Source: a virus
Length of the DNA: 64,000 nt
Direction: 5' to 3' (one strand)
Virus record (IMG/VR): IMGVR_UViG_3300027887_000007
Location: 1-64,000 of that record
Shown here: piece after piece, positions 1-64,000 of the stretch
How positions within the stretch are numbered: the stretch's first letter is position 1
How the letters are laid out: each line of letters begins with the position of its first letter
Notes under the pieces: generated by a model
Databases searched by the model: none
What the model was told of the DNA's origin: nothing
Seen by the model: only the letters and a program-made list of their open reading frames with translations
Translations under genes and position numbers: made by a program

Positions 1-447
1 GATCCTATACGCGACGGGGCCGGGGCCGCGCCCCCCGCACCTACCCCGTCTGTCCGCCCTCCTTTTCCAGGCCGCGCCCTGGCCCTTTCGCCCGTCCTTT
101 CCCTTTTCGCTCGCACCTTGCCCCTTTCCTCGTCCTTTCCCCTTTCGCCCCTACCTTTTTGATTCTATTGACCTTTCCCCGGCGCTCACCCCTCGCTTTC
201 ACCCCTCGGTTTGGGCTTTTATCATTTTCCCAAGCCAACCGGCGCCCCTTCCCGGCGCTCGCGGCGCCCGGCCTGCGCCCCGATCCCGGCGCGTTCGCTC
301 GCACATCTTCGGAACAGCCGCGCCCCCTTTTTCCCGGGCTGGCTTGCTCGCCGGTTCGTTTGAGTTTGCTCTCTTCTTATATCCCGGTCTACCGGCGCCC
401 CTCGGGAGCGGTTTGCTACCCAATCCGCCGGCAGATAACTTTTTTGC

Positions 448-476
448 TTGACAACCATATCCCGGGCTAGTATAAG
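448..476 (+). promoter_or_regulatory. sigma70-type early promoter P1
   Basis: TTGACA (448-453), 17 bp spacer, TATAAG (471-476), upstream of the first early gene. Confidence 0.85.
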
Positions 477-510
477 TGGATTATGCCTATTCACCCTAGG
501 AGAGACACCG

Positions 511-858
511 ATGATAACCCGCGATAAGCCTTTGAATCTACATGGTTTCTACCTTAATGACCGGCTCATGCGGTCGCTCCGTGAGGTAGCGGATGAGGTA
601 GAGATGTGCAATCAGGCGGCGAACCTTGAGCGTCAATCGGATGCTATTGAGGTTGCTATCAGCCAGTTGCGGGCCTTCGCCCGTGAGGTACGAGACTGCG
701 CCGATGAACTCCGCGAGATTTGGGATGATGCTCTTTTGGATGCCTATGGGAGGGGGATTCTGAACTCTCCGCACTGTGGCGGATGCGGGGAGCCGTTGTC
801 CCTTGGCAGCTCTGAGAGTTTTTGCGTTCAGTGCAAGCAACATCACGAACGCGGTTAA
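511..858 (+). CDS. early hypothetical protein with C-terminal Zn ribbon
   Basis: ATG 511 after GGAGAGAC leader; CGGC...CVQC motif. Confidence 0.7.
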   Translation: MITRDKPLNLHGFYLNDRLMRSLREVADEVEMCNQAANLERQSDAIEVAISQLRAFAREVRDCADELREIWDDALLDAYGRGILNSPHCGGCGEPLSLGSSESFCVQCKQHHERG

Positions 859-960
859 CCCCTTGGACCGTGGGCGCCTACGGGCGCCCCGGGCGTAACC
901 CAAGCGCTCATGCGTGAGCGTTTAGGCCGCGCCCGATGAGACGCGGGAAGGGAGACCGAT

Positions 961-1236
961 ATGCAACCTGTAAGCGCTTTCAATCGGACGGATTGCGAGG
1001 GGGTGTATTTGTTCCTTGCTCTCGCCCATGAGCAGGCTCACCGCTTGGTTTCGCTGGCCATAGGTGGCCAGACCGATACTTCCGTTGTGGTCGCGGCGAA
1101 CATCCGCTCCGCCATCGAGGAAGCAATGGAAGCAAGCGGATACTATGAGGATACGCCCCCGAAAGGCGCCGTCCCCGTTCCCGGGCCGCAGGAAACCGAG
1201 ATCGTCAAGGCGCTTGTTCTGACTCAGAAGTACTAA
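961..1236 (+). CDS. early hypothetical protein
   Basis: ORF behind conserved leader. Confidence 0.7.
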   Translation: MQPVSAFNRTDCEGVYLFLALAHEQAHRLVSLAIGGQTDTSVVVAANIRSAIEEAMEASGYYEDTPPKGAVPVPGPQETEIVKALVLTQKY

Positions 1237-1332
1237 CCCCGGCGCCCCGGGCGCAAGCCCGGGCGCGAGTACGCCCCTCTTCGCTGAGGGTCGTATCCGC
1301 GCCCGTAGTGACGCGGGGAAAGCGAGAGACCG

Positions 1333-1560
1333 ATGTTCGATACGACAGCTAAGGCGGTTATCGACCGTGAGCGCAACCTCATCACAATCACCCTGCCGAT
1401 GCACACCCCCACTGAATCGAAGTCCAAGAAGGTGTTCAACATTGCGAACGCTCAACTTCGCCCCCGTGGGGAGAAGGTGAACGGCGAGCAGATTGTTATC
1501 GGGGTCAACTGCTACTTCCGCAATGCGGCCTATGTCCCCGGCGAGGAAGGCGGCGAGTAG
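1333..1560 (+). CDS. early hypothetical protein
   Basis: ORF behind conserved leader. Confidence 0.75.
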   Translation: MFDTTAKAVIDRERNLITITLPMHTPTESKSKKVFNIANAQLRPRGEKVNGEQIVIGVNCYFRNAAYVPGEEGGE

Positions 1561-1638
1561 TTCCCCGGCGCGGATTAGGCGTCACGCTCCCGGGCGCGGC
1601 GCCTTACCCTCGCCGACTGAGGGAACGAAAGGGATACT

Positions 1639-1869
1639 ATGCCGAGACAATCACTGGCAGATGTAATCGACGTTGACTGCGGCCTAAACCGCGCCCTACA
1701 CAAGCTAGCCGAGGCGGAAGCAATCCTAGACGATTTGCTAACCCCGCAACCGTACCTGATATCAACCGCGCCAACCCTCACACTGAAGCAACGGCGCTTG
1801 ATCCACAGGGCTTCAAAACTCACGGCGCGAGCGAATTCGACCCTAACCGATGCGCTCACTGACTGGTAA
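1639..1869 (+). CDS. early hypothetical protein
   Basis: ORF behind hairpin and GAAAGGGA RBS. Confidence 0.65.
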   Translation: MPRQSLADVIDVDCGLNRALHKLAEAEAILDDLLTPQPYLISTAPTLTLKQRRLIHRASKLTARANSTLTDALTDW

Positions 1870-1913
1870 CCCCCGGCGCCCCGGGCCGCAAGGCCCGGGC
1901 GCGATTGCTTGTG

Positions 1914-1925
1914 TCCAATATCGGA
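1914..1925. promoter_or_regulatory. palindromic operator-like site TCCRATATYGGA (first of at least 7 copies)
   Basis: Copies at 1914, 2937, 5112, 8271, 18464, 20267 and 54321. Confidence 0.65.
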
Positions 1926-1966
1926 CGCTGGCAACCGCGCCCGTTGACGCGGGGAAAGAGAGACCT

Positions 1967-2650
1967 ATGGCATACCGTGTCCCACGCTACTCAGTCGCGC
2001 TAGTCCGCGAGGGGAACGTCACACTTGACGATTATCCCCGCTTTGCGAATAGCGCCCAATGTTGGCGATACTTCCGGCCCATCTTCCAAGACTTCGACCG
2101 TGAGCATTTCGCCGTGGTAACCCTTGACGCAAAGAACCGCATGATTGGCTTTCAAGTAGTCTCGGTTGGCTCGCTCTCCGACTCGATTGTTATCCCACGG
2201 GAAACCATGAAGGCCGCTATCCTGCAAAGCGCCGCTGCCGTCATCTGTCTTCACAATCACCCTTCGGGCGACTCAGCGCCGAGCCGGGAAGATCGCGCCT
2301 GCACCGAGAGACTAGCCCGGGCTTTCGGTCTGGTAGGTATCCGCTTGCTAGACCACATCGTCATCGGCCTAGACGATTACTTCAGTTTTGCCGATGCGGG
2401 GATTATCTCCCAAGCTCCAGAGCAAACCCCGGCGCCCGGGCGCCTTGACGTTGTAGCCGAGGATACCCCGGCCAAGCGGCGCCCCGCTTGCTGGAATTGC
2501 GGCCAAACGGACAAGCTCTTCCGCGTGACAATCACCTCACTGGAGACCGCCGAACTGGTAGATTCCGAGGTCTATTGTGACGATTGCTTGGAAGACGCCG
2601 CAGTGGAAACCCGAACCGGGATTAGTCTCACAATCGCCGACAGGCGCTAG
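1967..2650 (+). CDS. radC: RadC-like JAB/MPN+ domain protein with C-terminal Zn ribbon
   Basis: REHF...HNHPSGDSAPSRED...LLDHIVIG JAB motif; CWNC...CDDC tail; start 1967 follows the leader motif. Confidence 0.9.
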   Translation: MAYRVPRYSVALVREGNVTLDDYPRFANSAQCWRYFRPIFQDFDREHFAVVTLDAKNRMIGFQVVSVGSLSDSIVIPRETMKAAILQSAAAVICLHNHPSGDSAPSREDRACTERLARAFGLVGIRLLDHIVIGLDDYFSFADAGIISQAPEQTPAPGRLDVVAEDTPAKRRPACWNCGQTDKLFRVTITSLETAELVDSEVYCDDCLEDAAVETRTGISLTIADRR

Positions 2651-2720
2651 GCTCGCATTGGGGGCGCGACTACGGTCGCGCCTCGATTGCGCCCCTATGG
2701 CGCGGAAAGGCTAGGAGATC

Positions 2721-2936
2721 ATGGGACGTTGCGAGGATTACCCTTGTTGCGGTCACACCCCGGGCGATTGCCCAACCCGAGACAAGCATGGGCGCGAGCG
2801 CTGGACTTGCGTTGAGTGCGGAAAGCGACTCCCGCTCAAAGCGCATTCCTCGATTTGCGACAGGTGCATGAGGCGGGCTTACCGGCGCTACAACGAGACC
2901 GGAGAGATGTGGCCAGACTCTCCCGAGTGCTACTAA
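2721..2936 (+). CDS. Cys-rich early protein (RCEDxPCCG type)
   Basis: GRCEDYPCCGH and CVEC..CDRC motifs. Confidence 0.7.
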   Translation: MGRCEDYPCCGHTPGDCPTRDKHGRERWTCVECGKRLPLKAHSSICDRCMRRAYRRYNETGEMWPDSPECY

Positions 2937-3043
2937 TCCAATATCGGACGGGCGCGACTTCCCCGGTCGCGCCCCAATCCCGCAATGATCCTACCTGCAA
3001 AGGGTTGGCTCATTCCGCGATTGTCGCGGGGAAAGAGAGACCT

Positions 3044-3220
3044 ATGAGAGAGACTCTTACACGTTTGGGGGTATCGGCGGCGCTTGTGAGTCTGCTAGCC
3101 GTCTGCGCCTTGCTCAACTGGCATGAGACGGGGCAGGTGTGCGGCGCCGTTGTCATCTTCGGGCTTTTGCTTGCTTTTCTCAACAACAACATCCGGGGGG
3201 GCGTATGGCGGCGCGGTTAA
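3044..3220 (+). CDS. small membrane protein
   Basis: Leader motif; two hydrophobic segments. Confidence 0.6.
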   Translation: MRETLTRLGVSAALVSLLAVCALLNWHETGQVCGAVVIFGLLLAFLNNNIRGGVWRRG

Positions 3221-3423
3221 GCGAGCGCTTTGACCTTTACGGAGCGCTTTACCTCTTCCTGACGCAGTACCACAGTGGCCAGTGGAGCAGGGGTTACCGC
3301 TTGCTTTGCCGATTGCAACGGCGCTACAAGCCCGGGCTAACCGTCCAAAGCGGAAGGTTCGAAACCCCCGAGATGCGCTGGCTCTATCACTACTTTGTTC
3401 GTCACTACAAAGACAAGGTGTGA
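3205..3423 (+). CDS. early hypothetical protein (YHxGQxSxxY motif)
   Basis: ATG 3205; motif recognised from small phage proteins. Confidence 0.65.
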   Translation: MAARLSERFDLYGALYLFLTQYHSGQWSRGYRLLCRLQRRYKPGLTVQSGRFETPEMRWLYHYFVRHYKDKV

Positions 3424-3426
3424 CCT

Positions 3427-3618
3427 ATGGAATACCGTATCGAACTGAAAGACGTTGAACCGCAAATCGACAGTCCGCAAGCGGCGCCCCGCACCTTCCG
3501 TTGTTTCGGGTGTGAGAAGCTCATCACCGCACTCGAATTCTTGGAAGGGAAAGGCCTTTGCGAACTCTGCTATCTCGCAGAGTACTTTGACACTTGGGAC
3601 CGGAAGCACTCCAAGTGA
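3427..3618 (+). CDS. small Zn-finger protein
   Basis: CFGC...CELC. Confidence 0.6.
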   Translation: MEYRIELKDVEPQIDSPQAAPRTFRCFGCEKLITALEFLEGKGLCELCYLAEYFDTWDRKHSK

Positions 3619-3689
3619 TTCCCGAGGGGGCGTCACGCTCACGGGCGCGGCGCCCTTCCGCGAATTCACGCGGGGAAAGCAGAGAGACT

Positions 3690-4184
3690 ATGACACCGAA
3701 AGCGCAGTCAGTGAAACCCGATAACCCCTTGGTCGCGCCGAATTCGGCCTACCAGAGATGCCTTGACACAATCGCATGGGCCAAGGGTGACCTCGCCGCA
3801 GTGAACACCCTCACGGGCGCGAGCGCCGACGAAAAGAAAAAGCGGGGCGATCATGTCATCTTCCACAGTGTTCAAGCGGCCTACTTCCCGAACAAGGGGG
3901 GGACGCATCACCGAGACAAAGGGCAACTCCCGCCGTGGGACAAGCCCGAGGGCAGACTGCGAGAGTACAAAACCCAAAGCGCAGTAGTTGAAATGGCGCT
4001 CAACATGGGCGTACAGCTCACCTTCGCCGGTTTTGTAATGCTCTTAGCCGCACTGGACTCCGCGCCGGTTCGTGAGGCGCTTGCTGCCGAGATGCGGCGC
4101 CGCATTCACGAAGAGGTAGAGAAAGCCCGTAAGGCCGCAGCGGAAGAGGCCCGAATGGTACTCGATTCTTCCCTCGGTCTGTGA
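3690..4184 (+). CDS. early hypothetical protein
   Basis: Start after leader motif. Confidence 0.7.
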   Translation: MTPKAQSVKPDNPLVAPNSAYQRCLDTIAWAKGDLAAVNTLTGASADEKKKRGDHVIFHSVQAAYFPNKGGTHHRDKGQLPPWDKPEGRLREYKTQSAVVEMALNMGVQLTFAGFVMLLAALDSAPVREALAAEMRRRIHEEVEKARKAAAEEARMVLDSSLGL

Positions 4185-4255
4185 GGCATTGGGGAGCGGC
4201 GCGACTCCGGTCGCGCCCCTCTTCCGCGCCTTTCACGCGGGGAAAGCAGAGACCT

Positions 4256-4540
4256 ATGGATAAGACTAAGCACACTGCCGGACCTTGGACATACTCCAAG
4301 GGCAGCGACGGCTGGAGTGTTCACGAACAAGGGAAGTGGCTGGCCCGGGTTATCGCAAGCGGGATCTCCAACGAGAAAGACGCTCAGTTGATCGCCGCAG
4401 CGCCCGTCATGCTCTCCACTCTCGTCGATTTGCTCACTGACCTCGAAAACAACGGGGAAATCTACGTCACCGACAACGCTCGCACCAACCTGCTAGAAGA
4501 AGCAATCTCCGAGGCGGGTTACGACCTTGAAAGGGTGTAA
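4256..4540 (+). CDS. phage protein (HTxGPW...LIAAAP family)
   Basis: KHTAGPW and DAQLIAAAPVML motifs; leader motif. Confidence 0.8.
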   Translation: MDKTKHTAGPWTYSKGSDGWSVHEQGKWLARVIASGISNEKDAQLIAAAPVMLSTLVDLLTDLENNGEIYVTDNARTNLLEEAISEAGYDLERV

Positions 4541-4544
4541 GCCA

Positions 4545-5087
4545 ATGCCAAAGAAACCCGAGTTAGCAGAAATCAAAATCAAGCTCATTCCCGATGAGTC
4601 ACCGGACACAAGCACAATCGGGCGATACACGGACGATTACGAAAAGGGCTGTATCGTTCGCGCCCTCGGCGATTTTTACGACCGCCTACCGGAAGATGCC
4701 GACTTCCCCGAACGGGGGCGCGAGTATCGGTACTTCGTCCCTTACGCCGCAGGTGAGCCGGTTGGATCGGACCTCTTCTACAAGTACGGCATGGAAGATT
4801 TCCACCGCATGGAAACCCTTTACCGGGGCGATTGGGGTTACCTCGGTATCGTCGCCGTGGCGAAAGTCAAAGTCTTCCACTATGAGGGAGCGCCTGACTT
4901 CCGGATCATGGAGTTTACTTCAATGGGGCTTTGGGGTGTGGAGTCTGACTCCGATATCCCATACCTGCAAAACATCGGGCGCGAGGAACTGGAAGACCTC
5001 CGAGACACCCTCGCTTGCTTTGGTCTGCGAATACCTGACAGCAAGTGGGAAAAAACCTGCAAGGAAGCGCTGGACACCATGATCTAA
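4545..5087 (+). CDS. early hypothetical protein
   Basis: GDWGYLGI...LWGVESD motif; coding-like composition. Confidence 0.7.
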   Translation: MPKKPELAEIKIKLIPDESPDTSTIGRYTDDYEKGCIVRALGDFYDRLPEDADFPERGREYRYFVPYAAGEPVGSDLFYKYGMEDFHRMETLYRGDWGYLGIVAVAKVKVFHYEGAPDFRIMEFTSMGLWGVESDSDIPYLQNIGREELEDLRDTLACFGLRIPDSKWEKTCKEALDTMI

Positions 5088-5170
5088 GCGGGGGGCGAAT
5101 TGGCGCCCCTGTCCAATATCGGACGGGGCGCCATTCCGTTCTCATGCCGAGACGGGGAAAGAGAGACAGT

Positions 5171-5890
5171 ATGGAAGAGACCGAAACCTACGAACCGCCG
5201 TACAAAATCGAAGCAAGGAAAGCCAAGGCCGAACTGTCGGCGCTGGCTGCCGAAATCGCAACGCACTTGAATGCGCTGGACACCGAAGGCCCGGAGATGC
5301 TCCGAACGTGGGAGCTAAACGCGAGCGTGGGAAACTATGACCGCCTGGTAGAGATCCGCCACGGGGATAGCGACGAGCGCCTGTGGGTTAGCTTCTCCTA
5401 CCGTGAGACGGAGAAGATCCACATCGAAGGCCGATTCCCCACGTTCCGTGACGGGAACAAACCCTATGCCGCAGAGAAACCCTACAACGTAGCCGCCCCT
5501 TGGATGTCGATTGGCGCATCGAAGAGCAAAGGGGCAAAGAAGATCGCCGGGGATATCGTGAGGCGCCTGCTACCGGACTATCGGGCGCAACTGGCCAAGG
5601 TTCAGGAAGTAATCCGCGACACTCACGCCGCTTGGGACAAACGGAACGAGAAGGTACAGGCAATCTGCCGGTTGCTTGGCAAAGAGCAGGATAGGCGGGG
5701 CGACGAGTCCAAGGTCACCCCGAGCGTGATTTTGTTCTCTACAGACCACAGCCAGCGCATTGAAGTTGCGTTTGAGTATGACGGCGACATTCAGATTACT
5801 CTACGGACTAACCACTTCCCCACGGCGAGCATGATCGCAAGCGCAATGAAGGGACTAATCGACAGAATCAACGCAAGCGAGACCGTGTAG
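5171..5890 (+). CDS. early hypothetical protein
   Basis: Start after leader motif; long ORF. Confidence 0.75.
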   Translation: MEETETYEPPYKIEARKAKAELSALAAEIATHLNALDTEGPEMLRTWELNASVGNYDRLVEIRHGDSDERLWVSFSYRETEKIHIEGRFPTFRDGNKPYAAEKPYNVAAPWMSIGASKSKGAKKIAGDIVRRLLPDYRAQLAKVQEVIRDTHAAWDKRNEKVQAICRLLGKEQDRRGDESKVTPSVILFSTDHSQRIEVAFEYDGDIQITLRTNHFPTASMIASAMKGLIDRINASETV

Positions 5891-5956
5891 CGCATCGGCG
5901 GCGCGACTACGGTCGCGCCCCCGTTGCGCCGCATTGGGCGCGGAAAGGTAGAGAAC

Positions 5957-6307
5957 ATGAAAGGAAAAGGCGATTGGCGCGTCGAATTCGGGCCAGACTG
6001 GGACGTACCGCCGTGCATCGAAACCGCGCCCGAATTGGCGGATGACAGTTGGAAGAACGATACCTGTCCCTCATTTATATGGATAGGGGACTCCGACGAT
6101 GAGCCTAACCTGCGGCTCTTCTGCGACTACCCCACGGAAGAGGGCAGAGAAGAGACGGAATCATTCCGGTACTCCATTCACGGCTGCACTGATCCGCTTG
6201 ACGAACTCTCTTTTGAAACCCTGTGGGAAGGGAACGACCCGGAAGAGGCAGTGCGACAGATGAGAGAACTTGCGCGGATCTGGCATGAGAACGACCCCGT
6301 AGAGTAG
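5957..6307 (+). CDS. acidic early protein (DxSWxNDxCPSF motif)
   Basis: Motif recognised from phage hypothetical proteins; leader hairpin. Confidence 0.75.
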   Translation: MKGKGDWRVEFGPDWDVPPCIETAPELADDSWKNDTCPSFIWIGDSDDEPNLRLFCDYPTEEGREETESFRYSIHGCTDPLDELSFETLWEGNDPEEAVRQMRELARIWHENDPVE

Positions 6308-6324
6308 AGCGCAGCGGATTTTAC

Positions 6325-6354
6325 TTGACAACATTTTGTCGATCCCGGTATAAC
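6325..6354 (+). promoter_or_regulatory. sigma70-type early promoter P2
   Basis: TTGACA (6325-6330), 18 bp spacer, TATAAC (6349-6354); shares CTTGACAAC with P1. Confidence 0.8.
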
Positions 6355-6378
6355 TACTCTACGAAAGGAGAGACCGCT

Positions 6379-6582
6379 ATGGCAACAAAAGCGACAAGCC
6401 CTCAGCGAGCCGTGGAACTCCAGAAGAAAGCGAAGAAGCAAGTCTTCGCAATCATCAGGAAAACCCCGTTCGGATTGGGCGACTTGGATCAGGACAACTT
6501 CACCTTCAGTATGGACCGGATCACCAACGCGCTTTTTGAGGCGTGGACTCGCGGCTACGAAGAAGGAGTCAAGCGCTCGTGA
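6379..6582 (+). CDS. early hypothetical protein
   Basis: AAGGAGAGACC RBS. Confidence 0.7.
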   Translation: MATKATSPQRAVELQKKAKKQVFAIIRKTPFGLGDLDQDNFTFSMDRITNALFEAWTRGYEEGVKRS

Positions 6583-6815
6583 GAAACTTCAACGCGATCA
6601 TTGAAGTCAAAAACACGCGGTTCTGGAAGCACCCGCCGATGAGGGTCTCGGTCCAAGCCACTTCCTTCCCGGTCGCCATTGCGAAGGCCGGGAAGGAAGC
6701 TCGCAAGCTGATCCGCAAGCGAGAGAGGATAACCGAGATCAGGGTACACGTTATCGCTTCCAAAGTACCAGTCCAGCCAAAGACGGAGAAAGCCAATGGA
6801 AACTCCGTTGCGTAG
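6579..6815 (+). CDS. basic early hypothetical protein
   Basis: GTGA overlap with the upstream stop. Confidence 0.6.
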   Translation: MRNFNAIIEVKNTRFWKHPPMRVSVQATSFPVAIAKAGKEARKLIRKRERITEIRVHVIASKVPVQPKTEKANGNSVA

Positions 6816-7038
6816 CACAGTCAACAAGCCCGGGATTGAGAGGGCAATCCGCCGCGACTTCAGACAGAACAGCAGGATGCGCCCCCACTGGAAGGACTCC
6901 GAATTCTTCTACGAGCATGGCCAATGGTGGGCCGGTTGTAGGTATTGCGGAGCGCAGTGGAGCGTAGTCGATTGCGTCTCTCTCTCGGGCGAGGATTACT
7001 TTGACTTTGAACTCGTAACCAAAGGGGACACAGAATGA
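6796..7038 (+). CDS. early hypothetical protein
   Basis: GGAG RBS; FYEHGQWW and CRYC motifs. Confidence 0.65.
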   Translation: METPLRSTVNKPGIERAIRRDFRQNSRMRPHWKDSEFFYEHGQWWAGCRYCGAQWSVVDCVSLSGEDYFDFELVTKGDTE

Positions 7039-7442
7039 GCGACCACGTAGAGGTAGAGAAACGGCTCAACTTGGACGTTCGCTACCGGGAGATCGGCGGC
7101 GTAACCGAGTCCAGCCTGACCGCCGCTCGCAAGCTGATCCCCTACCCCCATCAGTACCCCTCGCACATCGTTCTGGTCCAAGACCGGAGCGGGTATTACA
7201 CCTATGTCCTCTTTCGGATCAGCTCCAGCCGTCCCTGTGAATCGGTAGTCGCATTGCAGTTTGACGGATTCAGTTGGGGATACTCGGGAGAGGGTCCGAG
7301 GGGACTTCAAGCGCTGTTTGAACTGTGCGACTACCTTCCGCCGGAATACCTACCGCCTGCCGGTAGTGACGGTGCGTGGATCTGCTTTCCAGACGGGCGC
7401 GTTCGCAGTATCGAAGAGTTCGCGTATTACCGCCTTGTTTGA
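7035..7442 (+). CDS. hypothetical protein, DUF6166-like motif
   Basis: GFSWGYSGEGPRGL motif; ATGA overlap. Confidence 0.6.
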   Translation: MSDHVEVEKRLNLDVRYREIGGVTESSLTAARKLIPYPHQYPSHIVLVQDRSGYYTYVLFRISSSRPCESVVALQFDGFSWGYSGEGPRGLQALFELCDYLPPEYLPPAGSDGAWICFPDGRVRSIEEFAYYRLV

Positions 7443-7513
7443 CATTGGAGCGGGCGCCGCGCCCCCCGGCGTGGCTTCCGTCCTTGTGTTACAGCAAGGG
7501 GAAAGAGAGACCT

Positions 7514-8251
7514 ATGGCAGCAGAACTGGCAGAACTGGAAGTTGAAGAGATACCGCCTGAGATCCTCGCAGAGCAGGAGAGGCGCCGCGCCAAGCTGAAG
7601 CTGGACTGGCCGATGGAATTGCCGTGGATGCGACAACTGCGGCCTACCAAGCTACAGGCGGCGCCCAAGCCACGCATCGAGAAACCCGAGAAGGCAATCG
7701 CCCGGATCGAAAAGGAGATCAGGACCGCCGTAGCCAAGCAACCGTTCAACAACTGCGACCGGCACATCGGCCAGAAGTTGGACGGCGGGAAGAAAACCGA
7801 TTACTACATGAAGGCGAGCGACGGGCATCGCGCCTTGCTCGTAGCTCAGACGAAGAAGTACAAACCCCCGGTTGTCCCCGAACAAAAACAGTGGCTTGTC
7901 AGTCACCTGCCGACCGATGAGAGCCGCATGGCGAGGATCGAAGATCCGCAATTCCACACCGCTCTGCGCCGGATGGAATGCGTGAACCAAGACGATCACA
8001 GGGTAGGCATCACGTTCTGGAAGGACTCACAGGAGATCGAACTCACATCGAAGAGTGAGGATATGGAAGGGACCGAAATCATCCCGGCGAAGGTCTACAA
8101 GAGCGGGTACATCGACGTTAGCGCAAGCTACCTGCTATCAGCCCTCGGGGTTTGGCCGGTTGACTTCCACATGGAGGGCAATCGAACGCCGATCACGATT
8201 GTTCCGGTGTGGCGCCCGTTTCTCTTCGTGTTCATGCCAATCGTCGTTTGA
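7514..8251 (+). CDS. protein with DNA polymerase III beta-clamp-like C-terminal half
   Basis: ASDGHRA (compare DnaN ATDGHRL), YLLSAL...P...FVFMPI terminus. Confidence 0.55.
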   Translation: MAAELAELEVEEIPPEILAEQERRRAKLKLDWPMELPWMRQLRPTKLQAAPKPRIEKPEKAIARIEKEIRTAVAKQPFNNCDRHIGQKLDGGKKTDYYMKASDGHRALLVAQTKKYKPPVVPEQKQWLVSHLPTDESRMARIEDPQFHTALRRMECVNQDDHRVGITFWKDSQEIELTSKSEDMEGTEIIPAKVYKSGYIDVSASYLLSALGVWPVDFHMEGNRTPITIVPVWRPFLFVFMPIVV

Positions 8252-8322
8252 GTGTCGATTCCGCGCCGTGTCCGATATTGGACATGGCGGGGAACCGCTA
8301 CTGAGGCGGGGAAAGGAGACCA

Positions 8323-8562
8323 ATGCCAGACAAGAGATTCATCGTCATCTCGTATGACGACGACCAGCAGCAGGCGTTCTACGACGGAGTAGAGGCCGAG
8401 AGCAATGCGGAAGCCCTGCTACTCATAGCCGAGGCTCGCCCATACGCTATCCCGGTCGATTGCTGCGACCTCGATACCTTCGCGTCAATCGCAACGGCTT
8501 GCTTCGTGGACAGGCGGGACATCCTCACCCGGGACTACAACCCGCTGGAGGTAAAGGAATGA
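8323..8562 (+). CDS. early hypothetical protein
   Basis: Leader motif. Confidence 0.7.
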   Translation: MPDKRFIVISYDDDQQQAFYDGVEAESNAEALLLIAEARPYAIPVDCCDLDTFASIATACFVDRRDILTRDYNPLEVKE

Positions 8563-8750
8563 GATGCCAATGCGCGGACCCCGGCTGCCCGGCCCACAAG
8601 GGGAAGAGCCGATGCGAGAAGAAGGGGACTCGCAGGAAACTGTGGCGCATCGACTATGCGGGATTCGATTCCTTCAAGTTCTGCCCCGCTTGTTTCGATG
8701 ACGCGATGGAAAGCGGATTCTTTACCGATCACGCGCCCAAGAGGTACTGA
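8559..8750 (+). CDS. Cys-rich small protein
   Basis: CQCADPGCPAH...C...CPAC; ATGA overlap. Confidence 0.65.
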   Translation: MRCQCADPGCPAHKGKSRCEKKGTRRKLWRIDYAGFDSFKFCPACFDDAMESGFFTDHAPKRY

Positions 8751-8752
8751 CA

Positions 8753-8986
8753 ATGCAAAAGCTACAGGCGGACGAACTCAGGGAGAACCTCATCGTGAAG
8801 GGGCGCAACGGTGACTTCCACCATGTAACCACCGAGGTAAGCATCCAAGAGGACGGCAAGGCGCGAGTGGGGATCTTCTCCCGGCGAAGGGGAGACTGTG
8901 ATGAGCCGCCCGTGTACTTCATCGGCCCTCAGGATATGTTGCTTGCCTACTTCAACGCGATCACAACGATGTTGCGAGACGAATAA
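8753..8986 (+). CDS. early hypothetical protein
   Basis: GAGG RBS; tightly packed. Confidence 0.6.
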   Translation: MQKLQADELRENLIVKGRNGDFHHVTTEVSIQEDGKARVGIFSRRRGDCDEPPVYFIGPQDMLLAYFNAITTMLRDE

Positions 8987-9003
8987 GACAGGAGAGACCA
9001 TAG

Positions 9004-9300
9004 ATGCCGAAAAAGAACAAACAGCTAGAAAGGATGATCGACCTCGCCGATGCGGCGTACCCGGACGGCTACGTGCGGATGTACCACGAAGACCGGAAGC
9101 GCAATAACGGCGACTCGATGGCGAGGTTTATCGCCTTGGAAATTGAGTCCCTCTGTGAGGGCGTAACCGTAAGCGACGGCTTGCTCATGGAAGACCTCAT
9201 CCGGGCTTTCACCACTGCCATCACCGAACTGGAGGCGGTCAGAAACGCCTTCGAGAACGCATCCCTCAACCTCAGTGTCACCTTGGGAGACAAAGCATGA
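9004..9300 (+). CDS. early hypothetical protein
   Basis: AGGAGAGACC RBS; AYPDG...GDSMARFI motif. Confidence 0.7.
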   Translation: MPKKNKQLERMIDLADAAYPDGYVRMYHEDRKRNNGDSMARFIALEIESLCEGVTVSDGLLMEDLIRAFTTAITELEAVRNAFENASLNLSVTLGDKA

Positions 9301-9671
9301 ATCTGAACCGAAGAGAGACCGCTACTGTCCTCGCTGCCCTGCGCCTCTTCCAGCAGAGACAGGTGAACTGCGACATGGAGCGGGTATTCCCCGAGTTTTT
9401 CAATGACGAGGGGCAAGTGCCTCTCGCGCAGTACGAGATCGACGACCTCTGCGAGCGGATCAACTTCGCGGAACCGTGCCTGCCCTTGACGGCGCCCACG
9501 GCGAAGGTTCTGGCCGAGGATCTGGACTACAACCTCAGGCACAACTCCCGCGACTTGCCGTACTCGTTCAAGCACCCGAGCGGGCTGCGCGAGATCCGCG
9601 AGGATATCCTCCACAAGCTGGAGAGGCTGCAAGGCGAGATCCGTTCGATTGTCCAGAGCGCCAAAGGCTAG
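9297..9671 (+). CDS. phage protein (RExATVLAALR...EIDDLCERIN family)
   Basis: Motif recognition; ATGA overlap. Confidence 0.75.
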   Translation: MNLNRRETATVLAALRLFQQRQVNCDMERVFPEFFNDEGQVPLAQYEIDDLCERINFAEPCLPLTAPTAKVLAEDLDYNLRHNSRDLPYSFKHPSGLREIREDILHKLERLQGEIRSIVQSAKG

Positions 9672-9858
9672 TGGCGATTCCGCGCCGCGACTCCGGTCGT
9701 GGCGGGGAACCGCTGCAAAGCGGGGCGTTCACGGAGTTTTGAGCCAAGCGTTTGAGGGACTCTGTCGCCGCCCACCGGCTAGGGGCATACAGAGAGCCTA
9801 GAAAAAGCTGCCGCCCCGCCGGGGGGCGATATCCCCGGCACTAACAAAGGAGAGACCA

Positions 9859-10359
9859 ATGCACAAACTCATTGCCGCAATAGTCCCCGCGAGCGACGAG
9901 AGGGATGCACTGATACACGCGGACGGCATCTTCTCGGAGCTGTGCGGAGACGGAAAGCCCTACGACTACCACTCCACCTTCGATGAGGGATGGGCGCGTG
10001 ACCGATGGGGCGAACTCTTTCCTGCAAAACCAGTGGGAGATCCGGTTGCCGATCAACTGGTATCCGAACTGATGGAGAGCAGGAAGAAGGAATTCATGCG
10101 GGGCATCGAAGCGCTCCGCGCCCGCATGGAAGCCAAGAACGACGAAGAGGTCTACATGGCCCTCTGCGACTACGGCGAATGGCCGAGCGTGGATTACGCC
10201 TTGCAGCTAATGTCGGGCGGGCATAATTGCTGTTACATCTACGGTCTGTCGGGCGCCGTCCTGAACCCTGTCGGCCTGAAGAGCCTGATCGAAGAGTACG
10301 AAGACCAAACCGAGAGCGGCGAGAAGCTGTGGGTTGTTCCCGCCGACGTTCACTACTAG
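9859..10359 (+). CDS. early hypothetical protein
   Basis: AAGGAGAGACC RBS; ends WVVPADVHY. Confidence 0.75.
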   Translation: MHKLIAAIVPASDERDALIHADGIFSELCGDGKPYDYHSTFDEGWARDRWGELFPAKPVGDPVADQLVSELMESRKKEFMRGIEALRARMEAKNDEEVYMALCDYGEWPSVDYALQLMSGGHNCCYIYGLSGAVLNPVGLKSLIEEYEDQTESGEKLWVVPADVHY

Positions 10360-10367
10360 GGGGAACC

Positions 10368-10604
10368 ATGACGATCAGTGTTTTGGTGATTGAAAACCGG
10401 GACGGATTTATCATCGAAGCATGGCGCAATGACAAGCTCGCCCAAGAGTCGCTCTTCGAGTATGTGAAGCAGGAGTGGCCCTCCGAGTTTCCAGACGAAG
10501 CCATGCCGGAAGACCCCGGAGTGGCGATTGACCAGTACTTTGAAGACAACTACGACGAGTTCTACTACCTAGAACTCGTCCCACTCAAAGGGGAAGAGGC
10601 ATGA
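10368..10604 (+). CDS. acidic early hypothetical protein
   Basis: GGGGGA RBS. Confidence 0.65.
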   Translation: MTISVLVIENRDGFIIEAWRNDKLAQESLFEYVKQEWPSEFPDEAMPEDPGVAIDQYFEDNYDEFYYLELVPLKGEEA

Positions 10605-10918
10605 AAGGCTACCAAGTCCAGCTCTATGCCGTAGTCCGCGTCAAGGTTCCCGTGCAAGCCGAGAGCCAAGAGGAAGCGATCACGGCAGCTATCGAGAAAG
10701 TGTGGGGTGACCGGCCCGACAGGGGCGCCCCTCCGCTCTACAAACTCTTCAACCGGGACTTCCCATGCCCCGAGGTTGTTTACACCGAATTCGCTGAGGA
10801 GGTTCTCCGCTACCTCGTGGACGAGGACGGTGACGAAGACTTCGAGAAGTCCGAATTCTACATCGACAACCCCACGCCTAACGCCTACACGCCGTACATC
10901 GTGGAACCCGAACGATGA
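10601..10918 (+). CDS. acidic early hypothetical protein
   Basis: VQAESQEEA motif; ATGA overlap. Confidence 0.7.
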   Translation: MKGYQVQLYAVVRVKVPVQAESQEEAITAAIEKVWGDRPDRGAPPLYKLFNRDFPCPEVVYTEFAEEVLRYLVDEDGDEDFEKSEFYIDNPTPNAYTPYIVEPER

Positions 10919-10984
10919 TCGAGGGGGCGGCGCATCTGCGGGTGTGCCGTCCTTCCGCTTATTGAGCGGGGAAAGAGAGAAACC

Positions 10985-11266
10985 ATGAGCGAGCAAAAAA
11001 CGATTGTCTGCCCACAATGCGGGGGAACCCGCATGAGGGTCGGACAGTTCACTTGGAACTACCAAGTGTGGCAGCAGGAGACCGAGGACGAGGAAGAGGA
11101 TTGGGGATACAGTAACTTCTGCGACTTCGCAGGCGACGACAAGATTGTGAGCGTGTACTGCGATACCTGCGAACGGCAAGGAAACCCCATCGACCTCACC
11201 GATCTCGCGGTCCAGTGCGGCCTCACTGTTTACGAAGAGGACAAGTTCCCGAGGAGGGTCGCATGA
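10985..11266 (+). CDS. Zn-ribbon acidic protein
   Basis: CPQC...CDTC; leader motif. Confidence 0.7.
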   Translation: MSEQKTIVCPQCGGTRMRVGQFTWNYQVWQQETEDEEEDWGYSNFCDFAGDDKIVSVYCDTCERQGNPIDLTDLAVQCGLTVYEEDKFPRRVA

Positions 11267-11643
11267 GTGAGGCATGGAAAACCAGACCGAAGGGCGATCC
11301 GACTCACTGGAAGCACCTACCGGGGAAGAAGGTCGAGCAACGGCTGGAGGAGCTGGGCTGGGATTGGGGCGCTACGGGTGGGAACTGTGACGCTTACTTC
11401 CTTTACACTTCATCGAAGCCACTGACCTACTGGATGCTGACAGACGCGGGAGGCGCCTCGATTCCTAAGACCGGGGGAGCGAACTGCACCCTCGGCCTTT
11501 ACGTTGACTGCGAGCAGATAACGTGGCTGGACGTTCCGCTGTGGGCCATTCTATCCAACACCTTGCTGTTCCTCGACGCCGGGCATGAGAAGCATGAAAG
11601 AGCAGAAGCGATTGTTCGAGACCGAAAAGCGCCGCGTTCCTAA
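11263..11643 (+). CDS. early hypothetical protein (TGGNCxA motif)
   Basis: GGAGG RBS; ATGA overlap. Confidence 0.7.
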   Translation: MSEAWKTRPKGDPTHWKHLPGKKVEQRLEELGWDWGATGGNCDAYFLYTSSKPLTYWMLTDAGGASIPKTGGANCTLGLYVDCEQITWLDVPLWAILSNTLLFLDAGHEKHERAEAIVRDRKAPRS

Positions 11644-11767
11644 GCGCTTCCGGTACATACCTCAACGAGCTGGTAAACCGAAGTACTCAACGGAGGACTA
11701 TGTCAGGGCTTTCAAGCGATGGGAGCAGGGACAAGAACCTAACCCGAACGGAGATACTGATTCGTAG
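11594..11767 (+). CDS. small hypothetical protein
   Basis: Short ORF overlapping the upstream gene. Confidence 0.4.
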   Translation: MKEQKRLFETEKRRVPKRFRYIPQRAGKPKYSTEDYVRAFKRWEQGQEPNPNGDTDS

Positions 11768-11841
11768 GTTCGTTACAGTTGCGACTTTGATTGCTTTCGT
11801 GACGATGCTTTACCTGTCTTGCGGACGAGTGCGTTGACCCC

Positions 11842-12459
11842 TCACTCATCGGGGTCGGGGATCTCATCACCTTCTCCGGCCCCGACCGCTTCCGCCTCTA
11901 CCTCAATCGGCGCTTCCTGTGGAGGGAGTTCTTGCCTAGCTGCCATCCGATCCATGACGCGGCGAAGGATGTCCTCGGAGCTGGTAAGTCCGTTGCTACC
12001 CGATCCGCCGGCGTTCACGGTGAGCGACTTCTGCTCCACGTTTACGTTGATGCCGCCTGGCCGCTCCTGCATCCCGACCGCCTCTCGGAACTCTTTGAGG
12101 GGTCCGACAGGGGAGACTCCAGAAGTCAGATATTGCTCGACAGGAATATCCAAGGCCGCGGACAAGAGGCGCCGGTACTTCTGGGACTCAGTCCTTTGCA
12201 GCAGTATCCGGTTCCGGTCGTTCTCTTGGGAAATGATCGTTCTGGTCGGAAGGCAGGATCGGACGTGCTGGATGTCCAGCTCGATCTCTTCCGGCGTTGC
12301 GGAGAGGAACTTAGCGATCTCTTCCTCCGTGTAGCCGGAGATGAAGTGGCTGTAGGCCTTGTTCGCCCGGTCGGCGTTGGGGTAGTCGGTGATGTTCGCC
12401 CGGCGAACCGAGGGGGCTGGCCCCATCTTGGTTATCGCCCAATCAAAGTTGTTCGCCAT
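11842..12459 (-). CDS. HTH protein, possible terminase small subunit
   Basis: N-terminal HTH-like GYTEEEIAKFLSATPEEIELDI, helical middle, INVNVEQ beta tail and acidic end; TACAAT box 6 nt before the ATG suggests a leaderless mRNA. Confidence 0.55.
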   Translation of the reverse strand: MANNFDWAITKMGPAPSVRRANITDYPNADRANKAYSHFISGYTEEEIAKFLSATPEEIELDIQHVRSCLPTRTIISQENDRNRILLQRTESQKYRRLLSAALDIPVEQYLTSGVSPVGPLKEFREAVGMQERPGGINVNVEQKSLTVNAGGSGSNGLTSSEDILRRVMDRMAARQELPPQEAPIEVEAEAVGAGEGDEIPDPDE

Positions 12460-12495
12460 AACCCGATTGTATGACAGAAGAGTAAAGGAGAGCAA

Positions 12496-13086
12496 ATGGG
12501 ACACATTTTTTTAACCGAGGAGCGGATCGCCATCATCATGAACCGCGCAAAGCAGAGCTGTGCCAGAGACTACGCCCTCCTGTCCGTTGCGGCCTGCACG
12601 GCGCTGCGGGCATCCGACCTCCTTCGGCTTCGCATAGCCGATGTCGTAGAGGAGGACGGCGGGGTCGTTCTGGCTCTTAGACTGAAAATCAAGAAAACTG
12701 GCAAGATGATCGAACGGCCGCTGCGGGAGGATGCCCGGGCAGCGCTCGCCGCTTACATCAAGGAACGGGACGACAAGAACCCCTACCTTTTTGTAAGCCT
12801 TCCCTCGGCCAACAAGCTGAGGCGGAAGCAACCACTCCACCGGGAGAGCTACTCGCTCATCATCAAAAAGTACCTGTCCGAGTTCTACCCGCACTCCGTA
12901 CTTCAAGGCTGCGCGACCCACACGCTGCGCCGATCAGTGGCCAAGTTGGTCTACAAGAAATCGGGAAGGATCGAGCCGGCGACTCTACTGCTTGGTCACA
13001 GCAGTCCAGCGAACACCATGCGGTACATCGACTCGGACGACATCAGGGACACTGCAAACGGAATCGTTGACAGCTTACAATGGTGA
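12496..13086 (+). CDS. tyrosine recombinase, catalytic domain only
   Basis: LRASD (R), KKT (K), HTLRR (HxxR), LLGH, TMRY (Y); 196 aa with no arm- or core-binding domain. Confidence 0.9.
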   Translation: MGHIFLTEERIAIIMNRAKQSCARDYALLSVAACTALRASDLLRLRIADVVEEDGGVVLALRLKIKKTGKMIERPLREDARAALAAYIKERDDKNPYLFVSLPSANKLRRKQPLHRESYSLIIKKYLSEFYPHSVLQGCATHTLRRSVAKLVYKKSGRIEPATLLLGHSSPANTMRYIDSDDIRDTANGIVDSLQW

Positions 13087-13095
13087 TAGTATAAC
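13067..13095 (+). promoter_or_regulatory. sigma70-type promoter of the tRNA
   Basis: TTGACA (13067-13072), 17 bp spacer, TATAAC (13090-13095). Confidence 0.8.
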
Positions 13096-13120
13096 CGGTC
13101 TGTGAGCCCAACAACTTATG

Positions 13121-13195
13121 TGCGGGGTAGAGCAGAGGTAGCTCGTCAGGCTCATAACCTGAAGGCCGGGGGTTCAAGTCCCTCCCCCGCCACCA
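13121..13195 (+). tRNA. initiator tRNA-fMet (CAT)
   Basis: Full cloverleaf, CAT anticodon, 1x72 mismatch (T.C), A11-T24 pair, GTTCAA T-loop, encoded CCA. Confidence 0.95.
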
Positions 13196-13237
13196 AGTTT
13201 TGCTTGACACCGAATCGTCACGGTGCGAAGATGGCGA

Positions 13238-13302
13238 TGCCTAGCAACGTACATGGTCTCTCTTGGGGCGCGACTTGATCGGGGTCGCGCCCCTTCCTTT
13301 TT
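13238..13302 (+). ncRNA. candidate sRNA antisense to the early-gene leader motif
   Basis: CATGGTCTCTCTT (13252-13264) is the reverse complement of AAGAGAGACCATG; TTGACA at 13204 upstream, terminator-like hairpin downstream. Confidence 0.45.
13265..13302 (+). terminator. intrinsic terminator-like hairpin
   Basis: GGGGCGCGAC/GTCGCGCCCC 10-bp stem followed by TTCCTTTTT. Confidence 0.6.
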
Positions 13303-13309
13303 CCCCTCT

Positions 13310-13927
13310 ATGACAGAGACCGTCTCCGTAGTGATCGGGACGTTCGGCGATCGGGACTTCTGGTGCCATCTCGCCCGAAGAGCCTTCGCGTCCGCCGAGG
13401 CTCAGGACCCAAAGCCCGCCGAAATCACGATGGTTCACGAGGAGTCCCTCAGCCTTGCGAGAAACAGGGGCGCCCGACTGTCGAGCGGCGACTGGCTCTG
13501 CTTCCTCGATGCCGACGACGAGCTGGAGCCCGGCTACATCGCAGAGATGCTGAAGGCCGAGGGAGACCTCCGATACCCATCCGTCAGGTACATCCCGTGG
13601 GACAGCTCGAAGCCCCCGGAGTCGTACACCCCCACCCAGATGACGGTGAGACCCCTCCTGACCGGTAACTACATGGTCATCGGAACCCTCGTCAGAAGGG
13701 AGCAATTCCTCAGAGTGGGGGGGTTCGATGAGTGGCCCGCCTACGAGGATTGGGCCCTCTGGATCAAGTGCTGGATCGACGGCGCCAAGGCGATGCCCGC
13801 AGAAAAGGCCGTTTATCGGGCTTATAGGCGTCCGGACGGGAGGAACGTGGTCAAGAACCCAGCCGTTATCTTCTACCAGATCAAGAATGCGTACCTCGGT
13901 CTGGCCAAAGAGAAAGGCCTCGCATGA
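13310..13927 (+). CDS. glycosyltransferase family 2
   Basis: VSVVI, ARNRGA, WLCFLDADD, GGFDE, EDWALW. Confidence 0.9.
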   Translation: MTETVSVVIGTFGDRDFWCHLARRAFASAEAQDPKPAEITMVHEESLSLARNRGARLSSGDWLCFLDADDELEPGYIAEMLKAEGDLRYPSVRYIPWDSSKPPESYTPTQMTVRPLLTGNYMVIGTLVRREQFLRVGGFDEWPAYEDWALWIKCWIDGAKAMPAEKAVYRAYRRPDGRNVVKNPAVIFYQIKNAYLGLAKEKGLA

Positions 13928-14589
13928 GCCATGAAGTGTGCCTGATCTGCTTCACAGACGGCCGCGGCCAGTACCTCAGACGCACCCTCGAATCCTTCAC
14001 CGCAATGGTGAAGGGTCCCATCACCTGCAGGTTCCTACACAACGACGCCGGGGTCGAACCCTACAAGCAGTACCTCACTCAGGAGTGGGGGAAGCACTTC
14101 GATGTGATGTTTCACCACACGAACCGCATGGGGTTCTGTTGGTCGGTCAAGGATGCTTGGAGCAAGATCCCCCTGAAGTGCGACTACGTCTTCCACCTCG
14201 AGGACGACTTCGTGTTCAACCGCGAACTCGACCTGTCAGAGATGATCGACGTGATGGAGGAGAACCCGCATCTTATCCAGATCGCCCTGTTGCGGCAGCC
14301 CTGGAACTCCGATGAGCAAGCCGCCGGCGGGATCTGGCAGCAAAGGCCGCAGGACTACACGCAGAAGAGCAAGTGGTTTGAGCATAGGATTGTTTTCACG
14401 ACAAACCCGTGCCTCTACCGAAGGTCACTGACAAACCGCGACTGGCCACTGGTTGAACACTGCGAGGGTATCTTCACCCATCAACTCTTCAATAGCGATC
14501 CAAACCTGAGATCCGCCTTCTGGGGGCAGATGGGAGACCCGCCATACGTCGAACACATCGGATACGGCAGGGTCGGAACGGGATACTGA
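13924..14589 (+). CDS. GT-A fold glycosyltransferase
   Basis: GRGQYLRRTLESF, YVFHLEDDF, FTTNPCL, VEHIG. Confidence 0.85.
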   Translation: MSHEVCLICFTDGRGQYLRRTLESFTAMVKGPITCRFLHNDAGVEPYKQYLTQEWGKHFDVMFHHTNRMGFCWSVKDAWSKIPLKCDYVFHLEDDFVFNRELDLSEMIDVMEENPHLIQIALLRQPWNSDEQAAGGIWQQRPQDYTQKSKWFEHRIVFTTNPCLYRRSLTNRDWPLVEHCEGIFTHQLFNSDPNLRSAFWGQMGDPPYVEHIGYGRVGTGY

Positions 14590-15581
14590 TGAGCGAGAAC
14601 AGTTACACATCTACCGGCGTGAAGTTGGCTTACCACCCGGCTGCGATAGCGGATCTGCACCGCGGCCTGAACCACCCGATCGTCCTCCACATCATGCCGA
14701 CCGAGATTTGCAACCTAGAGTGCGTCTTCTGTTCGGTCGCGCAGCGGGGAGCCGAGGGTCGATGGCTTCCAGACCTGACGATGACCCAGATCAACTCCGT
14801 CGTTACCGCATTGAGCCCACTGGGACTGAAGGCTGTGATTTTAAGCGGAGGAGGGGATCCCACGCTCTACAAAGAGATCAACGCCCTGATCTACTACTTG
14901 TCCGCGATGGGGCTAGAGATCGGGATGATTACCAATGGCATCCTGCTCCGCGACCGGATCTGGGAAGAGAGATTGCGGCTTCTGAAGTGGATCCGGATCT
15001 CAGCGAACACCCTAGACTATCGCAGAAGGATCGACATCCCCCCGCTACCCGACAGCGTGACCTTAGGCTTCAGCTACATCTGGAATCCACTGACGACGGG
15101 AGAAATCATCGGGAACATCCGCCAGCTTTGCGCTGCCCATCCTGTGCGGTACGTCAGGGTCCTATCTGACTGCCAGCTCGACTCCCCTGAGCTGGACAAG
15201 GCGCAGGACAAGCTGGCCAAGATCGTCGCAACGCTGGGGCCTCCGTTCTTTCACCAAAACAAGAGACACGCCATGCCCGCGGAGTGCCACTTGGGAAGGG
15301 TACACCCGGTACTCTACACTGACGGGTACATTTACCCTTGCGATTCTGTCGTACTGAACTCCCCGAAAGAGGACAAGAAGTTTCACTCAGACTATGCGAT
15401 CTGTCGCTGGGACGGTGTCAGGGAGTTCTACCGGTCACCCATCGCCGGCTCGCTTGTGGACACCCGAAAATGCCCCCATTGCGTATTCGCCGCACAAAAC
15501 GGACTGCTAACGTCAATCGTAAACCAAAAAACAAACCTCACGGAGCCGTCCGAAAAGGTCGAACACGTAAACTTCGTGTAG
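14589..15581 (+). CDS. radical SAM protein with C-terminal Cys cluster (SPASM/twitch-like)
   Basis: CNLECVFC, SGGGDPT, ITNG, C..DGYIYPC..CPHC. Confidence 0.9.
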   Translation: MSENSYTSTGVKLAYHPAAIADLHRGLNHPIVLHIMPTEICNLECVFCSVAQRGAEGRWLPDLTMTQINSVVTALSPLGLKAVILSGGGDPTLYKEINALIYYLSAMGLEIGMITNGILLRDRIWEERLRLLKWIRISANTLDYRRRIDIPPLPDSVTLGFSYIWNPLTTGEIIGNIRQLCAAHPVRYVRVLSDCQLDSPELDKAQDKLAKIVATLGPPFFHQNKRHAMPAECHLGRVHPVLYTDGYIYPCDSVVLNSPKEDKKFHSDYAICRWDGVREFYRSPIAGSLVDTRKCPHCVFAAQNGLLTSIVNQKTNLTEPSEKVEHVNFV

Positions 15582-16216
15582 AGCTCTACGACGAGGAGTA
15601 TTTCGAGCGAGGCATCGCAACCGGTAAGTCGCTTTACGTCAACTACCACTGGATGCCGGAGCTGACGATCCGCATGGCTCACCACATGACGCGGATCCTG
15701 CCGATTCGCCTTGGCGAGACGGTTCTCGACTACGGCTGCGCCAAGGGATACCTCGTTAAGGCGCTGCGCCTCCTCGACATCAACGCCTTCGGGTGCGATA
15801 TCTCGAGCTACGCAATCAAGAACGTCGACGATTCGGTCAAGAGATACTGCGAGAAGATCCCCCCAGAGCTTCCTCCAGTCCCGTTCCCGGGCCTTCGGTT
15901 CAGTTGGATCGTTACCAAAGACGTTCTCGAACACATGTCGGAGCGGGACATCCACTGGTTCCTCAGCTCGACCGCTCACCGCTGCGACAGCATGTTCCAT
16001 GTGATCCCGCTTGGGGACGGCTGCAAATTCACCGTGCCGGAGTACGAGCGTGACACCACCCACGTCACCGCATGGCCCGCCGACAAGTGGATAAGCAAGT
16101 TCCGCGCTTACGGATGGAACAACATCACCTACGGGACCGAGGTCATGGGCATCAAGGAACTCTGGACCAGTCTCTACGAGACCGGTAACGGTTTCTTCTG
16201 GCTGCGACGGAGGTAG
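15470..16216 (+). CDS. class I SAM-dependent methyltransferase (start uncertain)
   Basis: VLDYGCAKG, GCDIS, DVLEH; protein-like sequence begins near 15578. Confidence 0.85.
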   Translation: MPPLRIRRTKRTANVNRKPKNKPHGAVRKGRTRKLRVELYDEEYFERGIATGKSLYVNYHWMPELTIRMAHHMTRILPIRLGETVLDYGCAKGYLVKALRLLDINAFGCDISSYAIKNVDDSVKRYCEKIPPELPPVPFPGLRFSWIVTKDVLEHMSERDIHWFLSSTAHRCDSMFHVIPLGDGCKFTVPEYERDTTHVTAWPADKWISKFRAYGWNNITYGTEVMGIKELWTSLYETGNGFFWLRRR

Positions 16217-16218
16217 CC

Positions 16219-16755
16219 GTGGAGCAGTGCGTGGCTGAAGCCGCCAAGCTGTGGGGCCTAGTCGGTGTGCCGGAGCTCGAATGGCTCGCCAACGAAGCCC
16301 GGACGATGGAATCCATTGTCGAGATCGGGTCCATGCACGGCCAAAGCGCCTACGTCCTGCTGTCGCTTTGCAAGGGACCGGTGTACTGTATCGACCCGTG
16401 GGACGACCGGAACAGAAAGCTCTACCTCAACCCGCCCGGGCGCCAGCTCCGTCAGTTCATGAAGAACTGCGGTCACTTCCATAACCTCAGGGCGATCAAG
16501 GGTCGGTCGCCGGCCGCCGGGCGGCAGGTAGTAGAGCCGATGGTGGACATGGTATGGATCGACGGGGACCACAGCTACGAGGCGGTGCGGGACGACATTC
16601 AGTACTGGCGACCCAGAACCGCCAATCTTATCTGCGGTCACGATTACAGCAACGCTCAGTGTCCGGGGGTCAAGAAAGCCGTGGACGAGTACTTTGGGGG
16701 GACGGCTCAGACGGCCCTCTACCGGGACCCGATCTGGTACGTGAGGATCTTGTGA
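16219..16755 (+). CDS. Methyltransf_24-type methyltransferase
   Basis: VEIGSMHGQS, CIDPW, IDGDHSYE, ICGHDY, GVKKAVDE. Confidence 0.9.
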   Translation: MEQCVAEAAKLWGLVGVPELEWLANEARTMESIVEIGSMHGQSAYVLLSLCKGPVYCIDPWDDRNRKLYLNPPGRQLRQFMKNCGHFHNLRAIKGRSPAAGRQVVEPMVDMVWIDGDHSYEAVRDDIQYWRPRTANLICGHDYSNAQCPGVKKAVDEYFGGTAQTALYRDPIWYVRIL

Positions 16756-17438
16756 CAGATAAAAAGGAACCACTGAAGTTTCGGATGGTCACAGTCACAC
16801 CGTCTCTGCGGCCGTCCATGTGGGCCAACGTCGCTGCGAACATCGTCAGGCAAATCCGCAAACCAGACCTTTCAATCCTCGTCCGACACAAAACCAAAGT
16901 CGAACCTTCGCTTTGGAAGGAGGAGCTCGCCGCCGCGGGCATCCCCACAATAGTCCTCGATGCCAAGGACTGGTTCCGCTTGGGAGATGTACTTGGGATG
17001 GGCTTCGCCGAGGCCGCGAGAAACATGGACATCGGCCTGATCTGCACGATCGACGACGACGACTACTACGGCAACTGCTACCTCGCCGAGCTGGATGACT
17101 TCTTCCGCGAACACCAAGATGCGGCAATCATCGGAAAGCAGATCTACCGCTGCCGCTGGCTGGACAACTCCCACGCCCCGAGGCTGATGTGTCCCCGGTG
17201 GACCCCAAACCCCGAGCAATGTGCCTCCGTAGCCGGCCCGACAATATCAGTAAACGTGAAGTTGTGGAGAGAGAACCCAAACTTCAGACACCCGATACAC
17301 GACCCTGTCGCAGACGTTGGGATCATCATGGCTGCCCACGCCTGCAACCTGAAGGTCTACACAACAACCCCCGACCACTTCTGGCTGCAGCGCTACGGCC
17401 CGGAACACGGTCACGGATGGGTGTGGGACGGAGAGTAA
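16752..17438 (+). CDS. GT-A fold glycosyltransferase
   Basis: GTGA overlap start; IDDDDYY, IIGK, VAGPT. Confidence 0.75.
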   Translation: MTDKKEPLKFRMVTVTPSLRPSMWANVAANIVRQIRKPDLSILVRHKTKVEPSLWKEELAAAGIPTIVLDAKDWFRLGDVLGMGFAEAARNMDIGLICTIDDDDYYGNCYLAELDDFFREHQDAAIIGKQIYRCRWLDNSHAPRLMCPRWTPNPEQCASVAGPTISVNVKLWRENPNFRHPIHDPVADVGIIMAAHACNLKVYTTTPDHFWLQRYGPEHGHGWVWDGE

Positions 17439-18290
17439 ATGACGAGAATCTGGGGCGTTACGATGGTCGCCAACGAGGAGGACATTATCGGCTACACCCT
17501 CAGCCACCTGTTCTCACAGGGAGTGGATGGTGTGGTTGTTTGCCTTCACAACTGCACCGACAGAACCGAGGAGATCGTTCGAGACATGGCCCTAAGGCGA
17601 ACGATCGAGATCCTTCTGGAGCCCAAGAGCGCGTTCTATCAGGGAAGAAAGTTGACCGAACTCGCCAACTACGCGCATAGACTTGGGGCAGAGTGGGTTA
17701 TCCCGTTCGACGCCGACGAGCTCTGGTACCCTCTGGACCCCAAGCTAAGCCTCTATGGGTGTCTGGGTGCCGCTACACCGATCATGCAGAAGAGAGAACG
17801 CCGCGTTGTGGCCGCTACCATGCTCAATCACTTCACGACCAACGCCGACCAGGCCGAGCCAAATCCGTACAAGAGGCTCAAGTTCCGTCATGTCAACCCT
17901 AACCCGCTTCAGAAGTGCTGCGTCCTGTGGTCTCCGACGCTTGCCGTGGACGAGGGAAACCACCGGATCCTGATCGAGTCAGACTACAGTACGCCGTCTA
18001 GGGTTAACCCTGTAGATGGAGAGGAGATCGGGATCGGCATCAGGCACTTCTCGGCGCGGTCGGAGGATGTCTGGATCAGGAAGTCGATACTGGCCGGCAA
18101 CCGGCTCGCTCTCACAAAGCTCGATCCGTCCATCGGGGCTCATGTCAGGCAGTACGCCGGGACCGCCGCTGAGTATGGAGAGGAAGCGCTGCGGGAACAC
18201 TACCGCAAATGGTTCGTCTTCGACGTGTCACAAAAGCCCTACGAAGGCCCGATGGTCTACGACCCGGCACCTTACACCGGAGACCTATGA
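17439..18290 (+). CDS. glycosyltransferase family 2 (Glyco_tranf_2_4-like)
   Basis: MVANEEDII, CTDRT, WVIPFDADE, GNH, IRHF. Confidence 0.85.
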   Translation: MTRIWGVTMVANEEDIIGYTLSHLFSQGVDGVVVCLHNCTDRTEEIVRDMALRRTIEILLEPKSAFYQGRKLTELANYAHRLGAEWVIPFDADELWYPLDPKLSLYGCLGAATPIMQKRERRVVAATMLNHFTTNADQAEPNPYKRLKFRHVNPNPLQKCCVLWSPTLAVDEGNHRILIESDYSTPSRVNPVDGEEIGIGIRHFSARSEDVWIRKSILAGNRLALTKLDPSIGAHVRQYAGTAAEYGEEALREHYRKWFVFDVSQKPYEGPMVYDPAPYTGDL

Positions 18291-18946
18291 GCTACATCGT
18301 CGCCATCCCCAACCGCTTCCCCGAGGTCATCCAGCCGCTCATCGACTCAATCCAGAAGTACGAGAAACAGACGGAAGTCTACATCGTTGCAGATGGACAC
18401 AATCGGGGCTACGGCTACGAAGTCCTACACTACAAAAGCCCCAACTTCGTCTTCTCCGCGGCATCCAATATCGGAATCATGAAGGGCGTAAAGAACGGGA
18501 AGGATGTGTTTCTCATCAACGACGACATCCGGCTGATCGAGTTCGACACGTTCGGCCGGCTCTACGAGATCATGCAGGTTCGTCCCAAGCTGGGCATCTT
18601 GAGCCCACTCATCAAGGGATGCGTCGGCCAGGCCGCGCAGCACTGGTACAAGCGACACCTCTACCACCGATCGGAATGCCCCGTCCTGTACCTCAAGGGA
18701 GGTTCCCCGTTCTGCTTCCCGTTCGTCCTCTTCCGGAAGGAAATGGTCCTCGAGACTGGACCAATGGATGAGTCGTTCGTCGGATACGGCGGCGACGACA
18801 TCGCATACTCGCGCAAGGTCCGTAAGATGGGATGGATGACCGGCGTCACACCTCTAGTCACCGTCGAACATGGCGACGGAAGCCCCGGAATGGGGGAGGC
18901 CAGAGGGCGATCTTGGTCGGTCAGCTACAAAAAGCGGTACGGATAA
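18287..18946 (+). CDS. glycosyltransferase family 2
   Basis: FSAASNIG, LINDDI, MDESFVGYGGDD. Confidence 0.85.
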   Translation: MSYIVAIPNRFPEVIQPLIDSIQKYEKQTEVYIVADGHNRGYGYEVLHYKSPNFVFSAASNIGIMKGVKNGKDVFLINDDIRLIEFDTFGRLYEIMQVRPKLGILSPLIKGCVGQAAQHWYKRHLYHRSECPVLYLKGGSPFCFPFVLFRKEMVLETGPMDESFVGYGGDDIAYSRKVRKMGWMTGVTPLVTVEHGDGSPGMGEARGRSWSVSYKKRYG

Positions 18947-19006
18947 ACTCCACGAGCCGGGAAAACTCGCCGTAAACCGCCCTAGAATATTTTGTATTAC
19001 AATCAC

Positions 19007-19405
19007 CTAGGTCATGGGCTGTATTTCGAGGTCAAAACTCTCGTTGGGGCCTTGTACGCGAAATACGTGAAGCTCGGCTACCTGACGGTCGTTTTTGATC
19101 CTTCCGCTCTTCTCGATGCCGTCTAAAACTGCTTTTACGCCATCCACGTCGCCCTTCCCGCGCATCCAGATCGTCACACTGACCGGTCCTGTGGTGTCTT
19201 CCTCGAGGATCCGAAGCGTGTAGAACCCAACCACCTGCTCGAACTGCTTCACCTCCGAGCTGGGGCCGATCCAGTAGAGGGGTCCTCGGATGTACTTCTT
19301 CAGGCCGGTGACGTACTGCTGGATGGTCCCCCAGAACGTCCGGTTGAAGTGGATCTCGTAGGTATTGGCCTTGTTGGGGATGCCGCAGGGAATGGTGTGT
19401 CTCAT
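19007..19405 (-). CDS. rusA: RusA-like Holliday junction resolvase
   Basis: DVDGVKAVLDG...NDRQV catalytic pattern. Confidence 0.75.
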   Translation of the reverse strand: MRHTIPCGIPNKANTYEIHFNRTFWGTIQQYVTGLKKYIRGPLYWIGPSSEVKQFEQVVGFYTLRILEEDTTGPVSVTIWMRGKGDVDGVKAVLDGIEKSGRIKNDRQVAELHVFRVQGPNESFDLEIQPMT

Positions 19406-20742
19406 TTGTCGTACCACCTGTCGTCGCTTGGTTGCTCTGGCCTCTGGTCCTTGAATCTGGAGTACGCGGGCTCGAATCCCATCTCGATCGTCCCTTGGGG
19501 CCCGTTCCGCTGCTTGGCGAGAATCACCTCGGCCGGTAGAACCTCGTCAATCGCCGCATCCATCTGCTCCCGGTAGAGCATGAGGACCACGTCGGCATCC
19601 TGCTCGATCTGGCCCGACTGCCTCAGGTCGGACAGCTGCGGGCGCTTGTCCCGCCGCTTCTCAGACGCCCGGGACAGCTGAGCTGCGGAGATCACCGCGG
19701 CGTTCATGCTCTTGGCCATAGACTTCAAGGCCATCGAGATCGAGGATACCTTCTCGACGTCGGGCGCCTTCAGCAGGTGGTGTGGCGGGTAAACCAGCTG
19801 CAGGTAGTCGACCATGATGACGTTGATTTCCCGGTTCAGCCGGCGGATCCGCGATCGCATGTCCGCTACGGTCACAGTAGCCGAGTCGTCGATCCAGATC
19901 GGGTAGGTTGAAAGCTTGCTGGCGGCGTTCCCAAGCCTTACCCAGTCTTCCCGGGACATGAAACCCGTAACCATCCTGCTCAGCTTGACCTCTGCCATCG
20001 AGGAAAGCATCCGGTTTACCAGTTCCTTCTCGCTCATCTCCAGCGAGAAGATCACATGGCTGACCCCGGCAGCCGCCGACCGGGTAGCCATACCGAGGAG
20101 CAGGGAAGTTTTCCCGTGTCCGGGCCGACCAGCGACAATGGCGAGGTTCTTGCGGTTGATTCCGGTTGGAATCAGGGCGTCTATCCCGCCGAACCCCGTC
20201 TTGAATCCGTCGGCAGCCTTCTTCTCCTCGACCCTCTCCAGCTCGTTATAGGTCTCTTGGACAATGTCCGATATCGGACGTGGGCCCAGCTTCCGGTCCA
20301 GACGGGCCAGAGCTGAGTCCATCTCGCTGAAAGCATCTCCGACTATGTCTGAGAACTTTTCGTCCTGAGCCGCACACCGGACCATGAGCTCTTGAGCAAC
20401 CTGCAGACCGACCCTGAGACCGTACTTCTCCCGTAAAATAGCAATGTACTGAGGAGAAAGGACTTCCTTGAAATGAGGGACGGAATCGGTCAGTCCAGTT
20501 AAATAAAGCGGTCCTCCTACCTTGTCCAGCTGCCCAGCCGCCCGGAGCTCCTCCATAACGCTCAGAAGATCAGGCTGTCTCTCTGATTCGACGATCTTTA
20601 TGAGCGTCTTCCAGATGATCCTGTTGGCTTCGGAGTAGAAGTCTTTGTCCTCGAGGTCGGCATCCAGCCGGCCCGAGGTCATCACGTAGCCGAGGATCAC
20701 CTTCTCGATTTCTACGGCATTGGGGATCTCGATGTCGGCCAT
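19402..20742 (-). CDS. dnaB: replicative DNA helicase
   Basis: GRPGHGKT, FSLEMS, VDYLQL, AQLSR, DLRQSGQIEQDAD, KQRNGP; N-terminal DnaB domain. Confidence 0.95.
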   Translation of the reverse strand: MADIEIPNAVEIEKVILGYVMTSGRLDADLEDKDFYSEANRIIWKTLIKIVESERQPDLLSVMEELRAAGQLDKVGGPLYLTGLTDSVPHFKEVLSPQYIAILREKYGLRVGLQVAQELMVRCAAQDEKFSDIVGDAFSEMDSALARLDRKLGPRPISDIVQETYNELERVEEKKAADGFKTGFGGIDALIPTGINRKNLAIVAGRPGHGKTSLLLGMATRSAAAGVSHVIFSLEMSEKELVNRMLSSMAEVKLSRMVTGFMSREDWVRLGNAASKLSTYPIWIDDSATVTVADMRSRIRRLNREINVIMVDYLQLVYPPHHLLKAPDVEKVSSISMALKSMAKSMNAAVISAAQLSRASEKRRDKRPQLSDLRQSGQIEQDADVVLMLYREQMDAAIDEVLPAEVILAKQRNGPQGTIEMGFEPAYSRFKDQRPEQPSDDRWYDK

Positions 20743-21530
20743 CAGTACTCGTCCCCCCAAGTGATCGGCTTGGTTATGTCGGAGATCCTCCGGGCCATAG
20801 CTTCCCCCCAAACCTCGCGGAACAAAGCTTCCGTCAGGTTCGTCGCCACGCACAGGACAACCTCGTTGGGGTTCTCGTAGCAGTGGTTGATGAGGGTGAA
20901 CATGTAGTCGTAGGTGAAGTCTCCCGAGTTCACCTTGTCGAACTCGTCGATGAAAAGGTGGTGAGGGCCCCAGTAGTTAGCGCTCAGGTTGTCTGGACCC
21001 AAAGCCGACTCGTCTGAGAGTAGCCGGCCGAATTCTTCTCTGCGGTAGCGCTGGATGATCTCCCGGGCGGTCGTGAAGGTGACGCGGCGCCCAGCAAAGG
21101 CCGCTTCCTTGAACAGAGCCCACATCAGGTGCGTCTTGCCAGTCCCGGTCTCCCCGCGGAAGAAGTACCCGGAGAAAGGGTTCTTACGCAAGATCCCTAT
21201 TACCGTTTCCTGATACTCCGGGCTGACCGAGAGTGTCTCACATGGAGTCATGTGAGCTAGGTTGGCCTGAGTCAGGTACCGTTGCGGTACCCGGCTGCTG
21301 ACAACGCGCAGGCCGCGCTTTTTGGCTTGGCACCGGCATATCCTCCATCTGGTAGGGTCGTCCGGATGGGATTCCGCACCGGTGTCGCGGCAGATCGAAC
21401 ACTCAGGCTCGGGTGAGATTTCCTCCTGTAATTTTCCCTCCCTTATCAGCTGCGCCCGCCTTTCCGCTACCTCTCGCACTACCTCCTCGACGGATCCTGC
21501 TAAGCTCCTCATCGGCTCCTGACTTGCCAT
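20742..21530 (-). CDS. DnaC/IstB-like helicase loader ATPase
   Basis: CSIC..CRC Zn motif, GETGTGKT, FIDE, ATNL; between initiator and dnaB. Confidence 0.85.
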   Translation of the reverse strand: MASQEPMRSLAGSVEEVVREVAERRAQLIREGKLQEEISPEPECSICRDTGAESHPDDPTRWRICRCQAKKRGLRVVSSRVPQRYLTQANLAHMTPCETLSVSPEYQETVIGILRKNPFSGYFFRGETGTGKTHLMWALFKEAAFAGRRVTFTTAREIIQRYRREEFGRLLSDESALGPDNLSANYWGPHHLFIDEFDKVNSGDFTYDYMFTLINHCYENPNEVVLCVATNLTEALFREVWGEAMARRISDITKPITWGDEY

Positions 21531-22746
21531 AGCTCCTCCCGAATGGTCTCGCGTATTGGCCGGCGATTGCCTGATCGACTCGCTTCAAGTCCTTGGCCAG
21601 CCATTCTGGGGACATCCACCCGTGGTGTTCTGAATGGGTGGTTGAGGCGAGGTGCTTCACGAAGTCTACCCACTTCGTTTCGGCCGGGGACCCGTTTCCC
21701 GCAGCCATTCCTGTGAAGAGTTCTACTAGGGGTTTGTAACAATCCAATTTCGAGGGATCGCCGATATGGGAAGTTACCTCCATGAGTAGTCCCCGGTTTT
21801 GGTTCCACAGCTCCACGATGCTTTTGTTCGTGAGGGGGGTTTGGGGGGAGTGTATCCCTTCTTCTGGTTCCCCTTCTTTTGTAATACCTTCTTCTGTAAG
21901 CGATACAGTACCCGATACACGACCCGATACACGACCCGATACAAGGCAAAGAACTTTTGACTGATAAGAATCATACTTGCAAATAGTTACAAGGGTGCCA
22001 CTCGATACATGACCCGATACATTACCCGATACATGACCCGATACAACGCAAAGAAGATTATCTGTAAGCCGCCGGAAGACCGTAACGCATTGAATCATTT
22101 GCTCTTTCTCGAGTTTGTCGAGCCAGAAATGCACCATCCTCTGCGACTGGTCGTACTGTCTGGCCAAGTCCCGCTCCGAGACGATCCACTGACCCCTCTT
22201 CAGGGGGAATTTCTTTCCGTGGTACTCGACGTCGTGGTCCTTCCAAGCGGCGTCAAGGCAGAGGTCGATAAAGAGGAGTCGGACCCAGTAAGGTTTTCCC
22301 TTGAGCCACGGGTGATGACGGATCGAGCGCCAAAGACGGATGTACGAGTTGTTCTCGTCCCGGGGGTCCTCTGCAGACTCCTCAGGTGGAGGCGGTGGTG
22401 CCGTACTTGGGACGTACGTGGGCCGTTCATGGTCCGTTGAGTCTCCGTTGTCTTGGTGTGACAGGCAGCCGCGGACGTAGTTGACTCCGGCCCGTTTCTC
22501 GATCGCCTTTGAGAACGCGCCGGCGATGGCATCGCCCTGACCGTTGGCGATATCCCATATCTCTCGGAAGGTGTGACGCCGCTGGCTTTTGGTTTTACCG
22601 GCGCCATAAACGACGTTCTGTTCAAAGAGGGCCATGATCCAGCCCTCCAGATCGGTTTTGGTGTAGTTCTCTGCCTTACCTTGAGCGCCGGTTGCTTCCA
22701 ACCAGGCTGTCAGATCGGTTCCCATGACGGCCCCCACGGTACTCAT
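21403..22746 (-). CDS. phage replication initiator (replisome organiser)
   Basis: YIRLWRSI...LKRGQWIVSERDLA...GTLVTICKYDSYQ wHTH; internal iterons; start at 22746 or 22725. Confidence 0.8.
   Translation of the reverse strand: MSTVGAVMGTDLTAWLEATGAQGKAENYTKTDLEGWIMALFEQNVVYGAGKTKSQRRHTFREIWDIANGQGDAIAGAFSKAIEKRAGVNYVRGCLSHQDNGDSTDHERPTYVPSTAPPPPPEESAEDPRDENNSYIRLWRSIRHHPWLKGKPYWVRLLFIDLCLDAAWKDHDVEYHGKKFPLKRGQWIVSERDLARQYDQSQRMVHFWLDKLEKEQMIQCVTVFRRLTDNLLCVVSGHVSGNVSGHVSSGTLVTICKYDSYQSKVLCLVSGRVSGRVSGTVSLTEEGITKEGEPEEGIHSPQTPLTNKSIVELWNQNRGLLMEVTSHIGDPSKLDCYKPLVELFTGMAAGNGSPAETKWVDFVKHLASTTHSEHHGWMSPEWLAKDLKRVDQAIAGQYARPFGRSYGKSGADEELSRIRRGGSARGSGKAGAADKGGKITGGNLTRA
21901..22045. repeat. iteron arrays, putative replication origin
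   Basis: Two blocks of four 12-bp units with a CGATACA core (21901-21943 and 22003-22045) around an AT-rich spacer. Confidence 0.8.
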
Positions 22747-22957
22747 CTTTGTCCCTGTGGCACTCCACGCAAAGTCCCTGAGCATTCGCCCACTCGTCCC
22801 CGCCCAACTGGGACCGCTTGACGATGTGGTCCCGGGTCAACGGCCGGATCCGGCCGCAGATAGCGCAGCGGTACCCCTGCCGCTCGAACAGAGCTTCCCT
22901 CTGCTCCCGGTAGTCCTCCCGGTTGAGCCTAATCCTTTTGGGTTTTGGAAAGTTCAT
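22676..22957 (-). CDS. HNH endonuclease
   Basis: CAIC, DHIV, GG..N.QGLCVECH. Confidence 0.85.
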   Translation of the reverse strand: MNFPKPKRIRLNREDYREQREALFERQGYRCAICGRIRPLTRDHIVKRSQLGGDEWANAQGLCVECHRDKDEYRGGRHGNRSDSLVGSNRRSR

Positions 22958-23708
22958 CTCGCCCCTTCTCGACCCATGTCGCCACCTGAGTAATCACCCG
23001 ATTGTAAACCGAATGATCGTCGGTGTTGAGCTGTTCGAGTAGACGGCCGATAACCATGAGAATGTAGGAGGTTCGGCCCTGAACGAGACCCTTCCCGTCG
23101 TCTCTGTACCCGGATTGCCAGTCGACGCAGATCATCCTGATCGCATCGCTCGGGCTCCGATCGGATCCGAGTATCATTTGCATCGTCTTTATCGCTTCGT
23201 TGACCTCGAAGATGCCGTCGCCGTAGAACTTGAACGTCTTGAAATGGACTTCCTCGTCCTGCTTTCCTTCGCCATGGTCGCAGTCTCCCGACAGGGCAGA
23301 CCTAACCCTAGCAATAAAGGTGGTCGTTTTCTCTTCGATGGCGTGGAGGAAGTAGTTCTCGGGGAGGGCGCCAAAATGCTTTTTCACTCTGGCGAGCTGG
23401 CGGCACTTGGTAGAGCCTATTCGCTCGAGTAGGTCTGTCGGGTACTGTCCGAGTTGCTCGGCGATGTCGATCAGGTCGTAGTACTGGGTTCTGCTCTGTG
23501 GGAAGGCGCCCTTAACCCACTCTGATTCATCGGTGTAGCCACGATACGCCCAGTAGGCGTTACGTTTAGCCTCTAGCAGGTTCATGGCCAGAATCATGAA
23601 CTTGCCTTCTACCTTTTTCTGAGCCTCACCAAGCCATGACCATAACTCGTCAATCCGCCTTAGCACCTCTTCGGCCCGAACTGGATCGGGGGAGGGAATC
23701 ACTTCCAA
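22929..23708 (-). CDS. hypothetical protein
   Basis: Long ORF within the operon. Confidence 0.7.
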   Translation of the reverse strand: MEVIPSPDPVRAEEVLRRIDELWSWLGEAQKKVEGKFMILAMNLLEAKRNAYWAYRGYTDESEWVKGAFPQSRTQYYDLIDIAEQLGQYPTDLLERIGSTKCRQLARVKKHFGALPENYFLHAIEEKTTTFIARVRSALSGDCDHGEGKQDEEVHFKTFKFYGDGIFEVNEAIKTMQMILGSDRSPSDAIRMICVDWQSGYRDDGKGLVQGRTSYILMVIGRLLEQLNTDDHSVYNRVITQVATWVEKGRDELSKTQKD

Positions 23709-24180
23709 GGGCTTGCCTCAAAAGCGCAAAATTCGGAACAGGGAGAGGCTCTCCCTTCTGAAGAGCCTCGAACGATTCGGTTTTGGAAAGGAACCCGAAC
23801 ACGGGGTCTCCCACTCTGCCAGTGGCTTTCCAACAGATCAGTATCAGCTTTGCAGCCGCCGGGTCGATGCCTAGCCGTTCGCAGAGTGTCTCGAAGGCCG
23901 GGTGGCCAAACAGAACGACCTTAGCGCTCAGGCGGTGCTGCCAAGATACTCGCTTGGCGAGATAGTCTCGTTCCGCAAGGCGGACGATGTCAATCAGAAT
24001 CCGCAGTCCCTTCACGGTCGAAGCGATGTCAGAATGGGATATCGTCGTCCGTGATGATTGGCTTGCCTGCTTCGTCGAAGAGAGGGGACTGCCGCTCGGT
24101 CTGGCTTCGGGGCGGAAGGGGGGCAATCGGATCTTCTTTTGGGCCTCCGTCTGGTCCGTAAGATCCAATGCTGGGTTCAT
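23650..24180 (-). CDS. hypothetical protein (start uncertain, possibly 24015)
   Basis: FETLCERLGIDP motif; 5' part overlaps ssb. Confidence 0.55.
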   Translation of the reverse strand: MNPALDLTDQTEAQKKIRLPPFRPEARPSGSPLSSTKQASQSSRTTISHSDIASTVKGLRILIDIVRLAERDYLAKRVSWQHRLSAKVVLFGHPAFETLCERLGIDPAAAKLILICWKATGRVGDPVFGFLSKTESFEALQKGEPLPVPNFALLRQALGSDSLPRSSSGRRGAKAD

Positions 24181-24544
24181 TGTCCTCCTCTGTCCCTTTG
24201 GGTGTGGACCGTGAGCCCGAAGCGAGATTGATCTGGGTGATGATCACCTTGGTACTGATCTTCTCGGTACCGTCTTTTGCCTCGTACTTGCGGATGTCTA
24301 GCTTGCCGAGGATGAAGACCTTCGACCCTTTTCGGAGATACTGGTAACAGAATTCCCCTGTAGAGTCAAACGCCACGCAGTTGAACCACGTCGTTTTCTC
24401 CTTCCGATCGCCCGTTGGGGTTGTGTATCCCTCGTTGCAGGCGATCGAAAACTCTACCCGGGCCTTGCCTGCTTCTGACGTGTGCTTCTCGGGGTCCCTG
24501 CCGAGGTTTCCCGACACGAAGAAGTGATTGAAGTCTCTTGCCAT
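24029..24544 (-). CDS. ssb: single-stranded DNA-binding protein
   Basis: GNLGRDPE, TTWFNCVAF, LRKGSKV, DDDIPF tail. Confidence 0.95.
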   Translation of the reverse strand: MARDFNHFFVSGNLGRDPEKHTSEAGKARVEFSIACNEGYTTPTGDRKEKTTWFNCVAFDSTGEFCYQYLRKGSKVFILGKLDIRKYEAKDGTEKISTKVIITQINLASGSRSTPKGTEEDNEPSIGSYGPDGGPKEDPIAPLPPRSQTERQSPLFDEAGKPIITDDDIPF

Positions 24545-24557
24545 AGTTGTCTCCGCG

Positions 24558-25208
24558 TTAGCTCAGTTTTACGGTGAACATTCCCCACGACCCGGGCGTC
24601 CTTGATCCCGGTCGCCAGTCTGAGAGACCTTTGATTTGACCAGATATAGTAAGGATGGTCTCGAGGACTTTCGGTGTGATCGTCGGGTCGGTGATCGCCA
24701 TGCGACCGGTACAGGTCCAACGATCAAAGCGTGGACGAACCCGAATGTGCTTGGCGGTACCAACCCTAGCCCTCTTCATGAAGAGACTGAAACCCATCTG
24801 TACCGCTCTGTCGACGTGTTCCTTGTACGTCTTCAGTGGCATCATAGCCTCGATTTCACTGAACGGAATCAGTCTTCCGTTGGTCTTGAACTCGAAAAAC
24901 GGATCGAGAGATACCAGACCGCTTTGACTGGTAGCCTTGAAGGTCTTGTTACCCTTACCAATCGGAACCTGAGCGGCGCCGTCCATGATGCACCGCATGA
25001 TGTTTTCCGACGGCATGGCGACATTATTCCCGTCGTGATAGAGACATCCGATCCACCTGAATGGTGGAGTGCGATCGTCTCCAGCCTTGCTGAGCTTCTT
25101 GTTGGCCGGATCGTTTTTCCATTCTTCCATCTGATCGGCCCATTCGATGTTGTCCGAGTGCATCAATAGCGGTGTGGTACCAGTGAATTCAACTGTAACG
25201 ACGTCCAT
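24558..25208 (-). CDS. stand-alone RAMP/Cas7-like protein, putative effector of the adjacent GGC-NN arrays
   Basis: N-terminal VEFTGTTPLLMH strand, AMPSENIMRCI helix and C-terminal Gly-rich loop GLSDWRPGSRTPGSWGMFTV, in RAMP order. Confidence 0.7.
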   Translation of the reverse strand: MDVVTVEFTGTTPLLMHSDNIEWADQMEEWKNDPANKKLSKAGDDRTPPFRWIGCLYHDGNNVAMPSENIMRCIMDGAAQVPIGKGNKTFKATSQSGLVSLDPFFEFKTNGRLIPFSEIEAMMPLKTYKEHVDRAVQMGFSLFMKRARVGTAKHIRVRPRFDRWTCTGRMAITDPTITPKVLETILTISGQIKGLSDWRPGSRTPGSWGMFTVKLS

Positions 25209-25243
25209 TTAGTCTCTCCTTTGGTTTGTTGTTGGTTTATGTT

Positions 25244-25340
25244 GCGCCATTGGCGCCCTTGCCTTGCCGAGCCTTGCCGAGCCTTGCCAAGCCCCGCCTC
25301 GCCTTGCCATGCCGAGCCATGCCGGGCCATGCCGCGCGAA
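25244..25340 (-). ncRNA. GGC-NN pentamer repeat RNA, unit 2 (15 units + terminal hairpin)
   Basis: GGC every 5 nt from 25333 to 25259, then GG and hairpin GCGCC-AAT-GGCGC (25256-25244). Confidence 0.75.
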
Positions 25341-25361
25341 AAACAATATGATTGCGTATCA

Positions 25362-25521
25362 GCGCCATTGGCGCCCTTGCCCTGCCACGCCCCGCCACGC
25401 CATCCCATGCCGCGCCCTGCCATGCCGAGCCGAGCCGCGCCCTGCCATGCCGAGCCGAGGCTTGCCTCGCCCCGCCGCGCCAAGCCGTGCCACGCCGGGC
25501 CGCGCCGGGCCTCAAAACAAA
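25362..25521 (-). ncRNA. GGC-NN pentamer repeat RNA, unit 1 (27 units + terminal hairpin)
   Basis: GGC every 5 nt from 25511 to 25377 (25 of 27 exact), same terminus as unit 2, TTGTTTT leader. Confidence 0.75.
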
Positions 25522-26022
25522 TCAGGATGCGTCTTGCAGCCTCGGCTTAGGCAGACTCTTTACCGGAGCAAGGTCTACAGACAGCTCCTTCTTTCCGGAG
25601 TTCAAAGCTTCGGCCAGCTTTGCTGCTGCTACAACTTGGTGGTCAAGTCGTTTCTGACCGATAGGGTCAAGCCTGTCACGGTTTACCCATGGAAGGATCT
25701 TGATCGCCCTTCTAGTCTGCCTGATCTTCTGTTGGATCTTTGTCTCACCGTGGCTCAGGATCCCAGAAGGATCTAGCACCCTCACCCCCATACCGGGAGT
25801 CCAGACCATGAAAATCGCATTCTGGTGCTTCTGCGATGAGATCCACGAGTTTACGACCCCGTAGTACCTCGGAGATCCCCTCTTGTAACCGATCACCTTC
25901 TCAATCTCTTCGTGGGTGATGGTCCTTCCTTCCGTCAACGTCGGAACAGGGAACACATCGTTCAGCTTGGCGATGTCGACAGAATAGGGAAGACCATTTT
26001 TCCATAAGCTGATTCCAGCCAT
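25522..26022 (-). CDS. basic hypothetical protein upstream of the arrays
   Basis: AGGAGACC RBS; 166 aa. Confidence 0.75.
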   Translation of the reverse strand: MAGISLWKNGLPYSVDIAKLNDVFPVPTLTEGRTITHEEIEKVIGYKRGSPRYYGVVNSWISSQKHQNAIFMVWTPGMGVRVLDPSGILSHGETKIQQKIRQTRRAIKILPWVNRDRLDPIGQKRLDHQVVAAAKLAEALNSGKKELSVDLAPVKSLPKPRLQDAS

Positions 26023-26031
26023 TACGGTCTC

Positions 26032-28221
26032 CTATGTGTAGATTTGAACCGTCCCATTGCTTATGTGGATCCTCGAGTCTGCTAGATCCTGCAGCCGAGG
26101 TTGGTGAGCGATGAAGTAGACTCTTTTGAAGTGGCCGAGCTCCCGGGCTCTCCTGAGCATCTGGATGTACCGGGGTGCGTTGGCGTCGTCGAGAGCTCCG
26201 GTAACCTCGTCGCGGAACAAGGTCGACCAAGAGATCCCAGACTTGATGCGGTTGAAGAGTGCGATCCCTAGGCTTACCGCCTCCGAGACGATCACCTTCT
26301 CCCCGCCCGACAGGTCGTCGATCGAGCCCTGCCGGCCGCGCTCCGAATCAAGCACAACGATATCGAACTCGTCCTTGTAGCCGGATCCGTCCGCTTTCAA
26401 CTGCTGGGTAATGAAGCTGACAGAGAAGCGTGGGCCGAAGCAACTCAGGAGTAGGTCGTTGACGATTCCGCTTACGGCCGGTCCCGCCGAGTCGATCTCG
26501 AGCGACTGGATCCCGGTTGGTCCGAAGGCGGTCTCCAGAAGTTTCCACGACTTCGTGTGAAACTGGATTGCTCTGAGCTCGTCTGAAGCCTTCTGGTATT
26601 CGATCTCCGCGGCGTCGATGTATGAGATGGTAGACCTAGCCCTTCCGATCTCCTCATCCAGAACCGACGCTTGCTTTCTGACCGACTCAAGCTCTGCGGT
26701 TTTCCCCTGAACCTTCCTTGCTACCTGAGAAAGCAACCCAAATGACTTGCGGACGTTGTCCAACTCGTCTTGGGCCTCAGACTCCTCTTTCTGTACGGAC
26801 TCCAGCTCTGCCGCCCGCAGCTCCGACTCGGCAGACAACTCCGAGCGCAGCGTCACCGAACTTTCAAGTTCGCTGTGCTTCGATGCCAGAGCGGAGTTGT
26901 TCAGAACAATCGCCGATAGGCGCTTAACCTCAGACGAGGCTTTCTGGACATGTTCGTCTGCGACGGACAAGAGATCGGCGTTGAAGGGTGGGATGCTTCG
27001 GATCACATCGAGAATGGACAGCTTGAGTGCTGTCTTGTTGGCGTGGGCCTCATCCAGTTCTCCGATGTGTTCCTTGCTTTCGACGGCACGGACCAAGAAC
27101 TGGCAGGATGCGAACTCTCCCTCCGCGTGGCAGGGGACGGTTTCGATGAGGGCCGCGTCGGCCTTGGCTCTCTTCAGATTGGAATCAATGAGACCAAGGT
27201 CCCGCTCGGCGTCTGCCAACTTGTACTTTTGCTCCGAAAGTATCTCCGTGTAGTTGTTCTTCTGGACAAGAAGGTCTCTTCGTGTCGCATGGGCGTCTGC
27301 CAGCTTGGCCGTCCATAGCTCCATCTGCCCTTCTGCCTCAGCGACCGCTGCCTTCGCTTCGCGGATTCTTGCTTCGTTGTCGAGAAGGTCTTTGAGATCG
27401 CGCAGCTTCCGCTTGCACTCTGCAAGGCGGGTTTCGACGGCCCCCCGGCGCCGCTGGATCGAGAGTAGCTTAGACTTGGCCTCTGTCTCTGATTGGGTAT
27501 GGGCCTTGAGTTGATGGTATTCGACCTTCAGCTTCTCCAGCTCCGTCTCTACGGTTTGAATGGAGAGCTCAAGGGACGAACGGCCGGCCTCAAGAGACTC
27601 AAGATTGGGCCGCGGCGTTTCGCTCCTGCGCTCCGCGTCGGTCTGACGAGCAAGCGCTTTGGCACTGTCGATTCGGGCCGCATCGAAACGATCTTTCGCA
27701 AGGGAGGAGATTCTCTGCAGTCGCTCAGCGTCAATCATCCGGATGAAGAGTACCTTCCTGTCTGCCTTCGACAGTTCAAGGAAGCTGCCCCGACGGTTCT
27801 GAGCGGAGAACGCGCTGGCGAGGATGAGCTGGCCCCGGCCGCAAATCTTCTCGATACTCTCGTCGTACGGACCGACCTTGCCGTTGATCCCGGCTAACGG
27901 ATGAGCCCCTCCATCGACAAGGAAAGCTTCCATCTTCGAGCGCAGGGCGTCGATCGTGAGGATAGCGCTGTATTTGTCTGGGCCCATGCTGAAGTTGAGG
28001 ACCAGCTTGGCATCTTCTCCGTGGCAGTATTGGTAGATGCCGGCCGGGCGCGAAGGGAAGGAGCGATAAAGGGCGGCGAACACGCACTCCATGAGTGTAG
28101 TCTTCCCCGCCCCGTTTGCTCCCGTGACGGCGACAATGTCGCCCTTCAGCTTGGTAAAGTCAACCTCGGTGTGGCTGTTGAAAACGGTGACGCCGCGGAC
28201 AATCAAGCTATCAGGAATCAC
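26032..28221 (-). CDS. sbcC: SbcC/Rad50-like ATPase
   Basis: GANGAGKT, coiled coil, LSGGE, RDE..GALD, IAH. Confidence 0.9.
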   Translation of the reverse strand: MIPDSLIVRGVTVFNSHTEVDFTKLKGDIVAVTGANGAGKTTLMECVFAALYRSFPSRPAGIYQYCHGEDAKLVLNFSMGPDKYSAILTIDALRSKMEAFLVDGGAHPLAGINGKVGPYDESIEKICGRGQLILASAFSAQNRRGSFLELSKADRKVLFIRMIDAERLQRISSLAKDRFDAARIDSAKALARQTDAERRSETPRPNLESLEAGRSSLELSIQTVETELEKLKVEYHQLKAHTQSETEAKSKLLSIQRRRGAVETRLAECKRKLRDLKDLLDNEARIREAKAAVAEAEGQMELWTAKLADAHATRRDLLVQKNNYTEILSEQKYKLADAERDLGLIDSNLKRAKADAALIETVPCHAEGEFASCQFLVRAVESKEHIGELDEAHANKTALKLSILDVIRSIPPFNADLLSVADEHVQKASSEVKRLSAIVLNNSALASKHSELESSVTLRSELSAESELRAAELESVQKEESEAQDELDNVRKSFGLLSQVARKVQGKTAELESVRKQASVLDEEIGRARSTISYIDAAEIEYQKASDELRAIQFHTKSWKLLETAFGPTGIQSLEIDSAGPAVSGIVNDLLLSCFGPRFSVSFITQQLKADGSGYKDEFDIVVLDSERGRQGSIDDLSGGEKVIVSEAVSLGIALFNRIKSGISWSTLFRDEVTGALDDANAPRYIQMLRRARELGHFKRVYFIAHQPRLQDLADSRIHISNGTVQIYT

Positions 28222-29338
28222 TGGCTGCCTCCTCTTCTTCCAGCTGACGCAGCTTGTCGATCATGTCCGCTGCGGTAGGTTCGTCGGGTTTTGTCCCGGT
28301 CGCTTCCCAGTAGATAGTCAGTTTCTCCAGTAGACCCTCTGCGGCTACGATCTGGTTGGCGCGGACGGCATCGCGGGGACGGACCTGAGGCTCGATCTTC
28401 AGTTCCTTGACCTCGAGCTCAGTGAACCACTCCCTGAGACTGTCCTTGATGGCGTGAATGTCGTCCCCCTCCTCTAGCTTGACGAGGACCCGTACGAGGG
28501 CGCCCTTACATCTACTGTGGTCGAACTCACCCTCGAAACGGTGGTTTTTCCACTCCAGCTCTACGGAGAACCGGTCGATGGTGTTCAGCCTATGCCATTC
28601 AACGGATCCGGCGTCGGTGTCGTAGACGGTGAAGAATTTCTCCGGCTGCTCGCCGTAGTTCATGGCAACCGGACTGCCGTTGTAGAAGAACGTATCCCCT
28701 CCGATGCACTGGTGAAGGTGGATGTGGCCGAAGATCCCGCCGTCGAAGCCAACGTCGCGGAGATCCTCGACTCCCAGTGTGACGCCCTCCCCAATGAGAG
28801 GCTGACGGTTTTCGGCGATCGAGCCGGCGATGGTGATGTGGCTGACAAGTACATGCTTCATGTTCAGCCTCGCGTGGATGGAGCGCTGGTAGGCCAGATA
28901 CTCCAGCGCGAGCTGGCTCACGGTCACATCGCCTAGTCCCATCGACGCCTGCGGGTTCATCGCTGTCCATCCGCTCTTGGTGAACCACGGAAGGAAGTAG
29001 AAAACAACTCCATGATCGGCGTCGACGAACGTGAAAGGGTGCGATTGCACCTTGATCGTGTTCTTGGCTCTGATGAGCCCGAAGATGTCGAGATCGCCCT
29101 CAATGTCGTGATTGCCGTAGAGCAGGAAGACCGGGGCTACCCCAGCCAGTCCGCGGATCCGCTGCGCTGCCCAGTTCCTACCTTCGACGTCGCTCTTGCG
29201 GTCGAAGATGTCTCCTGTGACAACGATCAGGTCCACCTGCCGTTCCTTGAACTTATTCTCCATCTGGACGATGGACGAGCTTACCTCTTCGTCGAGACCG
29301 GCACAGAAATGCCAGTCCCCTGTTGATCCTATTTTCAC
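28211..29338 (-). CDS. sbcD: SbcD/Mre11-like nuclease
   Basis: GDWH, GDIFD, GNHD, GHIH metallophosphoesterase motifs. Confidence 0.9.
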   Translation of the reverse strand: MKIGSTGDWHFCAGLDEEVSSSIVQMENKFKERQVDLIVVTGDIFDRKSDVEGRNWAAQRIRGLAGVAPVFLLYGNHDIEGDLDIFGLIRAKNTIKVQSHPFTFVDADHGVVFYFLPWFTKSGWTAMNPQASMGLGDVTVSQLALEYLAYQRSIHARLNMKHVLVSHITIAGSIAENRQPLIGEGVTLGVEDLRDVGFDGGIFGHIHLHQCIGGDTFFYNGSPVAMNYGEQPEKFFTVYDTDAGSVEWHRLNTIDRFSVELEWKNHRFEGEFDHSRCKGALVRVLVKLEEGDDIHAIKDSLREWFTELEVKELKIEPQVRPRDAVRANQIVAAEGLLEKLTIYWEATGTKPDEPTAADMIDKLRQLEEEEAASDS

Positions 29339-29346
29339 GGGGCCTC

Positions 29347-30453
29347 CTAGATTAGGTCTCTCAGTGCCGGGAGTTTTCCAAGCGCGGCTTCGATCTGTCG
29401 AAGCGACTCGTCGGAAAGATCCTCAAGTGGCGGCTTGTCGGGGCTGAGTTGCGATCGGCTCATGCCCTTCTTCGCCGTGTACAGGTCTTCAATTCGACGG
29501 ATTAGCGCGTCCCGTGCCTCGCGGGCCTCGAGCGCTGCCAGATCGGCCTCGGTCTGTCTGCGCTGTTCTTCCTCCTCCTCTTCGGGAAGCGGGGGAAGGT
29601 TCAGCGGTTCGTCTACACGGACCGGAGGCAGGGTTGGAATCTGCATCCCCGGCCGTAGGTCTCCGGCTTCGAGCATGTGACGCGCCTTGTCCTCGTCGAT
29701 CCCTGCTCTCAGATATCCGAAGACGATATCTTCTACCTGCAGGGCCTTCGCCTGAAGGGCAAGCTGGATCAGCTTGTTGTCCACGTTCATGTCCGGAACC
29801 ATCTTCAGGATTACAAACGGTCGCTGGAGCTCTTCTGGTTTGTAAGACGACTGGATGCCGAGGATCCCGCGAATGACGCGATTCCTTGCCTTCGTGAAAG
29901 CCAGCTGGTCGATGTTCTTGCGGGCTTGGGCGAGCTCTAACTCTGAGCTGTACGACTTCGCCTGATCGGTGTCGTCGCGCAGATCCAAGTGGTACCCGTC
30001 GGTCAGTTCCCGGTAGGTCCCGTCCAGATCCATGATCTGAGCGCAGGCTTGATACTGGACGACCCGGGGGTCTGGAATCATGATCGGGTTGCCCCTTTTG
30101 TCGACTTTCCCGCTGTCGATCAGAACGTCGACGTCCATTTTCTTCGTCCAAAGCCACTTGAGCCCGGCCAGTTGTTGCAGCCGGCGCAGGGCATAGGTCG
30201 TAAGGGCGACCTTTGCGCTTTTCTTTGAGAAGTGGAATACCTCCCCGCTGTCCTCTATCGTGGAGATCATTGTGGCCCTGACGGAGACCTTCCAGCCGGG
30301 AGGAATGAAGTTCACGTCGGTACGACAGAATGGGTTCAGGATGTGAGCGTGGTCCCGGTAGCGAACAAGAGCAGACTTGAGTTGCTCTATATCGTTGATC
30401 AGCCCTAGGCTGCCGGGCAGTGGTTTGGCTACTGCGGTGTTGTTCTGTGGCAT
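29347..30453 (-). CDS. putative single-strand annealing/recombination protein
   Basis: AFTKARNRVIR...Y.PEEL pattern reminiscent of Rad52/RecT-type annealers; adjacent to sbcCD. Confidence 0.5.
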   Translation of the reverse strand: MPQNNTAVAKPLPGSLGLINDIEQLKSALVRYRDHAHILNPFCRTDVNFIPPGWKVSVRATMISTIEDSGEVFHFSKKSAKVALTTYALRRLQQLAGLKWLWTKKMDVDVLIDSGKVDKRGNPIMIPDPRVVQYQACAQIMDLDGTYRELTDGYHLDLRDDTDQAKSYSSELELAQARKNIDQLAFTKARNRVIRGILGIQSSYKPEELQRPFVILKMVPDMNVDNKLIQLALQAKALQVEDIVFGYLRAGIDEDKARHMLEAGDLRPGMQIPTLPPVRVDEPLNLPPLPEEEEEEQRRQTEADLAALEAREARDALIRRIEDLYTAKKGMSRSQLSPDKPPLEDLSDESLRQIEAALGKLPALRDLI

Positions 30454-30503
30454 AGCACCCTCCAAAAGAGTAACTTGGAATACTTCCCTAATCAGCAGAG
30501 GGT

Positions 30504-30547
30504 TACTCTACTGGGGGCTACTATACGCCCCCAGTAGAGTATGTCAA
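30504..30547 (-). promoter_or_regulatory. replication-operon promoter embedded in a perfect 15-bp inverted repeat
   Basis: Minus-strand TTGACA (30547-30542), 16 bp spacer, TATAGT (30525-30520); arms at 30504-30518 and 30527-30541. Confidence 0.75.
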
Positions 30548-30574
30548 CAGAAATTTACTGCGGACCGGATGGTA

Positions 30575-31045
30575 CTACTTCGGCTCCGGCGTACCTGCGG
30601 AAATCGCAAGGGATACTGCCTTGCTGGGTCCGACTTCGATGTCGAGGAATCCGGAGATTTCCTCGATGCCGGAGCCGAGGTCCGCATCGGCTGTGACGGT
30701 GACCCGGGCGGATCCGAGCGGCCCGACCGCGGTCGCCACAGCTGACAGCCCGTCAGTTGCGGCCACAACCTCGACGACTGCACTGTCGCTGCTCACCCAC
30801 ACCGGGGCGCCGTCGACCTTCGCCGGATTCCCTGCCGCATCCACAGGGGCGATCGTGAGAGCAACTTTTTCGATGTCCTGAAGTGGTAGTGCCATTCCTT
30901 GAACCCTCCAAACGACCTTGCCTGTGGACAGGTAGATCGCGTTGATGTTTAGAACCTGAGCCTTTGGGCGGCGCCTGCACTTGCAGACGTACTCCTCCAG
31001 CCCGACCAACTCCTCCATGGAATTGATTTCGATGAGTATCTTCAC
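30575..31045 (-). CDS. Ig-like (Big_2-type) domain protein
   Basis: VDAAGN..VWVSSDSAVVEV..G.A.VTVT. Confidence 0.65.
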   Translation of the reverse strand: MKILIEINSMEELVGLEEYVCKCRRRPKAQVLNINAIYLSTGKVVWRVQGMALPLQDIEKVALTIAPVDAAGNPAKVDGAPVWVSSDSAVVEVVAATDGLSAVATAVGPLGSARVTVTADADLGSGIEEISGFLDIEVGPSKAVSLAISAGTPEPK

Positions 31046-31764
31046 TGGGTCTTGAACGTCCCCGTTGCCTTCGTTTCCGTGGTTCCAACGAGATTGTACA
31101 CGGAGTACGAGTACACCTTGTTGGACGACAATCCTGTGATCCGGACATAGTGATCAGTGACCGCAACCCTGTCAATCACTAAGCTGACGAACGGACCTCC
31201 GGTGTACTGATACTCGATCCGTGTGGTCGCCGGAACATCGGTCTTCCACATCATCCGGACAGAATTCGTCGTCGCGTCGTAGGCAATCGGGCCGGTCACG
31301 GGAGCCTGGTAGGTCGGCGGCGTGGGGAGGATCGTCGACGCGACCTCGTTAGAGTACCCGCTTTCCTGACCGGCCGTGTTGAAGGCCGTCACCGCAAAGT
31401 AGTAGGTGCCGGTCGTAAAGCCAACGAAAGAGTAGCTGGGCTTTGACTTGTCGATCGTCGTCGGTGGGGTTTTGTAGGTCCGCGGCGCCGTCCCCCAGTA
31501 GACCTTGTAGCCGGCGAGATCAGTCTCTAGGTTGGCATCCCACGTCAGACTGATCGTGACGCTGGCCAACGCCATTGCTCTCGGTACTGCTGGCGTTGCC
31601 AGAGCCGTCGGGTTCTCAGGCGCCGATCCGAACACAGCCGCTACGTTAGCGGCACCGAGCAATCCCAATAGTAAAGAGCTTCTTGAGAACGCAGCCAAAG
31701 CCCCCCGGCTTCTTGACAACAGACTCGTAGAGGGCTTTGTAGTGGTCACGTTGTTGTCTGGCAA
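31042..31764 (-). CDS. fibronectin type III domain protein
   Basis: LTWDAN..DLAGYKVYWG..YYFAVTAFN..ESGYSNEV plus a second FN3-like repeat; hydrophobic N-terminus. Confidence 0.8.
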   Translation of the reverse strand: MPDNNVTTTKPSTSLLSRSRGALAAFSRSSLLLGLLGAANVAAVFGSAPENPTALATPAVPRAMALASVTISLTWDANLETDLAGYKVYWGTAPRTYKTPPTTIDKSKPSYSFVGFTTGTYYFAVTAFNTAGQESGYSNEVASTILPTPPTYQAPVTGPIAYDATTNSVRMMWKTDVPATTRIEYQYTGGPFVSLVIDRVAVTDHYVRITGLSSNKVYSYSVYNLVGTTETKATGTFKTQ

Positions 31765-32035
31765 GGTCTCTCTCCTGTATCGCTATCTGAGTTGCCTGTT
31801 TCTCGAGGTCGACGGTGCGTTGCCATGCGACCTTCTCTTTTTCGTAGAGGTCCAGCTCCCGCTGGATCACCTGCTGGAACTGGATGTTTGCTTCTCTCGC
31901 TGCCTTCAGCTCGTACAGCTGGCTCAGGACCCGTCGCTTCTCCCCTTCATTTAGGGGGGGACTTGGTGAGCTCGTCTGACACGGCGCGAATGGCACCATC
32001 AAGCTGATCAACAGGAACACTCGCAGCAACCACAT
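31646..32035 (-). CDS. putative o-spanin-like exported protein
   Basis: Signal peptide ending in Cys, coiled coil, overlaps the 3' end of the i-spanin. Confidence 0.5.
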   Translation of the reverse strand: MWLLRVFLLISLMVPFAPCQTSSPSPPLNEGEKRRVLSQLYELKAAREANIQFQQVIQRELDLYEKEKVAWQRTVDLEKQATQIAIQERDLARQQRDHYKALYESVVKKPGGFGCVLKKLFTIGIARCR

Positions 32036-32387
32036 CGCACTGCTCCCTCGAGGTTTGTGTCTGGGCAATGATCTTGTTCAGGGAATCTTTGATCGCCGAA
32101 CGGGCCCGGGTGAGCTCTACGGCTTGCAGCTGGAGGGTGTCCCTCTGCTTTGCGAGATCCTCCTGCTTCAGCTGGATCGCCTTCTCCTGTGCCTTCCATG
32201 TCTCCTGCATCTTCTTTTCCATGTCCTTCGCGCCGGCGACCCGGCCTTCCGAGACTCCCTGCTCGAAGGCCCGGTTGCTGTACCACCGAAGGAGGAGGAG
32301 AACGAGGAGGGCAATCCCGACGTATCCGATGATCTTCTTCACCGGCGCCGGTAGGCCTTTCCAGAATCCAAGGACCCACGTAATCAT
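31947..32387 (-). CDS. putative i-spanin (Rz-like)
   Basis: N-terminal TM helix plus long coiled coil, downstream of holin and lysin. Confidence 0.6.
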   Translation of the reverse strand: MITWVLGFWKGLPAPVKKIIGYVGIALLVLLLLRWYSNRAFEQGVSEGRVAGAKDMEKKMQETWKAQEKAIQLKQEDLAKQRDTLQLQAVELTRARSAIKDSLNKIIAQTQTSREQCDVVAASVPVDQLDGAIRAVSDELTKSPPK

Positions 32388-32392
32388 GGCGC

Positions 32393-32767
32393 TTAATCCC
32401 CGAACGGAAACTTGCTGACGATCCACTTGACGGCCGCGGGGGCGATCAGTTCCATGAGCGAACCTAGCAGGAAGGCGATCCCGTAGTCTAGCGGAATTGA
32501 CTGCAGGTAGTCACCGAAGAGCCACTCGATCCGGGTGATGTAGGCGCTGCCGAACACCCACACCACTCCGATCGTGGTCACCCAGCTGACGCCGTTGGCG
32601 ATCGACCCCTCAAAGAACCACTCAACGGTTGCGTCCTTCCATTCCCACGGATGCCCGGCACTGGTTGTTCCGGTTTTGTTCCCGTCGTATAAGTACTTTG
32701 CGTACTTGAAACCAAGGGTCAGGATCGCTCCCAAGATGTAGGAGAACCAGATGATCCCCTTAGACAT
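32393..32767 (-). CDS. putative holin
   Basis: About 124 aa, three hydrophobic segments, next to the lysin. Confidence 0.6.
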   Translation of the reverse strand: MSKGIIWFSYILGAILTLGFKYAKYLYDGNKTGTTSAGHPWEWKDATVEWFFEGSIANGVSWVTTIGVVWVFGSAYITRIEWLFGDYLQSIPLDYGIAFLLGSLMELIAPAAVKWIVSKFPFGD

Positions 32768-33179
32768 CGGCCCCTCCCGGTTCCCCACTGATAACGAGGA
32801 AAACCTTCCCGATCGAGAGCGCGGCTGCCAACTTAGCGTACAGGTCGCCAAACGCTAAGCGGCTCTCTCGAATCTCGTCTTTGCCCTTGGTCCTGCCGAC
32901 GAGGATACAACCTTCGGTGTCCGCAGCGGTGTTGCCGGAGTGGATCCGGATCCCGTCGAAGCACGGGACATTAAGAAGGAGCGGCATGAGGCGCTGGAAT
33001 CGGTCGGACCAGTTGATGACCACCTCGTACCGCCCCCGGGGAATGGCGGTCTCGCCGTAGACCTTTGGCCCGAACCTGACAACGTCTTCGAGCGTGAAGC
33101 ACTCGAACTGGCCGGCAATCGTTAGCTCGCCGATTGTACTTCGTTCTGTAAACTCTTTACGGCTTAGGTTTAGTTCCAC
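32760..33179 (-). CDS. DUF5675-family putative endolysin (L,D-transpeptidase-like)
   Basis: STIGEL, CFTLED, AIPxGxY, IRIHSGN..DTEGCILVG. Confidence 0.85.
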   Translation of the reverse strand: MELNLSRKEFTERSTIGELTIAGQFECFTLEDVVRFGPKVYGETAIPRGRYEVVINWSDRFQRLMPLLLNVPCFDGIRIHSGNTAADTEGCILVGRTKGKDEIRESRLAFGDLYAKLAAALSIGKVFLVISGEPGGADV

Positions 33180-33507
33180 TCCTTATCGCTCCCGTCGACT
33201 GCTTCAGGATCCCGTGCATGATCTCGTTGTTCTGGTGCATCAGGGCGATCAGTTCTCCGTGTTGCTGTGTCATCTGACCGAGGATACCATTCACTTGCCT
33301 AACGATCTCCGTGTTCGACCTGATGAGCTCCGCGTTGATTTGAACCTGCGCTTGGATCTCGTAGACACGACCGGCGCTTATCCTGTCGTGAGCGATCCCC
33401 AGAATTTGCAGGACAGCCATGATGACGAAGCCAACGATGATCGCCGACCTCCACCGCACGACGTTCAGGTACTCTCTAGCTTCTGGACTCAGTTTGGCTT
33501 CCACCAT
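33157..33507 (-). CDS. membrane protein with coiled coil
   Basis: One TM segment; TAATG coupling to the upstream gene. Confidence 0.65.
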   Translation of the reverse strand: MVEAKLSPEAREYLNVVRWRSAIIVGFVIMAVLQILGIAHDRISAGRVYEIQAQVQINAELIRSNTEIVRQVNGILGQMTQQHGELIALMHQNNEIMHGILKQSTGAIRSGTKPKP

Positions 33508-33755
33508 TAGCGCCTCCGGAGATACTCTATACCTATCACCGTAACGGTAGTAGCAATACCTGAGATCGCCCCCCAAAACCCAGACTTTAGCTTGGAAACG
33601 GCAAGCTCCAGCCGGAGTTCGTCGATCTGAGCGGACATCTTCTCATTGTGTTCCTGTAAGCTTTCCAGTTGCTTCAGGACGTACCGCGACCACTCCCTCC
33701 AACCGTTGTCGGTCCCGGTCATGATCGGCGAACTGATTCTGTCATCGTTCGGCAT
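33507..33755 (-). CDS. small coiled-coil membrane protein (holin/XhlA-like topology)
   Basis: Coiled coil then C-terminal TM helix; GGAGG RBS. Confidence 0.6.
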   Translation of the reverse strand: MPNDDRISSPIMTGTDNGWREWSRYVLKQLESLQEHNEKMSAQIDELRLELAVSKLKSGFWGAISGIATTVTVIGIEYLRRR

Positions 33756-34236
33756 CGAGCCTCCTCCAATGCTCAAGCTTTGGGCAGTCCAAGCAAGGCA
33801 TCGTGTGTACTCTCATCAGTCGTAGTACCAACCTGATCTCGTCGGCGGTTGCTGGCTTGTCTAGGACTATGAAAATCCCAAGCGTCTTGAGCTCAGAGAG
33901 AAGCTCCGCGTCTGGCCGCAGTTCTGTAGCGACAACGACCGGGGTGTGTGGATGATACCTTCTTATGAGTCTAGCGACGTCGACTCCCTCGCTGTCGTGA
34001 AGCGTCAGGTCCGTCCAGATGAAATCGAGCGGCCCGGACAACATGGGGATTGCATCCTTCGAGGTGCCGGCGACGTATGTGTCAGCCTCAACTAGATCCG
34101 TTATCGTCCTTGCGGACCTTCGCGCATGGGCCTCGTTCCGCTCCAGCAGTAAGACCCGAACCCGGTGTACCAAAGCGTTATAGATGTGCCGGAGCCTTAT
34201 TAGGTTCTCCCGGGTCTCGCCGAAGTCTATTTTCAT
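33742..34236 (-). CDS. CheY-like response regulator receiver domain protein
   Basis: RVLLLE, DFIWTDLTLHDSEG, PVVVAT, LDKP. Confidence 0.8.
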   Translation of the reverse strand: MKIDFGETRENLIRLRHIYNALVHRVRVLLLERNEAHARRSARTITDLVEADTYVAGTSKDAIPMLSGPLDFIWTDLTLHDSEGVDVARLIRRYHPHTPVVVATELRPDAELLSELKTLGIFIVLDKPATADEIRLVLRLMRVHTMPCLDCPKLEHWRRLDAER

Positions 34237-34319
34237 AGAGCTTAACCTCATGGAGAGCGGCAGAAGGGCCCGGACAGTTGAGCCGTGTCCTGACAATTCC
34301 CCCATTTTTGCCCCCCTTT

Positions 34320-37300
34320 CTACATTGGAGGGGGAGAAGGCAGTGCGTTCTCTTGGCTGGCCGGGACAGCTTCATCTTCCGGCCATTTCAGGGAAGGCGC
34401 AAGCCTGAGTTCTTCCTCTTTCAGCTTTTCGAGTTCATGTCCTATCTGATCCTGCGTGAGCCCCTTGGCGCGGCCCGCCTTTATGGCGTCTGCTGCCTTC
34501 AAGGCCGATCGGGCCATGGCCAGCATGGACAGATAATAGGCGTCGATGTCCTTCCGCTTCCGCTCGGGCGTAGCCTCCGGCCTCCTAGAGTTGATAACCA
34601 TCCTCACTTGGCCATGGTACAGGCGGATGATTTCTCCTGCCGCTTTCAGGGTAGCGTACTCTGCCCACTCGTCGTCAGTAAGTTGTGGAGCGGACACGCT
34701 GCCGGGATTCTTTATGCCCTCACGGAAGCTCTGGTACCTCATCTCGAGGCGCTGTAACCGCTTCTGTAGCTTCTGTAGACTGACCAGTCCCCCGCTGGGG
34801 TACCTTACTCCAAAAGTGCGGGCAAGGCTAACGTCTACCATCTTGGGCGTGGGATCGGTTGGCCCTGAGTCGGGAATGAGGCGGTCGACCACCTCTCGCG
34901 TCACGATGCGGCCGGCCCCCGCCGTGTAACCGAACATGAGGTTTTCCAGCTTCACCGGACTGACCCGGAAGTCGAAGATATCCTCACCGAAGACCTTCGT
35001 CATCTCATGGTATATCTTGGCGATCGCTTTCGACGTCGTGACGGCAGCCTTCGACGTGTACCATTCAGCGCGATCCTCCGGCTCAAGGAGCTGCATGTGC
35101 GGAGTTTCAATCATCCGACCGGTAAAGAAGCTGTGGTTGAAGTAGTTCTCGAGTAGCGGCATGATGCCCGTCGCCTGGGCGAACGGGACGGCCGGTAGGA
35201 CCTGAGTAAATGTATTAGTGAGGAACTCGTCAATCGCGCTTTTGTCCCGACGGTGGATCCACTCGCACATGCGCTCTGCGGTGTTGCAGAAGACATAGCC
35301 CCATAGGAACGGCTTTGGAATCGGAACGTACGGCGTTACTTTGTACAGGCTCGTTCCCTTGGTGGGAAAGAGCCAGCACGAATCCTTCAGCCACCACGGC
35401 AGCTCTTGGTACTTTTCGTCGTCCTTATTTACCGACCATAACAGGACTGAGATAAGGGCCAGCGCAGAGCCTTTGATGGCAGACTCATATGGCCGCTCCT
35501 TGATGGTTCGTCCGAACTTGTCAATGTCCTGTACCGCGGCATTCCAGAACGCATGGGTCATGGAAATCGAGAGCATCTTAGCTCCCATGCGACTGTAGTC
35601 TAAGGTCGCCTCGCGTGACTCAAGGGCGGCTTCCCTTATTGGCATACCCTTGTCCCTAGCCAGCTTGTACACCGCGACTCTGGTCATTTCCTCAGAAAGC
35701 TCGGAGAGAACCCGTAAGGAATCAATCCACTTTCTCGGCTTTATCGCCGTAAGGATGGGGTGGGTCACTAGGTCGGTCAACTGCTGCCTGATGTGATCCC
35801 TGTCTAGAGAAATCATGGCGGCGTGAGCCCCACCGCCACGGATCCATTCATGATACAGATCATCACGCTTGAAGACGTGCCACAGCCCCATCAGGGAGTG
35901 CCATCCCGGGACAAATCCAAGGGGATGCTTTTTGGAGTAAAGACTGGTCTGCATGAATGCAGTCGCGGCGTCCCGAAGTATGTTCTTCGGCGTGAACTCC
36001 GGGTTGATTCCGGTCGCTCCCAGTCGAAGGATCTTCGCCGGAACAGCGAGGACCCTCATAAGGACGTTCACCTCTTCAACGTCTAGACCTTGCACAGCGT
36101 TGTACAGCTCCGGGTTAAGCTGAAGCAACTTAACCTTTCCTCGTACGTGGACCGTTATGATGTTCTCTTTTGGAGAGGGCGCCTTGATCGGCCTGAAGAC
36201 GGTCGCAATCGCATCGAGGTCAATGTCCGGATCGGACAGGTTAAACCCAGCCGCCTCGAGGGCGCCGCGTATCTCCGAGAGCGTGAACGAGGTTGGGCGC
36301 ATGTCAGGCGGAACCGGCTCCGCAACCCAGCCGGCACCATCCAGTTGAGACAGACTGTAGAGTGCTTGGGCTACTCTGTTCCGGTCTGCGAGGTTGATCA
36401 TCGTGTACGTGTTCTTGATGATCGTCTCAAGCGGATCGAGAATTGGAAGCCAAGATCCAGTAAACTTTTTCAAGCTTCCCGGTTGCCACAAGTTCCCGAC
36501 CCCTTCTCCGGCCATCCCCTTTGAGCCACCGGATTTTTCCCCGATGCCGGCCTCGTAGAGCCGATGGAACGGAACGTAGAACTTGTTCATCTTCTTGATC
36601 TTCTCGTACGGACCGGGATGATTCGGGTCATAGCTTCTCTCAAGCATCCCGCTATCTGCGTAGTACCTGAGCAGGCGATCCTGATAGTCGTACATCCCTT
36701 GGAGGGCGTTCCATATCATCGCCGCCTCAGGAGTAATCGGCTGTAGCGTTCTGGGATCAAAGCCCTGAAGCTGAAGACTAGACCTAGCTTCATCCAGCGT
36801 GATGCCGACTTCTCTCCCTTGCAGTCCCTTTTTCTCTAACGTGCGAAGGGCGATGGCACAAATGCGAAGGTCGTCCAGCCTGTCTCGGACAGGCTCCAGA
36901 ATAGCCCGGAATCCGTCGCCGGTAGGTGATAGGTTTATGGGATCAAATGTGTCTACGTTGAGGAACTGGTCGGCTTTTGCTACCCAGCCAGCCCGCAGCC
37001 TAGCCAGAAGGTGGGGATCCTCTACCTTTAGGTCTGCCAGTTTTTTACCGGCCTCCTTCTCGATTCTCTTAACTACCTTGTTTAGCGGATTGAGATGATT
37101 GATAACCTTCGTGTACAGTCCGCTCCACCAGTTGGTCTCGTAGATAGGGGCATCGAAAGAGATGTGGGCGAGGATTTTAGCCGACGCCGGCTGCGCTGCC
37201 CAGCGAATGAAATCGTCTCGCGCCGTGGTAAGAGCCTTCTTTACATCTGGATTTAGGTCGAGCGTCCGCTCAAAGAACTGAGTGAAGGATGGCGCCGAGG

Positions 37301-40300
37301 CCCTCGCCACTGGATTCTGTGTCACCCACAGCCTAACGTACTCGGCAAACCCTTCGGGAATCTTGGATCCGCCGGCGCGTGGCTTGGTCGCCAGCGGCTC
37401 CAGCTCGGTTGCGAAGGGTGCGAGCGCGGAGTAGTTCAAGTCCCCCTTGGAGAGACCCCACAATAGCTTGTTGATGTGATGCCCGGCCTCATGGAAGGCG
37501 ACGTTCAGGGGTCCGAGGTCTCCCGGCTTTTCACCGACGCCGCCAAGTTTCTTCCGCAGGCGTATGACCTCGGCGCGTGGCTTGTAGATCCCCAGCGCCT
37601 TCATCCTGAATCGGCCGAACCTCATTGGTACGTTCAGTGCCTTAGTCAGGTCCTTGAGGATCTTGTGCTTCGTCACAAGGTCCTTGCGGCTTAGCTTCTG
37701 CGGGTTGGGACCCGGCTGGAAGGCAGTCGAGCCAGCGACGGGCGGCAGGACCGGTGGAGTCGACGCCATCGCCGAGGGCGGCGGCAGTAGTGGGACGGTC
37801 GTCGCCCCGCTCACGGGACCTTCCTCGAGCGAGAGCGTCGGGCCGTTCGGGTCGCTGATTCCCTCTTTGCCCGTGATCTGGTCAAGCTCCTGCTGCATCC
37901 TTAATAGATGCGGCATGTATGCGTTCGCTTCGATCTTGGCCTGCACCTCGTCGTACTTCCGGCTCTCAAGGATGTGGTTCTTTACCTCTGTGGTCACATC
38001 CAGAACCGTGTTTCCCTCTAGGAGCCACTGGTCGAGATCGTTGGTCTGGATCCAGTTGAGTAGGCGTTGGGCCATGATCGGCGCCTTGTGAACCATGCGC
38101 TGATCTGACACGTCTCCTATTCCGTCGATGATCCGCTTCGCCGACTCCATGGCCTGCTCGACCCAGAACTGGGCGCCCTTGGCAGCCTGGAAGTTATCCG
38201 TCGGCGGCTCCATTTCAAGGCCGAGGTCGATGCTCTTCTTGCCGTCTCCTTGGTCGTACGGCATCAGTGGGGACGGACCGCTACCGCCCCCAGCTGATCC
38301 CGGCGGGGTCGTGGGATCGGCCGTACCAGTCGAGATGACCCTGTCCGCTGGGTACTTCTCGATGATCTTGTCCAAGAGCTTCGGGCCGTCGTTCTCGTCG
38401 AGTGGGATGAAAGCCCGGGGCCGCATAGATCCTCCGGGGGTCTTGATAACCTCGACGATGGCGCCCCACTCGCGCAGCTGCGCCACCAGAGATTCCTTGT
38501 AGGCGCGGCTCATGTTGATCTCCATCCGTCGTTCGCCGTGGATGGGATCACACATGTAAATCTGCCAGTTATTCGTGAGCTGGACGTTCGCGCCGGAGCG
38601 GATCATGTGGAAGAGAGAAGTGCCGGTCTCGGCCTTCAGCTCTGTCCCAAGGCCTAGCCTCTGCTTGAGAGCGGTGATCTCGTTGGCCTGTACTTGGAAC
38701 CCGATTATTCCACTACCGTCCTTCAGGATCGCCCGAACAACCCGCACATGACGGAGTCCGTTATCTCCCATGATCTTGTCATAGACCGGGAAGATGGCGC
38801 CTGTGACCATGTAGATAGGCGCCCGGAACGTCTTAGGGATTGAGGCGAGCTCCATGTTCCAAAGTGTCCGCGCCCGCTCGATGCCCCACAGTGGGACCGT
38901 GATCCTGCCAAGCAACGGCGGCGCCTCGCCCTCCATCCTCTCCACCGCTTCTCGCTCTTCAAGCGAACGAGGGGGTTTGGGCAAGCCCTGAGCGGCCCGC
39001 TTCTCTTCGTGTTCGATGATCTCGTAATACCGAGTTTCATCCTTGGGATTAGACCAACGGATCGGTGCTTTCTGGTTGGGCGCATTCGGATCCTGCGCCA
39101 CTCTCAATGCGCCCGGCGCCGGCTCGATGTCCTCCTTGGCATAGTTCTTTTGGAACTCTTCCAGCGGGACCCGTTCCCTGCGGAACTTCACGCTACGAAG
39201 ATCGACATAGCGAGACCCGTCCTGAGGATCAATCCAAGTGTAGGCTGCGTAAATCATGCCGCTGCGCTTGTTGGTGTAGAACCCCAACATGCCAGCTGAC
39301 CGCGGGAGATCCTCGAACTGCTGTCTGGGCGACTCGAAACTTCCCTCCATTTCGACGAGCTGAGTCTCCGCTCCGGAGCGAGGGTCGGTGTAAAGATGCT
39401 CTGCCCCTTTAATGTCGATCTCGGTGGCGCGGATCTTGGATACGCCCTCGTCGAACCGTCCAGCTTCCTTTGCTGCCTGCACTAGGCGGGTGTAGGTGGC
39501 GTAGAAGTAATCGAACACCGCGTTTTGGACGGTGACCGGAAGGACCATGATCCGGTTAAGGAAGTTCTCCGGGTTTCTCCCGGCGGTCGGACGAAGGTGA
39601 AGTTTGCCCTGCTTGTCCTTTCGGACATAACCCAGCTTCGTCAGAATCTCCTGACCGCTCATGTCGGGATGGTAGAAATTCCCCGCCATGAGGTCGGCTA
39701 CCGTGTGCATACAGGCAGCCTTGCCGTAAGCATCCGTGAAATCTTCGATGTTGAAGAGTGACCCGGCCAAAGCCTCGCGGTGTCCTTGGGTGAAGGCGCC
39801 GAGGCTCGCCAGCCTTCTTGATACGGCATTGATCAGCCGCTCTTGCCCGCGAACATTCGTCCGCACAAGATAGATCATCGGTGCAGACGCTTGGTTGGAT
39901 CGGTGGGCGCGGCCGAAGAACTGCATCTGTTGATCGGCGGACCACGACAGTTGGGCGCAGAACATGACGCGGCGTTTCTTGTTCACTGCCGCCCTTGATG
40001 CGTGAGCGCTGATCCCTGCGTTCCCAGCCGCAGTGATGACCAGTACGTCTGTCTCGCCCTTCTGGAAGCGGCGCAGCTCCCAGTTGTTCTTCGTGTCGCC
40101 CTTCGTCAGCTTCAGTCCGTCCGGTTTGACCGATACGTGCTGCCCGTTCTCAAGCCTATGTTCTCTCCCCGAGATTTCCGAGATGCGCGACCATCCGCCG
40201 AAGTGCTGGCCGATCAGGTCGATTGGATTGTCGGGGAGAACGAGGCTATCGCAGAGAGCGAGAAGCTCTTGCTGCTTTTCCACGTTAGCCTGGTTCTGCT

Positions 40301-43300
40301 CGCCGGTCGGGATGTGTTCGAGTTTACCGGTCATCGGATCCCGCGAGACGTCGAACTCCTCCGTCGGGAAGTACTCCTCGATGAAACGCCTGACCATCTG
40401 CCGCGGGCCAAGGTCGATGTCGTCTAGGCTCTTTCCCGCAGCCTTTCTCTCAGTAACGATTTCCTCCATGAGTGTTTCGTTGGTGCTGAGGATGTTGATG
40501 ATCGGAGCCATCCCCTGTGCGAGACACTCATCTACCTTCTCGAACATGGATCCGATCTGGTAGGTAGTCATCAGCTGGAGGAAAAAGCGCTGCTGCATAC
40601 TGTAGTACACGCTGAAGCGAGTCTGATCGTGCCTTTGGTGGGCATTCTTCTCGGCCCATTCCATTGCCTGAACAAGCTCTGAGAAGAGCGATGCCGCATT
40701 GTTGTACTGCTCTACCTGGAACTCATTCAGCTGGTGATCGACGTAGCCATACTCCACCTTCTCCCAAGGCTCGGCGTCTGGACCTCCGTAGCTTAGGGAC
40801 CGGCTGATGAAGAGACCTACCGCTTTGAGGTCACGCGCAAGCATCTCCATGGACTGGAGACCGCCGGCCCGCATTGCTTCGGTGAAGTCGTCAAAAGTCT
40901 TGAACGGAGATCCCTCGGCTCCCCACAGCATGAGGCGATCCATGTAGCCCATGTTCGACGGCTTTGTCGCACCGGTCGCTGAGACGTAGACGATCCTCGC
41001 CTTGGGGAACACCTTCGATAGTTCCCCGCCCATCTTCCCGGCATTGGTGCCGCCCGTCGACCCGGAGTGGCTTCCATCGTCGGGGATGGCATTCTTCATC
41101 TTGTGGCTTTCGTCAAAGACGATCACGCCGTCGAAGTCTTTGGGGTCTCCCTTTACTTCCACTTCCTTGCCGACCATCGAAGACGGGATCCGCTCGCTCA
41201 GGCCGGTCTCCGGGTTTGTCCAGAAGTCTCCAGCTTCGAGGATCTTCTTTGTCCTCGGCGTGAGGAAGTCGACTATCTGCCGGAATCTCTTTGGATCCGA
41301 ACCCCACCCGATCGAGGCGGTACTGTACTGCGTGAACAGGATCCCGTCGTCTGTGACCGGAGCCTCATCGGCATAACGCGGATCGTTGAGGTGGATCGTC
41401 TTCATCGGCACCATGACTCTGTTGATGTCGCGTTGGGCCGATTCGAGGAGCTGAGATGTTGCGGTTAGCCAGAGGGCCCGCTTGTTTCCCGTCTCCCGCA
41501 GGTAGTGATAAATGATGCCGGCGATCTCGCGCCCCTTGCCGACACCGGTCCCGTCACCAATCCAGAACCCATAATGCCGACCATCCTTGGTCAGATCGTT
41601 CAGGGCTTGGACTGCAAACGTGACGCACTCGAGCTGGGCATCACTAAGGCCGAGCGGCTCTTCTCCCTCGGGAACCGGGGGCGGATGGAAGACATCCTCG
41701 GGGAGGTTTAGCTTTACCTTAACGTCTGGGAAGTCGACCGACGCTTGCGGTCCGCTCTCAATCAGCGGCGCCGGATGGGGGGTTACCCCCTCGTACAGTG
41801 CCTTCCGAACTTGGTAACGGACGTAGACGGCCGATTCCTCCTCGCCCATCTTCCTGTCCGTCGTGACTATCTTTATGTCGGCGGGAGGAGGTTGAGGTTC
41901 GACAGGAGGTTCGTTGCCACCTCGAGGCCCCACACCTTCAGTGTCCTCGGGTCCGGGTTCACCGGGACCGGGAGGTCTGGGAGGAGCCGGAGGATTTCCC
42001 TCTCCACGAGTTCCGGGCGCGTGAACGCCACCTCCCCCACCGCCTGAAGCCCCTCCTCGCCCCCCAGGTCGTCCGCCTCGAGAAGTACCTCCTCGCCCTC
42101 CTCCACCTCCAGAGCCGCCACCAGTGCCTTCACCAGTGGGTGGTTCCCCGGGGGGAGTTGGAGGTGTTGGAGGAGGAGGGAGGCTTGGCGGTTGGCTTCG
42201 CTCAGTTGTACGGCCATAGATGTCATCCTCGGCTATCTTCGCCAGAAGGACAGCCGCCTCTGACGGAGAACATTCCTCTCCTGTTACGATCTCGGCGCCC
42301 TTGGGTAGCGGACCGATCTTGTCGATTACGAGAAGCCTCTGCGGGAAGGAGGTCCCCATCTTCTGGTAGAACTTCCCCGCGAGTCCAATATCTGCACGGA
42401 CGGTGTACTTCTGGTCGACCTCGCCCCACCATCCGACAAACTTGTCTTTCCCCCGGGCCATCCCCTCGCCGATGATCGCCACGAGGCGACCGCCGGGGGA
42501 TAGCTTCTGGAGGGCCTGCATGATGTGGCGGGCCCCGTGAGCAGTATTCTTACCGGTCGGACCGGCAGAGAACGGGGGGTTCATCAGGACGAGGTTCGGC
42601 CGGAGATCAGATACAGCCGTTCCCGTAGTGTTGATGTGCAGGGCATCGACGTCCGTGGTCGTGAAGCCACGGATCTGTAGCATCTGCAGCCGGCGCTCGT
42701 CGATCTCGTTGGCCGTTACCTGAGCCCCGCGGATCCGGAGCATGGTCGCAAGCATCCCCGTCCCGGCGCTCGGCTCCAAGGCGCTCATCGGACCTGACGC
42801 TATTCCTAGGGCGTAGGCAGCTACGAAGGCCTGAGCCGGCGGCGTCGAGAACTGCTGGAGGTCGATCTGCTCCATGGTCCGATCGGACTGAACGGCCAGC
42901 CTCGACTGGAGCTCCATGAGCGCCATGAGGGTTTCAATCGGGTTGCCGAAGTCGACGATGTTCGACATCTCGATCGCCGCGGAGACCCCGGCCTCGAAGG
43001 CGTCGTACATGTCGCGGAGCTCGTACTTACCCTCGCCACGCTGCCCGCCGAACACTTCGTTGGCCATCGCCTGAAGCTTGCGGTTGTTGAATGACTCGCC
43101 GGCAAGGATCGCAGCGCGGACCTTGGCTACTAGATTCCTGTACTGCTCCTGCTTGGTCTGGGTCTCGGGCGGCGGCGGGGGCGGCGCCTCAGGTCGACGG
43201 AAACCCATGATCCGGGCGTAGTTCTCGACCATCTGGTAAACCTGATCGAGATACGGCCGTACCCATTCGGCGCTGTTGGCGATCACGGCTTCCGCCCACT

Positions 43301-46300
43301 CTTCCTTGACGGAATGCTCTCTGTAGAAATGGGCTCCAAGCAGAACGAGGTTTTTCCTCGTAGCCGGATCAAGACTGCTTATGTGACCGGGTCGACTTCC
43401 TCCCATGTCGGCAATGGAGGCCAATCCGGATGAGTCTCCTCCCTGTACTCCCGTATCCATTCCCAGTACTGCTTCGGGTCCTCCCCCTGATCTTTCATCC
43501 ATTGCAGAAAGGACTTCAGGTCTGGCATGTACCAGGCGGGGGACCCCGTCAGATGACCCAATCTTGCCAAGCAGATCGCCCGTCGCTCCCCGCGGGGCAG
43601 AGAGGAGATCGAAATATCGTCGAAACGCTGTGGTGGCCGCATATCCGTTAGCCTTGAAGTGTGCGGTTAAGATGCCTCTCCACTTGGTCTCTTCTGGAAC
43701 CAAGGATGTCCGAATGTCCTGCATGAATGCGGCAAAATCCTTTTCGTGATTCCAGTGTACCGTGTGGACAAGCTCATGTTCGATTAAGGTAGAAAGGATC
43801 CTAGTGCAGTGGACGGTGATCGCCTCGTCGCGGGACAGCAGTCCACTCTTTTCAAAATGGGTGCCGGCATGAACTAGGTTGTGCAGGTTAAGCAATATGA
43901 GGTATGGCTTGGACGGATCGTGATCTTCCCCAAAAGCCTTTAGGTCGCCATGGAATATGATCCCGTTGTAACTCGATCCCAGACCGTATCCGTGGAACTT
44001 GGCCTTCATGATCCTGTCGGCATGATCCGGATGCAGGACGGCCGTTCGCTTCTGAAGCTCCTCGAAACAAGCGGCCGTCAACTCGATTGTCTTTTGCACA
44101 ATCGGATCGCTGGATATCGCCTTCACTACATCGGGCGGCAGCTGATCCTCGTTTGAGTCGACTACCTTGAACCGGGTTGACCCGACGTTGTAACCCTTGT
44201 AGACGATGTCGTCAGTCTTTTGCCGTTCCGCTGCGGCGGCTTTGACGATGAGTGTATTTTTTATCCACTCGAAGACCAGAGCATCCGTCGACTTTGAGAA
44301 GTCGTTCCGGTTCATCGCCAGCGGATAGACCAGATCCTTATGGGCCGGATCCGCTTTTGGGTGAATGTCGATGACAAGTTCTGGAGGAAGGTCTAGGTCC
44401 TCGTCAAGGCGGTAAGTTTTCTCGAACGTAGAGAACCCGTTAACCAGAGTATGGACGTTAACGTACCCGACCTTTTTGTGTACGCCGGGTTGGTAGTATA
44501 TGTCTCCAGAAAAGTTGCGGTCCCCGATCTCTGAAAGCTTAGTCCACTCTCCGAATTCCGCAGGGATTACCGGAGACTCGTTGAATAAAAAGTTGATGTC
44601 GAACTCTGGCAGCCGATTTCTGCCAAGCCAGTCTTTACACCATTGCTTCAGCAGGGCCGGGTAGGGAGACGGTTTGTTTAGTGTAATCTCGATCTCTGTC
44701 CCTGCCTTACGCTTGGTTGTGGGGACAACCGAATTCAGAAGGAATCCCTTAGTCTGGAAATCATCCCCTGTTCCCTCGAACCAAGTCTCTTCCCACCGTC
44801 TCGTCTCGGGATTGAAGTTGACGCTTGAAACCCGAATCGTATCTGCGGATCCGTAGATGGCGACTTTGGCAATTCCGAATCCTCCAGAACTATTCTCGAG
44901 GACTTCTCCGTTTTCATCGAACTTCAGGGACGCGAAAGGCTCTACAAAGAACGTACCCATCGTCGCCTTCGACATGCCAATGCCGTTGTCGACTATTTTT
45001 ATCGTTGGTTTCTGTCCTCTTTCGGCTTTGACAGTTACCCCTATCGTTCCCTTTCTTCCATCCCTGATGCCCCTAAGAGCGTCGACGGAGTTCTGGAGCA
45101 TCTCGCGCAACGCGATCTCGGTAAGGTCTGACCCCTCGTAGGTTTTGACTCCTAGGATGTACTGGGCTCTGCCGTCCATCTTCTGGACTGCCCACTCCCG
45201 GCCCTGAGCATCCTTGACGATCTCCATCGTCGCTCTGGGCGGGAGGTAGCCTTGGTCGCGCATCCACTCGAATGCGTCCTTGACAGCCTTGGCGTCTGGT
45301 AGGGCGCCGGGCGGTTTTGTGCCGAATGCCCCTTTCAGTTTGGCGAGGTCGTCGCTTCCGAGCCCGCCAGTGAGTACCTTCTTCAGGTCCTCGCCCTTTA
45401 CCTCCTCGGTCGGAGGAGTGGTAGGCGGCGGCGTAATCTCCGGGCCTTTCTTCTCCTCCGTCGGTGGAGGTGGAGTTATCGTTGTCTTTTTCCGCTTCTT
45501 CAGGATCGGGCCGCGGTTCTTCTTTACGATCTCCGAGTCCTGAAGATTGAAATGGGCGATGTGTTTTTCGATAAGCTCGTCGGCCCCTTGGTGCAGCTTC
45601 CAGTCCTTTTTGTTGTCATACTGCTTGCTTTTGTCGTACAAGGCCTGAAGGAGAATCTCGGCCTCGTGTCCGGACGCGACAAAGTAGTGGCCTTTCTCTA
45701 AGTCCACCTCGAAGGTGTCGAGGAAGGTCGGTCTATCTGGGTCCTCGTTCTCCTCCCGAATGGCCAAGAGGACTTCTTCCTGCTCGGTAGACTCGTACTC
45801 AATTTCCTCTGTCGGGCCCTCGGGGGTGGTCGTTTCCGGCGGCTTCGTCCCGACGCCGGCCTGTCCGAGGATTTCGTTCAGCGTCTCCTGTAGGCTTTCC
45901 CTGACCTCGTCGGCCTCCTTCGGTGTCGAGAATGGTCCCGCGGATTCGACGCCACTGGAATCGTAGACCCTGAAGTTTGCTTCGTTGTCTTCGTGGACCG
46001 TGTACAGCGAGATGTTTCCGATTTCCGTGCTGGGCTGAGCCACAATCTCTCCCGCAGCAAAGTCGTAAGCTTGCTGCGGCGTCATCATGTGGATCTGGGC
46101 TTCCGTGAAACCCAGAACCCTCAGACGGTTCTGGACGGCCCAAGAGTTGTGCAGTTCCTCCGGGGCATCGGGGAGGTCTGGGAGCGGATGGCCCGGCTTT
46201 GGCTTGGTGTTAACAGGGGTGGTCGGGCGCTGCTCACCCTCCGGCTTTGACTCTCGGTAGGCGTCGAGAACCTTCTTCAGTTTTCTCGGAGAGATCCCGT

Positions 46301-49300
46301 ATGAAGAAAACACGTTGCTCAGGAACTCGAATAGGGAACTCCCCGTCGGTTCGTGTCCGTGCCATGGGTTTGCGACGTACTGCTCCCATGCTTCCTGCTG
46401 TGCCTTAGGAAATCGCTTTGCTGCAAATTGAGCCAGCTCCTCGAATCCAAGTGGAAGGTCAAAGCCTAGGAAATTGCCGTCCCTCAGTATCGGGTACTCA
46501 TCTAGCACCTGCTGTGGAACCTCGCGCCCGATGCTGAGAGCCTCTTCCACAGCCTTGAAGTGGTGGTCGTCGTAGAGCTCGTTGTGAAACTGAGCCTCTT
46601 CAACCGCAAGGGCGAAGTTCCTGACGGCCTGATGGGCGACGTCCTTCGTCAGCGCGAGCTCGTCCGGGCTAATGTCACGCTCGTCAATGGCCGGATCGTT
46701 GAAGAGCTGATCGACCTTGTTGTGCCACAGCTCGAACCACTCGGCGAGCTCGATTTCGCTATCAAGCAGGCCTTCTCTTACCCAACCTCCCAGCAGGTGC
46801 ATCTCATCTTCCATGCTGGTGATCGTGTTACGGTACTTGAACGTGTAGAGACCGCGATTCTCCGGCCGCAGGAACTTCGGAGCGACCTGGTGGACTAGCG
46901 TCATGCGAAGATCGTCGAGCCCACGCTCGAGGACAGTGGGATCCTCGTGCTGCGGGTAGTCGCTCGCGTCGTACTGCTCCCTAGTCATCTGGTGAGGCTC
47001 TAGCTTCTGACTGGGCGGGGCGTTCTCGGACTCAGGCGGCGGTCCCGGCAGACCTCCCTGCGCCGCCTCCGAAACCATTGCGGCTATCTCTTCGGCGGTT
47101 CCTACGTGGATCCTGATCGGTGTGAGCGGTTTCCCCTCTTTCGCGTTGAACTCGTTACGGAATGCTTGGACCTGACGCGGGACGTCCCACCTCGGAACGA
47201 CCGCATGGCCGGCTACGGTCATCGTCCCGTCAGGATTGACCGCCCATACGATTACGCCTGCGTCGGCGTCGGCGTCCTTGGGGGCAACGATTCCGAGGAG
47301 CTCATAGAGCTTCCCGGCGTCAAGCATCGAACTAATGTCGTCCTCGCTGTACGAGTCCGATCGGTAGACGAGGAATCCGTCCTCGACTTTCGGATGGTCG
47401 GAGATATCAACCAACCGAAGCGGGGGCATGATGTTCCACAGCTCCAGAGAATCCTTCTCCTCGTCGGTTAGCTTCGCCATCGTGGATGCCGCGATAAACA
47501 CGGCATTGCGGCTGCCGTTGGCAAGGTTAGCCAACTGCAGTTTGATGGTGTCGGGATCCTCGGGCAACGTCGGCTGAGTAGCCGTCGGCGGCGCCTCCGT
47601 CGTTTCGGGCGGCGGCGGCTCCCCAACCGGAGCGCCCTCGATTGGCTTGCGAACTATCTTCGACTTGGCGGCTAGGTACCCAAGGTTGTCGTTCGCCTGG
47701 AATACATACTTCGCCTCTCCGGTTGTTGGGTCGTAGATCAGCTCGCCGTTCTGGTCGTGATCGTATCCATAGATAGCGCCGGCGAAGGCTCCGATCTTTC
47801 CGTTCTCCAGAACGTGATAGAGCGACTGACCGACTCTCTGGTATTTCAGCCCATCTGTTGTAACGAGCTGGTCGCCTTCTTCCATGACCGCAAGGATCGT
47901 ATGACCCTGAGCGACGATCTCTCCCTCTGCCTGCATCCGGGCCGACTCGTCACCGGCTAGTGGCTGGGCTTCCATGATCTCTGTCATGCGACGATCCAGC
48001 CACGCCTGTACTTCCATTTCATCAAGACCGTGAAGCATCCCGACTAGGACAGAATCAGCCGGCGTTGCCGCCTCTCTAGTCTCTGGCGGCTTGGTTAAGC
48101 CGGGTTCCTGCGGAGCAACCGTTTTAGGAAGGAGTCCCCGCTCTAGCCTCTCTACCTCAGAAAGCTCCAGCTGCGAGAATTCCTTGCCGAATAGCCGGCG
48201 CGAGATTCGATCCGGGTCGAGTCCAAGGCGACCCATGATCTCGCTGACTCTGGCTACGGCAGCGGTCATTACCGCATCGCCCGGGTACGGTGTATTCGCC
48301 GAAGTCGGAGGAACGAAGGTTCCGTAGATCGCCCGGTAGGAACGCTCGATAGCCAAGAGAGCGCTCTCCGGCAATGTGCTGGAGTCTATCGAGGCCAGAA
48401 CCTCGGCCGGGATCGGGTTTCCTGTCTCGTCGAGGTGTGTCCCAATCTCCTGCGCGATCGTCAGTCTCAGGTTGGGATCCTTGTTGTCCCACCATTCAGC
48501 CGCAGCCTTGATCTGCTCATCGGAAGGACCACCGACCGGTTCATTCGGCTCGAGCTGCCTGCGGATCCAGTCGGAAGGACCGGCCGCATCCATTAGGTCA
48601 AGGACCTCCTGCGGAACCGGGGAGACAGGATTGTCCCTGTACTGCGACAAGGTGTCGGAGGCTTGGCCAAGCCATTCGATCTGTGATTCGACGCGGCTGC
48701 GCTCCGAGGCTCTGTCAATGTTTAAGATCAGGTCCTCGCGTTCCCGGCCGATGCGAGCCACGGCGAAGTCGATCTGATTCGGCGTTGGAACTGGGGGCGC
48801 CGGCTCAGGCGGAACACCCTCTACTGGGGGGACGCCGCCTTCTACTGGGGGGACGCCGCCTTCTACTGGAGGGACGCCGCCTTCTACTGGAGGAACACCG
48901 CCTTCTACTGGAGGAACACCGCCTTCTACTGGAGGAACACCGCCTTCAGGCGCAGCCGGAGGGGGAGTTTCGGCGGGAGGTGTCGGAGCCGGTACAGTAG
49001 GGAGAACTCCCTTGTGCTTGTCGAGTACCCCGACCAGCACTTGCCGCAGCTCGAGGATGTTCCACTGCGCGATCTCTTCATCCTTGAAGCCGGAGTACCG
49101 GAGGACCCGCATCACCTCGTCCGTCACTCCATGAGGGTTGCCAGTCTCCGCTTTGGCCGGGGCCCGGCGCATCCCACGTTCGAGTGCGTATATGGCGCCC
49201 TTTACCGCAGTCGGAACCGAGAACGCCGCGATCTCCTGTCCGAACTGATACAGGAAGTCGTCGATCGCTTCTGCTTTGGCAGACATGGGATCCGTGAAGA

Positions 49301-52178
49301 TCCGGATCATGGGAGGAGCCTTGTCCCCCTCGCGCAGCTGCCCAATGAGTGGGAGGTTGATCTCCCGCAGGACATCCCCCATCCGCTCTTCAAACCACTC
49401 ACCGATCAGCCCGTGCCAAGCCATCTTCTGCTTGAACTTGTTGAAGAAATCGTCGAGCGTCCTAGTGGGGTCGCGTTTGAGCCAGTCGTAGACGATGGCT
49501 GACTTCAACGCGCCAAGCTTGTTGATCAGGGGCAGCTTGGCGAACTGCTTTACCCAAGGCTCGATGGCTTCTTTGAGTGCCTTCTGAGCGTATTCACCGG
49601 GAAGGCCCATGCGCTCAGTCCAGTTCTCAATGACTTGCTGAGGTAGAGCCTTTACGAGGGCCGGCATGAAGTCGTCGTCCCATCGCTCCAACTGGTCGCG
49701 CAATCTCTGAAGGTTGCTGGGGTCGCCTATTTGGGTGGGCAGTTGGTTCTCAAGAGTCTGCTGGAGTAGCCTCTGCGGCATGACAAGCGTATGCACGGTA
49801 GCCGCCGCAGCGGAAGTAACGGCGGTTCTCGCGGCCTTCATCGCCGCTTTCCCTGTGACCTTCTCGCCGAGTATCGTTGCTTCCTTCTTGGCTAGATTCT
49901 CAACCGCTCTCCCGGCTACCTTCTTGGCAACCCTCTCCATGGCCTGGTCGAGCAGAAGCTTCGTCCCCGTGTACGCCCCCCCGGTAGTAGCGAACTCCAG
50001 CGCGTAAGCAGGCATGTTGGCCGCAATCTCAGCGGCGCCATAGAGGAAGGTCGTGTCTCTTCGGCCCTCCTCCTGTTCCTGTAGAAATCCTTCTATGACT
50101 TGAATGTCATGCGGGGTCTCCCGGTTGTCTCTGATCGCACGGGCGGCCTCGAGGATTTCCAGAGAGTGTGCGGCATCGAAGAGGGGTCCGACAAACGGGG
50201 TCAGCGTCAATGCCTTGCGGGACGGCTCGAACCTGCTCAGGTTCTCGTTGTACTCGAACATCTCCGCTGCGAATGTCTTCAGATCCTTCGGCCCGGTCCC
50301 CTTAGCTTCAGCGTGAGCCCTTTTAATCGCAGCGTCGATACGGCTCTGCCTTCTAGCTTCCGACTCGAACTGCTTTGGATCCATGTCCCCCAGAAGGTTC
50401 TCGATCTGGACGCGATCCCGATTGGCAGTCAACACCGCATCTTCGGGTTTCTGCGTCAGGTCCATCTGTACCGTCTTACCCGGCACAACCCGCTGCGGGG
50501 CTTTCATGGCTTCGGCTAGGATGTCCCTGACGTTCCCCTGCTGAGCCCGCATCATAATTGGGATCATGCGGGGATCCGTAGAAGAAGCCAGCTGTATCCC
50601 TTGCGTGGCGCCGAATGCCTGTAGGTCGTCGATCTCCTTCTTCTTCTGCCGAGCCCGATCCGACACTTCTTTGAGGTCCGCCACGAGGGCGCTGTACCTC
50701 TTCATTTCAGAATCGTTGGTCTGATCCGGACCGTCTGGAAACTCCTTGGCGAGCTGTTCGTCTGACAGCTTCATCTCGTCGACTATTGCCGTGAGCTCCT
50801 GATAGGTGGAAATCAGCTGGCCTGCCAGATCGGTCTCAAGCGTCGGCGGTCCAAGAATGGACTTCCCGGTAAGAATCTCTGCCGGTTTCGAGATGTCGAT
50901 CTTCCCGCCCTCGAACCACGGCTCCCCGGGCTTTACCGGGGCGACGGGAGCCCTGCCCGGAGGTGCCATGTCAGAGGCAAGGGGGGGCTGCTGCGTCATG
51001 TCTACGGCCGGTGGTTGGACCTCCGGCGCGGTCTGTGGGGCCGGCGGCGCTGCTGGAGGAGTACCCGCGGCGACTTGCGGTGGCGCGAAAGGAGTCGGGG
51101 GCTGCGCCAGTCCGGGCTGCGGGACTGGAGGAGGCTCTGTCTTTGCGAGAGACCCGCCCTCAGCTGCCGTTCCGGGGCCAGCGATGCTGTACTCCGGAAG
51201 CTTTCCGCCCTTCATGACGTAGTTCCAGGCGTTCGTGTACGCCCTGCCGCCCTCCACGGGGTCGTGGACCTGTCCCTTGCGCCCGATGTACAGCAAAAGC
51301 TCTAGGCCCTCGAGGCCGAGCTTCTTCCCCTTTTCGTACCAAGGCTTCAGATACTTCAGTGACTTCGGGATGACGTAGTCAGGATCGAACTGCAGGTCGA
51401 TGGGCTCGCCCGTCCCCATGCCACCCGGTTCGTTCCACTGGAAAAGACCGCGGCTAGTTCGACCTTTCCCGCCGTCGTTCTGTCTGACCGCTTTCGGGTT
51501 TCCACCAGACTCGCCCATGATGATTGCTCTGGTGATCTCCCTCGGGATTCCGTACTGATCCGAGTATCGGTCGGCCTTTTCCCAGACCGTCTCTTCCTTG
51601 GGCTGCGTTACTGCGCCGGGGATCTTCTGCCTCTGAACCGACGGTACGAACGGTACCGGCGCCCCGAGCTGAGGCGGCGGCGTAAGGGAAGGCTCTTCCT
51701 GCGGTTTAGCGGCAGGAGCCGGCTTTGGAAGAGCTTCCTTGGGTGTCTCTGTGGTTGGGGATCCCAGCGGCCCTGTGACGTCTGGCAACTTGGATTCGAT
51801 CCACTGCCCCCACCCCTTGATCCGCTCGCCAAGGCTCTTTTCGGGCGGTGCCTTTGGCTTGTGTTCCTCGTCCCACTTGGCGTAATACTCTTTCCACGAG
51901 TTGTAGTCTCTGCCAAGTACGTCGTCCTGCACGTCCTTGGGAGCCTTGGCGAACCGCTCAGGTTCGATGATATTTAGCAGGTGCCGCCTAGCCCCCGGCG
52001 TCAACCGATGGAACTCCTCGTTCAGCAGGAGATCCCTTCCCCGCTTGTACTTCTCACGGAAAAGCCTGTTAGCCTCCTCTCGAGATTCCTGTGGCTTTAC
52101 CGACTGGACGCCGCTGGAGAACGTACTGTCTTCCTGCGAGGGATCTAGCTCCTGCGGGTCAACCGGCTGCGTAGCCAT
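34320..52178 (-). CDS. giant polyvalent virion/ejection protein (lytic transglycosylase, GHKL ATPase, zincin, N6-MTase, Strawberry-notch helicase, zincin, LPD38-like)
   Basis: GESGGN..GLFQ; REMLQNSVDA/DNGIGM/GGFGIA; HELVH; QFSTP/EPSAGTG/NPPF; GDGTGVGKG/DESH/SATG/GRAHRSNQ; HEAGH..EGFAE; IPKPF. Confidence 0.9.
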   Translation of the reverse strand: MATQPVDPQELDPSQEDSTFSSGVQSVKPQESREEANRLFREKYKRGRDLLLNEEFHRLTPGARRHLLNIIEPERFAKAPKDVQDDVLGRDYNSWKEYYAKWDEEHKPKAPPEKSLGERIKGWGQWIESKLPDVTGPLGSPTTETPKEALPKPAPAAKPQEEPSLTPPPQLGAPVPFVPSVQRQKIPGAVTQPKEETVWEKADRYSDQYGIPREITRAIIMGESGGNPKAVRQNDGGKGRTSRGLFQWNEPGGMGTGEPIDLQFDPDYVIPKSLKYLKPWYEKGKKLGLEGLELLLYIGRKGQVHDPVEGGRAYTNAWNYVMKGGKLPEYSIAGPGTAAEGGSLAKTEPPPVPQPGLAQPPTPFAPPQVAAGTPPAAPPAPQTAPEVQPPAVDMTQQPPLASDMAPPGRAPVAPVKPGEPWFEGGKIDISKPAEILTGKSILGPPTLETDLAGQLISTYQELTAIVDEMKLSDEQLAKEFPDGPDQTNDSEMKRYSALVADLKEVSDRARQKKKEIDDLQAFGATQGIQLASSTDPRMIPIMMRAQQGNVRDILAEAMKAPQRVVPGKTVQMDLTQKPEDAVLTANRDRVQIENLLGDMDPKQFESEARRQSRIDAAIKRAHAEAKGTGPKDLKTFAAEMFEYNENLSRFEPSRKALTLTPFVGPLFDAAHSLEILEAARAIRDNRETPHDIQVIEGFLQEQEEGRRDTTFLYGAAEIAANMPAYALEFATTGGAYTGTKLLLDQAMERVAKKVAGRAVENLAKKEATILGEKVTGKAAMKAARTAVTSAAAATVHTLVMPQRLLQQTLENQLPTQIGDPSNLQRLRDQLERWDDDFMPALVKALPQQVIENWTERMGLPGEYAQKALKEAIEPWVKQFAKLPLINKLGALKSAIVYDWLKRDPTRTLDDFFNKFKQKMAWHGLIGEWFEERMGDVLREINLPLIGQLREGDKAPPMIRIFTDPMSAKAEAIDDFLYQFGQEIAAFSVPTAVKGAIYALERGMRRAPAKAETGNPHGVTDEVMRVLRYSGFKDEEIAQWNILELRQVLVGVLDKHKGVLPTVPAPTPPAETPPPAAPEGGVPPVEGGVPPVEGGVPPVEGGVPPVEGGVPPVEGGVPPVEGVPPEPAPPVPTPNQIDFAVARIGREREDLILNIDRASERSRVESQIEWLGQASDTLSQYRDNPVSPVPQEVLDLMDAAGPSDWIRRQLEPNEPVGGPSDEQIKAAAEWWDNKDPNLRLTIAQEIGTHLDETGNPIPAEVLASIDSSTLPESALLAIERSYRAIYGTFVPPTSANTPYPGDAVMTAAVARVSEIMGRLGLDPDRISRRLFGKEFSQLELSEVERLERGLLPKTVAPQEPGLTKPPETREAATPADSVLVGMLHGLDEMEVQAWLDRRMTEIMEAQPLAGDESARMQAEGEIVAQGHTILAVMEEGDQLVTTDGLKYQRVGQSLYHVLENGKIGAFAGAIYGYDHDQNGELIYDPTTGEAKYVFQANDNLGYLAAKSKIVRKPIEGAPVGEPPPPETTEAPPTATQPTLPEDPDTIKLQLANLANGSRNAVFIAASTMAKLTDEEKDSLELWNIMPPLRLVDISDHPKVEDGFLVYRSDSYSEDDISSMLDAGKLYELLGIVAPKDADADAGVIVWAVNPDGTMTVAGHAVVPRWDVPRQVQAFRNEFNAKEGKPLTPIRIHVGTAEEIAAMVSEAAQGGLPGPPPESENAPPSQKLEPHQMTREQYDASDYPQHEDPTVLERGLDDLRMTLVHQVAPKFLRPENRGLYTFKYRNTITSMEDEMHLLGGWVREGLLDSEIELAEWFELWHNKVDQLFNDPAIDERDISPDELALTKDVAHQAVRNFALAVEEAQFHNELYDDHHFKAVEEALSIGREVPQQVLDEYPILRDGNFLGFDLPLGFEELAQFAAKRFPKAQQEAWEQYVANPWHGHEPTGSSLFEFLSNVFSSYGISPRKLKKVLDAYRESKPEGEQRPTTPVNTKPKPGHPLPDLPDAPEELHNSWAVQNRLRVLGFTEAQIHMMTPQQAYDFAAGEIVAQPSTEIGNISLYTVHEDNEANFRVYDSSGVESAGPFSTPKEADEVRESLQETLNEILGQAGVGTKPPETTTPEGPTEEIEYESTEQEEVLLAIREENEDPDRPTFLDTFEVDLEKGHYFVASGHEAEILLQALYDKSKQYDNKKDWKLHQGADELIEKHIAHFNLQDSEIVKKNRGPILKKRKKTTITPPPPTEEKKGPEITPPPTTPPTEEVKGEDLKKVLTGGLGSDDLAKLKGAFGTKPPGALPDAKAVKDAFEWMRDQGYLPPRATMEIVKDAQGREWAVQKMDGRAQYILGVKTYEGSDLTEIALREMLQNSVDALRGIRDGRKGTIGVTVKAERGQKPTIKIVDNGIGMSKATMGTFFVEPFASLKFDENGEVLENSSGGFGIAKVAIYGSADTIRVSSVNFNPETRRWEETWFEGTGDDFQTKGFLLNSVVPTTKRKAGTEIEITLNKPSPYPALLKQWCKDWLGRNRLPEFDINFLFNESPVIPAEFGEWTKLSEIGDRNFSGDIYYQPGVHKKVGYVNVHTLVNGFSTFEKTYRLDEDLDLPPELVIDIHPKADPAHKDLVYPLAMNRNDFSKSTDALVFEWIKNTLIVKAAAAERQKTDDIVYKGYNVGSTRFKVVDSNEDQLPPDVVKAISSDPIVQKTIELTAACFEELQKRTAVLHPDHADRIMKAKFHGYGLGSSYNGIIFHGDLKAFGEDHDPSKPYLILLNLHNLVHAGTHFEKSGLLSRDEAITVHCTRILSTLIEHELVHTVHWNHEKDFAAFMQDIRTSLVPEETKWRGILTAHFKANGYAATTAFRRYFDLLSAPRGATGDLLGKIGSSDGVPRLVHARPEVLSAMDERSGGGPEAVLGMDTGVQGGDSSGLASIADMGGSRPGHISSLDPATRKNLVLLGAHFYREHSVKEEWAEAVIANSAEWVRPYLDQVYQMVENYARIMGFRRPEAPPPPPPETQTKQEQYRNLVAKVRAAILAGESFNNRKLQAMANEVFGGQRGEGKYELRDMYDAFEAGVSAAIEMSNIVDFGNPIETLMALMELQSRLAVQSDRTMEQIDLQQFSTPPAQAFVAAYALGIASGPMSALEPSAGTGMLATMLRIRGAQVTANEIDERRLQMLQIRGFTTTDVDALHINTTGTAVSDLRPNLVLMNPPFSAGPTGKNTAHGARHIMQALQKLSPGGRLVAIIGEGMARGKDKFVGWWGEVDQKYTVRADIGLAGKFYQKMGTSFPQRLLVIDKIGPLPKGAEIVTGEECSPSEAAVLLAKIAEDDIYGRTTERSQPPSLPPPPTPPTPPGEPPTGEGTGGGSGGGGGRGGTSRGGRPGGRGGASGGGGGGVHAPGTRGEGNPPAPPRPPGPGEPGPEDTEGVGPRGGNEPPVEPQPPPADIKIVTTDRKMGEEESAVYVRYQVRKALYEGVTPHPAPLIESGPQASVDFPDVKVKLNLPEDVFHPPPVPEGEEPLGLSDAQLECVTFAVQALNDLTKDGRHYGFWIGDGTGVGKGREIAGIIYHYLRETGNKRALWLTATSQLLESAQRDINRVMVPMKTIHLNDPRYADEAPVTDDGILFTQYSTASIGWGSDPKRFRQIVDFLTPRTKKILEAGDFWTNPETGLSERIPSSMVGKEVEVKGDPKDFDGVIVFDESHKMKNAIPDDGSHSGSTGGTNAGKMGGELSKVFPKARIVYVSATGATKPSNMGYMDRLMLWGAEGSPFKTFDDFTEAMRAGGLQSMEMLARDLKAVGLFISRSLSYGGPDAEPWEKVEYGYVDHQLNEFQVEQYNNAASLFSELVQAMEWAEKNAHQRHDQTRFSVYYSMQQRFFLQLMTTYQIGSMFEKVDECLAQGMAPIINILSTNETLMEEIVTERKAAGKSLDDIDLGPRQMVRRFIEEYFPTEEFDVSRDPMTGKLEHIPTGEQNQANVEKQQELLALCDSLVLPDNPIDLIGQHFGGWSRISEISGREHRLENGQHVSVKPDGLKLTKGDTKNNWELRRFQKGETDVLVITAAGNAGISAHASRAAVNKKRRVMFCAQLSWSADQQMQFFGRAHRSNQASAPMIYLVRTNVRGQERLINAVSRRLASLGAFTQGHREALAGSLFNIEDFTDAYGKAACMHTVADLMAGNFYHPDMSGQEILTKLGYVRKDKQGKLHLRPTAGRNPENFLNRIMVLPVTVQNAVFDYFYATYTRLVQAAKEAGRFDEGVSKIRATEIDIKGAEHLYTDPRSGAETQLVEMEGSFESPRQQFEDLPRSAGMLGFYTNKRSGMIYAAYTWIDPQDGSRYVDLRSVKFRRERVPLEEFQKNYAKEDIEPAPGALRVAQDPNAPNQKAPIRWSNPKDETRYYEIIEHEEKRAAQGLPKPPRSLEEREAVERMEGEAPPLLGRITVPLWGIERARTLWNMELASIPKTFRAPIYMVTGAIFPVYDKIMGDNGLRHVRVVRAILKDGSGIIGFQVQANEITALKQRLGLGTELKAETGTSLFHMIRSGANVQLTNNWQIYMCDPIHGERRMEINMSRAYKESLVAQLREWGAIVEVIKTPGGSMRPRAFIPLDENDGPKLLDKIIEKYPADRVISTGTADPTTPPGSAGGGSGPSPLMPYDQGDGKKSIDLGLEMEPPTDNFQAAKGAQFWVEQAMESAKRIIDGIGDVSDQRMVHKAPIMAQRLLNWIQTNDLDQWLLEGNTVLDVTTEVKNHILESRKYDEVQAKIEANAYMPHLLRMQQELDQITGKEGISDPNGPTLSLEEGPVSGATTVPLLPPPSAMASTPPVLPPVAGSTAFQPGPNPQKLSRKDLVTKHKILKDLTKALNVPMRFGRFRMKALGIYKPRAEVIRLRKKLGGVGEKPGDLGPLNVAFHEAGHHINKLLWGLSKGDLNYSALAPFATELEPLATKPRAGGSKIPEGFAEYVRLWVTQNPVARASAPSFTQFFERTLDLNPDVKKALTTARDDFIRWAAQPASAKILAHISFDAPIYETNWWSGLYTKVINHLNPLNKVVKRIEKEAGKKLADLKVEDPHLLARLRAGWVAKADQFLNVDTFDPINLSPTGDGFRAILEPVRDRLDDLRICAIALRTLEKKGLQGREVGITLDEARSSLQLQGFDPRTLQPITPEAAMIWNALQGMYDYQDRLLRYYADSGMLERSYDPNHPGPYEKIKKMNKFYVPFHRLYEAGIGEKSGGSKGMAGEGVGNLWQPGSLKKFTGSWLPILDPLETIIKNTYTMINLADRNRVAQALYSLSQLDGAGWVAEPVPPDMRPTSFTLSEIRGALEAAGFNLSDPDIDLDAIATVFRPIKAPSPKENIITVHVRGKVKLLQLNPELYNAVQGLDVEEVNVLMRVLAVPAKILRLGATGINPEFTPKNILRDAATAFMQTSLYSKKHPLGFVPGWHSLMGLWHVFKRDDLYHEWIRGGGAHAAMISLDRDHIRQQLTDLVTHPILTAIKPRKWIDSLRVLSELSEEMTRVAVYKLARDKGMPIREAALESREATLDYSRMGAKMLSISMTHAFWNAAVQDIDKFGRTIKERPYESAIKGSALALISVLLWSVNKDDEKYQELPWWLKDSCWLFPTKGTSLYKVTPYVPIPKPFLWGYVFCNTAERMCEWIHRRDKSAIDEFLTNTFTQVLPAVPFAQATGIMPLLENYFNHSFFTGRMIETPHMQLLEPEDRAEWYTSKAAVTTSKAIAKIYHEMTKVFGEDIFDFRVSPVKLENLMFGYTAGAGRIVTREVVDRLIPDSGPTDPTPKMVDVSLARTFGVRYPSGGLVSLQKLQKRLQRLEMRYQSFREGIKNPGSVSAPQLTDDEWAEYATLKAAGEIIRLYHGQVRMVINSRRPEATPERKRKDIDAYYLSMLAMARSALKAADAIKAGRAKGLTQDQIGHELEKLKEEELRLAPSLKWPEDEAVPASQENALPSPPPM
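48811..48948 (-). repeat. 21-bp coding tandem repeat (PPVEGGV, about 6 copies)
   Basis: CCGCCTTCTACTGG(A/G)GG(A/G)AC(A/G) units on the + strand. Confidence 0.9.
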
Positions 52179-52191
52179 CTATCAGGCTCTC

Positions 52192-53967
52192 CTACTGAAG
52201 ATCAGCTTTGGGGGTAACGGGCTTCTGAGCGCCACCCTTGGTTTCTTTGTCGACAAACTTGTTTGCTTTTTCCTCGTCAGTTGGGGCGGGTTTCCCCTCC
52301 TGCATGGCCATCAACGTATCCAAGTCTGGGAAATTGTTGTCTTGCAGGAACTTGTCGACCCCCTTCCTGACCTCACGCTCGAGTCCCGCTGGATCCGTGG
52401 CGGCAAGTCGCATGAGCTGGAGCGGACCAAGCTGCTCATACGCATTAGCGTGAGCTGCCCGTATGACCGAAAGCCGCTGCGCGAGCGTGATCCTCTTGCC
52501 ATTCAGGATCTCGTTCTTTATGGTCTGAGCTTCGTTCATGAGCTTGGTTCTCTCGTTGCGGAGAGAGGCGTAGGTAAGGTCTAGCTCCTGCTTCCCGACC
52601 TTCGCTTTGATACCGCGGAATCGCTGGTCGGCCAGCTGGTGTCGCGCCTCTTCAACGGATACTCCGTAGTTCGCAGCGTATTGAGCCGCGTCCGCATTCT
52701 CTTTCTGGAACTGAGTTTGGGTTGCGGTCGTAAGTGATGCCGGGTAAGGATCTCCTACGTTTTCTCCGGCTGCAGTTGTGGGTTGAAACATCACAACGCC
52801 GCTTGTCGGATCGAGGTACGTTTTGCCCTTGCCCGGACGGTCCCACGGATCGTAGCTGGTACCGGCTAGTGAGAAGCCTTTTCCGGTCATGATGTTGGCT
52901 GTGATTTGCGCCCTCTGTTGCTCTGAGAGCTTGTTCCATCCGTCGCCCATCTCCTTCTTTAGGTCCTCGAGGTCTTGGCGGGCGTACTTCCGCTGTATCT
53001 CGCGGGCGGCGTCTGCCTTATCGGTGGCATCCTGCATTTCCAGTCGTGTCTTCGTCCAGTTCCACTGACTCGGGTACCATTCTGGCTTTGGCGGCATGGC
53101 CGCTGCCAGCCGGGTAATGCTTGCCTTCTGTTCCTGTCCTGCCGGCGTCTGCCCACCGGCTTGTCCCGCAGGCGGTTGTCCCGTGGGCGCTCCCGGCGGC
53201 TGACCCTGTCCTTCCCGCGGGGGCGCTGTCATCTGTGTCGGGACGGTCTGCGACTCAACCTGTCCCATGGTCGTCGGCTGGCCGTAAGCAGGCCCGCCCT
53301 CGCGGGCCATCGGACCTTCGCCCGCGAATCCTTGGGTCGTCCTTCCGCCGCGGAGCGCGGTATCCACTCCTCCGGTAGGACCCATGGTCGTTGGTCGACC
53401 ATAGATCGGAGGTTGCGACTGCCCCCGGCCGGCCAGCGGCCCGGCATTCGTAAACCCCGTGGTCATCACTGGAGTTGATGGACCAGCTCCGGGTTCCATC
53501 GACGCCATACCCGGAGTCATGCTCTGCTCTGGCGGCGGCGTGTTAATGCTTTCCGGACGCCCCTCCGGCTTGGCCGGCTCTTCGGGCGGCTTTGATAGCC
53601 CGGTCCCCGGCTGCCCGGCCATTTGTGTCACAGCGCCGGCCCTGTCTTGAGGAGAGGATGCGCCCTTCCCCTTGCTACCCCCCCTACCGATTCCGAGAAG
53701 AAGCCCGACCTTCGCCAGCCCGCCGACCTTCTGATTGATCGCTTTCTCGGCGTCAAATGCGGCCTGATGTGCTTGCGCCTCTAGTTCTCTGGCCAGATCG
53801 TCGTTAGCCATCGGGCCTTTGGCGCGTTCCATCTGGGCGTGTTTCATGTAGTCGTCAGACGCCCGCATGAGCGTGTCAAACTGACGCTGCCGTTCCTGAT
53901 GGCGTTGGGCGATGGTATCCTGATAGCCCTTCATGAATCCGCCGAAAGCTTCTCCCCATCCGGGCAT
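52192..53967 (-). CDS. putative internal virion/ejection protein
   Basis: Low-complexity G/P/Q-rich and helical; directly upstream of the giant protein. Confidence 0.65.
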   Translation of the reverse strand: MPGWGEAFGGFMKGYQDTIAQRHQERQRQFDTLMRASDDYMKHAQMERAKGPMANDDLARELEAQAHQAAFDAEKAINQKVGGLAKVGLLLGIGRGGSKGKGASSPQDRAGAVTQMAGQPGTGLSKPPEEPAKPEGRPESINTPPPEQSMTPGMASMEPGAGPSTPVMTTGFTNAGPLAGRGQSQPPIYGRPTTMGPTGGVDTALRGGRTTQGFAGEGPMAREGGPAYGQPTTMGQVESQTVPTQMTAPPREGQGQPPGAPTGQPPAGQAGGQTPAGQEQKASITRLAAAMPPKPEWYPSQWNWTKTRLEMQDATDKADAAREIQRKYARQDLEDLKKEMGDGWNKLSEQQRAQITANIMTGKGFSLAGTSYDPWDRPGKGKTYLDPTSGVVMFQPTTAAGENVGDPYPASLTTATQTQFQKENADAAQYAANYGVSVEEARHQLADQRFRGIKAKVGKQELDLTYASLRNERTKLMNEAQTIKNEILNGKRITLAQRLSVIRAAHANAYEQLGPLQLMRLAATDPAGLEREVRKGVDKFLQDNNFPDLDTLMAMQEGKPAPTDEEKANKFVDKETKGGAQKPVTPKADLQ

Positions 53968-53969
53968 AA

Positions 53970-54314
53970 CTACCTCCTGCTGGCCTTCCGGCTCGGCTTA
54001 CGGGCTTTTGTCAGGCGTTGGACCTTTGAGACGATTTCGGACGGGATAACAACCTCTCCCTTGTGCAGCTTGTACGCCCCGGTCTTGTTGATGCGTCCGC
54101 CCTTGCGTTTTTCTGGGAGAGGTTCCCGAACCACCCGAGAAGGAATCACGGGACCCTCTTGACCCTCCGGCAAGGGCTCCATGGCTTCCTGAGAGTATCT
54201 ACTACCACCCTTGCCGATAGCCTTTTTGAAGCGATCGACGAGGCTCCCGCCCTTTTCTTTTGCCGCGAGACCGGCCGCGGCGCCGCCGGCTAGTCCACCG
54301 AGAAATGCGCCCAT
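53970..54314 (-). CDS. small virion-associated protein
   Basis: Gly/Ala N-terminus; KGG...G..KLHKGEVVIP motif. Confidence 0.65.
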   Translation of the reverse strand: MGAFLGGLAGGAAAGLAAKEKGGSLVDRFKKAIGKGGSRYSQEAMEPLPEGQEGPVIPSRVVREPLPEKRKGGRINKTGAYKLHKGEVVIPSEIVSKVQRLTKARKPSRKASRR

Positions 54315-54332
54315 AACGCCTCCGATATTGGA

Positions 54333-54848
54333 CTACATCATTGCCACAAGGGAACCGACACCCTGGCCGATACCGGCCGCGTTCTGGGCCCCGAGCTGGG
54401 CGAGGTTGGTGTACATGCCGCCCGCACCTTGGAACTGATTGCCGGCTCCTCCCATCGCCCCGATTCCAGACTGGGTTCCGAACTGGGAGAAGGCGCCAAG
54501 GCGTGTCAGGGCGTCGGACCAAGCTGCATTTGCCATACCGGTTTTGGCTCCGGCCTCAGACAGCCTCATGTCTCGCATACTGATATCGCGCAGACCACCC
54601 GGCGGGAGCTCGTTTTTGATCTTGTTGTAGCCGACACCGAACTGGCCTGTCGCCTGATTCATGGCGGGGGCCATCGCCCGCTGCATACTCTGTCCGCCCT
54701 TTACGATGTCGGACCACGTTCCGCCGGCAAGCTTCCGATAGGGCGAGGTCTCACCCCAGAGCTCCTTCGCCATCCCGGTCATTTCCTTGCCGATGTTGGC
54801 AACGCTCTCGGCCTGAATCCGGGCCGCGCCCATATCCCCTTTACCCAT
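54333..54848 (-). CDS. Gly/Ala/Met-rich putative ejection (pilot) protein
   Basis: Composition and position typical of podoviral internal proteins. Confidence 0.6.
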   Translation of the reverse strand: MGKGDMGAARIQAESVANIGKEMTGMAKELWGETSPYRKLAGGTWSDIVKGGQSMQRAMAPAMNQATGQFGVGYNKIKNELPPGGLRDISMRDMRLSEAGAKTGMANAAWSDALTRLGAFSQFGTQSGIGAMGGAGNQFQGAGGMYTNLAQLGAQNAAGIGQGVGSLVAMM

Positions 54849-54850
54849 GG

Positions 54851-55456
54851 CTAGCTCCTAAGCCCGGAGAAGTAGTCTTCAGACGTAAGCTGGGAGACTA
54901 CCCCGGCACATACCTTGCCCTCGTACGTGGTGTAGCGAGGGATCCGGCAGATTTCCTTGAGGCCAAGCCTCTTTACGAAGAGCAAAGCCGCACGGTTAGG
55001 CTCCGGCGTAAGCCCAACCAGCGTGTGCAACCCCAGAAGGTTGAACCAGTAGTCGAACAGGATTTCGTGGCACGGATCGGTGTAGGCCGGCTTCTGGTAG
55101 TTCTTGAAGAACAGGAACGATCCGATCGCCTTGTTGAGCGTCCCGCCGCAGCAGTTCTGTGTCTCTGACAGCCACGCCATTCCAACGACGTCAACTACGC
55201 TGTCCGTCTGCTCGTCCATCAGCGCAAAAACGCTGAGGAAGGTTCTGGGGCTGGACATGAAGTTCATGAACTGCAGGAGAGTCATCTCCGGGTTCTCGTG
55301 AAACACGATCTCCTGCAGACCGTCTTGGTGAATTCTGAAGTACAGATCGACTAGGCCCTGCTGCGATGTCGACCCGTCATCTACCCTGTACGGGACCAAC
55401 GTGAAGTGGCCCCGTCTGAACTGAAAATCCATCTTCTCGGCAACGGCTCCTTGCAT
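54851..55456 (-). CDS. GNAT-fold protein in the virion module
   Basis: LVGLTPEPNRAALLFVKRLGLKE motif B; lies between nozzle and ejection genes. Confidence 0.7.
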   Translation of the reverse strand: MQGAVAEKMDFQFRRGHFTLVPYRVDDGSTSQQGLVDLYFRIHQDGLQEIVFHENPEMTLLQFMNFMSSPRTFLSVFALMDEQTDSVVDVVGMAWLSETQNCCGGTLNKAIGSFLFFKNYQKPAYTDPCHEILFDYWFNLLGLHTLVGLTPEPNRAALLFVKRLGLKEICRIPRYTTYEGKVCAGVVSQLTSEDYFSGLRS

Positions 55457-55501
55457 ATCTCCCCTCCGGCAAAATCCCGTCACTACCGTAACATATTGAA
55501 G

Positions 55502-55705
55502 TCAATCTACTATCTCGAACAGACCGCTGCTCAAATAGGTCTGGACGTCCTCCCGCTTGACCCTCACCCTCTCACCGTAAGTGCCGAACATCCGGCCCGG
55601 CCGGTCGGGCTGTGGGGAGAAGCTGAAAGGACGAAAGGCCTTGTAAGCCATCGTCACGATGTCAGGAAGGTCTGTAAGCCTCTTCTTCTTTCCGCAGCAT
55701 CCCAT
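55502..55705 (-). CDS. small hypothetical protein
   Basis: MGCCGKK start; in operon. Confidence 0.55.
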   Translation of the reverse strand: MGCCGKKKRLTDLPDIVTMAYKAFRPFSFSPQPDRPGRMFGTYGERVRVKREDVQTYLSSGLFEIVD

Positions 55706-55711
55706 GTCGTT

Positions 55712-56023
55712 CTATGGCGTTGGCGTCGGGAGAGGGGCTTTTCCGCCCTTCATGAGGTTGTCCCTGATAGCCTCTGCCGCCTCCTTGCTCTTGATGTATT
55801 CCTTCGTGACGAATTCGGTTGACGCCGCGGTCTGCTGGTTCGCCGGCCCGTTCAGGATCTTGTGACCCCCCATGTCCATGTTGTTGTGCTGGACGACCGG
55901 TCCGTTCATCGAGTCTATCTTCTCGATTGCCTCGAAGATCCTCTTCAGAATGAAGTTGAGCCTCTCCCATTTGATCCCGTCGGAACCCTTGGGGTCGTAG
56001 GATATCTGGTAGTACTCTGACAT
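55712..56023 (-). CDS. virion protein
   Basis: MDMGGHKILN...AASTEFV motif seen in tail proteins; GGAGG RBS. Confidence 0.65.
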   Translation of the reverse strand: MSEYYQISYDPKGSDGIKWERLNFILKRIFEAIEKIDSMNGPVVQHNNMDMGGHKILNGPANQQTAASTEFVTKEYIKSKEAAEAIRDNLMKGGKAPLPTPTP

Positions 56024-56030
56024 AACCCTC

Positions 56031-59000
56031 CTAGTACGTCTGCGGCGGCATCATCTTTTCCTTCCGGTAGCCGTCCTCTGTGTTGACGTCTTTCAGCTCG
56101 ATGTCGCTCTTCTCCCAGTGCAGCTCGAAGGCGAACGGAGACGTGAACACGAACCGGAATAGTCGCCCCTTCAGGCCCGCTTTGAAGTCAAGCCGGCGCT
56201 TGGTGAACGACCGCACGAAGACTTGCTCCATGGGAATCGTCAGGTTCATCCTAAGTTCGTTGTCCACGTACACATCGAGGTTAACGTCCCCATCCGGGTT
56301 GAGCATGGCGACCCACAGGCGCCGAAGAACCTTGAGCCTGTCGAAGCTCATTACCTGTTCCCACGAATCGGATATCGTGGTGTCAGGAACCATTTGGTCA
56401 GTGGCGAACGACTCCCCGTAGTACCTGAAACACAGTGGCAGGCAGCACTCCGGATCCAGAAACGACTCATCCACCGTCAGGCGCCCGAGCTTCCCGAACA
56501 GGTCCCGGTCAAACGACTGCAGGAACCGCAGCCGCTTCTCTGTCCGTACGGTGAATTCCTGCACGATCACGCCGTCGAGCCAGAAGTAGAACTGAACCGG
56601 CCGGTTCTCCGTGTCGATGTCGATCTGGACGTGTTTCCAGAGCTTACGGAACGGGAAGCCGTTGTCCTGCCAAGGCAACTGCAGGGTATTGATGCAGGGC
56701 GGCTCTGGGATGACCTGAAATTCGTAGTCGTAGACCTTGACCTCGTTGTCCGCAAACGGGACCACCTTGAGCCGGGCCAGCGTCCCCCGGATGTCCGGGT
56801 GCAGGCCGTAGTAGATTTTCGTCTGTCCGTCCGCATTGAGTCCCTGAGTCAAGACCTGGGCGACTGCCTGGTCGATCTGAACCTCGATTGATTCTAGGTC
56901 CAGCCCGAACGTGTCCATCTCGATCCACAGTTCGCGGAAGAACTTAGGACCCGGTTTCCCTTGATCCGACCAGTCCGTGACGAAGGTCTTGTGCCGAGGC
57001 GGCTCGATGAAGAATCTGTGGACTACCTTGTAGAGCCGTATCGAAGAAGTGGCGTCGACGGCCTGTCTCGCTAGGATCCTGATCGAGGCGCGGGTGGCAA
57101 GCTTGCTGTCACCTTCTCCCAGCAAGATCGGCAGAACCGTACGCTCGCGCCCATTCGTCCTGCAGATCCCAATCGGCTCGTGGGCGGCAGTCTTCGCCTC
57201 TTCCCCGGTCAGGTCGAAGCCCATCTGCACTGTGATCGGGGTGCCTTGCGTGTCGGCATCGACGACTATGTCGATGAAGCGCTTTTCCTGATCCGGCATC
57301 CCGAGGTCGTACTCACGGGTATCTAGGGCCCAGAAGATCCCGCGGTTTCCGACCGGCTCGCTGAGCTGGTCAACGTACCCGTCCTCTAGGTGGAGCGGCC
57401 AGATACCGCCGTAAGCCGCATTGTATGGACGGTTATCGACTATTCCCTCCCATTCGTACAGCTCGCCTCCTACGAGGAAGTTGTTCTCCGGCTCGGTGAA
57501 CAGGCAGGAGCAACCGTACAGGTACCAGTGCCACCTTTCGTAGATCGTATCCCAGACGAGGGTGCAGTCCGGGGTGGTCGACGGGTCTGAGGTCGAGCAG
57601 TAGCTAAAGTACAGCTTGTTGTCCCAGAACCCCATGCACCCCTCTGACTCCCTTCCCGGGTAGATCGGGGGGATTTCGTTGGTCGTTTTGACCAACGGCT
57701 GCGGGGGGGCGGGGACAATGCTCAGGTCGATCTCGCCGAAGAATATCTGGTTGATCGGCTCGCTGATCTTGCGGCCGGATGGGAACTCATAGATCCCATC
57801 GTAGGCCTGCATGAACAGAGCCCGAGTTCCCTTGGCCAGCCCAAAGGGATTCTTCAGGCCTTGGTTGACCGCGGTTGAAACCGCACGGTAGTTTCCAGCA
57901 GATCCAACTACCCGGTAGACTTGAGTCAGGGTGAAAACGAGCAACTCTCCGTCATGTTCCTTGACGCGCTGGATCTTCTCCGACCCGGTCCCAACGTAGA
58001 TGTAGTTCGCGGCCGGGAAATGCTCCACATCGACGTTCTTTGAAAAACGCAGCCGGTTGGGCGGCTCCGGAATCTCAACCGGGTATCCGTCCAGCCCGGT
58101 AGCTATCATCGACCCGCCCCACGTCCAAAGGCGGTTATCAAACAGTTCGACCCCGCGAACCTCGTCTGGGGGCAGCTGGTTGTCGAGATCGGCAAGGTCT
58201 CCGAGCAGGCTGTCCGGAATGTTGTCGTCGTAGGGGTCCGGAATGGTTGTATCGCCTAGGGTCCCTACATACGGAATGCTGTCGACGAGCTGGAACTGCT
58301 GAACCGTCCCCCCCATGCGATACAACCGGATGTAGTCCGGTGCGGCTGCGGGAGCGTCAGTGGCAGCCGTTTGGGGGAAGACTATCTGAAACTGGGCGTA
58401 TTCTGCCGGCGCGTTGTAGGGAGTCGCGGCTACCGGGGACAGGTCACTCTCTGTGTTTGTCGCCGAGTTGTAATAGGTGTAGGCCCAGATCAGATTCTCT
58501 CCGAACAGCTTCCCGGTCGTCAGGACAGAGCAATCGTCGAGGTACACCGTCCCATCTGCTGAGGGCGAGTCTACAAGCCGCACAGTGACTCGCATCGCCG
58601 TCACTGTGTCCCAGTTGAGCTCCGGGTGATCGGCTTCCTTGGTCCCTACCCGGCCGAAGTCATCCTTTCGGATCCGGTACCCCTGCCACACACCGACGCC
58701 AGCCTGCATCGTTTTTGGCTGGCCAAGGGAGTAATCGTTGAAAGCATCCTGATTGGTCTCGGGATAGCTTTCAGCGTAAGCCGAGTCTGAGTAATCTGGG
58801 GAGCGGTACTTTGACTGAGTGTAACCGTAGGTAGTCTGAGCTCCGTCGACCGAGTCAACGTAGCCAGTGTCGCTTGACGGCTGAGCCGCGGCCGTCAACG
58901 CGCTGGTAGCTACTGCCTTCTCATAGCAGGTGGAAAATGAATCGTCACCCGCAACTAGACTCAACCCGAACGAGATGACGATTTCTTTGACATTGAGCGC

Positions 59001-59789
59001 ATCCGCCTCGGTGGGAAACTGGAACCAGAACTCGATGGCTTCGGATCTGTCGTTGTTCCCCAACTCCATGACGTATTCATTGGGGTAGTTGTTCGGGTCG
59101 ATCATTGTGATCGTGGCGTACCCGACCTTTGTCCCAGATGCGATTGTGAACGACACTCCCTGACTGTCATCTCTGATGCCATTTGCCACCGCGTCTAGGG
59201 TGGCATCATTAGCCGTCCACGCATCGTGATCCTCGAAGTCAGCAATCCGGGTGTAGGCATTCGCTAATGTCAGTACGGTGACCGCCTCTGTTGGTGCGGG
59301 TATTCCGATCCTTCTGCCGGCGGCTTTACCGCCCGGATGCTTCAGGAACTTCTTCCCGTCCGCCATGAAGACATAGGGCTTGCTCTCAAACCCAGAGAGC
59401 GTGTAGTTTGCGAAGAATGCCCGGGGATCCGTGTCGTCCGACAGTGAGCCGCCACCCGGTATCTCGGAGAAGTCGGTCCCGAGCGCCACCGGCCATACGT
59501 CTTCGTCGTTAGGGTCGATGACGGGGGCAACCCACCACTCCCTGTTGGCGATTGCGTAGCGCCACTGGCGACCGTCTCCATCTCTCAGGAAAAACAACGA
59601 GTGGGGGCCAGTGGAGAGACCACCGTTTAGGCGGGAGAATCCCTTGCGGACCGAGATCGAGTTCTCCCGATCGGTTACGACGTTGACCAAGGCCTTGTAG
59701 CCGGTCAGGGGAAGTTCGTCCGGAATGTTGCGTAGGACAATCCCGGTGTTACCAAAGGTGATTGGTACCTGCTTCATCTCCTGTGGCAT
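56031..59789 (-). CDS. tail nozzle / DNA stabilisation protein (P22 gp10/T7 gp12-like role)
   Basis: 1252 aa beta-rich; ISVRKG, YTYYNS..ES..SP, RLYR, NRLRFSK..EHFP, KISEPI; follows the adaptor genes. Confidence 0.7.
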   Translation of the reverse strand: MPQEMKQVPITFGNTGIVLRNIPDELPLTGYKALVNVVTDRENSISVRKGFSRLNGGLSTGPHSLFFLRDGDGRQWRYAIANREWWVAPVIDPNDEDVWPVALGTDFSEIPGGGSLSDDTDPRAFFANYTLSGFESKPYVFMADGKKFLKHPGGKAAGRRIGIPAPTEAVTVLTLANAYTRIADFEDHDAWTANDATLDAVANGIRDDSQGVSFTIASGTKVGYATITMIDPNNYPNEYVMELGNNDRSEAIEFWFQFPTEADALNVKEIVISFGLSLVAGDDSFSTCYEKAVATSALTAAAQPSSDTGYVDSVDGAQTTYGYTQSKYRSPDYSDSAYAESYPETNQDAFNDYSLGQPKTMQAGVGVWQGYRIRKDDFGRVGTKEADHPELNWDTVTAMRVTVRLVDSPSADGTVYLDDCSVLTTGKLFGENLIWAYTYYNSATNTESDLSPVAATPYNAPAEYAQFQIVFPQTAATDAPAAAPDYIRLYRMGGTVQQFQLVDSIPYVGTLGDTTIPDPYDDNIPDSLLGDLADLDNQLPPDEVRGVELFDNRLWTWGGSMIATGLDGYPVEIPEPPNRLRFSKNVDVEHFPAANYIYVGTGSEKIQRVKEHDGELLVFTLTQVYRVVGSAGNYRAVSTAVNQGLKNPFGLAKGTRALFMQAYDGIYEFPSGRKISEPINQIFFGEIDLSIVPAPPQPLVKTTNEIPPIYPGRESEGCMGFWDNKLYFSYCSTSDPSTTPDCTLVWDTIYERWHWYLYGCSCLFTEPENNFLVGGELYEWEGIVDNRPYNAAYGGIWPLHLEDGYVDQLSEPVGNRGIFWALDTREYDLGMPDQEKRFIDIVVDADTQGTPITVQMGFDLTGEEAKTAAHEPIGICRTNGRERTVLPILLGEGDSKLATRASIRILARQAVDATSSIRLYKVVHRFFIEPPRHKTFVTDWSDQGKPGPKFFRELWIEMDTFGLDLESIEVQIDQAVAQVLTQGLNADGQTKIYYGLHPDIRGTLARLKVVPFADNEVKVYDYEFQVIPEPPCINTLQLPWQDNGFPFRKLWKHVQIDIDTENRPVQFYFWLDGVIVQEFTVRTEKRLRFLQSFDRDLFGKLGRLTVDESFLDPECCLPLCFRYYGESFATDQMVPDTTISDSWEQVMSFDRLKVLRRLWVAMLNPDGDVNLDVYVDNELRMNLTIPMEQVFVRSFTKRRLDFKAGLKGRLFRFVFTSPFAFELHWEKSDIELKDVNTEDGYRKEKMMPPQTY

Positions 59790-59790
59790 C

Positions 59791-60432
59791 TTACGCTCCC
59801 GGGAAGTCCGTTACCGGAGTGCCGTAGATCAGGCGCTTCGCCAGCTGCACCCCGACGATATACCTCGCATGGGCGTACGCGGCTCTGGCGAGGTCTTGGT
59901 TGTCTCCGTCCCTTGCCAGCGCCAATGCTATCACCTCCCATCGGATGTACGGTTCCCAAGGGTCGGCCACAGCGATCAGTTCGTTGAGGTCGTGGCTATG
60001 CTCGTCTGGGATCAGATCGTAGAAGACTCTGTAGGTGCCTCCTGCTGCCGGGATCTTGTCGAATTCCCATTGCACGATCGGCAGATGGTCCTCGTGGTAG
60101 TACCGCGGGTGACCGACTGTGTTGCTCCTCCAGTCGGGATCCTCTCGCTCGAGATCCCATGACGTTACCCGACGGAGACGCTTGCGGTCGAACGAAAGCC
60201 TCTCGATATCACCCATTTGCGCCGTCTTCGTGACCAGAGGGGAACTTCCACCCGGGAGTACAACCGTATCATCCTCTTTGATGATGCCGGTCTGCCGCAA
60301 GAAATCCCGTTCGGCATGGGTGACGTACTCGATCATCTCCTGCTGTGTCCAGACTCCGGCCCCGAAGTTCTCGTCCTCCTCTTGGAGATCGAGAGCAACC
60401 CGCTGCAGCAATTCCCTGACCGTGGTCGCCAT
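59791..60432 (-). CDS. head-tail adaptor (DUF6682-like)
   Basis: WTQQEMIEYV..AER, LEREDPDWR, P.YY. Confidence 0.7.
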   Translation of the reverse strand: MATTVRELLQRVALDLQEEDENFGAGVWTQQEMIEYVTHAERDFLRQTGIIKEDDTVVLPGGSSPLVTKTAQMGDIERLSFDRKRLRRVTSWDLEREDPDWRSNTVGHPRYYHEDHLPIVQWEFDKIPAAGGTYRVFYDLIPDEHSHDLNELIAVADPWEPYIRWEVIALALARDGDNQDLARAAYAHARYIVGVQLAKRLIYGTPVTDFPGA

Positions 60433-61113
60433 TTACTGTTTCGTCCCCTCTTGCGCCCCGCGCCTCAGGGTAGACTCCGAGGTTACGGCCTCCCTGACAT
60501 CCCACGATGGGAAGCTCCTCAGCACGTTGCGGCCGGAGAGCTGCTGGACAACTTCAATGAACCGGATGTAGAAGGAACCGCCTTGCTGAAACTCCGCACC
60601 GCCCTCTTTGAACATCGCCCGAGATACGATGTAGTCCTCCAAGGCCCTTTCGTACTCAGGCCGGCACGGGAGGGGAAGCCCATCGTCATACACGCGATCG
60701 TACTCTGCCAGACCCTCGACGTAGACAGTCCCGGCCAGTAGCGGGCGCGGGTAGATCAGAATCTTGTTCAAGCCCAACGATGACCAACTGCGGATGTCCC
60801 TCCTCACCTCGTTCGCAGCTTCCCAGTCGGCTTCGTTGTCCATTGCGTCGACCGGCTGGCGGTGCAGGTAGTGGCTTCCGTGGCGGGCTGATACCGGGGA
60901 GATGATTCCTTCCGGAAGATCGTAGACGTTCTCTGCGTTGGTTACGTCAACCTCGAAAGTATCCTGACTGTCGAAGGCGATCAGGTTGAGTTCGTTCAGG
61001 GCGTCGTTGAGGAATACGACAAGCTCGTCCCTCGTCCATCGGACCGGGGCTTCTGGTAGAAGTTCGTTAAGGCGCCGGAGCGCCTGGTCGATCAGCTCTC
61101 TCGATGTCGCCAT
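60433..61113 (-). CDS. head-tail adaptor (DUF6682-like), paralog
   Basis: RWTRDELVVFLNDA, YDLP, IYPRP, ALEDYIVSRAMFKE. Confidence 0.75.
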   Translation of the reverse strand: MATSRELIDQALRRLNELLPEAPVRWTRDELVVFLNDALNELNLIAFDSQDTFEVDVTNAENVYDLPEGIISPVSARHGSHYLHRQPVDAMDNEADWEAANEVRRDIRSWSSLGLNKILIYPRPLLAGTVYVEGLAEYDRVYDDGLPLPCRPEYERALEDYIVSRAMFKEGGAEFQQGGSFYIRFIEVVQQLSGRNVLRSFPSWDVREAVTSESTLRRGAQEGTKQ

Positions 61114-61119
61114 GATCCA

Positions 61120-61479
61120 CTAGCTCGTCCTCAGCGTGACGTCCGGGTAAACGACTAGGTATCCAGACGCGAGCGTGTAAATGCTTCCCTGTGAGGTGAC
61201 CATCTGGCAATCCCATAGAAGCTGGTGCTTCCCGTTCGTCAGACTGGAGGTATCCGTGGGGGATATCGTCACTGTGAAACGCCCGTTGACCGCAGACGTC
61301 ACCGATATTCCGCTGCCGATCGACTTCTGGAACACCGCGGAGCCGTCTTCGTCGGTGTAGTTCCACTTGGCGGTGAAGTAGATGGCTGCCCCCGTGATGT
61401 CGTAGACCGCCCCGTTGGCGACGACCGAAGCCAGAAGGCTGACCGTGTCTCCGCGATACATCGTAAACGTATTGGACAT
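61120..61479 (-). CDS. BppU N-terminal-like structural protein
   Basis: YRGDT..YDITGA..FTAK..G.FTVTISPTDT..WDCQ..G. Confidence 0.7.
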   Translation of the reverse strand: MSNTFTMYRGDTVSLLASVVANGAVYDITGAAIYFTAKWNYTDEDGSAVFQKSIGSGISVTSAVNGRFTVTISPTDTSSLTNGKHQLLWDCQMVTSQGSIYTLASGYLVVYPDVTLRTS

Positions 61480-61483
61480 TTCT

Positions 61484-61966
61484 TCACCTTAGCTGAAATC
61501 TGATCGTAGCGGTTGGCGGCGACTCCTTCGTGAATGTGGCTGTCGGCACACCGAATCCCGTGTCAAACGGAACGCATACGGCATCTCCCCCTCCGGGCTC
61601 ACCGGGCTCCGGAGGCTCTTCCCCGGTCGGCTGGACCGTCGCGGAGGTTTCGGGGACCACCCTTACCTGAAAGACGCTCGTCACTACCAGTGTCGTCGGC
61701 GGCTCTGTGGTACCCCAGATGATGACCCCCGCCGTCTGCGAGACGAGCATCAGCGGGTTGTCGCCCTGCACCGCAGCTACTCCGGCCTGTGAGATAAATT
61801 TAGTCGGGTCGTCGCCGTGGATTACTGACGCGCCCAATACCGTATTCCTGACGACTGGGTCATCTCCCTGAATGAGGGAGAGACCGTCCGTCGTGAATCT
61901 TGCTACGGCATTGCCGCCGGAGAGGAAGATCGCGCCGGCTTTGAGGATCCGATTTATCTCGGCCAT
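61484..61966 (-). CDS. tail-associated hypothetical protein
   Basis: Three short xGDDP/xGDNP repeats. Confidence 0.6.
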   Translation of the reverse strand: MAEINRILKAGAIFLSGGNAVARFTTDGLSLIQGDDPVVRNTVLGASVIHGDDPTKFISQAGVAAVQGDNPLMLVSQTAGVIIWGTTEPPTTLVVTSVFQVRVVPETSATVQPTGEEPPEPGEPGGGDAVCVPFDTGFGVPTATFTKESPPTATIRFQLR

Positions 61967-61968
61967 AG

Positions 61969-63081
61969 TCAGCTTGCCAACTGGTACCCAAGCTCAACAT
62001 CGTTGGCTTGAGCAACCGTAAAGGGCGATCCCGTTACTGGATCGACGTATAGGAACGACTGGCGCCACAAGAATTCGACGTCGTAAGCGCTCTCGTTGTC
62101 GCCATAGGAGTCCGTTGCAGACCTACGGGCGACAACCTTCAATCCGTGCGGGAGAGAATCCAGCTTTTTCCCCTCAACGCTGATGCCAAGGGCCCTGACG
62201 CTGGTCAAAGCATTCGTGATCACGGCCCCGCCATAGGTGAACGTATCCTTGTTGCCTACGGTATCTGCCGAGTTGTATGAGTTGCTTCCTCCGGTCGACC
62301 AGTCAACCGGGCTCTCGTTGACCATCGCGTAATTGTCCGTACCCTCGAACGGCGTAAAATCGGAGTAGAATCCGTCCGCCACCGGAGCGACCTCGAGGAC
62401 CTTGAGGTCCCCTATGAAGCTCTTCATGTAGGTTCCGGTGGCATCCATGATCACGACGTCGTCAAGAAGGTGGTAGTCGACCGCAGTCGGCCAGCCCATC
62501 GAAATCGGCCCGGTGAAGGTCCCGCCGAACCTAATCTCGTCGATGATCGCACTGGTCCCGGGAACGGCTGAAATGAAGTTTCCCGTTCCAGACCAGTGTA
62601 TTACTCCGTCTATCCGACACTCCAACCAACCGGTGCCGGATCCTCCAACCGTGAAGTCGACTTCGACCCAATGCCAAGTCTGCTCTGAAAACTCGTGTGT
62701 GCCGTGACCGACTAGAACATTGCCGCCGTCGTAGATAAGGATGTTCTTGTTGACAACGTGGACTCCGGCGTGACGGTTGTTGTAGTTCCAGAAGTCGACG
62801 AGCGCCATCTCTCCGGTGCCGTCGGTTTTGATCCACCGTCCGCATCCGACGATAACCCTCGGTAATCCTCCGAATCCGGCGAGTTCAAGACACCCGCTGC
62901 CTGTCATCTTCAGGCAGCTTCCGATGCCATGCCGAGCGTAGTCTGCCCCTTCGACACTGAAGTTGCCGGAGGAAACCCAGTAGTAGCCGTTATAGAAGCG
63001 AGCGTACAGACCCCACGAGGCGGTGGCACCAAGATCGTTATCGTCAGTCAACTCAAAGCCGACAGCCCGAACGACAGCCAT
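61969..63081 (-). CDS. tail-associated beta-sandwich protein (lectin-like)
   Basis: TWHWVE..RIDG..DDVVIMD; paralog of the neighbouring gene. Confidence 0.65.
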   Translation of the reverse strand: MAVVRAVGFELTDDNDLGATASWGLYARFYNGYYWVSSGNFSVEGADYARHGIGSCLKMTGSGCLELAGFGGLPRVIVGCGRWIKTDGTGEMALVDFWNYNNRHAGVHVVNKNILIYDGGNVLVGHGTHEFSEQTWHWVEVDFTVGGSGTGWLECRIDGVIHWSGTGNFISAVPGTSAIIDEIRFGGTFTGPISMGWPTAVDYHLLDDVVIMDATGTYMKSFIGDLKVLEVAPVADGFYSDFTPFEGTDNYAMVNESPVDWSTGGSNSYNSADTVGNKDTFTYGGAVITNALTSVRALGISVEGKKLDSLPHGLKVVARRSATDSYGDNESAYDVEFLWRQSFLYVDPVTGSPFTVAQANDVELGYQLAS

Positions 63082-63089
63082 GGTTCCCC

Positions 63090-64000
63090 CTACGAGTTGA
63101 TCTTGTAGCCGAACTCCGCGGCATTCACCGCTGAGCGGGTAAACGGATATCCCGTATTCGGATCAACGTAGATGAGAGATTCGAGCCAGTTATAGGAGCT
63201 CGGCACTGGAACGACTGACCCGACTCCGTCGACTCCGGAAGACCGGCAGATGCCGACGAAGGTGTGACCACCACCGTCGATACAGCGAGCGTAGGCGGTG
63301 CAGCCAACCGCCGCGATCGTGGTGTTCGGGTTGGTGAGCGGGGTTCCGAATGTGAAGGTATCCTTGTCTCCGACGGTCTGCGAAGAGTTGTAGGTTGTGT
63401 CGTCGTCCGGAGGGACCTCATTGACCATCTCGAAATGGTCGGTCCCAGAGAGCGGGGTGAACTGCGTGTAGTATCCGTCCGCGGTTGGGGAGAACTCACT
63501 GACCTTCCGGTCGCCGATGAAGTCGTTACAGTAAGTTCCCGTCGTGTCCATCACGATCAGGTCATCCCACTGTTGCAGCGTGACGCCTACGGGATTGGCG
63601 TCGGATAGGGCGCCATTCCTCTGACCGCCGATCGCCCATCCGTCCGCGCCCGCCGTCGTCGACGTGATCGTGTTGATACCGGTCAGCGAAAGAATAACCT
63701 GCTCGTCGACTCGCATGACGATTGAGCCGGTCGTTCCATGGAAAACGACCTTGATCTCAATCCAATGCCAAGTCGACTGGCTGACCTCGGTACTCGCCGT
63801 TCCCAGCAGGGTCCCGTTGCCACGGTAGGCTTTCACTGTACGGTTCAGAACCCGGATGTAGCACTGGATCGTCGTGCCGTCGAAGAACTCCGCAATGTTG
63901 ACGTCGGTTACCGTGTTGTCGGTCAGGTAGTAGCCGAAAGACAGAATCATCGTCCCAAGGCTTGCGCCAATCCCGTCGCGGATCTCGCACCCACCGCCCG
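63090..64000 (-). CDS. tail-associated beta-sandwich protein, paralog (5' end outside window)
   Basis: Frame is open to the window edge; shares TWHWIE, DDLIVMD, FIGD, ADGYY..FTP..GTD..MVNE and GDKDTF with 61969-63081. Confidence 0.7.
   Translation of the reverse strand, partial: GGGCEIRDGIGASLGTMILSFGYYLTDNTVTDVNIAEFFDGTTIQCYIRVLNRTVKAYRGNGTLLGTASTEVSQSTWHWIEIKVVFHGTTGSIVMRVDEQVILSLTGINTITSTTAGADGWAIGGQRNGALSDANPVGVTLQQWDDLIVMDTTGTYCNDFIGDRKVSEFSPTADGYYTQFTPLSGTDHFEMVNEVPPDDDTTYNSSQTVGDKDTFTFGTPLTNPNTTIAAVGCTAYARCIDGGGHTFVGICRSSGVDGVGSVVPVPSSYNWLESLIYVDPNTGYPFTRSAVNAAEFGYKINS

Follow-up and report, generated by a model that had tools for sequence, protein, structure and literature searches.

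Just downstream of a tRNA gene, this phage genome carries a compact unit (13204-13302, + strand) in which a predicted promoter, an unpaired seed and a terminator hairpin follow one another. The unit is conserved as a self-contained element in related phages, and its seed is complementary to a tag found at the start codons of the early genes. From comparison of the genomes, we put the chances at about even that the unit is a small RNA (sRNA) gene whose seed pairs with the early-leader tags and lowers early translation. An earlier note, made from the sequence of this stretch, had suggested such an RNA; the observation on which it was built is confirmed, and its interpretation is partly supported, in that the comparison backs a putative RNA gene with a matched seed.

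The source record is that of an uncultured virus of 110,207 bp, and the window, meaning the whole stretch of DNA that was analysed, is its first 64 kb. From 1 to 19 kb the genome is read on the + strand and holds many small ORFans together with a RadC-like gene and a sliding-clamp-like gene; the remainder beyond about 19 kb is mostly on the minus strand. A tyrosine recombinase (integrase) gene (12496-13086) lies upstream of the tRNA gene, and its 196-aa product, which consists of the catalytic domain only, is equal in length in all relatives. Its closest cellular homologues, at about 48% identity, come from Acidobacteriota, Terriglobia and one Planctomycetota MAG, which may give a weak hint as to the host; in the Acidobacteriota and Planctomycetota MAGs with integrase relatives, neither the unit nor the tag was found. 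The tRNA gene itself (13121-13195, + strand; anticodon CAT, called as tRNA-Met) is served by a sigma-70-like promoter (TTGACA, 17 nt, TATAAC; 13067-13095, + strand), and consensus sigma-70 promoters are rare in this genome. The tRNA alone was matched by megablast against cultured phages, and it was also the sole match in an Rfam scan of positions 1-20000 with E values up to 1, which returned no family for the unit.

On its other side the unit is followed by the first glycosyltransferase gene (13310-13927, + strand) of an eight-gene operon. This gene has no Shine-Dalgarno sequence, its start codon lies 8 nt past the T tract that forms the terminator tail and follows a pyrimidine-only tract (13294-13312), and the operon seems to depend on read-through past the terminator. 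An N-terminal extension of the glycosyltransferase from the ATG at 13253, in-frame here and in one relative (G004), was considered and rejected: it has no ribosome site, and it meets a stop in G001-G003.

The candidate sRNA promoter (13204-13232, + strand) combines a TTGACA box (13204-13209) with a weak -10 box, GAAGAT (13227-13232), that matches TATAAT at three of six positions; the 17-nt spacer between the boxes ends in TG (13224-13225). The 5′ part of the RNA (13239-13264) is predicted to be unpaired and ends in the conserved seed, CAT plus GGTCTCTCTT (13252-13264), which is followed by a terminator hairpin of 10 G-C-rich pairs plus two U-G pairs (13265-13293) and by a U-rich tail, TTCCTTTTT (13294-13302). 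Each of these elements is where the earlier note had placed it. In the predicted fold (-26 kcal/mol for the unit) the seed is unpaired, and the hairpin is the top terminator-like site within 1-20 kb. No terminator was found between the tRNA promoter or tRNA and the small-RNA unit, which, together with the weak -10 box, makes co-transcription with the tRNA likely in this genome.

The 8-bp stem GGCGCGAC/GTCGCGCC of the hairpin is repeated at 2663, 2951, 4198 and 5900. The earlier claim that the stem is shared with the early region is thus correct here, but the sharing is specific to this genome, as the stem differs in the relatives. The four early intergenic hairpins that have the identical stem (2663-2682, 2951-2973, 4198-4217 and 5900-5919) carry tetraloop-like loops (TACG, TCCG), and the stem common to them and the sRNA terminator points to an exchange of cassettes or to a common signal for processing or termination.

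Relatives were collected through the integrase: a single query yielded two IMG/VR genomes, and an alignment of integrase homologues yielded several more of 102-113 kb. The glycosyltransferase protein as query found no relatives, and pattern scans of IMG/VR and a metagenome collection keyed to the hairpin loop returned only the two already-known relatives and chance matches; the loop proved less conserved than at first apparent. The unit, defined as a -35/-10 pair, an unpaired seed, an adjoining terminator hairpin and a U-rich tail, is present in six genomes, namely this one and five relatives of about 105-110 kb, which amount to four or five distinct sequence versions of it. Neighbouring proteins are about 50-57% identical among these genomes. 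All six have a predicted promoter made up of a -35 box of the form TTGAC(A/G), a 17-18 nt spacer and a -10 box, and the -10 boxes of the relatives (TAGAAT, TACAAT, TAAATT and TATCCT) are better than the one here.

Four of the relatives (G001, G002, G003 and G005) carry the unit downstream of the recombinase. G001 and G002 share one arrangement (TTGACA, 18 nt, TAGAAT, 10 nt, GGTTTCTCTC, hairpin, U-rich tail), from which G003 departs in its -10 box, TACAAT; G005 has TTGACG, 17 nt, TAAATT, a longer 5′ part, the GGTTTCTCTC seed and another hairpin. The copy in G004 is diverged: its promoter is TTGACA, 17 nt, TATCCT, it has an additional 5′ hairpin, its seed is GGGTTTCTCTCTT, and its hairpin sequence is wholly different. 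It was missed by the strict pattern and by covariance model R1 and was recovered via a plain seed search. Seed search and covariance model found no unit in G006, G007 or G008.

The surroundings of the unit vary from genome to genome. The tRNA is not recognised by ARAGORN in G001, an insert of about 290 nt separates the tRNA from the unit in G002, and no tRNA lies nearby in G004, where the unit directly precedes a homologous glycosyltransferase gene. (In G004, a long non-coding stretch after the recombinase gene, L045 8830-9600, replaces the tRNA and holds loosely repeated units of the type ..agtgagcc.. and ..agtatca..) The 3′ neighbour is a convergent minus-strand gene in G001, G002 and G003 and a different small ORF in G005. 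Because the unit lies 290 nt off the tRNA in G002 and does without a tRNA in G004, it stands alone and is not a mere tRNA trailer; judging from these contexts, the conserved object is the promoter, seed and terminator together, and neither a tRNA trailer nor a particular neighbour. The earlier note had left the choice between an RNA of about 65 nt and the tRNA trailer: a putative small transcription unit is indeed conserved in six genomes, but the trailer is not the conserved feature.

Among these genomes, whose GC content spans 44-58%, conservation within the unit is highest in the seed, which is predicted to be unpaired in every version; its distance is 0-2 nt to the hairpin and 10-55 nt to the -10 box. 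The hairpin sequence varies freely. In the five alignable versions, its stem is paired in 85% of cells versus 53-62% with slid partners, three pairs are changed on both sides, and the covariation score is 0.33 versus 0.08-0.26. This pattern of conservation bears on another account of the locus, namely that it is a mere promoter plus terminator, where the integrase/tRNA unit ends and the next one starts, and that the mirrored tag is functionless or is maintained by gene conversion with the leader cassettes. The hairpin is a good intrinsic terminator, as this account would have it, and the stem shared with four other intergenic hairpins points to PeSL-like cassette exchange (PMC2839356). We nevertheless consider it unlikely, as it is the seed that has been held constant and the hairpin sequence that has been free to change; the stretch shared with the leaders is too short for gene conversion (10-13 nt) and its flanks are unlike; and a promoter with a terminator 20-70 nt downstream of it is understandable chiefly as an RNA gene.

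The seed's 10-mer, GGTCTCTCTT, is perfectly complementary to AAGAGAGACC; the latter is found on the + strand at 1956, 3033, 7503 and 9311 and on the minus strand at 13255 only, that is, in the unit's own complement. The first three of these sites had been pointed out in the earlier note, and 9311 is a fourth. The motif stands directly before three early start codons, those of the RadC-like gene (tag plus ATG, 1956-1969), a 58-aa ORFan (3033-3046) and the sliding-clamp-like gene (7503-7516), and just inside a fourth early gene, where it occupies codons 5-8 of the ORF starting at 9297 (9311-9320), all on the + strand. When one mismatch is allowed, AAGAGAGACC has 16 sites compared with 6.7 expected, a count reached by none of 100 shuffles. 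A 10-mer match in one genome alone could be an accident of the search space, an explanation that its conservation in the relatives excludes.

The tag belongs to a leader cassette that precedes about a dozen early genes and consists of a GC hairpin that varies and has GGGG at its end, followed by AAAG..GAGAC(C) or a similar sequence, 0-3 bases and the ATG. Beyond the exact copies, the cassettes span 936-10987 on the + strand, with ATGs at 961, 1333, 2721, 3690, 4256, 5171, 5957, 6379, 8323, 9004, 9859 and 10985. In this genome the tag is GGGGAAAGAGAGACC-like, and it is specific to the early region: it is found in 14 of 37 early ORFs versus 6 of 128 late ORFs, the late genes preferring GGAGG/AGGAG. 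A separate observation concerns a near-palindromic motif of 13-14 bp, (G)TCCAATATCGGAC, which is present in seven copies (1914, 2937, 5112, 8270, 18464, 20266 and 54320) versus about 1 expected; the copy at 20266 is a perfect palindrome, and four copies lie just upstream of early leader cassettes. The motif resembles an operator bound by a dimeric regulator or an element of the early promoters.

Two readings dispense with an sRNA. According to the first, which the earlier note had offered as its alternative, the unit is an inverted leader cassette driving a 26-aa minus-strand ORF (13254-13174) that is antisense to the 3′ end of the tRNA; on that strand the order is in fact hairpin, AAGAGAGACC, ATG. 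We find this barely credible and have rejected the ORF as a gene, because the relatives have neither a start codon beside the motif nor a comparable ORF (reading from the first ATG downstream gives just 5 codons in G001 and about 19 in G003), the ORF lies antisense to a tRNA, and the minus strand has no conserved promoter. Moreover, the unit's complement reads CCCC where true leaders read GGGGAAAG, so that only the tag of roughly 10 nt is mirrored and not a whole inverted leader. According to the second, a phage regulator binds the tag as double-stranded DNA, so that it serves as operator or roadblock at the early genes and, inverted, at the unit's promoter. That the motif is on both strands and lies downstream of the promoter in the unit would fit, but at the genes the tag always has one orientation and a fixed distance of 0-8 nt from the start codon, and in the unit its distance is fixed relative to the hairpin (0-2 nt) and variable relative to the -10 box (10-55 nt). 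The tag also lacks dyad symmetry, and a separate near-palindrome, GTCCAATATCGGAC, makes a better operator candidate, so we regard a DNA site as very improbable.

The seed and the leader tag change together at the level of the phage family. In this genome, the seed GGTCTCTC goes along with leaders most of which read GAGAGACC before the ATG; in G001-G005, the seed GGTTTCTCTC goes along with leaders that read GAGAGAAACC, these leaders being GAGAGAAAC(C) or close variants. In each comparison the mean duplex energy favours the genome's own seed: the leaders of this genome give -15.5 kcal/mol with their own seed versus -12.4 and -13.1 with foreign seeds, and relative to the seed of this genome the relatives' own seeds are stronger on their own leaders in G001 (-13.9 versus -12.3), G002 (-15.6 versus -13.3), G003 (-13.4 versus -12.2) and G005 (-17.3 versus -11.9 kcal/mol). 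The 11-mer leader core GGAAAGAGAGA is present in all five genomes whose unit fits the strict pattern and in none of the four other genomes. G004 has the variant tag AAGGAGAGAAACC together with its variant unit; in G007, the leaders have GGAAAGGAGA, an ordinary strong ribosome site, and the unit was not found; and in two relatives without the tag no unit was found either. The earlier note had held that its reading would fail if the seed were not conserved where the leaders are, and had looked to covariation of seed and leader in related phages. On both counts the genomes agree with it, as the seed is kept wherever the leaders are (in variant form in G004) and differs along with its own genome's tag, in few lineages. 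The co-variation comprises four or five versions and comes down in essence to a single C versus UU difference together with presence or absence, the latter following relatedness.

Whether the early leaders are preferred over other sites depends on the length of the query. When the 16 nt before the hairpin are searched against both strands of the genome, about 37,000 windows in all, the 29 best non-self sites include eight early start regions, and a ninth match falls in the first codons of the ORF at 9297. With the whole 5′ part (24-36 nt) as query, the results are noisy and the duplex energies of the leaders are unexceptional genome-wide; its top matches include three that extend past the core, two of them at the start of the 71-aa gene at 2721 and at the 3′ end of the gene ending at 5890. 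Beyond the window, a third extended match lies at genome positions 99,620-99,662 (minus strand), before a gene near 99,640, where about 19 bases of the sRNA 5′ part, including the core tag, are matched just upstream of an AGGAGG ribosome site; this is possibly an additional target outside the early block. Co-folding of the 64-nt RNA with 15 early leaders is predicted to gain -10 to -27 kcal/mol, in most cases exceeding the gain from 60 composition-matched shuffles of the 5′ part (z scores of -1.3 to -5.1), with the target mostly unpaired. For most leaders, no more than 6-10 contiguous nt match the seed.

In the relatives, an adenylosuccinate-synthetase-like gene that is far from the early block bears the early-leader tag in its start region, and there the tag match is 13-17 nt long and reaches the RNA's 5′ end. 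The gene (Pfam PF00709, E 2e-56) is at L010 7011-8276 on the minus strand, which corresponds to G001 47011-48276, and occurs also in G002, G003 (L072) and G005 (L073); none was found in this genome. The adenylosuccinate-synthetase family includes the phage PurZ enzymes of 2-aminoadenine DNA.

A CU-rich seed of this kind would pair with many purine-rich ribosome sites. In another reading, the sRNA is aimed mainly at host mRNAs, or at host ribosome-binding sites generally, with the match to the phage leaders being secondary. Many bacterial sRNAs have comparable anti-Shine-Dalgarno-type seeds, and host genes are frequent targets of the phage and prophage sRNAs described to date. We think host targets improbable as the main ones, since the seed follows the private phage tag (GAGACC versus GAAACC) and not the canonical GGAGG of the late genes.

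The remaining account places the function in cis: promoter, seed and leaky terminator would form the 5′ untranslated region of the glycosyltransferase operon, a leader or attenuator whose seed, by pairing with codons 2-4, would hide the start of the first gene unless the seed is titrated, for example by abundant early leaders. The gene's lack of a Shine-Dalgarno sequence is in keeping with this, as is the position of the hairpin end: here and in G004, 8-16 nt separate it from the start codon of a glycosyltransferase gene, the two genes being homologous. In a read-through transcript, codons 2-4 (AGAGACC, 13315-13321) can pair with the seed, and in both the MFE and the centroid structures of 13239-13345, AUGGUCUCU is base-paired to AGAGACCGU, with the terminator enclosed between them. 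The codons fit the seed of their own genome, with GAG-ACC here and GAA-ACC in G004. However, this pairing is not predicted in G004, and the Glu-Thr codons are also fixed by protein homology. The other four genomes have different downstream neighbours, so that it is the unit and not the neighbour that is conserved. Taken as the whole explanation, a cis-acting leader seems unlikely to us, although a cis role could coexist with one in trans.

We return to the trans-acting sRNA as the preferred reading. Host RNA polymerase would start at the sigma-70-type promoter and stop at the hairpin and U tract, making a non-coding RNA of about 64 nt that, in this genome, probably also arises as the 3′ part of a tRNA precursor. 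The unpaired pyrimidine-rich seed, UGGUCUCUCUU, directly 5′ of the terminator, would pair with the purine-rich AAGAGAGACC(N)AUG, predicted to be unpaired between the 5′ hairpin and the start codon, in about a dozen early mRNAs. We infer transcription and pairing in vivo from these features, and the repressive direction from the position of the pairing at about -12 to +3. Covering the ribosome-binding region in this way should lessen the translation, and perhaps the mRNA stability, of early genes, and would spare late genes with ordinary GGAGG sites.

A more general idea, which we advance tentatively, is that of a tag-and-antitag system, in which a private early tag and one mirror RNA that accumulates and switches off the whole early class in translation have co-evolved. 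Post-transcriptional shut-off of early genes in lytic and large temperate phages is known from a few model phages, where it works via proteins; a conserved phage RNA that recognises a tag would, if it exists, be a simple and portable temporal switch. It would also account for the leader bases that are conserved outside the Shine-Dalgarno core, and orthogonal tag/antitag pairs might be used for synthetic control of translation.

Among bacterial regulators, the nearest in design are the RybB/OmrA-type sRNAs, which are trans-acting repressors of multiple targets built from a seed plus a terminator. Like them, the unit has, by prediction, its own promoter, a seed that is short, conserved and single-stranded (with co-variation from few lineages), a U-tailed Rho-independent terminator, and many targets at or near the ribosome-binding site. 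It differs in being encoded by a phage, in having the phage's own early genes as its targets via a shared tag, and in the placement of the seed, which lies against the terminator and is not at the extreme 5′ end in all versions.

Phages have antisense RNAs of their own. C4 RNA pairs with the icd ribosome site and is processed by RNase P. The C4 antisense RNA of P1 and P7 blocks ant expression (PMC8198154), and it resembles the proposed RNA in that a phage antisense RNA blocks initiation of phage translation through short complementarity, with a link to tRNA-like processing. Unlike our candidate, C4 controls a single operon downstream of it, uses loops for pairing and has its role in lysogenic immunity; the unit has no Rfam C4 match, and its putative targets are dispersed 2-12 kb upstream rather than downstream in the same operon. 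T4 RegA, a translational repressor (reviewed in PMC3014915), likewise brings about a class-wide cut in early translation by occupying initiation regions, but it is a protein, to which the proposed mirror RNA would be the RNA-based equivalent.

With regard to location, tRNA 3′ external spacers can act as sRNAs, as 3′ETS-leuZ does, and an RNA of that class is made only within a tRNA precursor; our unit has its own predicted promoter and copies that are free of a tRNA. Small RNAs beside phage tRNA genes include PAK_P3 sRNA2 and the T4 band C and D RNAs, whose functions are unknown (PMC4933390). They share the unit's location, but the unit has retained a predicted promoter of its own and persists where the tRNA is missing. 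The PeSL cassettes of T4-type phages (Arbiol et al., 2010; PMC2839356) are like this locus in that intergenic cassettes, equipped with sigma-70-like promoters and terminator stem-loops, recur in an early region rich in ORFans. The likeness is divided here, as the unit has the promoter and terminator stem-loop and the repeated cassettes are without sigma-70 promoters, and PeSLs have not been described with an antisense seed.

The closest parallel to the tags is found in the start-associated sequences (SAS) and extended SAS of Cluster K mycobacteriophages (Pope et al., 2011; PMC3203893), whose role is still ill-defined (PMC11373665). Both are private, asymmetric motifs at the ribosome-binding position that are conserved beyond the Shine-Dalgarno bases, limited to non-structural genes, usually followed by ATG and often preceded by an inverted repeat. 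The SAS motif, GGGATAGGAGCCC, is unrelated to the tag and was not found here, and the phages and their hosts are unrelated as well, so we see an analogy and not a homology; the position of the tag, the upstream inverted repeat and the one reverse copy are what the two have in common. K1 phages have a single reverse-oriented SAS per genome with no gene attached (PMC3203893), for which no RNA has been proposed, whereas here the reverse copy is part of a promoter-seed-terminator unit conserved across genomes. In Adephagia, the reverse SAS (L080 38683-38695; about 58,682-58,694 of the record) lies between genes 92 and 93, which are 430 bp apart, and is enclosed by a 9-bp inverted repeat (GTCGACCAG ... 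CTGGTCGAC); a + strand RNA would show the anti-SAS in its loop. By analogy, this arrangement invites being read likewise as an antitag RNA. If tags and antitags do work together as we suggest, the same principle may explain the orphan reverse SAS of the Cluster K phages and would give a testable answer to the question of what start-associated sequences do, which has been open since 2011.

What the first reader, a model, noticed from the sequence alone, without database searches (positions are those of the whole stretch)
25259..25511. Decoded dinucleotide strings of the two arrays (putative guide information)
Seen (minus strand, 5'->3'): array 1 NN = CC GC CC GT AC TT GC GG GA AA TC TC AT AG GC TC TC AT AG GC AT AT GT GG GT AG AA. 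Array 2 NN = AT CC AT TC AT AA GA GG TT AA TC AA TC AA AA. The two strings differ in content (array 2 is AT-rich) while the scaffold is constant, which simple microsatellite slippage does not predict. Inference: targets may read as NNxNNx..., a period of 3 that would skip codon wobble positions, or as a contiguous string. I found no convincing self-match by eye.
Basis: partly seen in the sequence, partly recalled or inferred. Interest (0 to 1): 0.8.

Follow-up and report, generated by a model that had tools for sequence, protein, structure and literature searches.

The report
Phage VIPR guide-RNA dinucleotide strings
The two five-base GGC-NN repeat tracts are almost certainly the guide RNAs of a phage VIPR system, a CRISPR-related device first described in 2026 in which the variable NN pairs spell the DNA target; this is a new example of a known kind, and I could not find its target.

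Summary

They belong to a VIPR locus.
- The 216-aa gene 51 nt downstream matches the solved SUSP1 Vipr protein (E 9e-9), keeps its GGY-reading residues, and folds like Cas7.
- The 166-aa gene upstream is a remote relative of the gene beside SUSP1 vipr.
- Each array ends in the same covarying 5-bp hairpin tail.
- 79 of 80 viral loci found by Vipr homology alone carry such arrays, all on the vipr strand. 159 unrelated loci carry none.

I take that rule from the preprints; I did not show it at this locus.

No target was found. I searched the phage's own 110 kb, 1.6 Mb of VIPR loci and 45 related phage records. Exact-seed scans of IMG/VR, metagenome and genome collections gave only chance-level hits. 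Those seed scans are insensitive.

This scan has found VIPR arrays before on at least eight other stretches of DNA. Verdict: new member of a known kind, modest interest.

The parts
25377..25511 (-). vrRNA array 1: 27 GGY-NN units (25 exact GGC), the putative guide region
   Evidence: Longer than the 9-16 units reported for the SUSP1 and P. fulva clades, but arrays of 20-40 units recur in this Vipr clade.
25410..25459 (-). Exact 25-nt tandem duplication inside array 1 (units 11-15 repeated as units 16-20)
   Evidence: TRF reports period 25, 2.0 copies, 100% match. It shows in-register block slippage.
25362..25376 (-). 3' tail of vrRNA 1: GGG followed by a 5-bp hairpin with AAT loop (GGGCGCCAATGGCGC)
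   Evidence: Identical after both arrays. In 15 clade tails, 100% of cells pair, 12 cells have changes on both sides, and 0 of 500 shuffles reach this.
25259..25333 (-). vrRNA array 2: 15 of 15 GGC-NN units, with AT-rich NN string (27% G+C)
25244..25258 (-). 3' tail of vrRNA 2: the same GGG plus hairpin
   Evidence: The hairpin is predicted in the MFE fold of the array-2 RNA.
25514..25520 (-). T-rich leader TTGTTTT just 5' of array 1. A similar TTGTTTTT lies at 25339-25346 before array 2. Possible start or processing signal.
   Evidence: Sequence only. T-rich stretches precede many clade arrays. No sigma-70-like promoter or intrinsic terminator was found. This part is inferred.
24558..25208 (-). 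vipr: 216-aa Cas7-like RAMP protein that would bind the GGY motifs
   Evidence: PDB 36pp_D 'SUSP1 Vipr protein', E 9e-9. H17, R158, D197, W198 and R199 are conserved. AF2 pLDDT is 91.3. Top Foldseek hits are Cas7, Csm3 and Csf2 at probability 1.0.
25522..26022 (-). vap1-like accessory gene: 166 aa, winged-helix-like N-terminal domain plus a long helical hairpin
   Evidence: The only neighbour kept with vipr: 28 of 80 clade loci, always on the same strand. hhalign against the gene next to SUSP1 vipr gives probability 93.3%, E 2.7e-7. AF2 pLDDT is 86. Foldseek gives only weak winged-helix regulator hits.

Best explanation
The two arrays are genes for VIPR guide RNAs (vrRNAs) of an uncultured 110-kb phage. 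Each is probably transcribed on the minus strand as a run of GGC-NN units capped by a short 3' hairpin. One Vipr protomer (the 216-aa gene 51 nt downstream) binds each unit, buries the GGY bases and presents the two N bases. The string of NN pairs then pairs with double-stranded DNA that reads xNNxNN..., skipping every third base, and the filament silences transcription of a competing phage, prophage or satellite. The 166-aa winged-helix-like protein upstream is the accessory Vap. Shown here: the anatomy, the homology of both proteins, the tail structure, and the array-vipr linkage. Taken from the published family and not shown at this locus: expression, binding, the 1-nt skip rule and silencing. 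The target is unknown.
For: (1) The adjacent protein matches the solved SUSP1 Vipr at E 9e-9. It keeps the residues that read G1, G2 and Y3 in the cryo-EM structure: H17, R138 (here R158), D177/W178/R179 (here D197/W198/R199) and E71 (here E68). H17, R158, D197 and R199 are invariant and W198 is nearly invariant (at least 90%) across 39 homologues.
(2) The AF2 model (pLDDT 91) hits Cas7-family RAMPs at probability 1.0.
(3) 79 of 80 viral loci found by Vipr homology alone have GGY-NN arrays. All 306 arrays lie on the vipr strand and abut the gene.
(4) Conversely, 68 of 120 loci found by the (GGCNN)x10 pattern alone carry a Vipr-profile hit. 159 unrelated loci have neither feature.
(5) In 263 clade arrays the per-position composition is G 0.97, G 0.97, Y 0.99, with N4 and N5 near uniform at 3.8-3.9 of 4 bits.
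(6) The tail hairpin covaries.
(7) The upstream gene is a remote homologue of the SUSP1 vipr neighbour and travels with vipr.
(8) There is no self-target, as reported for the family (paper section read).
Against: No natural target was found under the 1-nt skip rule or any other gap. Array 1 has 27 units, two off-consensus units and a recent 5-unit duplication that would break register with a unique target. The tail is a plain hairpin, not the pseudoknot of the SUSP1 clade. The DNA-contact residues K33, R39 and K82 of SUSP1 Vipr are not positionally conserved in the pairwise alignment. There are no expression data. Identity to SUSP1 Vipr is only 22%.
Confidence: 0.88

Rival explanations
1. The arrays are VIPR RNAs but no longer act as targeting guides. 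They may be decaying, may titrate Vipr, or may serve as decoys. Array 1 in particular may be corrupted by slippage.
For: No target was found anywhere I searched. Array 1 carries an exact 25-nt internal duplication and two off-consensus units. Redirecting, decoy-type vrRNAs are described in bioRxiv 10.64898/2026.10.15.759431.
Against: Array 2 is a perfect 15 of 15 with an intact tail. The vipr and vap reading frames are intact and the key residues are kept. The target search was insensitive and the host is unknown. Long arrays with internal repeats recur in the clade.
Confidence: 0.08
2. The arrays are DNA-level elements of the replication module: an origin, iterons, or a G-rich R-loop-forming tract between sbcCD and ssb-dnaD-dnaC-dnaB.
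For: They sit inside a replication and recombination gene block. The sense strand is strongly G-rich.
Against: In 80 related loci the arrays follow vipr, not replication genes: SbcC, SbcD and DnaD-like in 0 of 80, DnaB in 2 of 80, SSB in 1 of 80. A 5-bp period with free NN bases is unlike iterons. The tail pairing is kept by compensatory changes, which argues for an RNA.
Confidence: 0.02
3. The arrays are a cis-acting 5' leader of the 216-aa gene, for example a G-quadruplex or a protein-binding attenuator in the style of TRAP, which reads triplets separated by 2-nt spacers.
For: Array 2 ends 51 nt before the start codon. GG every 5 nt could form two-tetrad quadruplexes. My first guess, before reading the papers, was a TRAP-like site.
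Against: Clade arrays lie downstream of vipr as often as upstream. The published vrRNAs are discrete RNAs of about 100 nt bound by Vipr. The fold energy of the array is no better than shuffles, z = -0.04.
Confidence: 0.02

Closest known systems
Type II VIPR system of Escherichia phage SUSP1 (vipr, vap1, four vrRNAs); bioRxiv 10.64898/2026.04.26.720920 and 10.64898/2026.04.26.720927; PDB 36pp
   Same: A phage-borne, small stand-alone RAMP protein with the same GGY-reading residues. Tandem GGY-NN units with free NN bases. A conserved structured 3' tail. An adjacent small winged-helix-like accessory gene. Arrays directly flanking vipr on its strand. No self-target.
   Different: Vipr identity is only 22%. 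Y is C here (85% C in the clade) and mostly T in SUSP1. The tail is a 5-bp hairpin, not a pseudoknot. The vap gene lies upstream of the arrays and vipr rather than downstream of vipr. One array has 27 units, against 9-16. The target is unknown, whereas SUSP1 guides target a satellite.
Pseudomonas fulva prophage VIPR (type II), same preprints
   Same: The same component set, with vrRNAs upstream of vipr.
   Different: I did not compare it directly, because no sequence of it was fetched. Its guides map to resident prophage regulators; no equivalent was found here.
Class 1 CRISPR-Cas Cas7-crRNA backbone (type III Csm3/Cmr4, type IV Csf2, type VII Cas7)
   Same: The 216-aa model's best structural matches are these RAMPs. 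One protomer binds per RNA register, with a thumb that flips bases out periodically.
   Different: There is no repeat-spacer CRISPR array and no other detected cas-type domain among the ten ORFs of 19402-29338 that I scanned. The period is 5 nt with 2 informative bases, not 6 nt with 5.

Membership tests
VIPR system | A Vipr protein (minimal RAMP with RRM core, G-loop and thumb) is encoded next to the arrays | tested here: met
   phmmer against PDB 36pp_D 'SUSP1 Vipr protein' gives E 9e-9 in two stretches covering residues 2-85 and 117-201. AF2 pLDDT is 91.3. Foldseek top hits are Cas7, Csm3, Cmr4 and Csf2 at probability 1.0.
VIPR system | Residues that read G1, G2 and Y3 (SUSP1 H17, R138, D177, W178, R179, E71) | tested here: met
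   They align to H17, R158, D197, W198, R199 and E68. H17, R158, D197 and R199 are invariant and W198 is nearly invariant in 39 homologues.
VIPR system | DNA-contact residues of SUSP1 Vipr (K33, R39, K82, K88) | tested here: inconclusive
   In the pairwise alignment only G87/K88 are kept, as G84/K85. K33, R39 and K82 align to N32, L39 and A79, with lysines nearby, in a low-accuracy stretch of the alignment.
VIPR system | vrRNA made of tandem 5-nt units with conserved GGY and hypervariable NN | tested here: met
   The window has 40 of 42 exact GGC units. In the clade, composition is G 0.97, G 0.97, Y 0.99, and NN entropy is 3.8-3.9 of 4 bits.
VIPR system | An invariant, structured 3' tail caps the repeat tract | tested here: met
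   The same 15-nt GGG-plus-hairpin follows both arrays. The stem is 100% paired in 15 tails, with 12 cells changed on both sides and 0 of 500 shuffles reaching this; slid controls pair at 27-39%. It is a hairpin, not the SUSP1 pseudoknot.
VIPR system | Arrays flank vipr on the same strand | tested here: met
   In the window, array 2 ends 51 nt and array 1 ends 169 nt before the vipr start. In the clade, all 306 arrays are on the vipr strand, in 79 of 80 loci.
VIPR system | A vipr-accessory (vap) gene in the locus | tested here: met
   The 166-aa ORF co-occurs with vipr in 28 of 80 loci and no other window gene does. hhalign probability is 93.3%, E 2.7e-7, against the gene next to SUSP1 vipr. 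That this SUSP1 gene is vap1 is inferred from its position. BLASTP alone gives E 0.5.
VIPR system | vrRNAs are expressed as discrete RNAs and co-purify with Vipr | not testable with these tools
   No transcript data are available. No promoter or terminator consensus was found.
VIPR system | Natural target matching at least 80% of NN positions under the 1-nt skip rule | tested here: inconclusive
   None found in the phage's own genome, in 1.62 Mb of VIPR loci, or in 45 related phage records with up to 3 mismatches. Eight exact-seed scans of the public collections gave only chance-level extensions. The best hit was 25 of 30, with scattered half-unit matches in unrelated genes and reading frames.
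VIPR system | No self-targeting | tested here: met
   The best own-genome hit at 1-nt skip is 19 of 30 for array 2 and 30 of 54 for array 1, within the shuffle range.
VIPR type II specifically | Placement in the type II clade of the published Vipr phylogeny | not tested
   The published tree and type representatives were not available to me. The type II-like label rests only on the direct hit to SUSP1 Vipr and the vap1-like gene.
CRISPR-Cas | A repeat-spacer array with repeats of about 25-40 nt | tested here: not met
   TRF finds only periods of 5 nt and its multiples. Pfam and PHROG scans of the ten ORFs of 19402-29338 show replication and recombination genes and no cas-type domain. cas1/cas2 were not searched for beyond those ORFs.

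The most novel reading that the evidence does not exclude
The long vrRNAs of this Vipr clade (25-40 units, here 27), which grow by in-register block duplication, may be a distinct guide class. They would direct extended Vipr filaments to tandemly repeated DNA, such as iterons or repeat-containing genes of a competitor, rather than to unique coding sites. On this view the AT-rich 15-unit guide would target a promoter-like region. The fact that vipr sits inside the replication module would then be functional rather than accidental.
Probability: 0.07. Interest if true: 0.5.

Novelty: new member of a known kind. Interest (0 to 1): 0.3.

Why it matters
It adds a well-documented VIPR locus from an uncultured 110-kb phage that is far in sequence from the characterised E. 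coli and Pseudomonas examples. The GGY-reading residues and a structured tail are kept at 22% protein identity. The tail can be a simple covarying hairpin. The vap1-like gene can sit on either side of vipr. Guides of 25-40 units exist. My clade survey (80 Vipr loci, 263 unique arrays) independently reproduces the published anatomy of conserved GGY with free NN.

Tried and rejected
**Readings rejected**
- TRAP-like RNA site, G-quadruplex, R-loop or origin. These were my first readings. I dropped them after the Vipr match and the clade linkage.
- Known RNA family or GenBank relative. Rfam has no family for this. There is no DNA-level relative in GenBank phages.
- Coding reading. A period of 5 nt with free NN bases is incompatible with codons. 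The ORFs that overlap the arrays are artefacts of the repeat.

**Target searches, all negative**
- The phage's own genome at gaps of 0-3 nt with 200 shuffles.
- Guides from all 721 arrays against all fetched loci: real guides and reversed guides gave equal counts.
- Full ungapped scoring of four guide versions against 1.62 Mb of loci fetched independently of the seeds.
- 45 whole same-clade phage records with up to 3 mismatches.
- Exact seeds in IMG/VR: array 2 units 1-9, 1-8 and 4-11; array 1 units 3-10, 8-15 and 19-26.
- Exact seed of array 2 units 2-10 in metagenome and genome collections.
- Extensions were also scored against a de-duplicated 22-unit version of array 1.
- The 43 metagenome and genome hits fall in unrelated genes and in all reading frames.

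**Discarded or unavailable**
- One search showed an excess at 1-nt skip. I discarded it as circular, because the pool included loci fetched with 1-nt-skip seeds.
- A first brute-force scan timed out.

Full report
**What is there.** The window is the first 64 kb of a 110,207-bp IMG/VR virus record rated 100% complete. On the minus strand, 25511-25377 reads as 27 five-base units of the form GGC-NN; 25 are exact, unit 11 is GCC and unit 22 is GGG. 25333-25259 reads as 15 exact units. Each array is preceded by a T-rich TTGTTTT stretch. Each is followed by the same 15 nt, GGG plus a 5-bp hairpin with an AAT loop. These are the only such arrays in the genome. None occurs in 1.27 Mb of unrelated control DNA. 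Units 11-15 and 16-20 of array 1 are an exact 25-nt tandem duplication. So in-register block slippage does happen, even though the NN bases are otherwise free.

**Context.** All genes here are on the minus strand. In order they are:
- SbcD-like, 28211-29338
- SbcC-like, 26032-28221
- a 166-aa ORF, 25522-26022
- the two arrays
- a 216-aa ORF, 24558-25208, with a good ribosome-binding site
- SSB
- two unknown ORFs
- DnaD-like, DnaC-like and DnaB

Rfam has no matching family. GenBank phages hold no DNA relative.

**How widespread it is.** Many carry several arrays. At that point I favoured a protein-binding RNA of the TRAP type. The scan's earlier notes pointed to VIPR systems, and I then read the papers myself.

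**What the papers show.**
- bioRxiv 10.64898/2026.04.26.720920: phage-borne Vipr proteins are minimal RAMPs that bind vrRNAs made of GGY/NN repeats plus a 3' tail. The NN bases pair with dsDNA that reads xNN, a 1-nt skip usually at codon wobble positions. The complex represses transcription of competing phages and satellites. No self-targets were found.
- bioRxiv 10.64898/2026.04.26.720927: the cryo-EM structures give the residues that read G1, G2 and Y3.
- bioRxiv 10.64898/2026.10.15.759431: describes satellite competition and a vrRNA caller that allows up to 40 units.

**Membership tests.**
- The 216-aa protein matches PDB 36pp_D, 'SUSP1 Vipr protein', at E 9e-9 over most of both proteins.
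- SUSP1 H17, R138, D177, W178, R179 and E71 align to H17, R158, D197, W198, R199 and E68. H17, R158, D197 and R199 are invariant and W198 is nearly invariant among 39 homologues.
- The DNA-backbone contacts K33, R39 and K82 are not positionally kept.
- An AlphaFold2 model (pLDDT 91.3) finds Cas7-family RAMPs of type VII, III and IV complexes as best structural matches, at probability 1.0. That structure library predates the Vipr entries.
- tblastn places the protein at 22% identity on the SUSP1 gene between its published vrRNA regions. I read GGT-NN arrays there directly.

**Linkage, tested both ways.**
- Of 120 loci found by the DNA pattern alone, 68 carry a hit to a Vipr profile built from this narrow clade.
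- Of 80 loci found by Vipr homology alone, 79 carry arrays. All 306 arrays lie on the vipr strand. They end 30-50 nt before the start codon or begin 10-40 nt after the stop.
- 159 unrelated loci have neither feature.
- In 263 unique clade arrays the unit composition is G 0.97, G 0.97, Y 0.99, then near-uniform N4 and N5. Dinucleotide entropy is 3.8-3.9 of 4 bits, except in the last unit, which is AA in 46% and so looks like part of the handle.
- Array length is mostly 8-17 units, but arrays of 20-40 units recur. The 27-unit array is therefore long but not unique.

**Tail.** Fifteen tails from the window and seven clade loci align without gaps. The 5-bp stem is paired in 75 of 75 cells. Two positions change on both sides in 12 cells, which 0 of 500 shuffles reach. 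Slid controls pair at 27-39%. This supports a transcribed hairpin. It differs from the SUSP1 pseudoknot.

**Accessory gene.** Among eleven window genes tested, only the 166-aa ORF travels with vipr: 28 of 80 loci, always on the same strand, usually just downstream. Plain BLASTP against the gene next to SUSP1 vipr is not significant. A 21-sequence profile, however, gives hhalign probability 93.3% and E 2.7e-7 over 89 columns. Its model (pLDDT 86) is a winged-helix-like domain followed by a long helical hairpin. Foldseek gives only weak hits, all to winged-helix regulators. That fits the published description of type II vap genes as predicted DNA binders. The label 'vap1' for the SUSP1 gene is my inference from its position.

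**Target search.**
- Own genome: at gaps of 0, 1 or 2 nt the best score is within the range of 200 shuffles. A gap of 3 only recovers the arrays themselves.
- 1.62 Mb of loci fetched independently of any seed: no gap model beats the shuffles.
- 45 whole same-clade phage records: no match with up to 3 mismatches in 22 informative bases.
- Large collections: these accept only exact IUPAC patterns, so I used 8-9-unit seeds and scored how far each hit extended. Six seeds in IMG/VR, plus one each in the metagenome and genome collections, gave 0-48 hits each, about the number expected by chance. None extended convincingly.
- Best result: 25 of 30, with scattered half-unit matches in unrelated genes and in all reading frames.
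- One apparent excess at the 1-nt skip was circular, and I discarded it.

A target with a few mismatches spread along the guide would escape this design, and the host is unknown. The negative result is therefore weak.

**Verdict.** The locus is best filed as a new, divergent, type II-like member of a known and very recently described kind. This scan has already reported VIPR arrays on at least eight other stretches of DNA. Local peculiarities are the 27-unit array with a fresh 5-unit duplication, the hairpin tail, vap lying upstream, and the position inside a replication module. The last looks incidental, because no replication gene is linked to vipr elsewhere.

Noticed in passing
window 34320-52178 (-): A single 5,952-aa ORF with SLT transglycosylase (weak hit), HATPase, methyltransferase, Strawberry-notch-type helicase (AAA_34 and Helicase_C_4) and LPD38 domains. 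It looks like a phage 'large polyvalent protein'.
   Followed up: partly
L129-L144, L176 (IMG/VR loci with near-identical Vipr): The array next to vipr is the same 10-unit guide in most of these loci. The distal arrays are swapped among at least five different NN strings and lengths, which looks like cassette-style guide turnover.
   Followed up: partly
L140:2409-2593 (+): A 37-unit array whose NN string has an internal 3-unit periodicity (repeats of CT TT AG/GG). Like the window's 5-unit duplication, this suggests long arrays grow by block slippage or target tandem repeats.
   Followed up: no
L012:6301-7010 (+): A 710-nt run of about 142 in-phase GGY-NN units, 120 of them exact, next to a weak Vipr-profile hit. 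It is by far the longest array seen.
   Followed up: no
52 of the 120 pattern-found loci L009-L128: These loci have arrays but no Vipr-profile hit within the fetched flank. They may be other Vipr types, truncated contigs, or solo vrRNAs as described in bioRxiv 10.64898/2026.10.15.759431.
   Followed up: no
GenBank phages: Gordonia phage Trine (MH271318.1 32267-32827), Pseudomonas phage vB_Pae_LESphi2 (OQ594955.1 4900-5475): Full-length Vipr homologues at 25-27% identity, annotated as hypothetical proteins. They are closer to the window's protein than the Felixounavirus/SUSP1 group is.
   Followed up: no
window 13121-13195 (+): The only tRNA gene ARAGORN found in the 64-kb window is a tRNA-Met with CAT anticodon.
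   Followed up: no
window 19402-29338 (-): A replication and recombination block (SbcD, SbcC, SSB, DnaD-like, DnaC-like, DnaB) into which the vap-vrRNA-vipr cassette is inserted. None of these genes is linked to vipr in other phages.
   Followed up: yes
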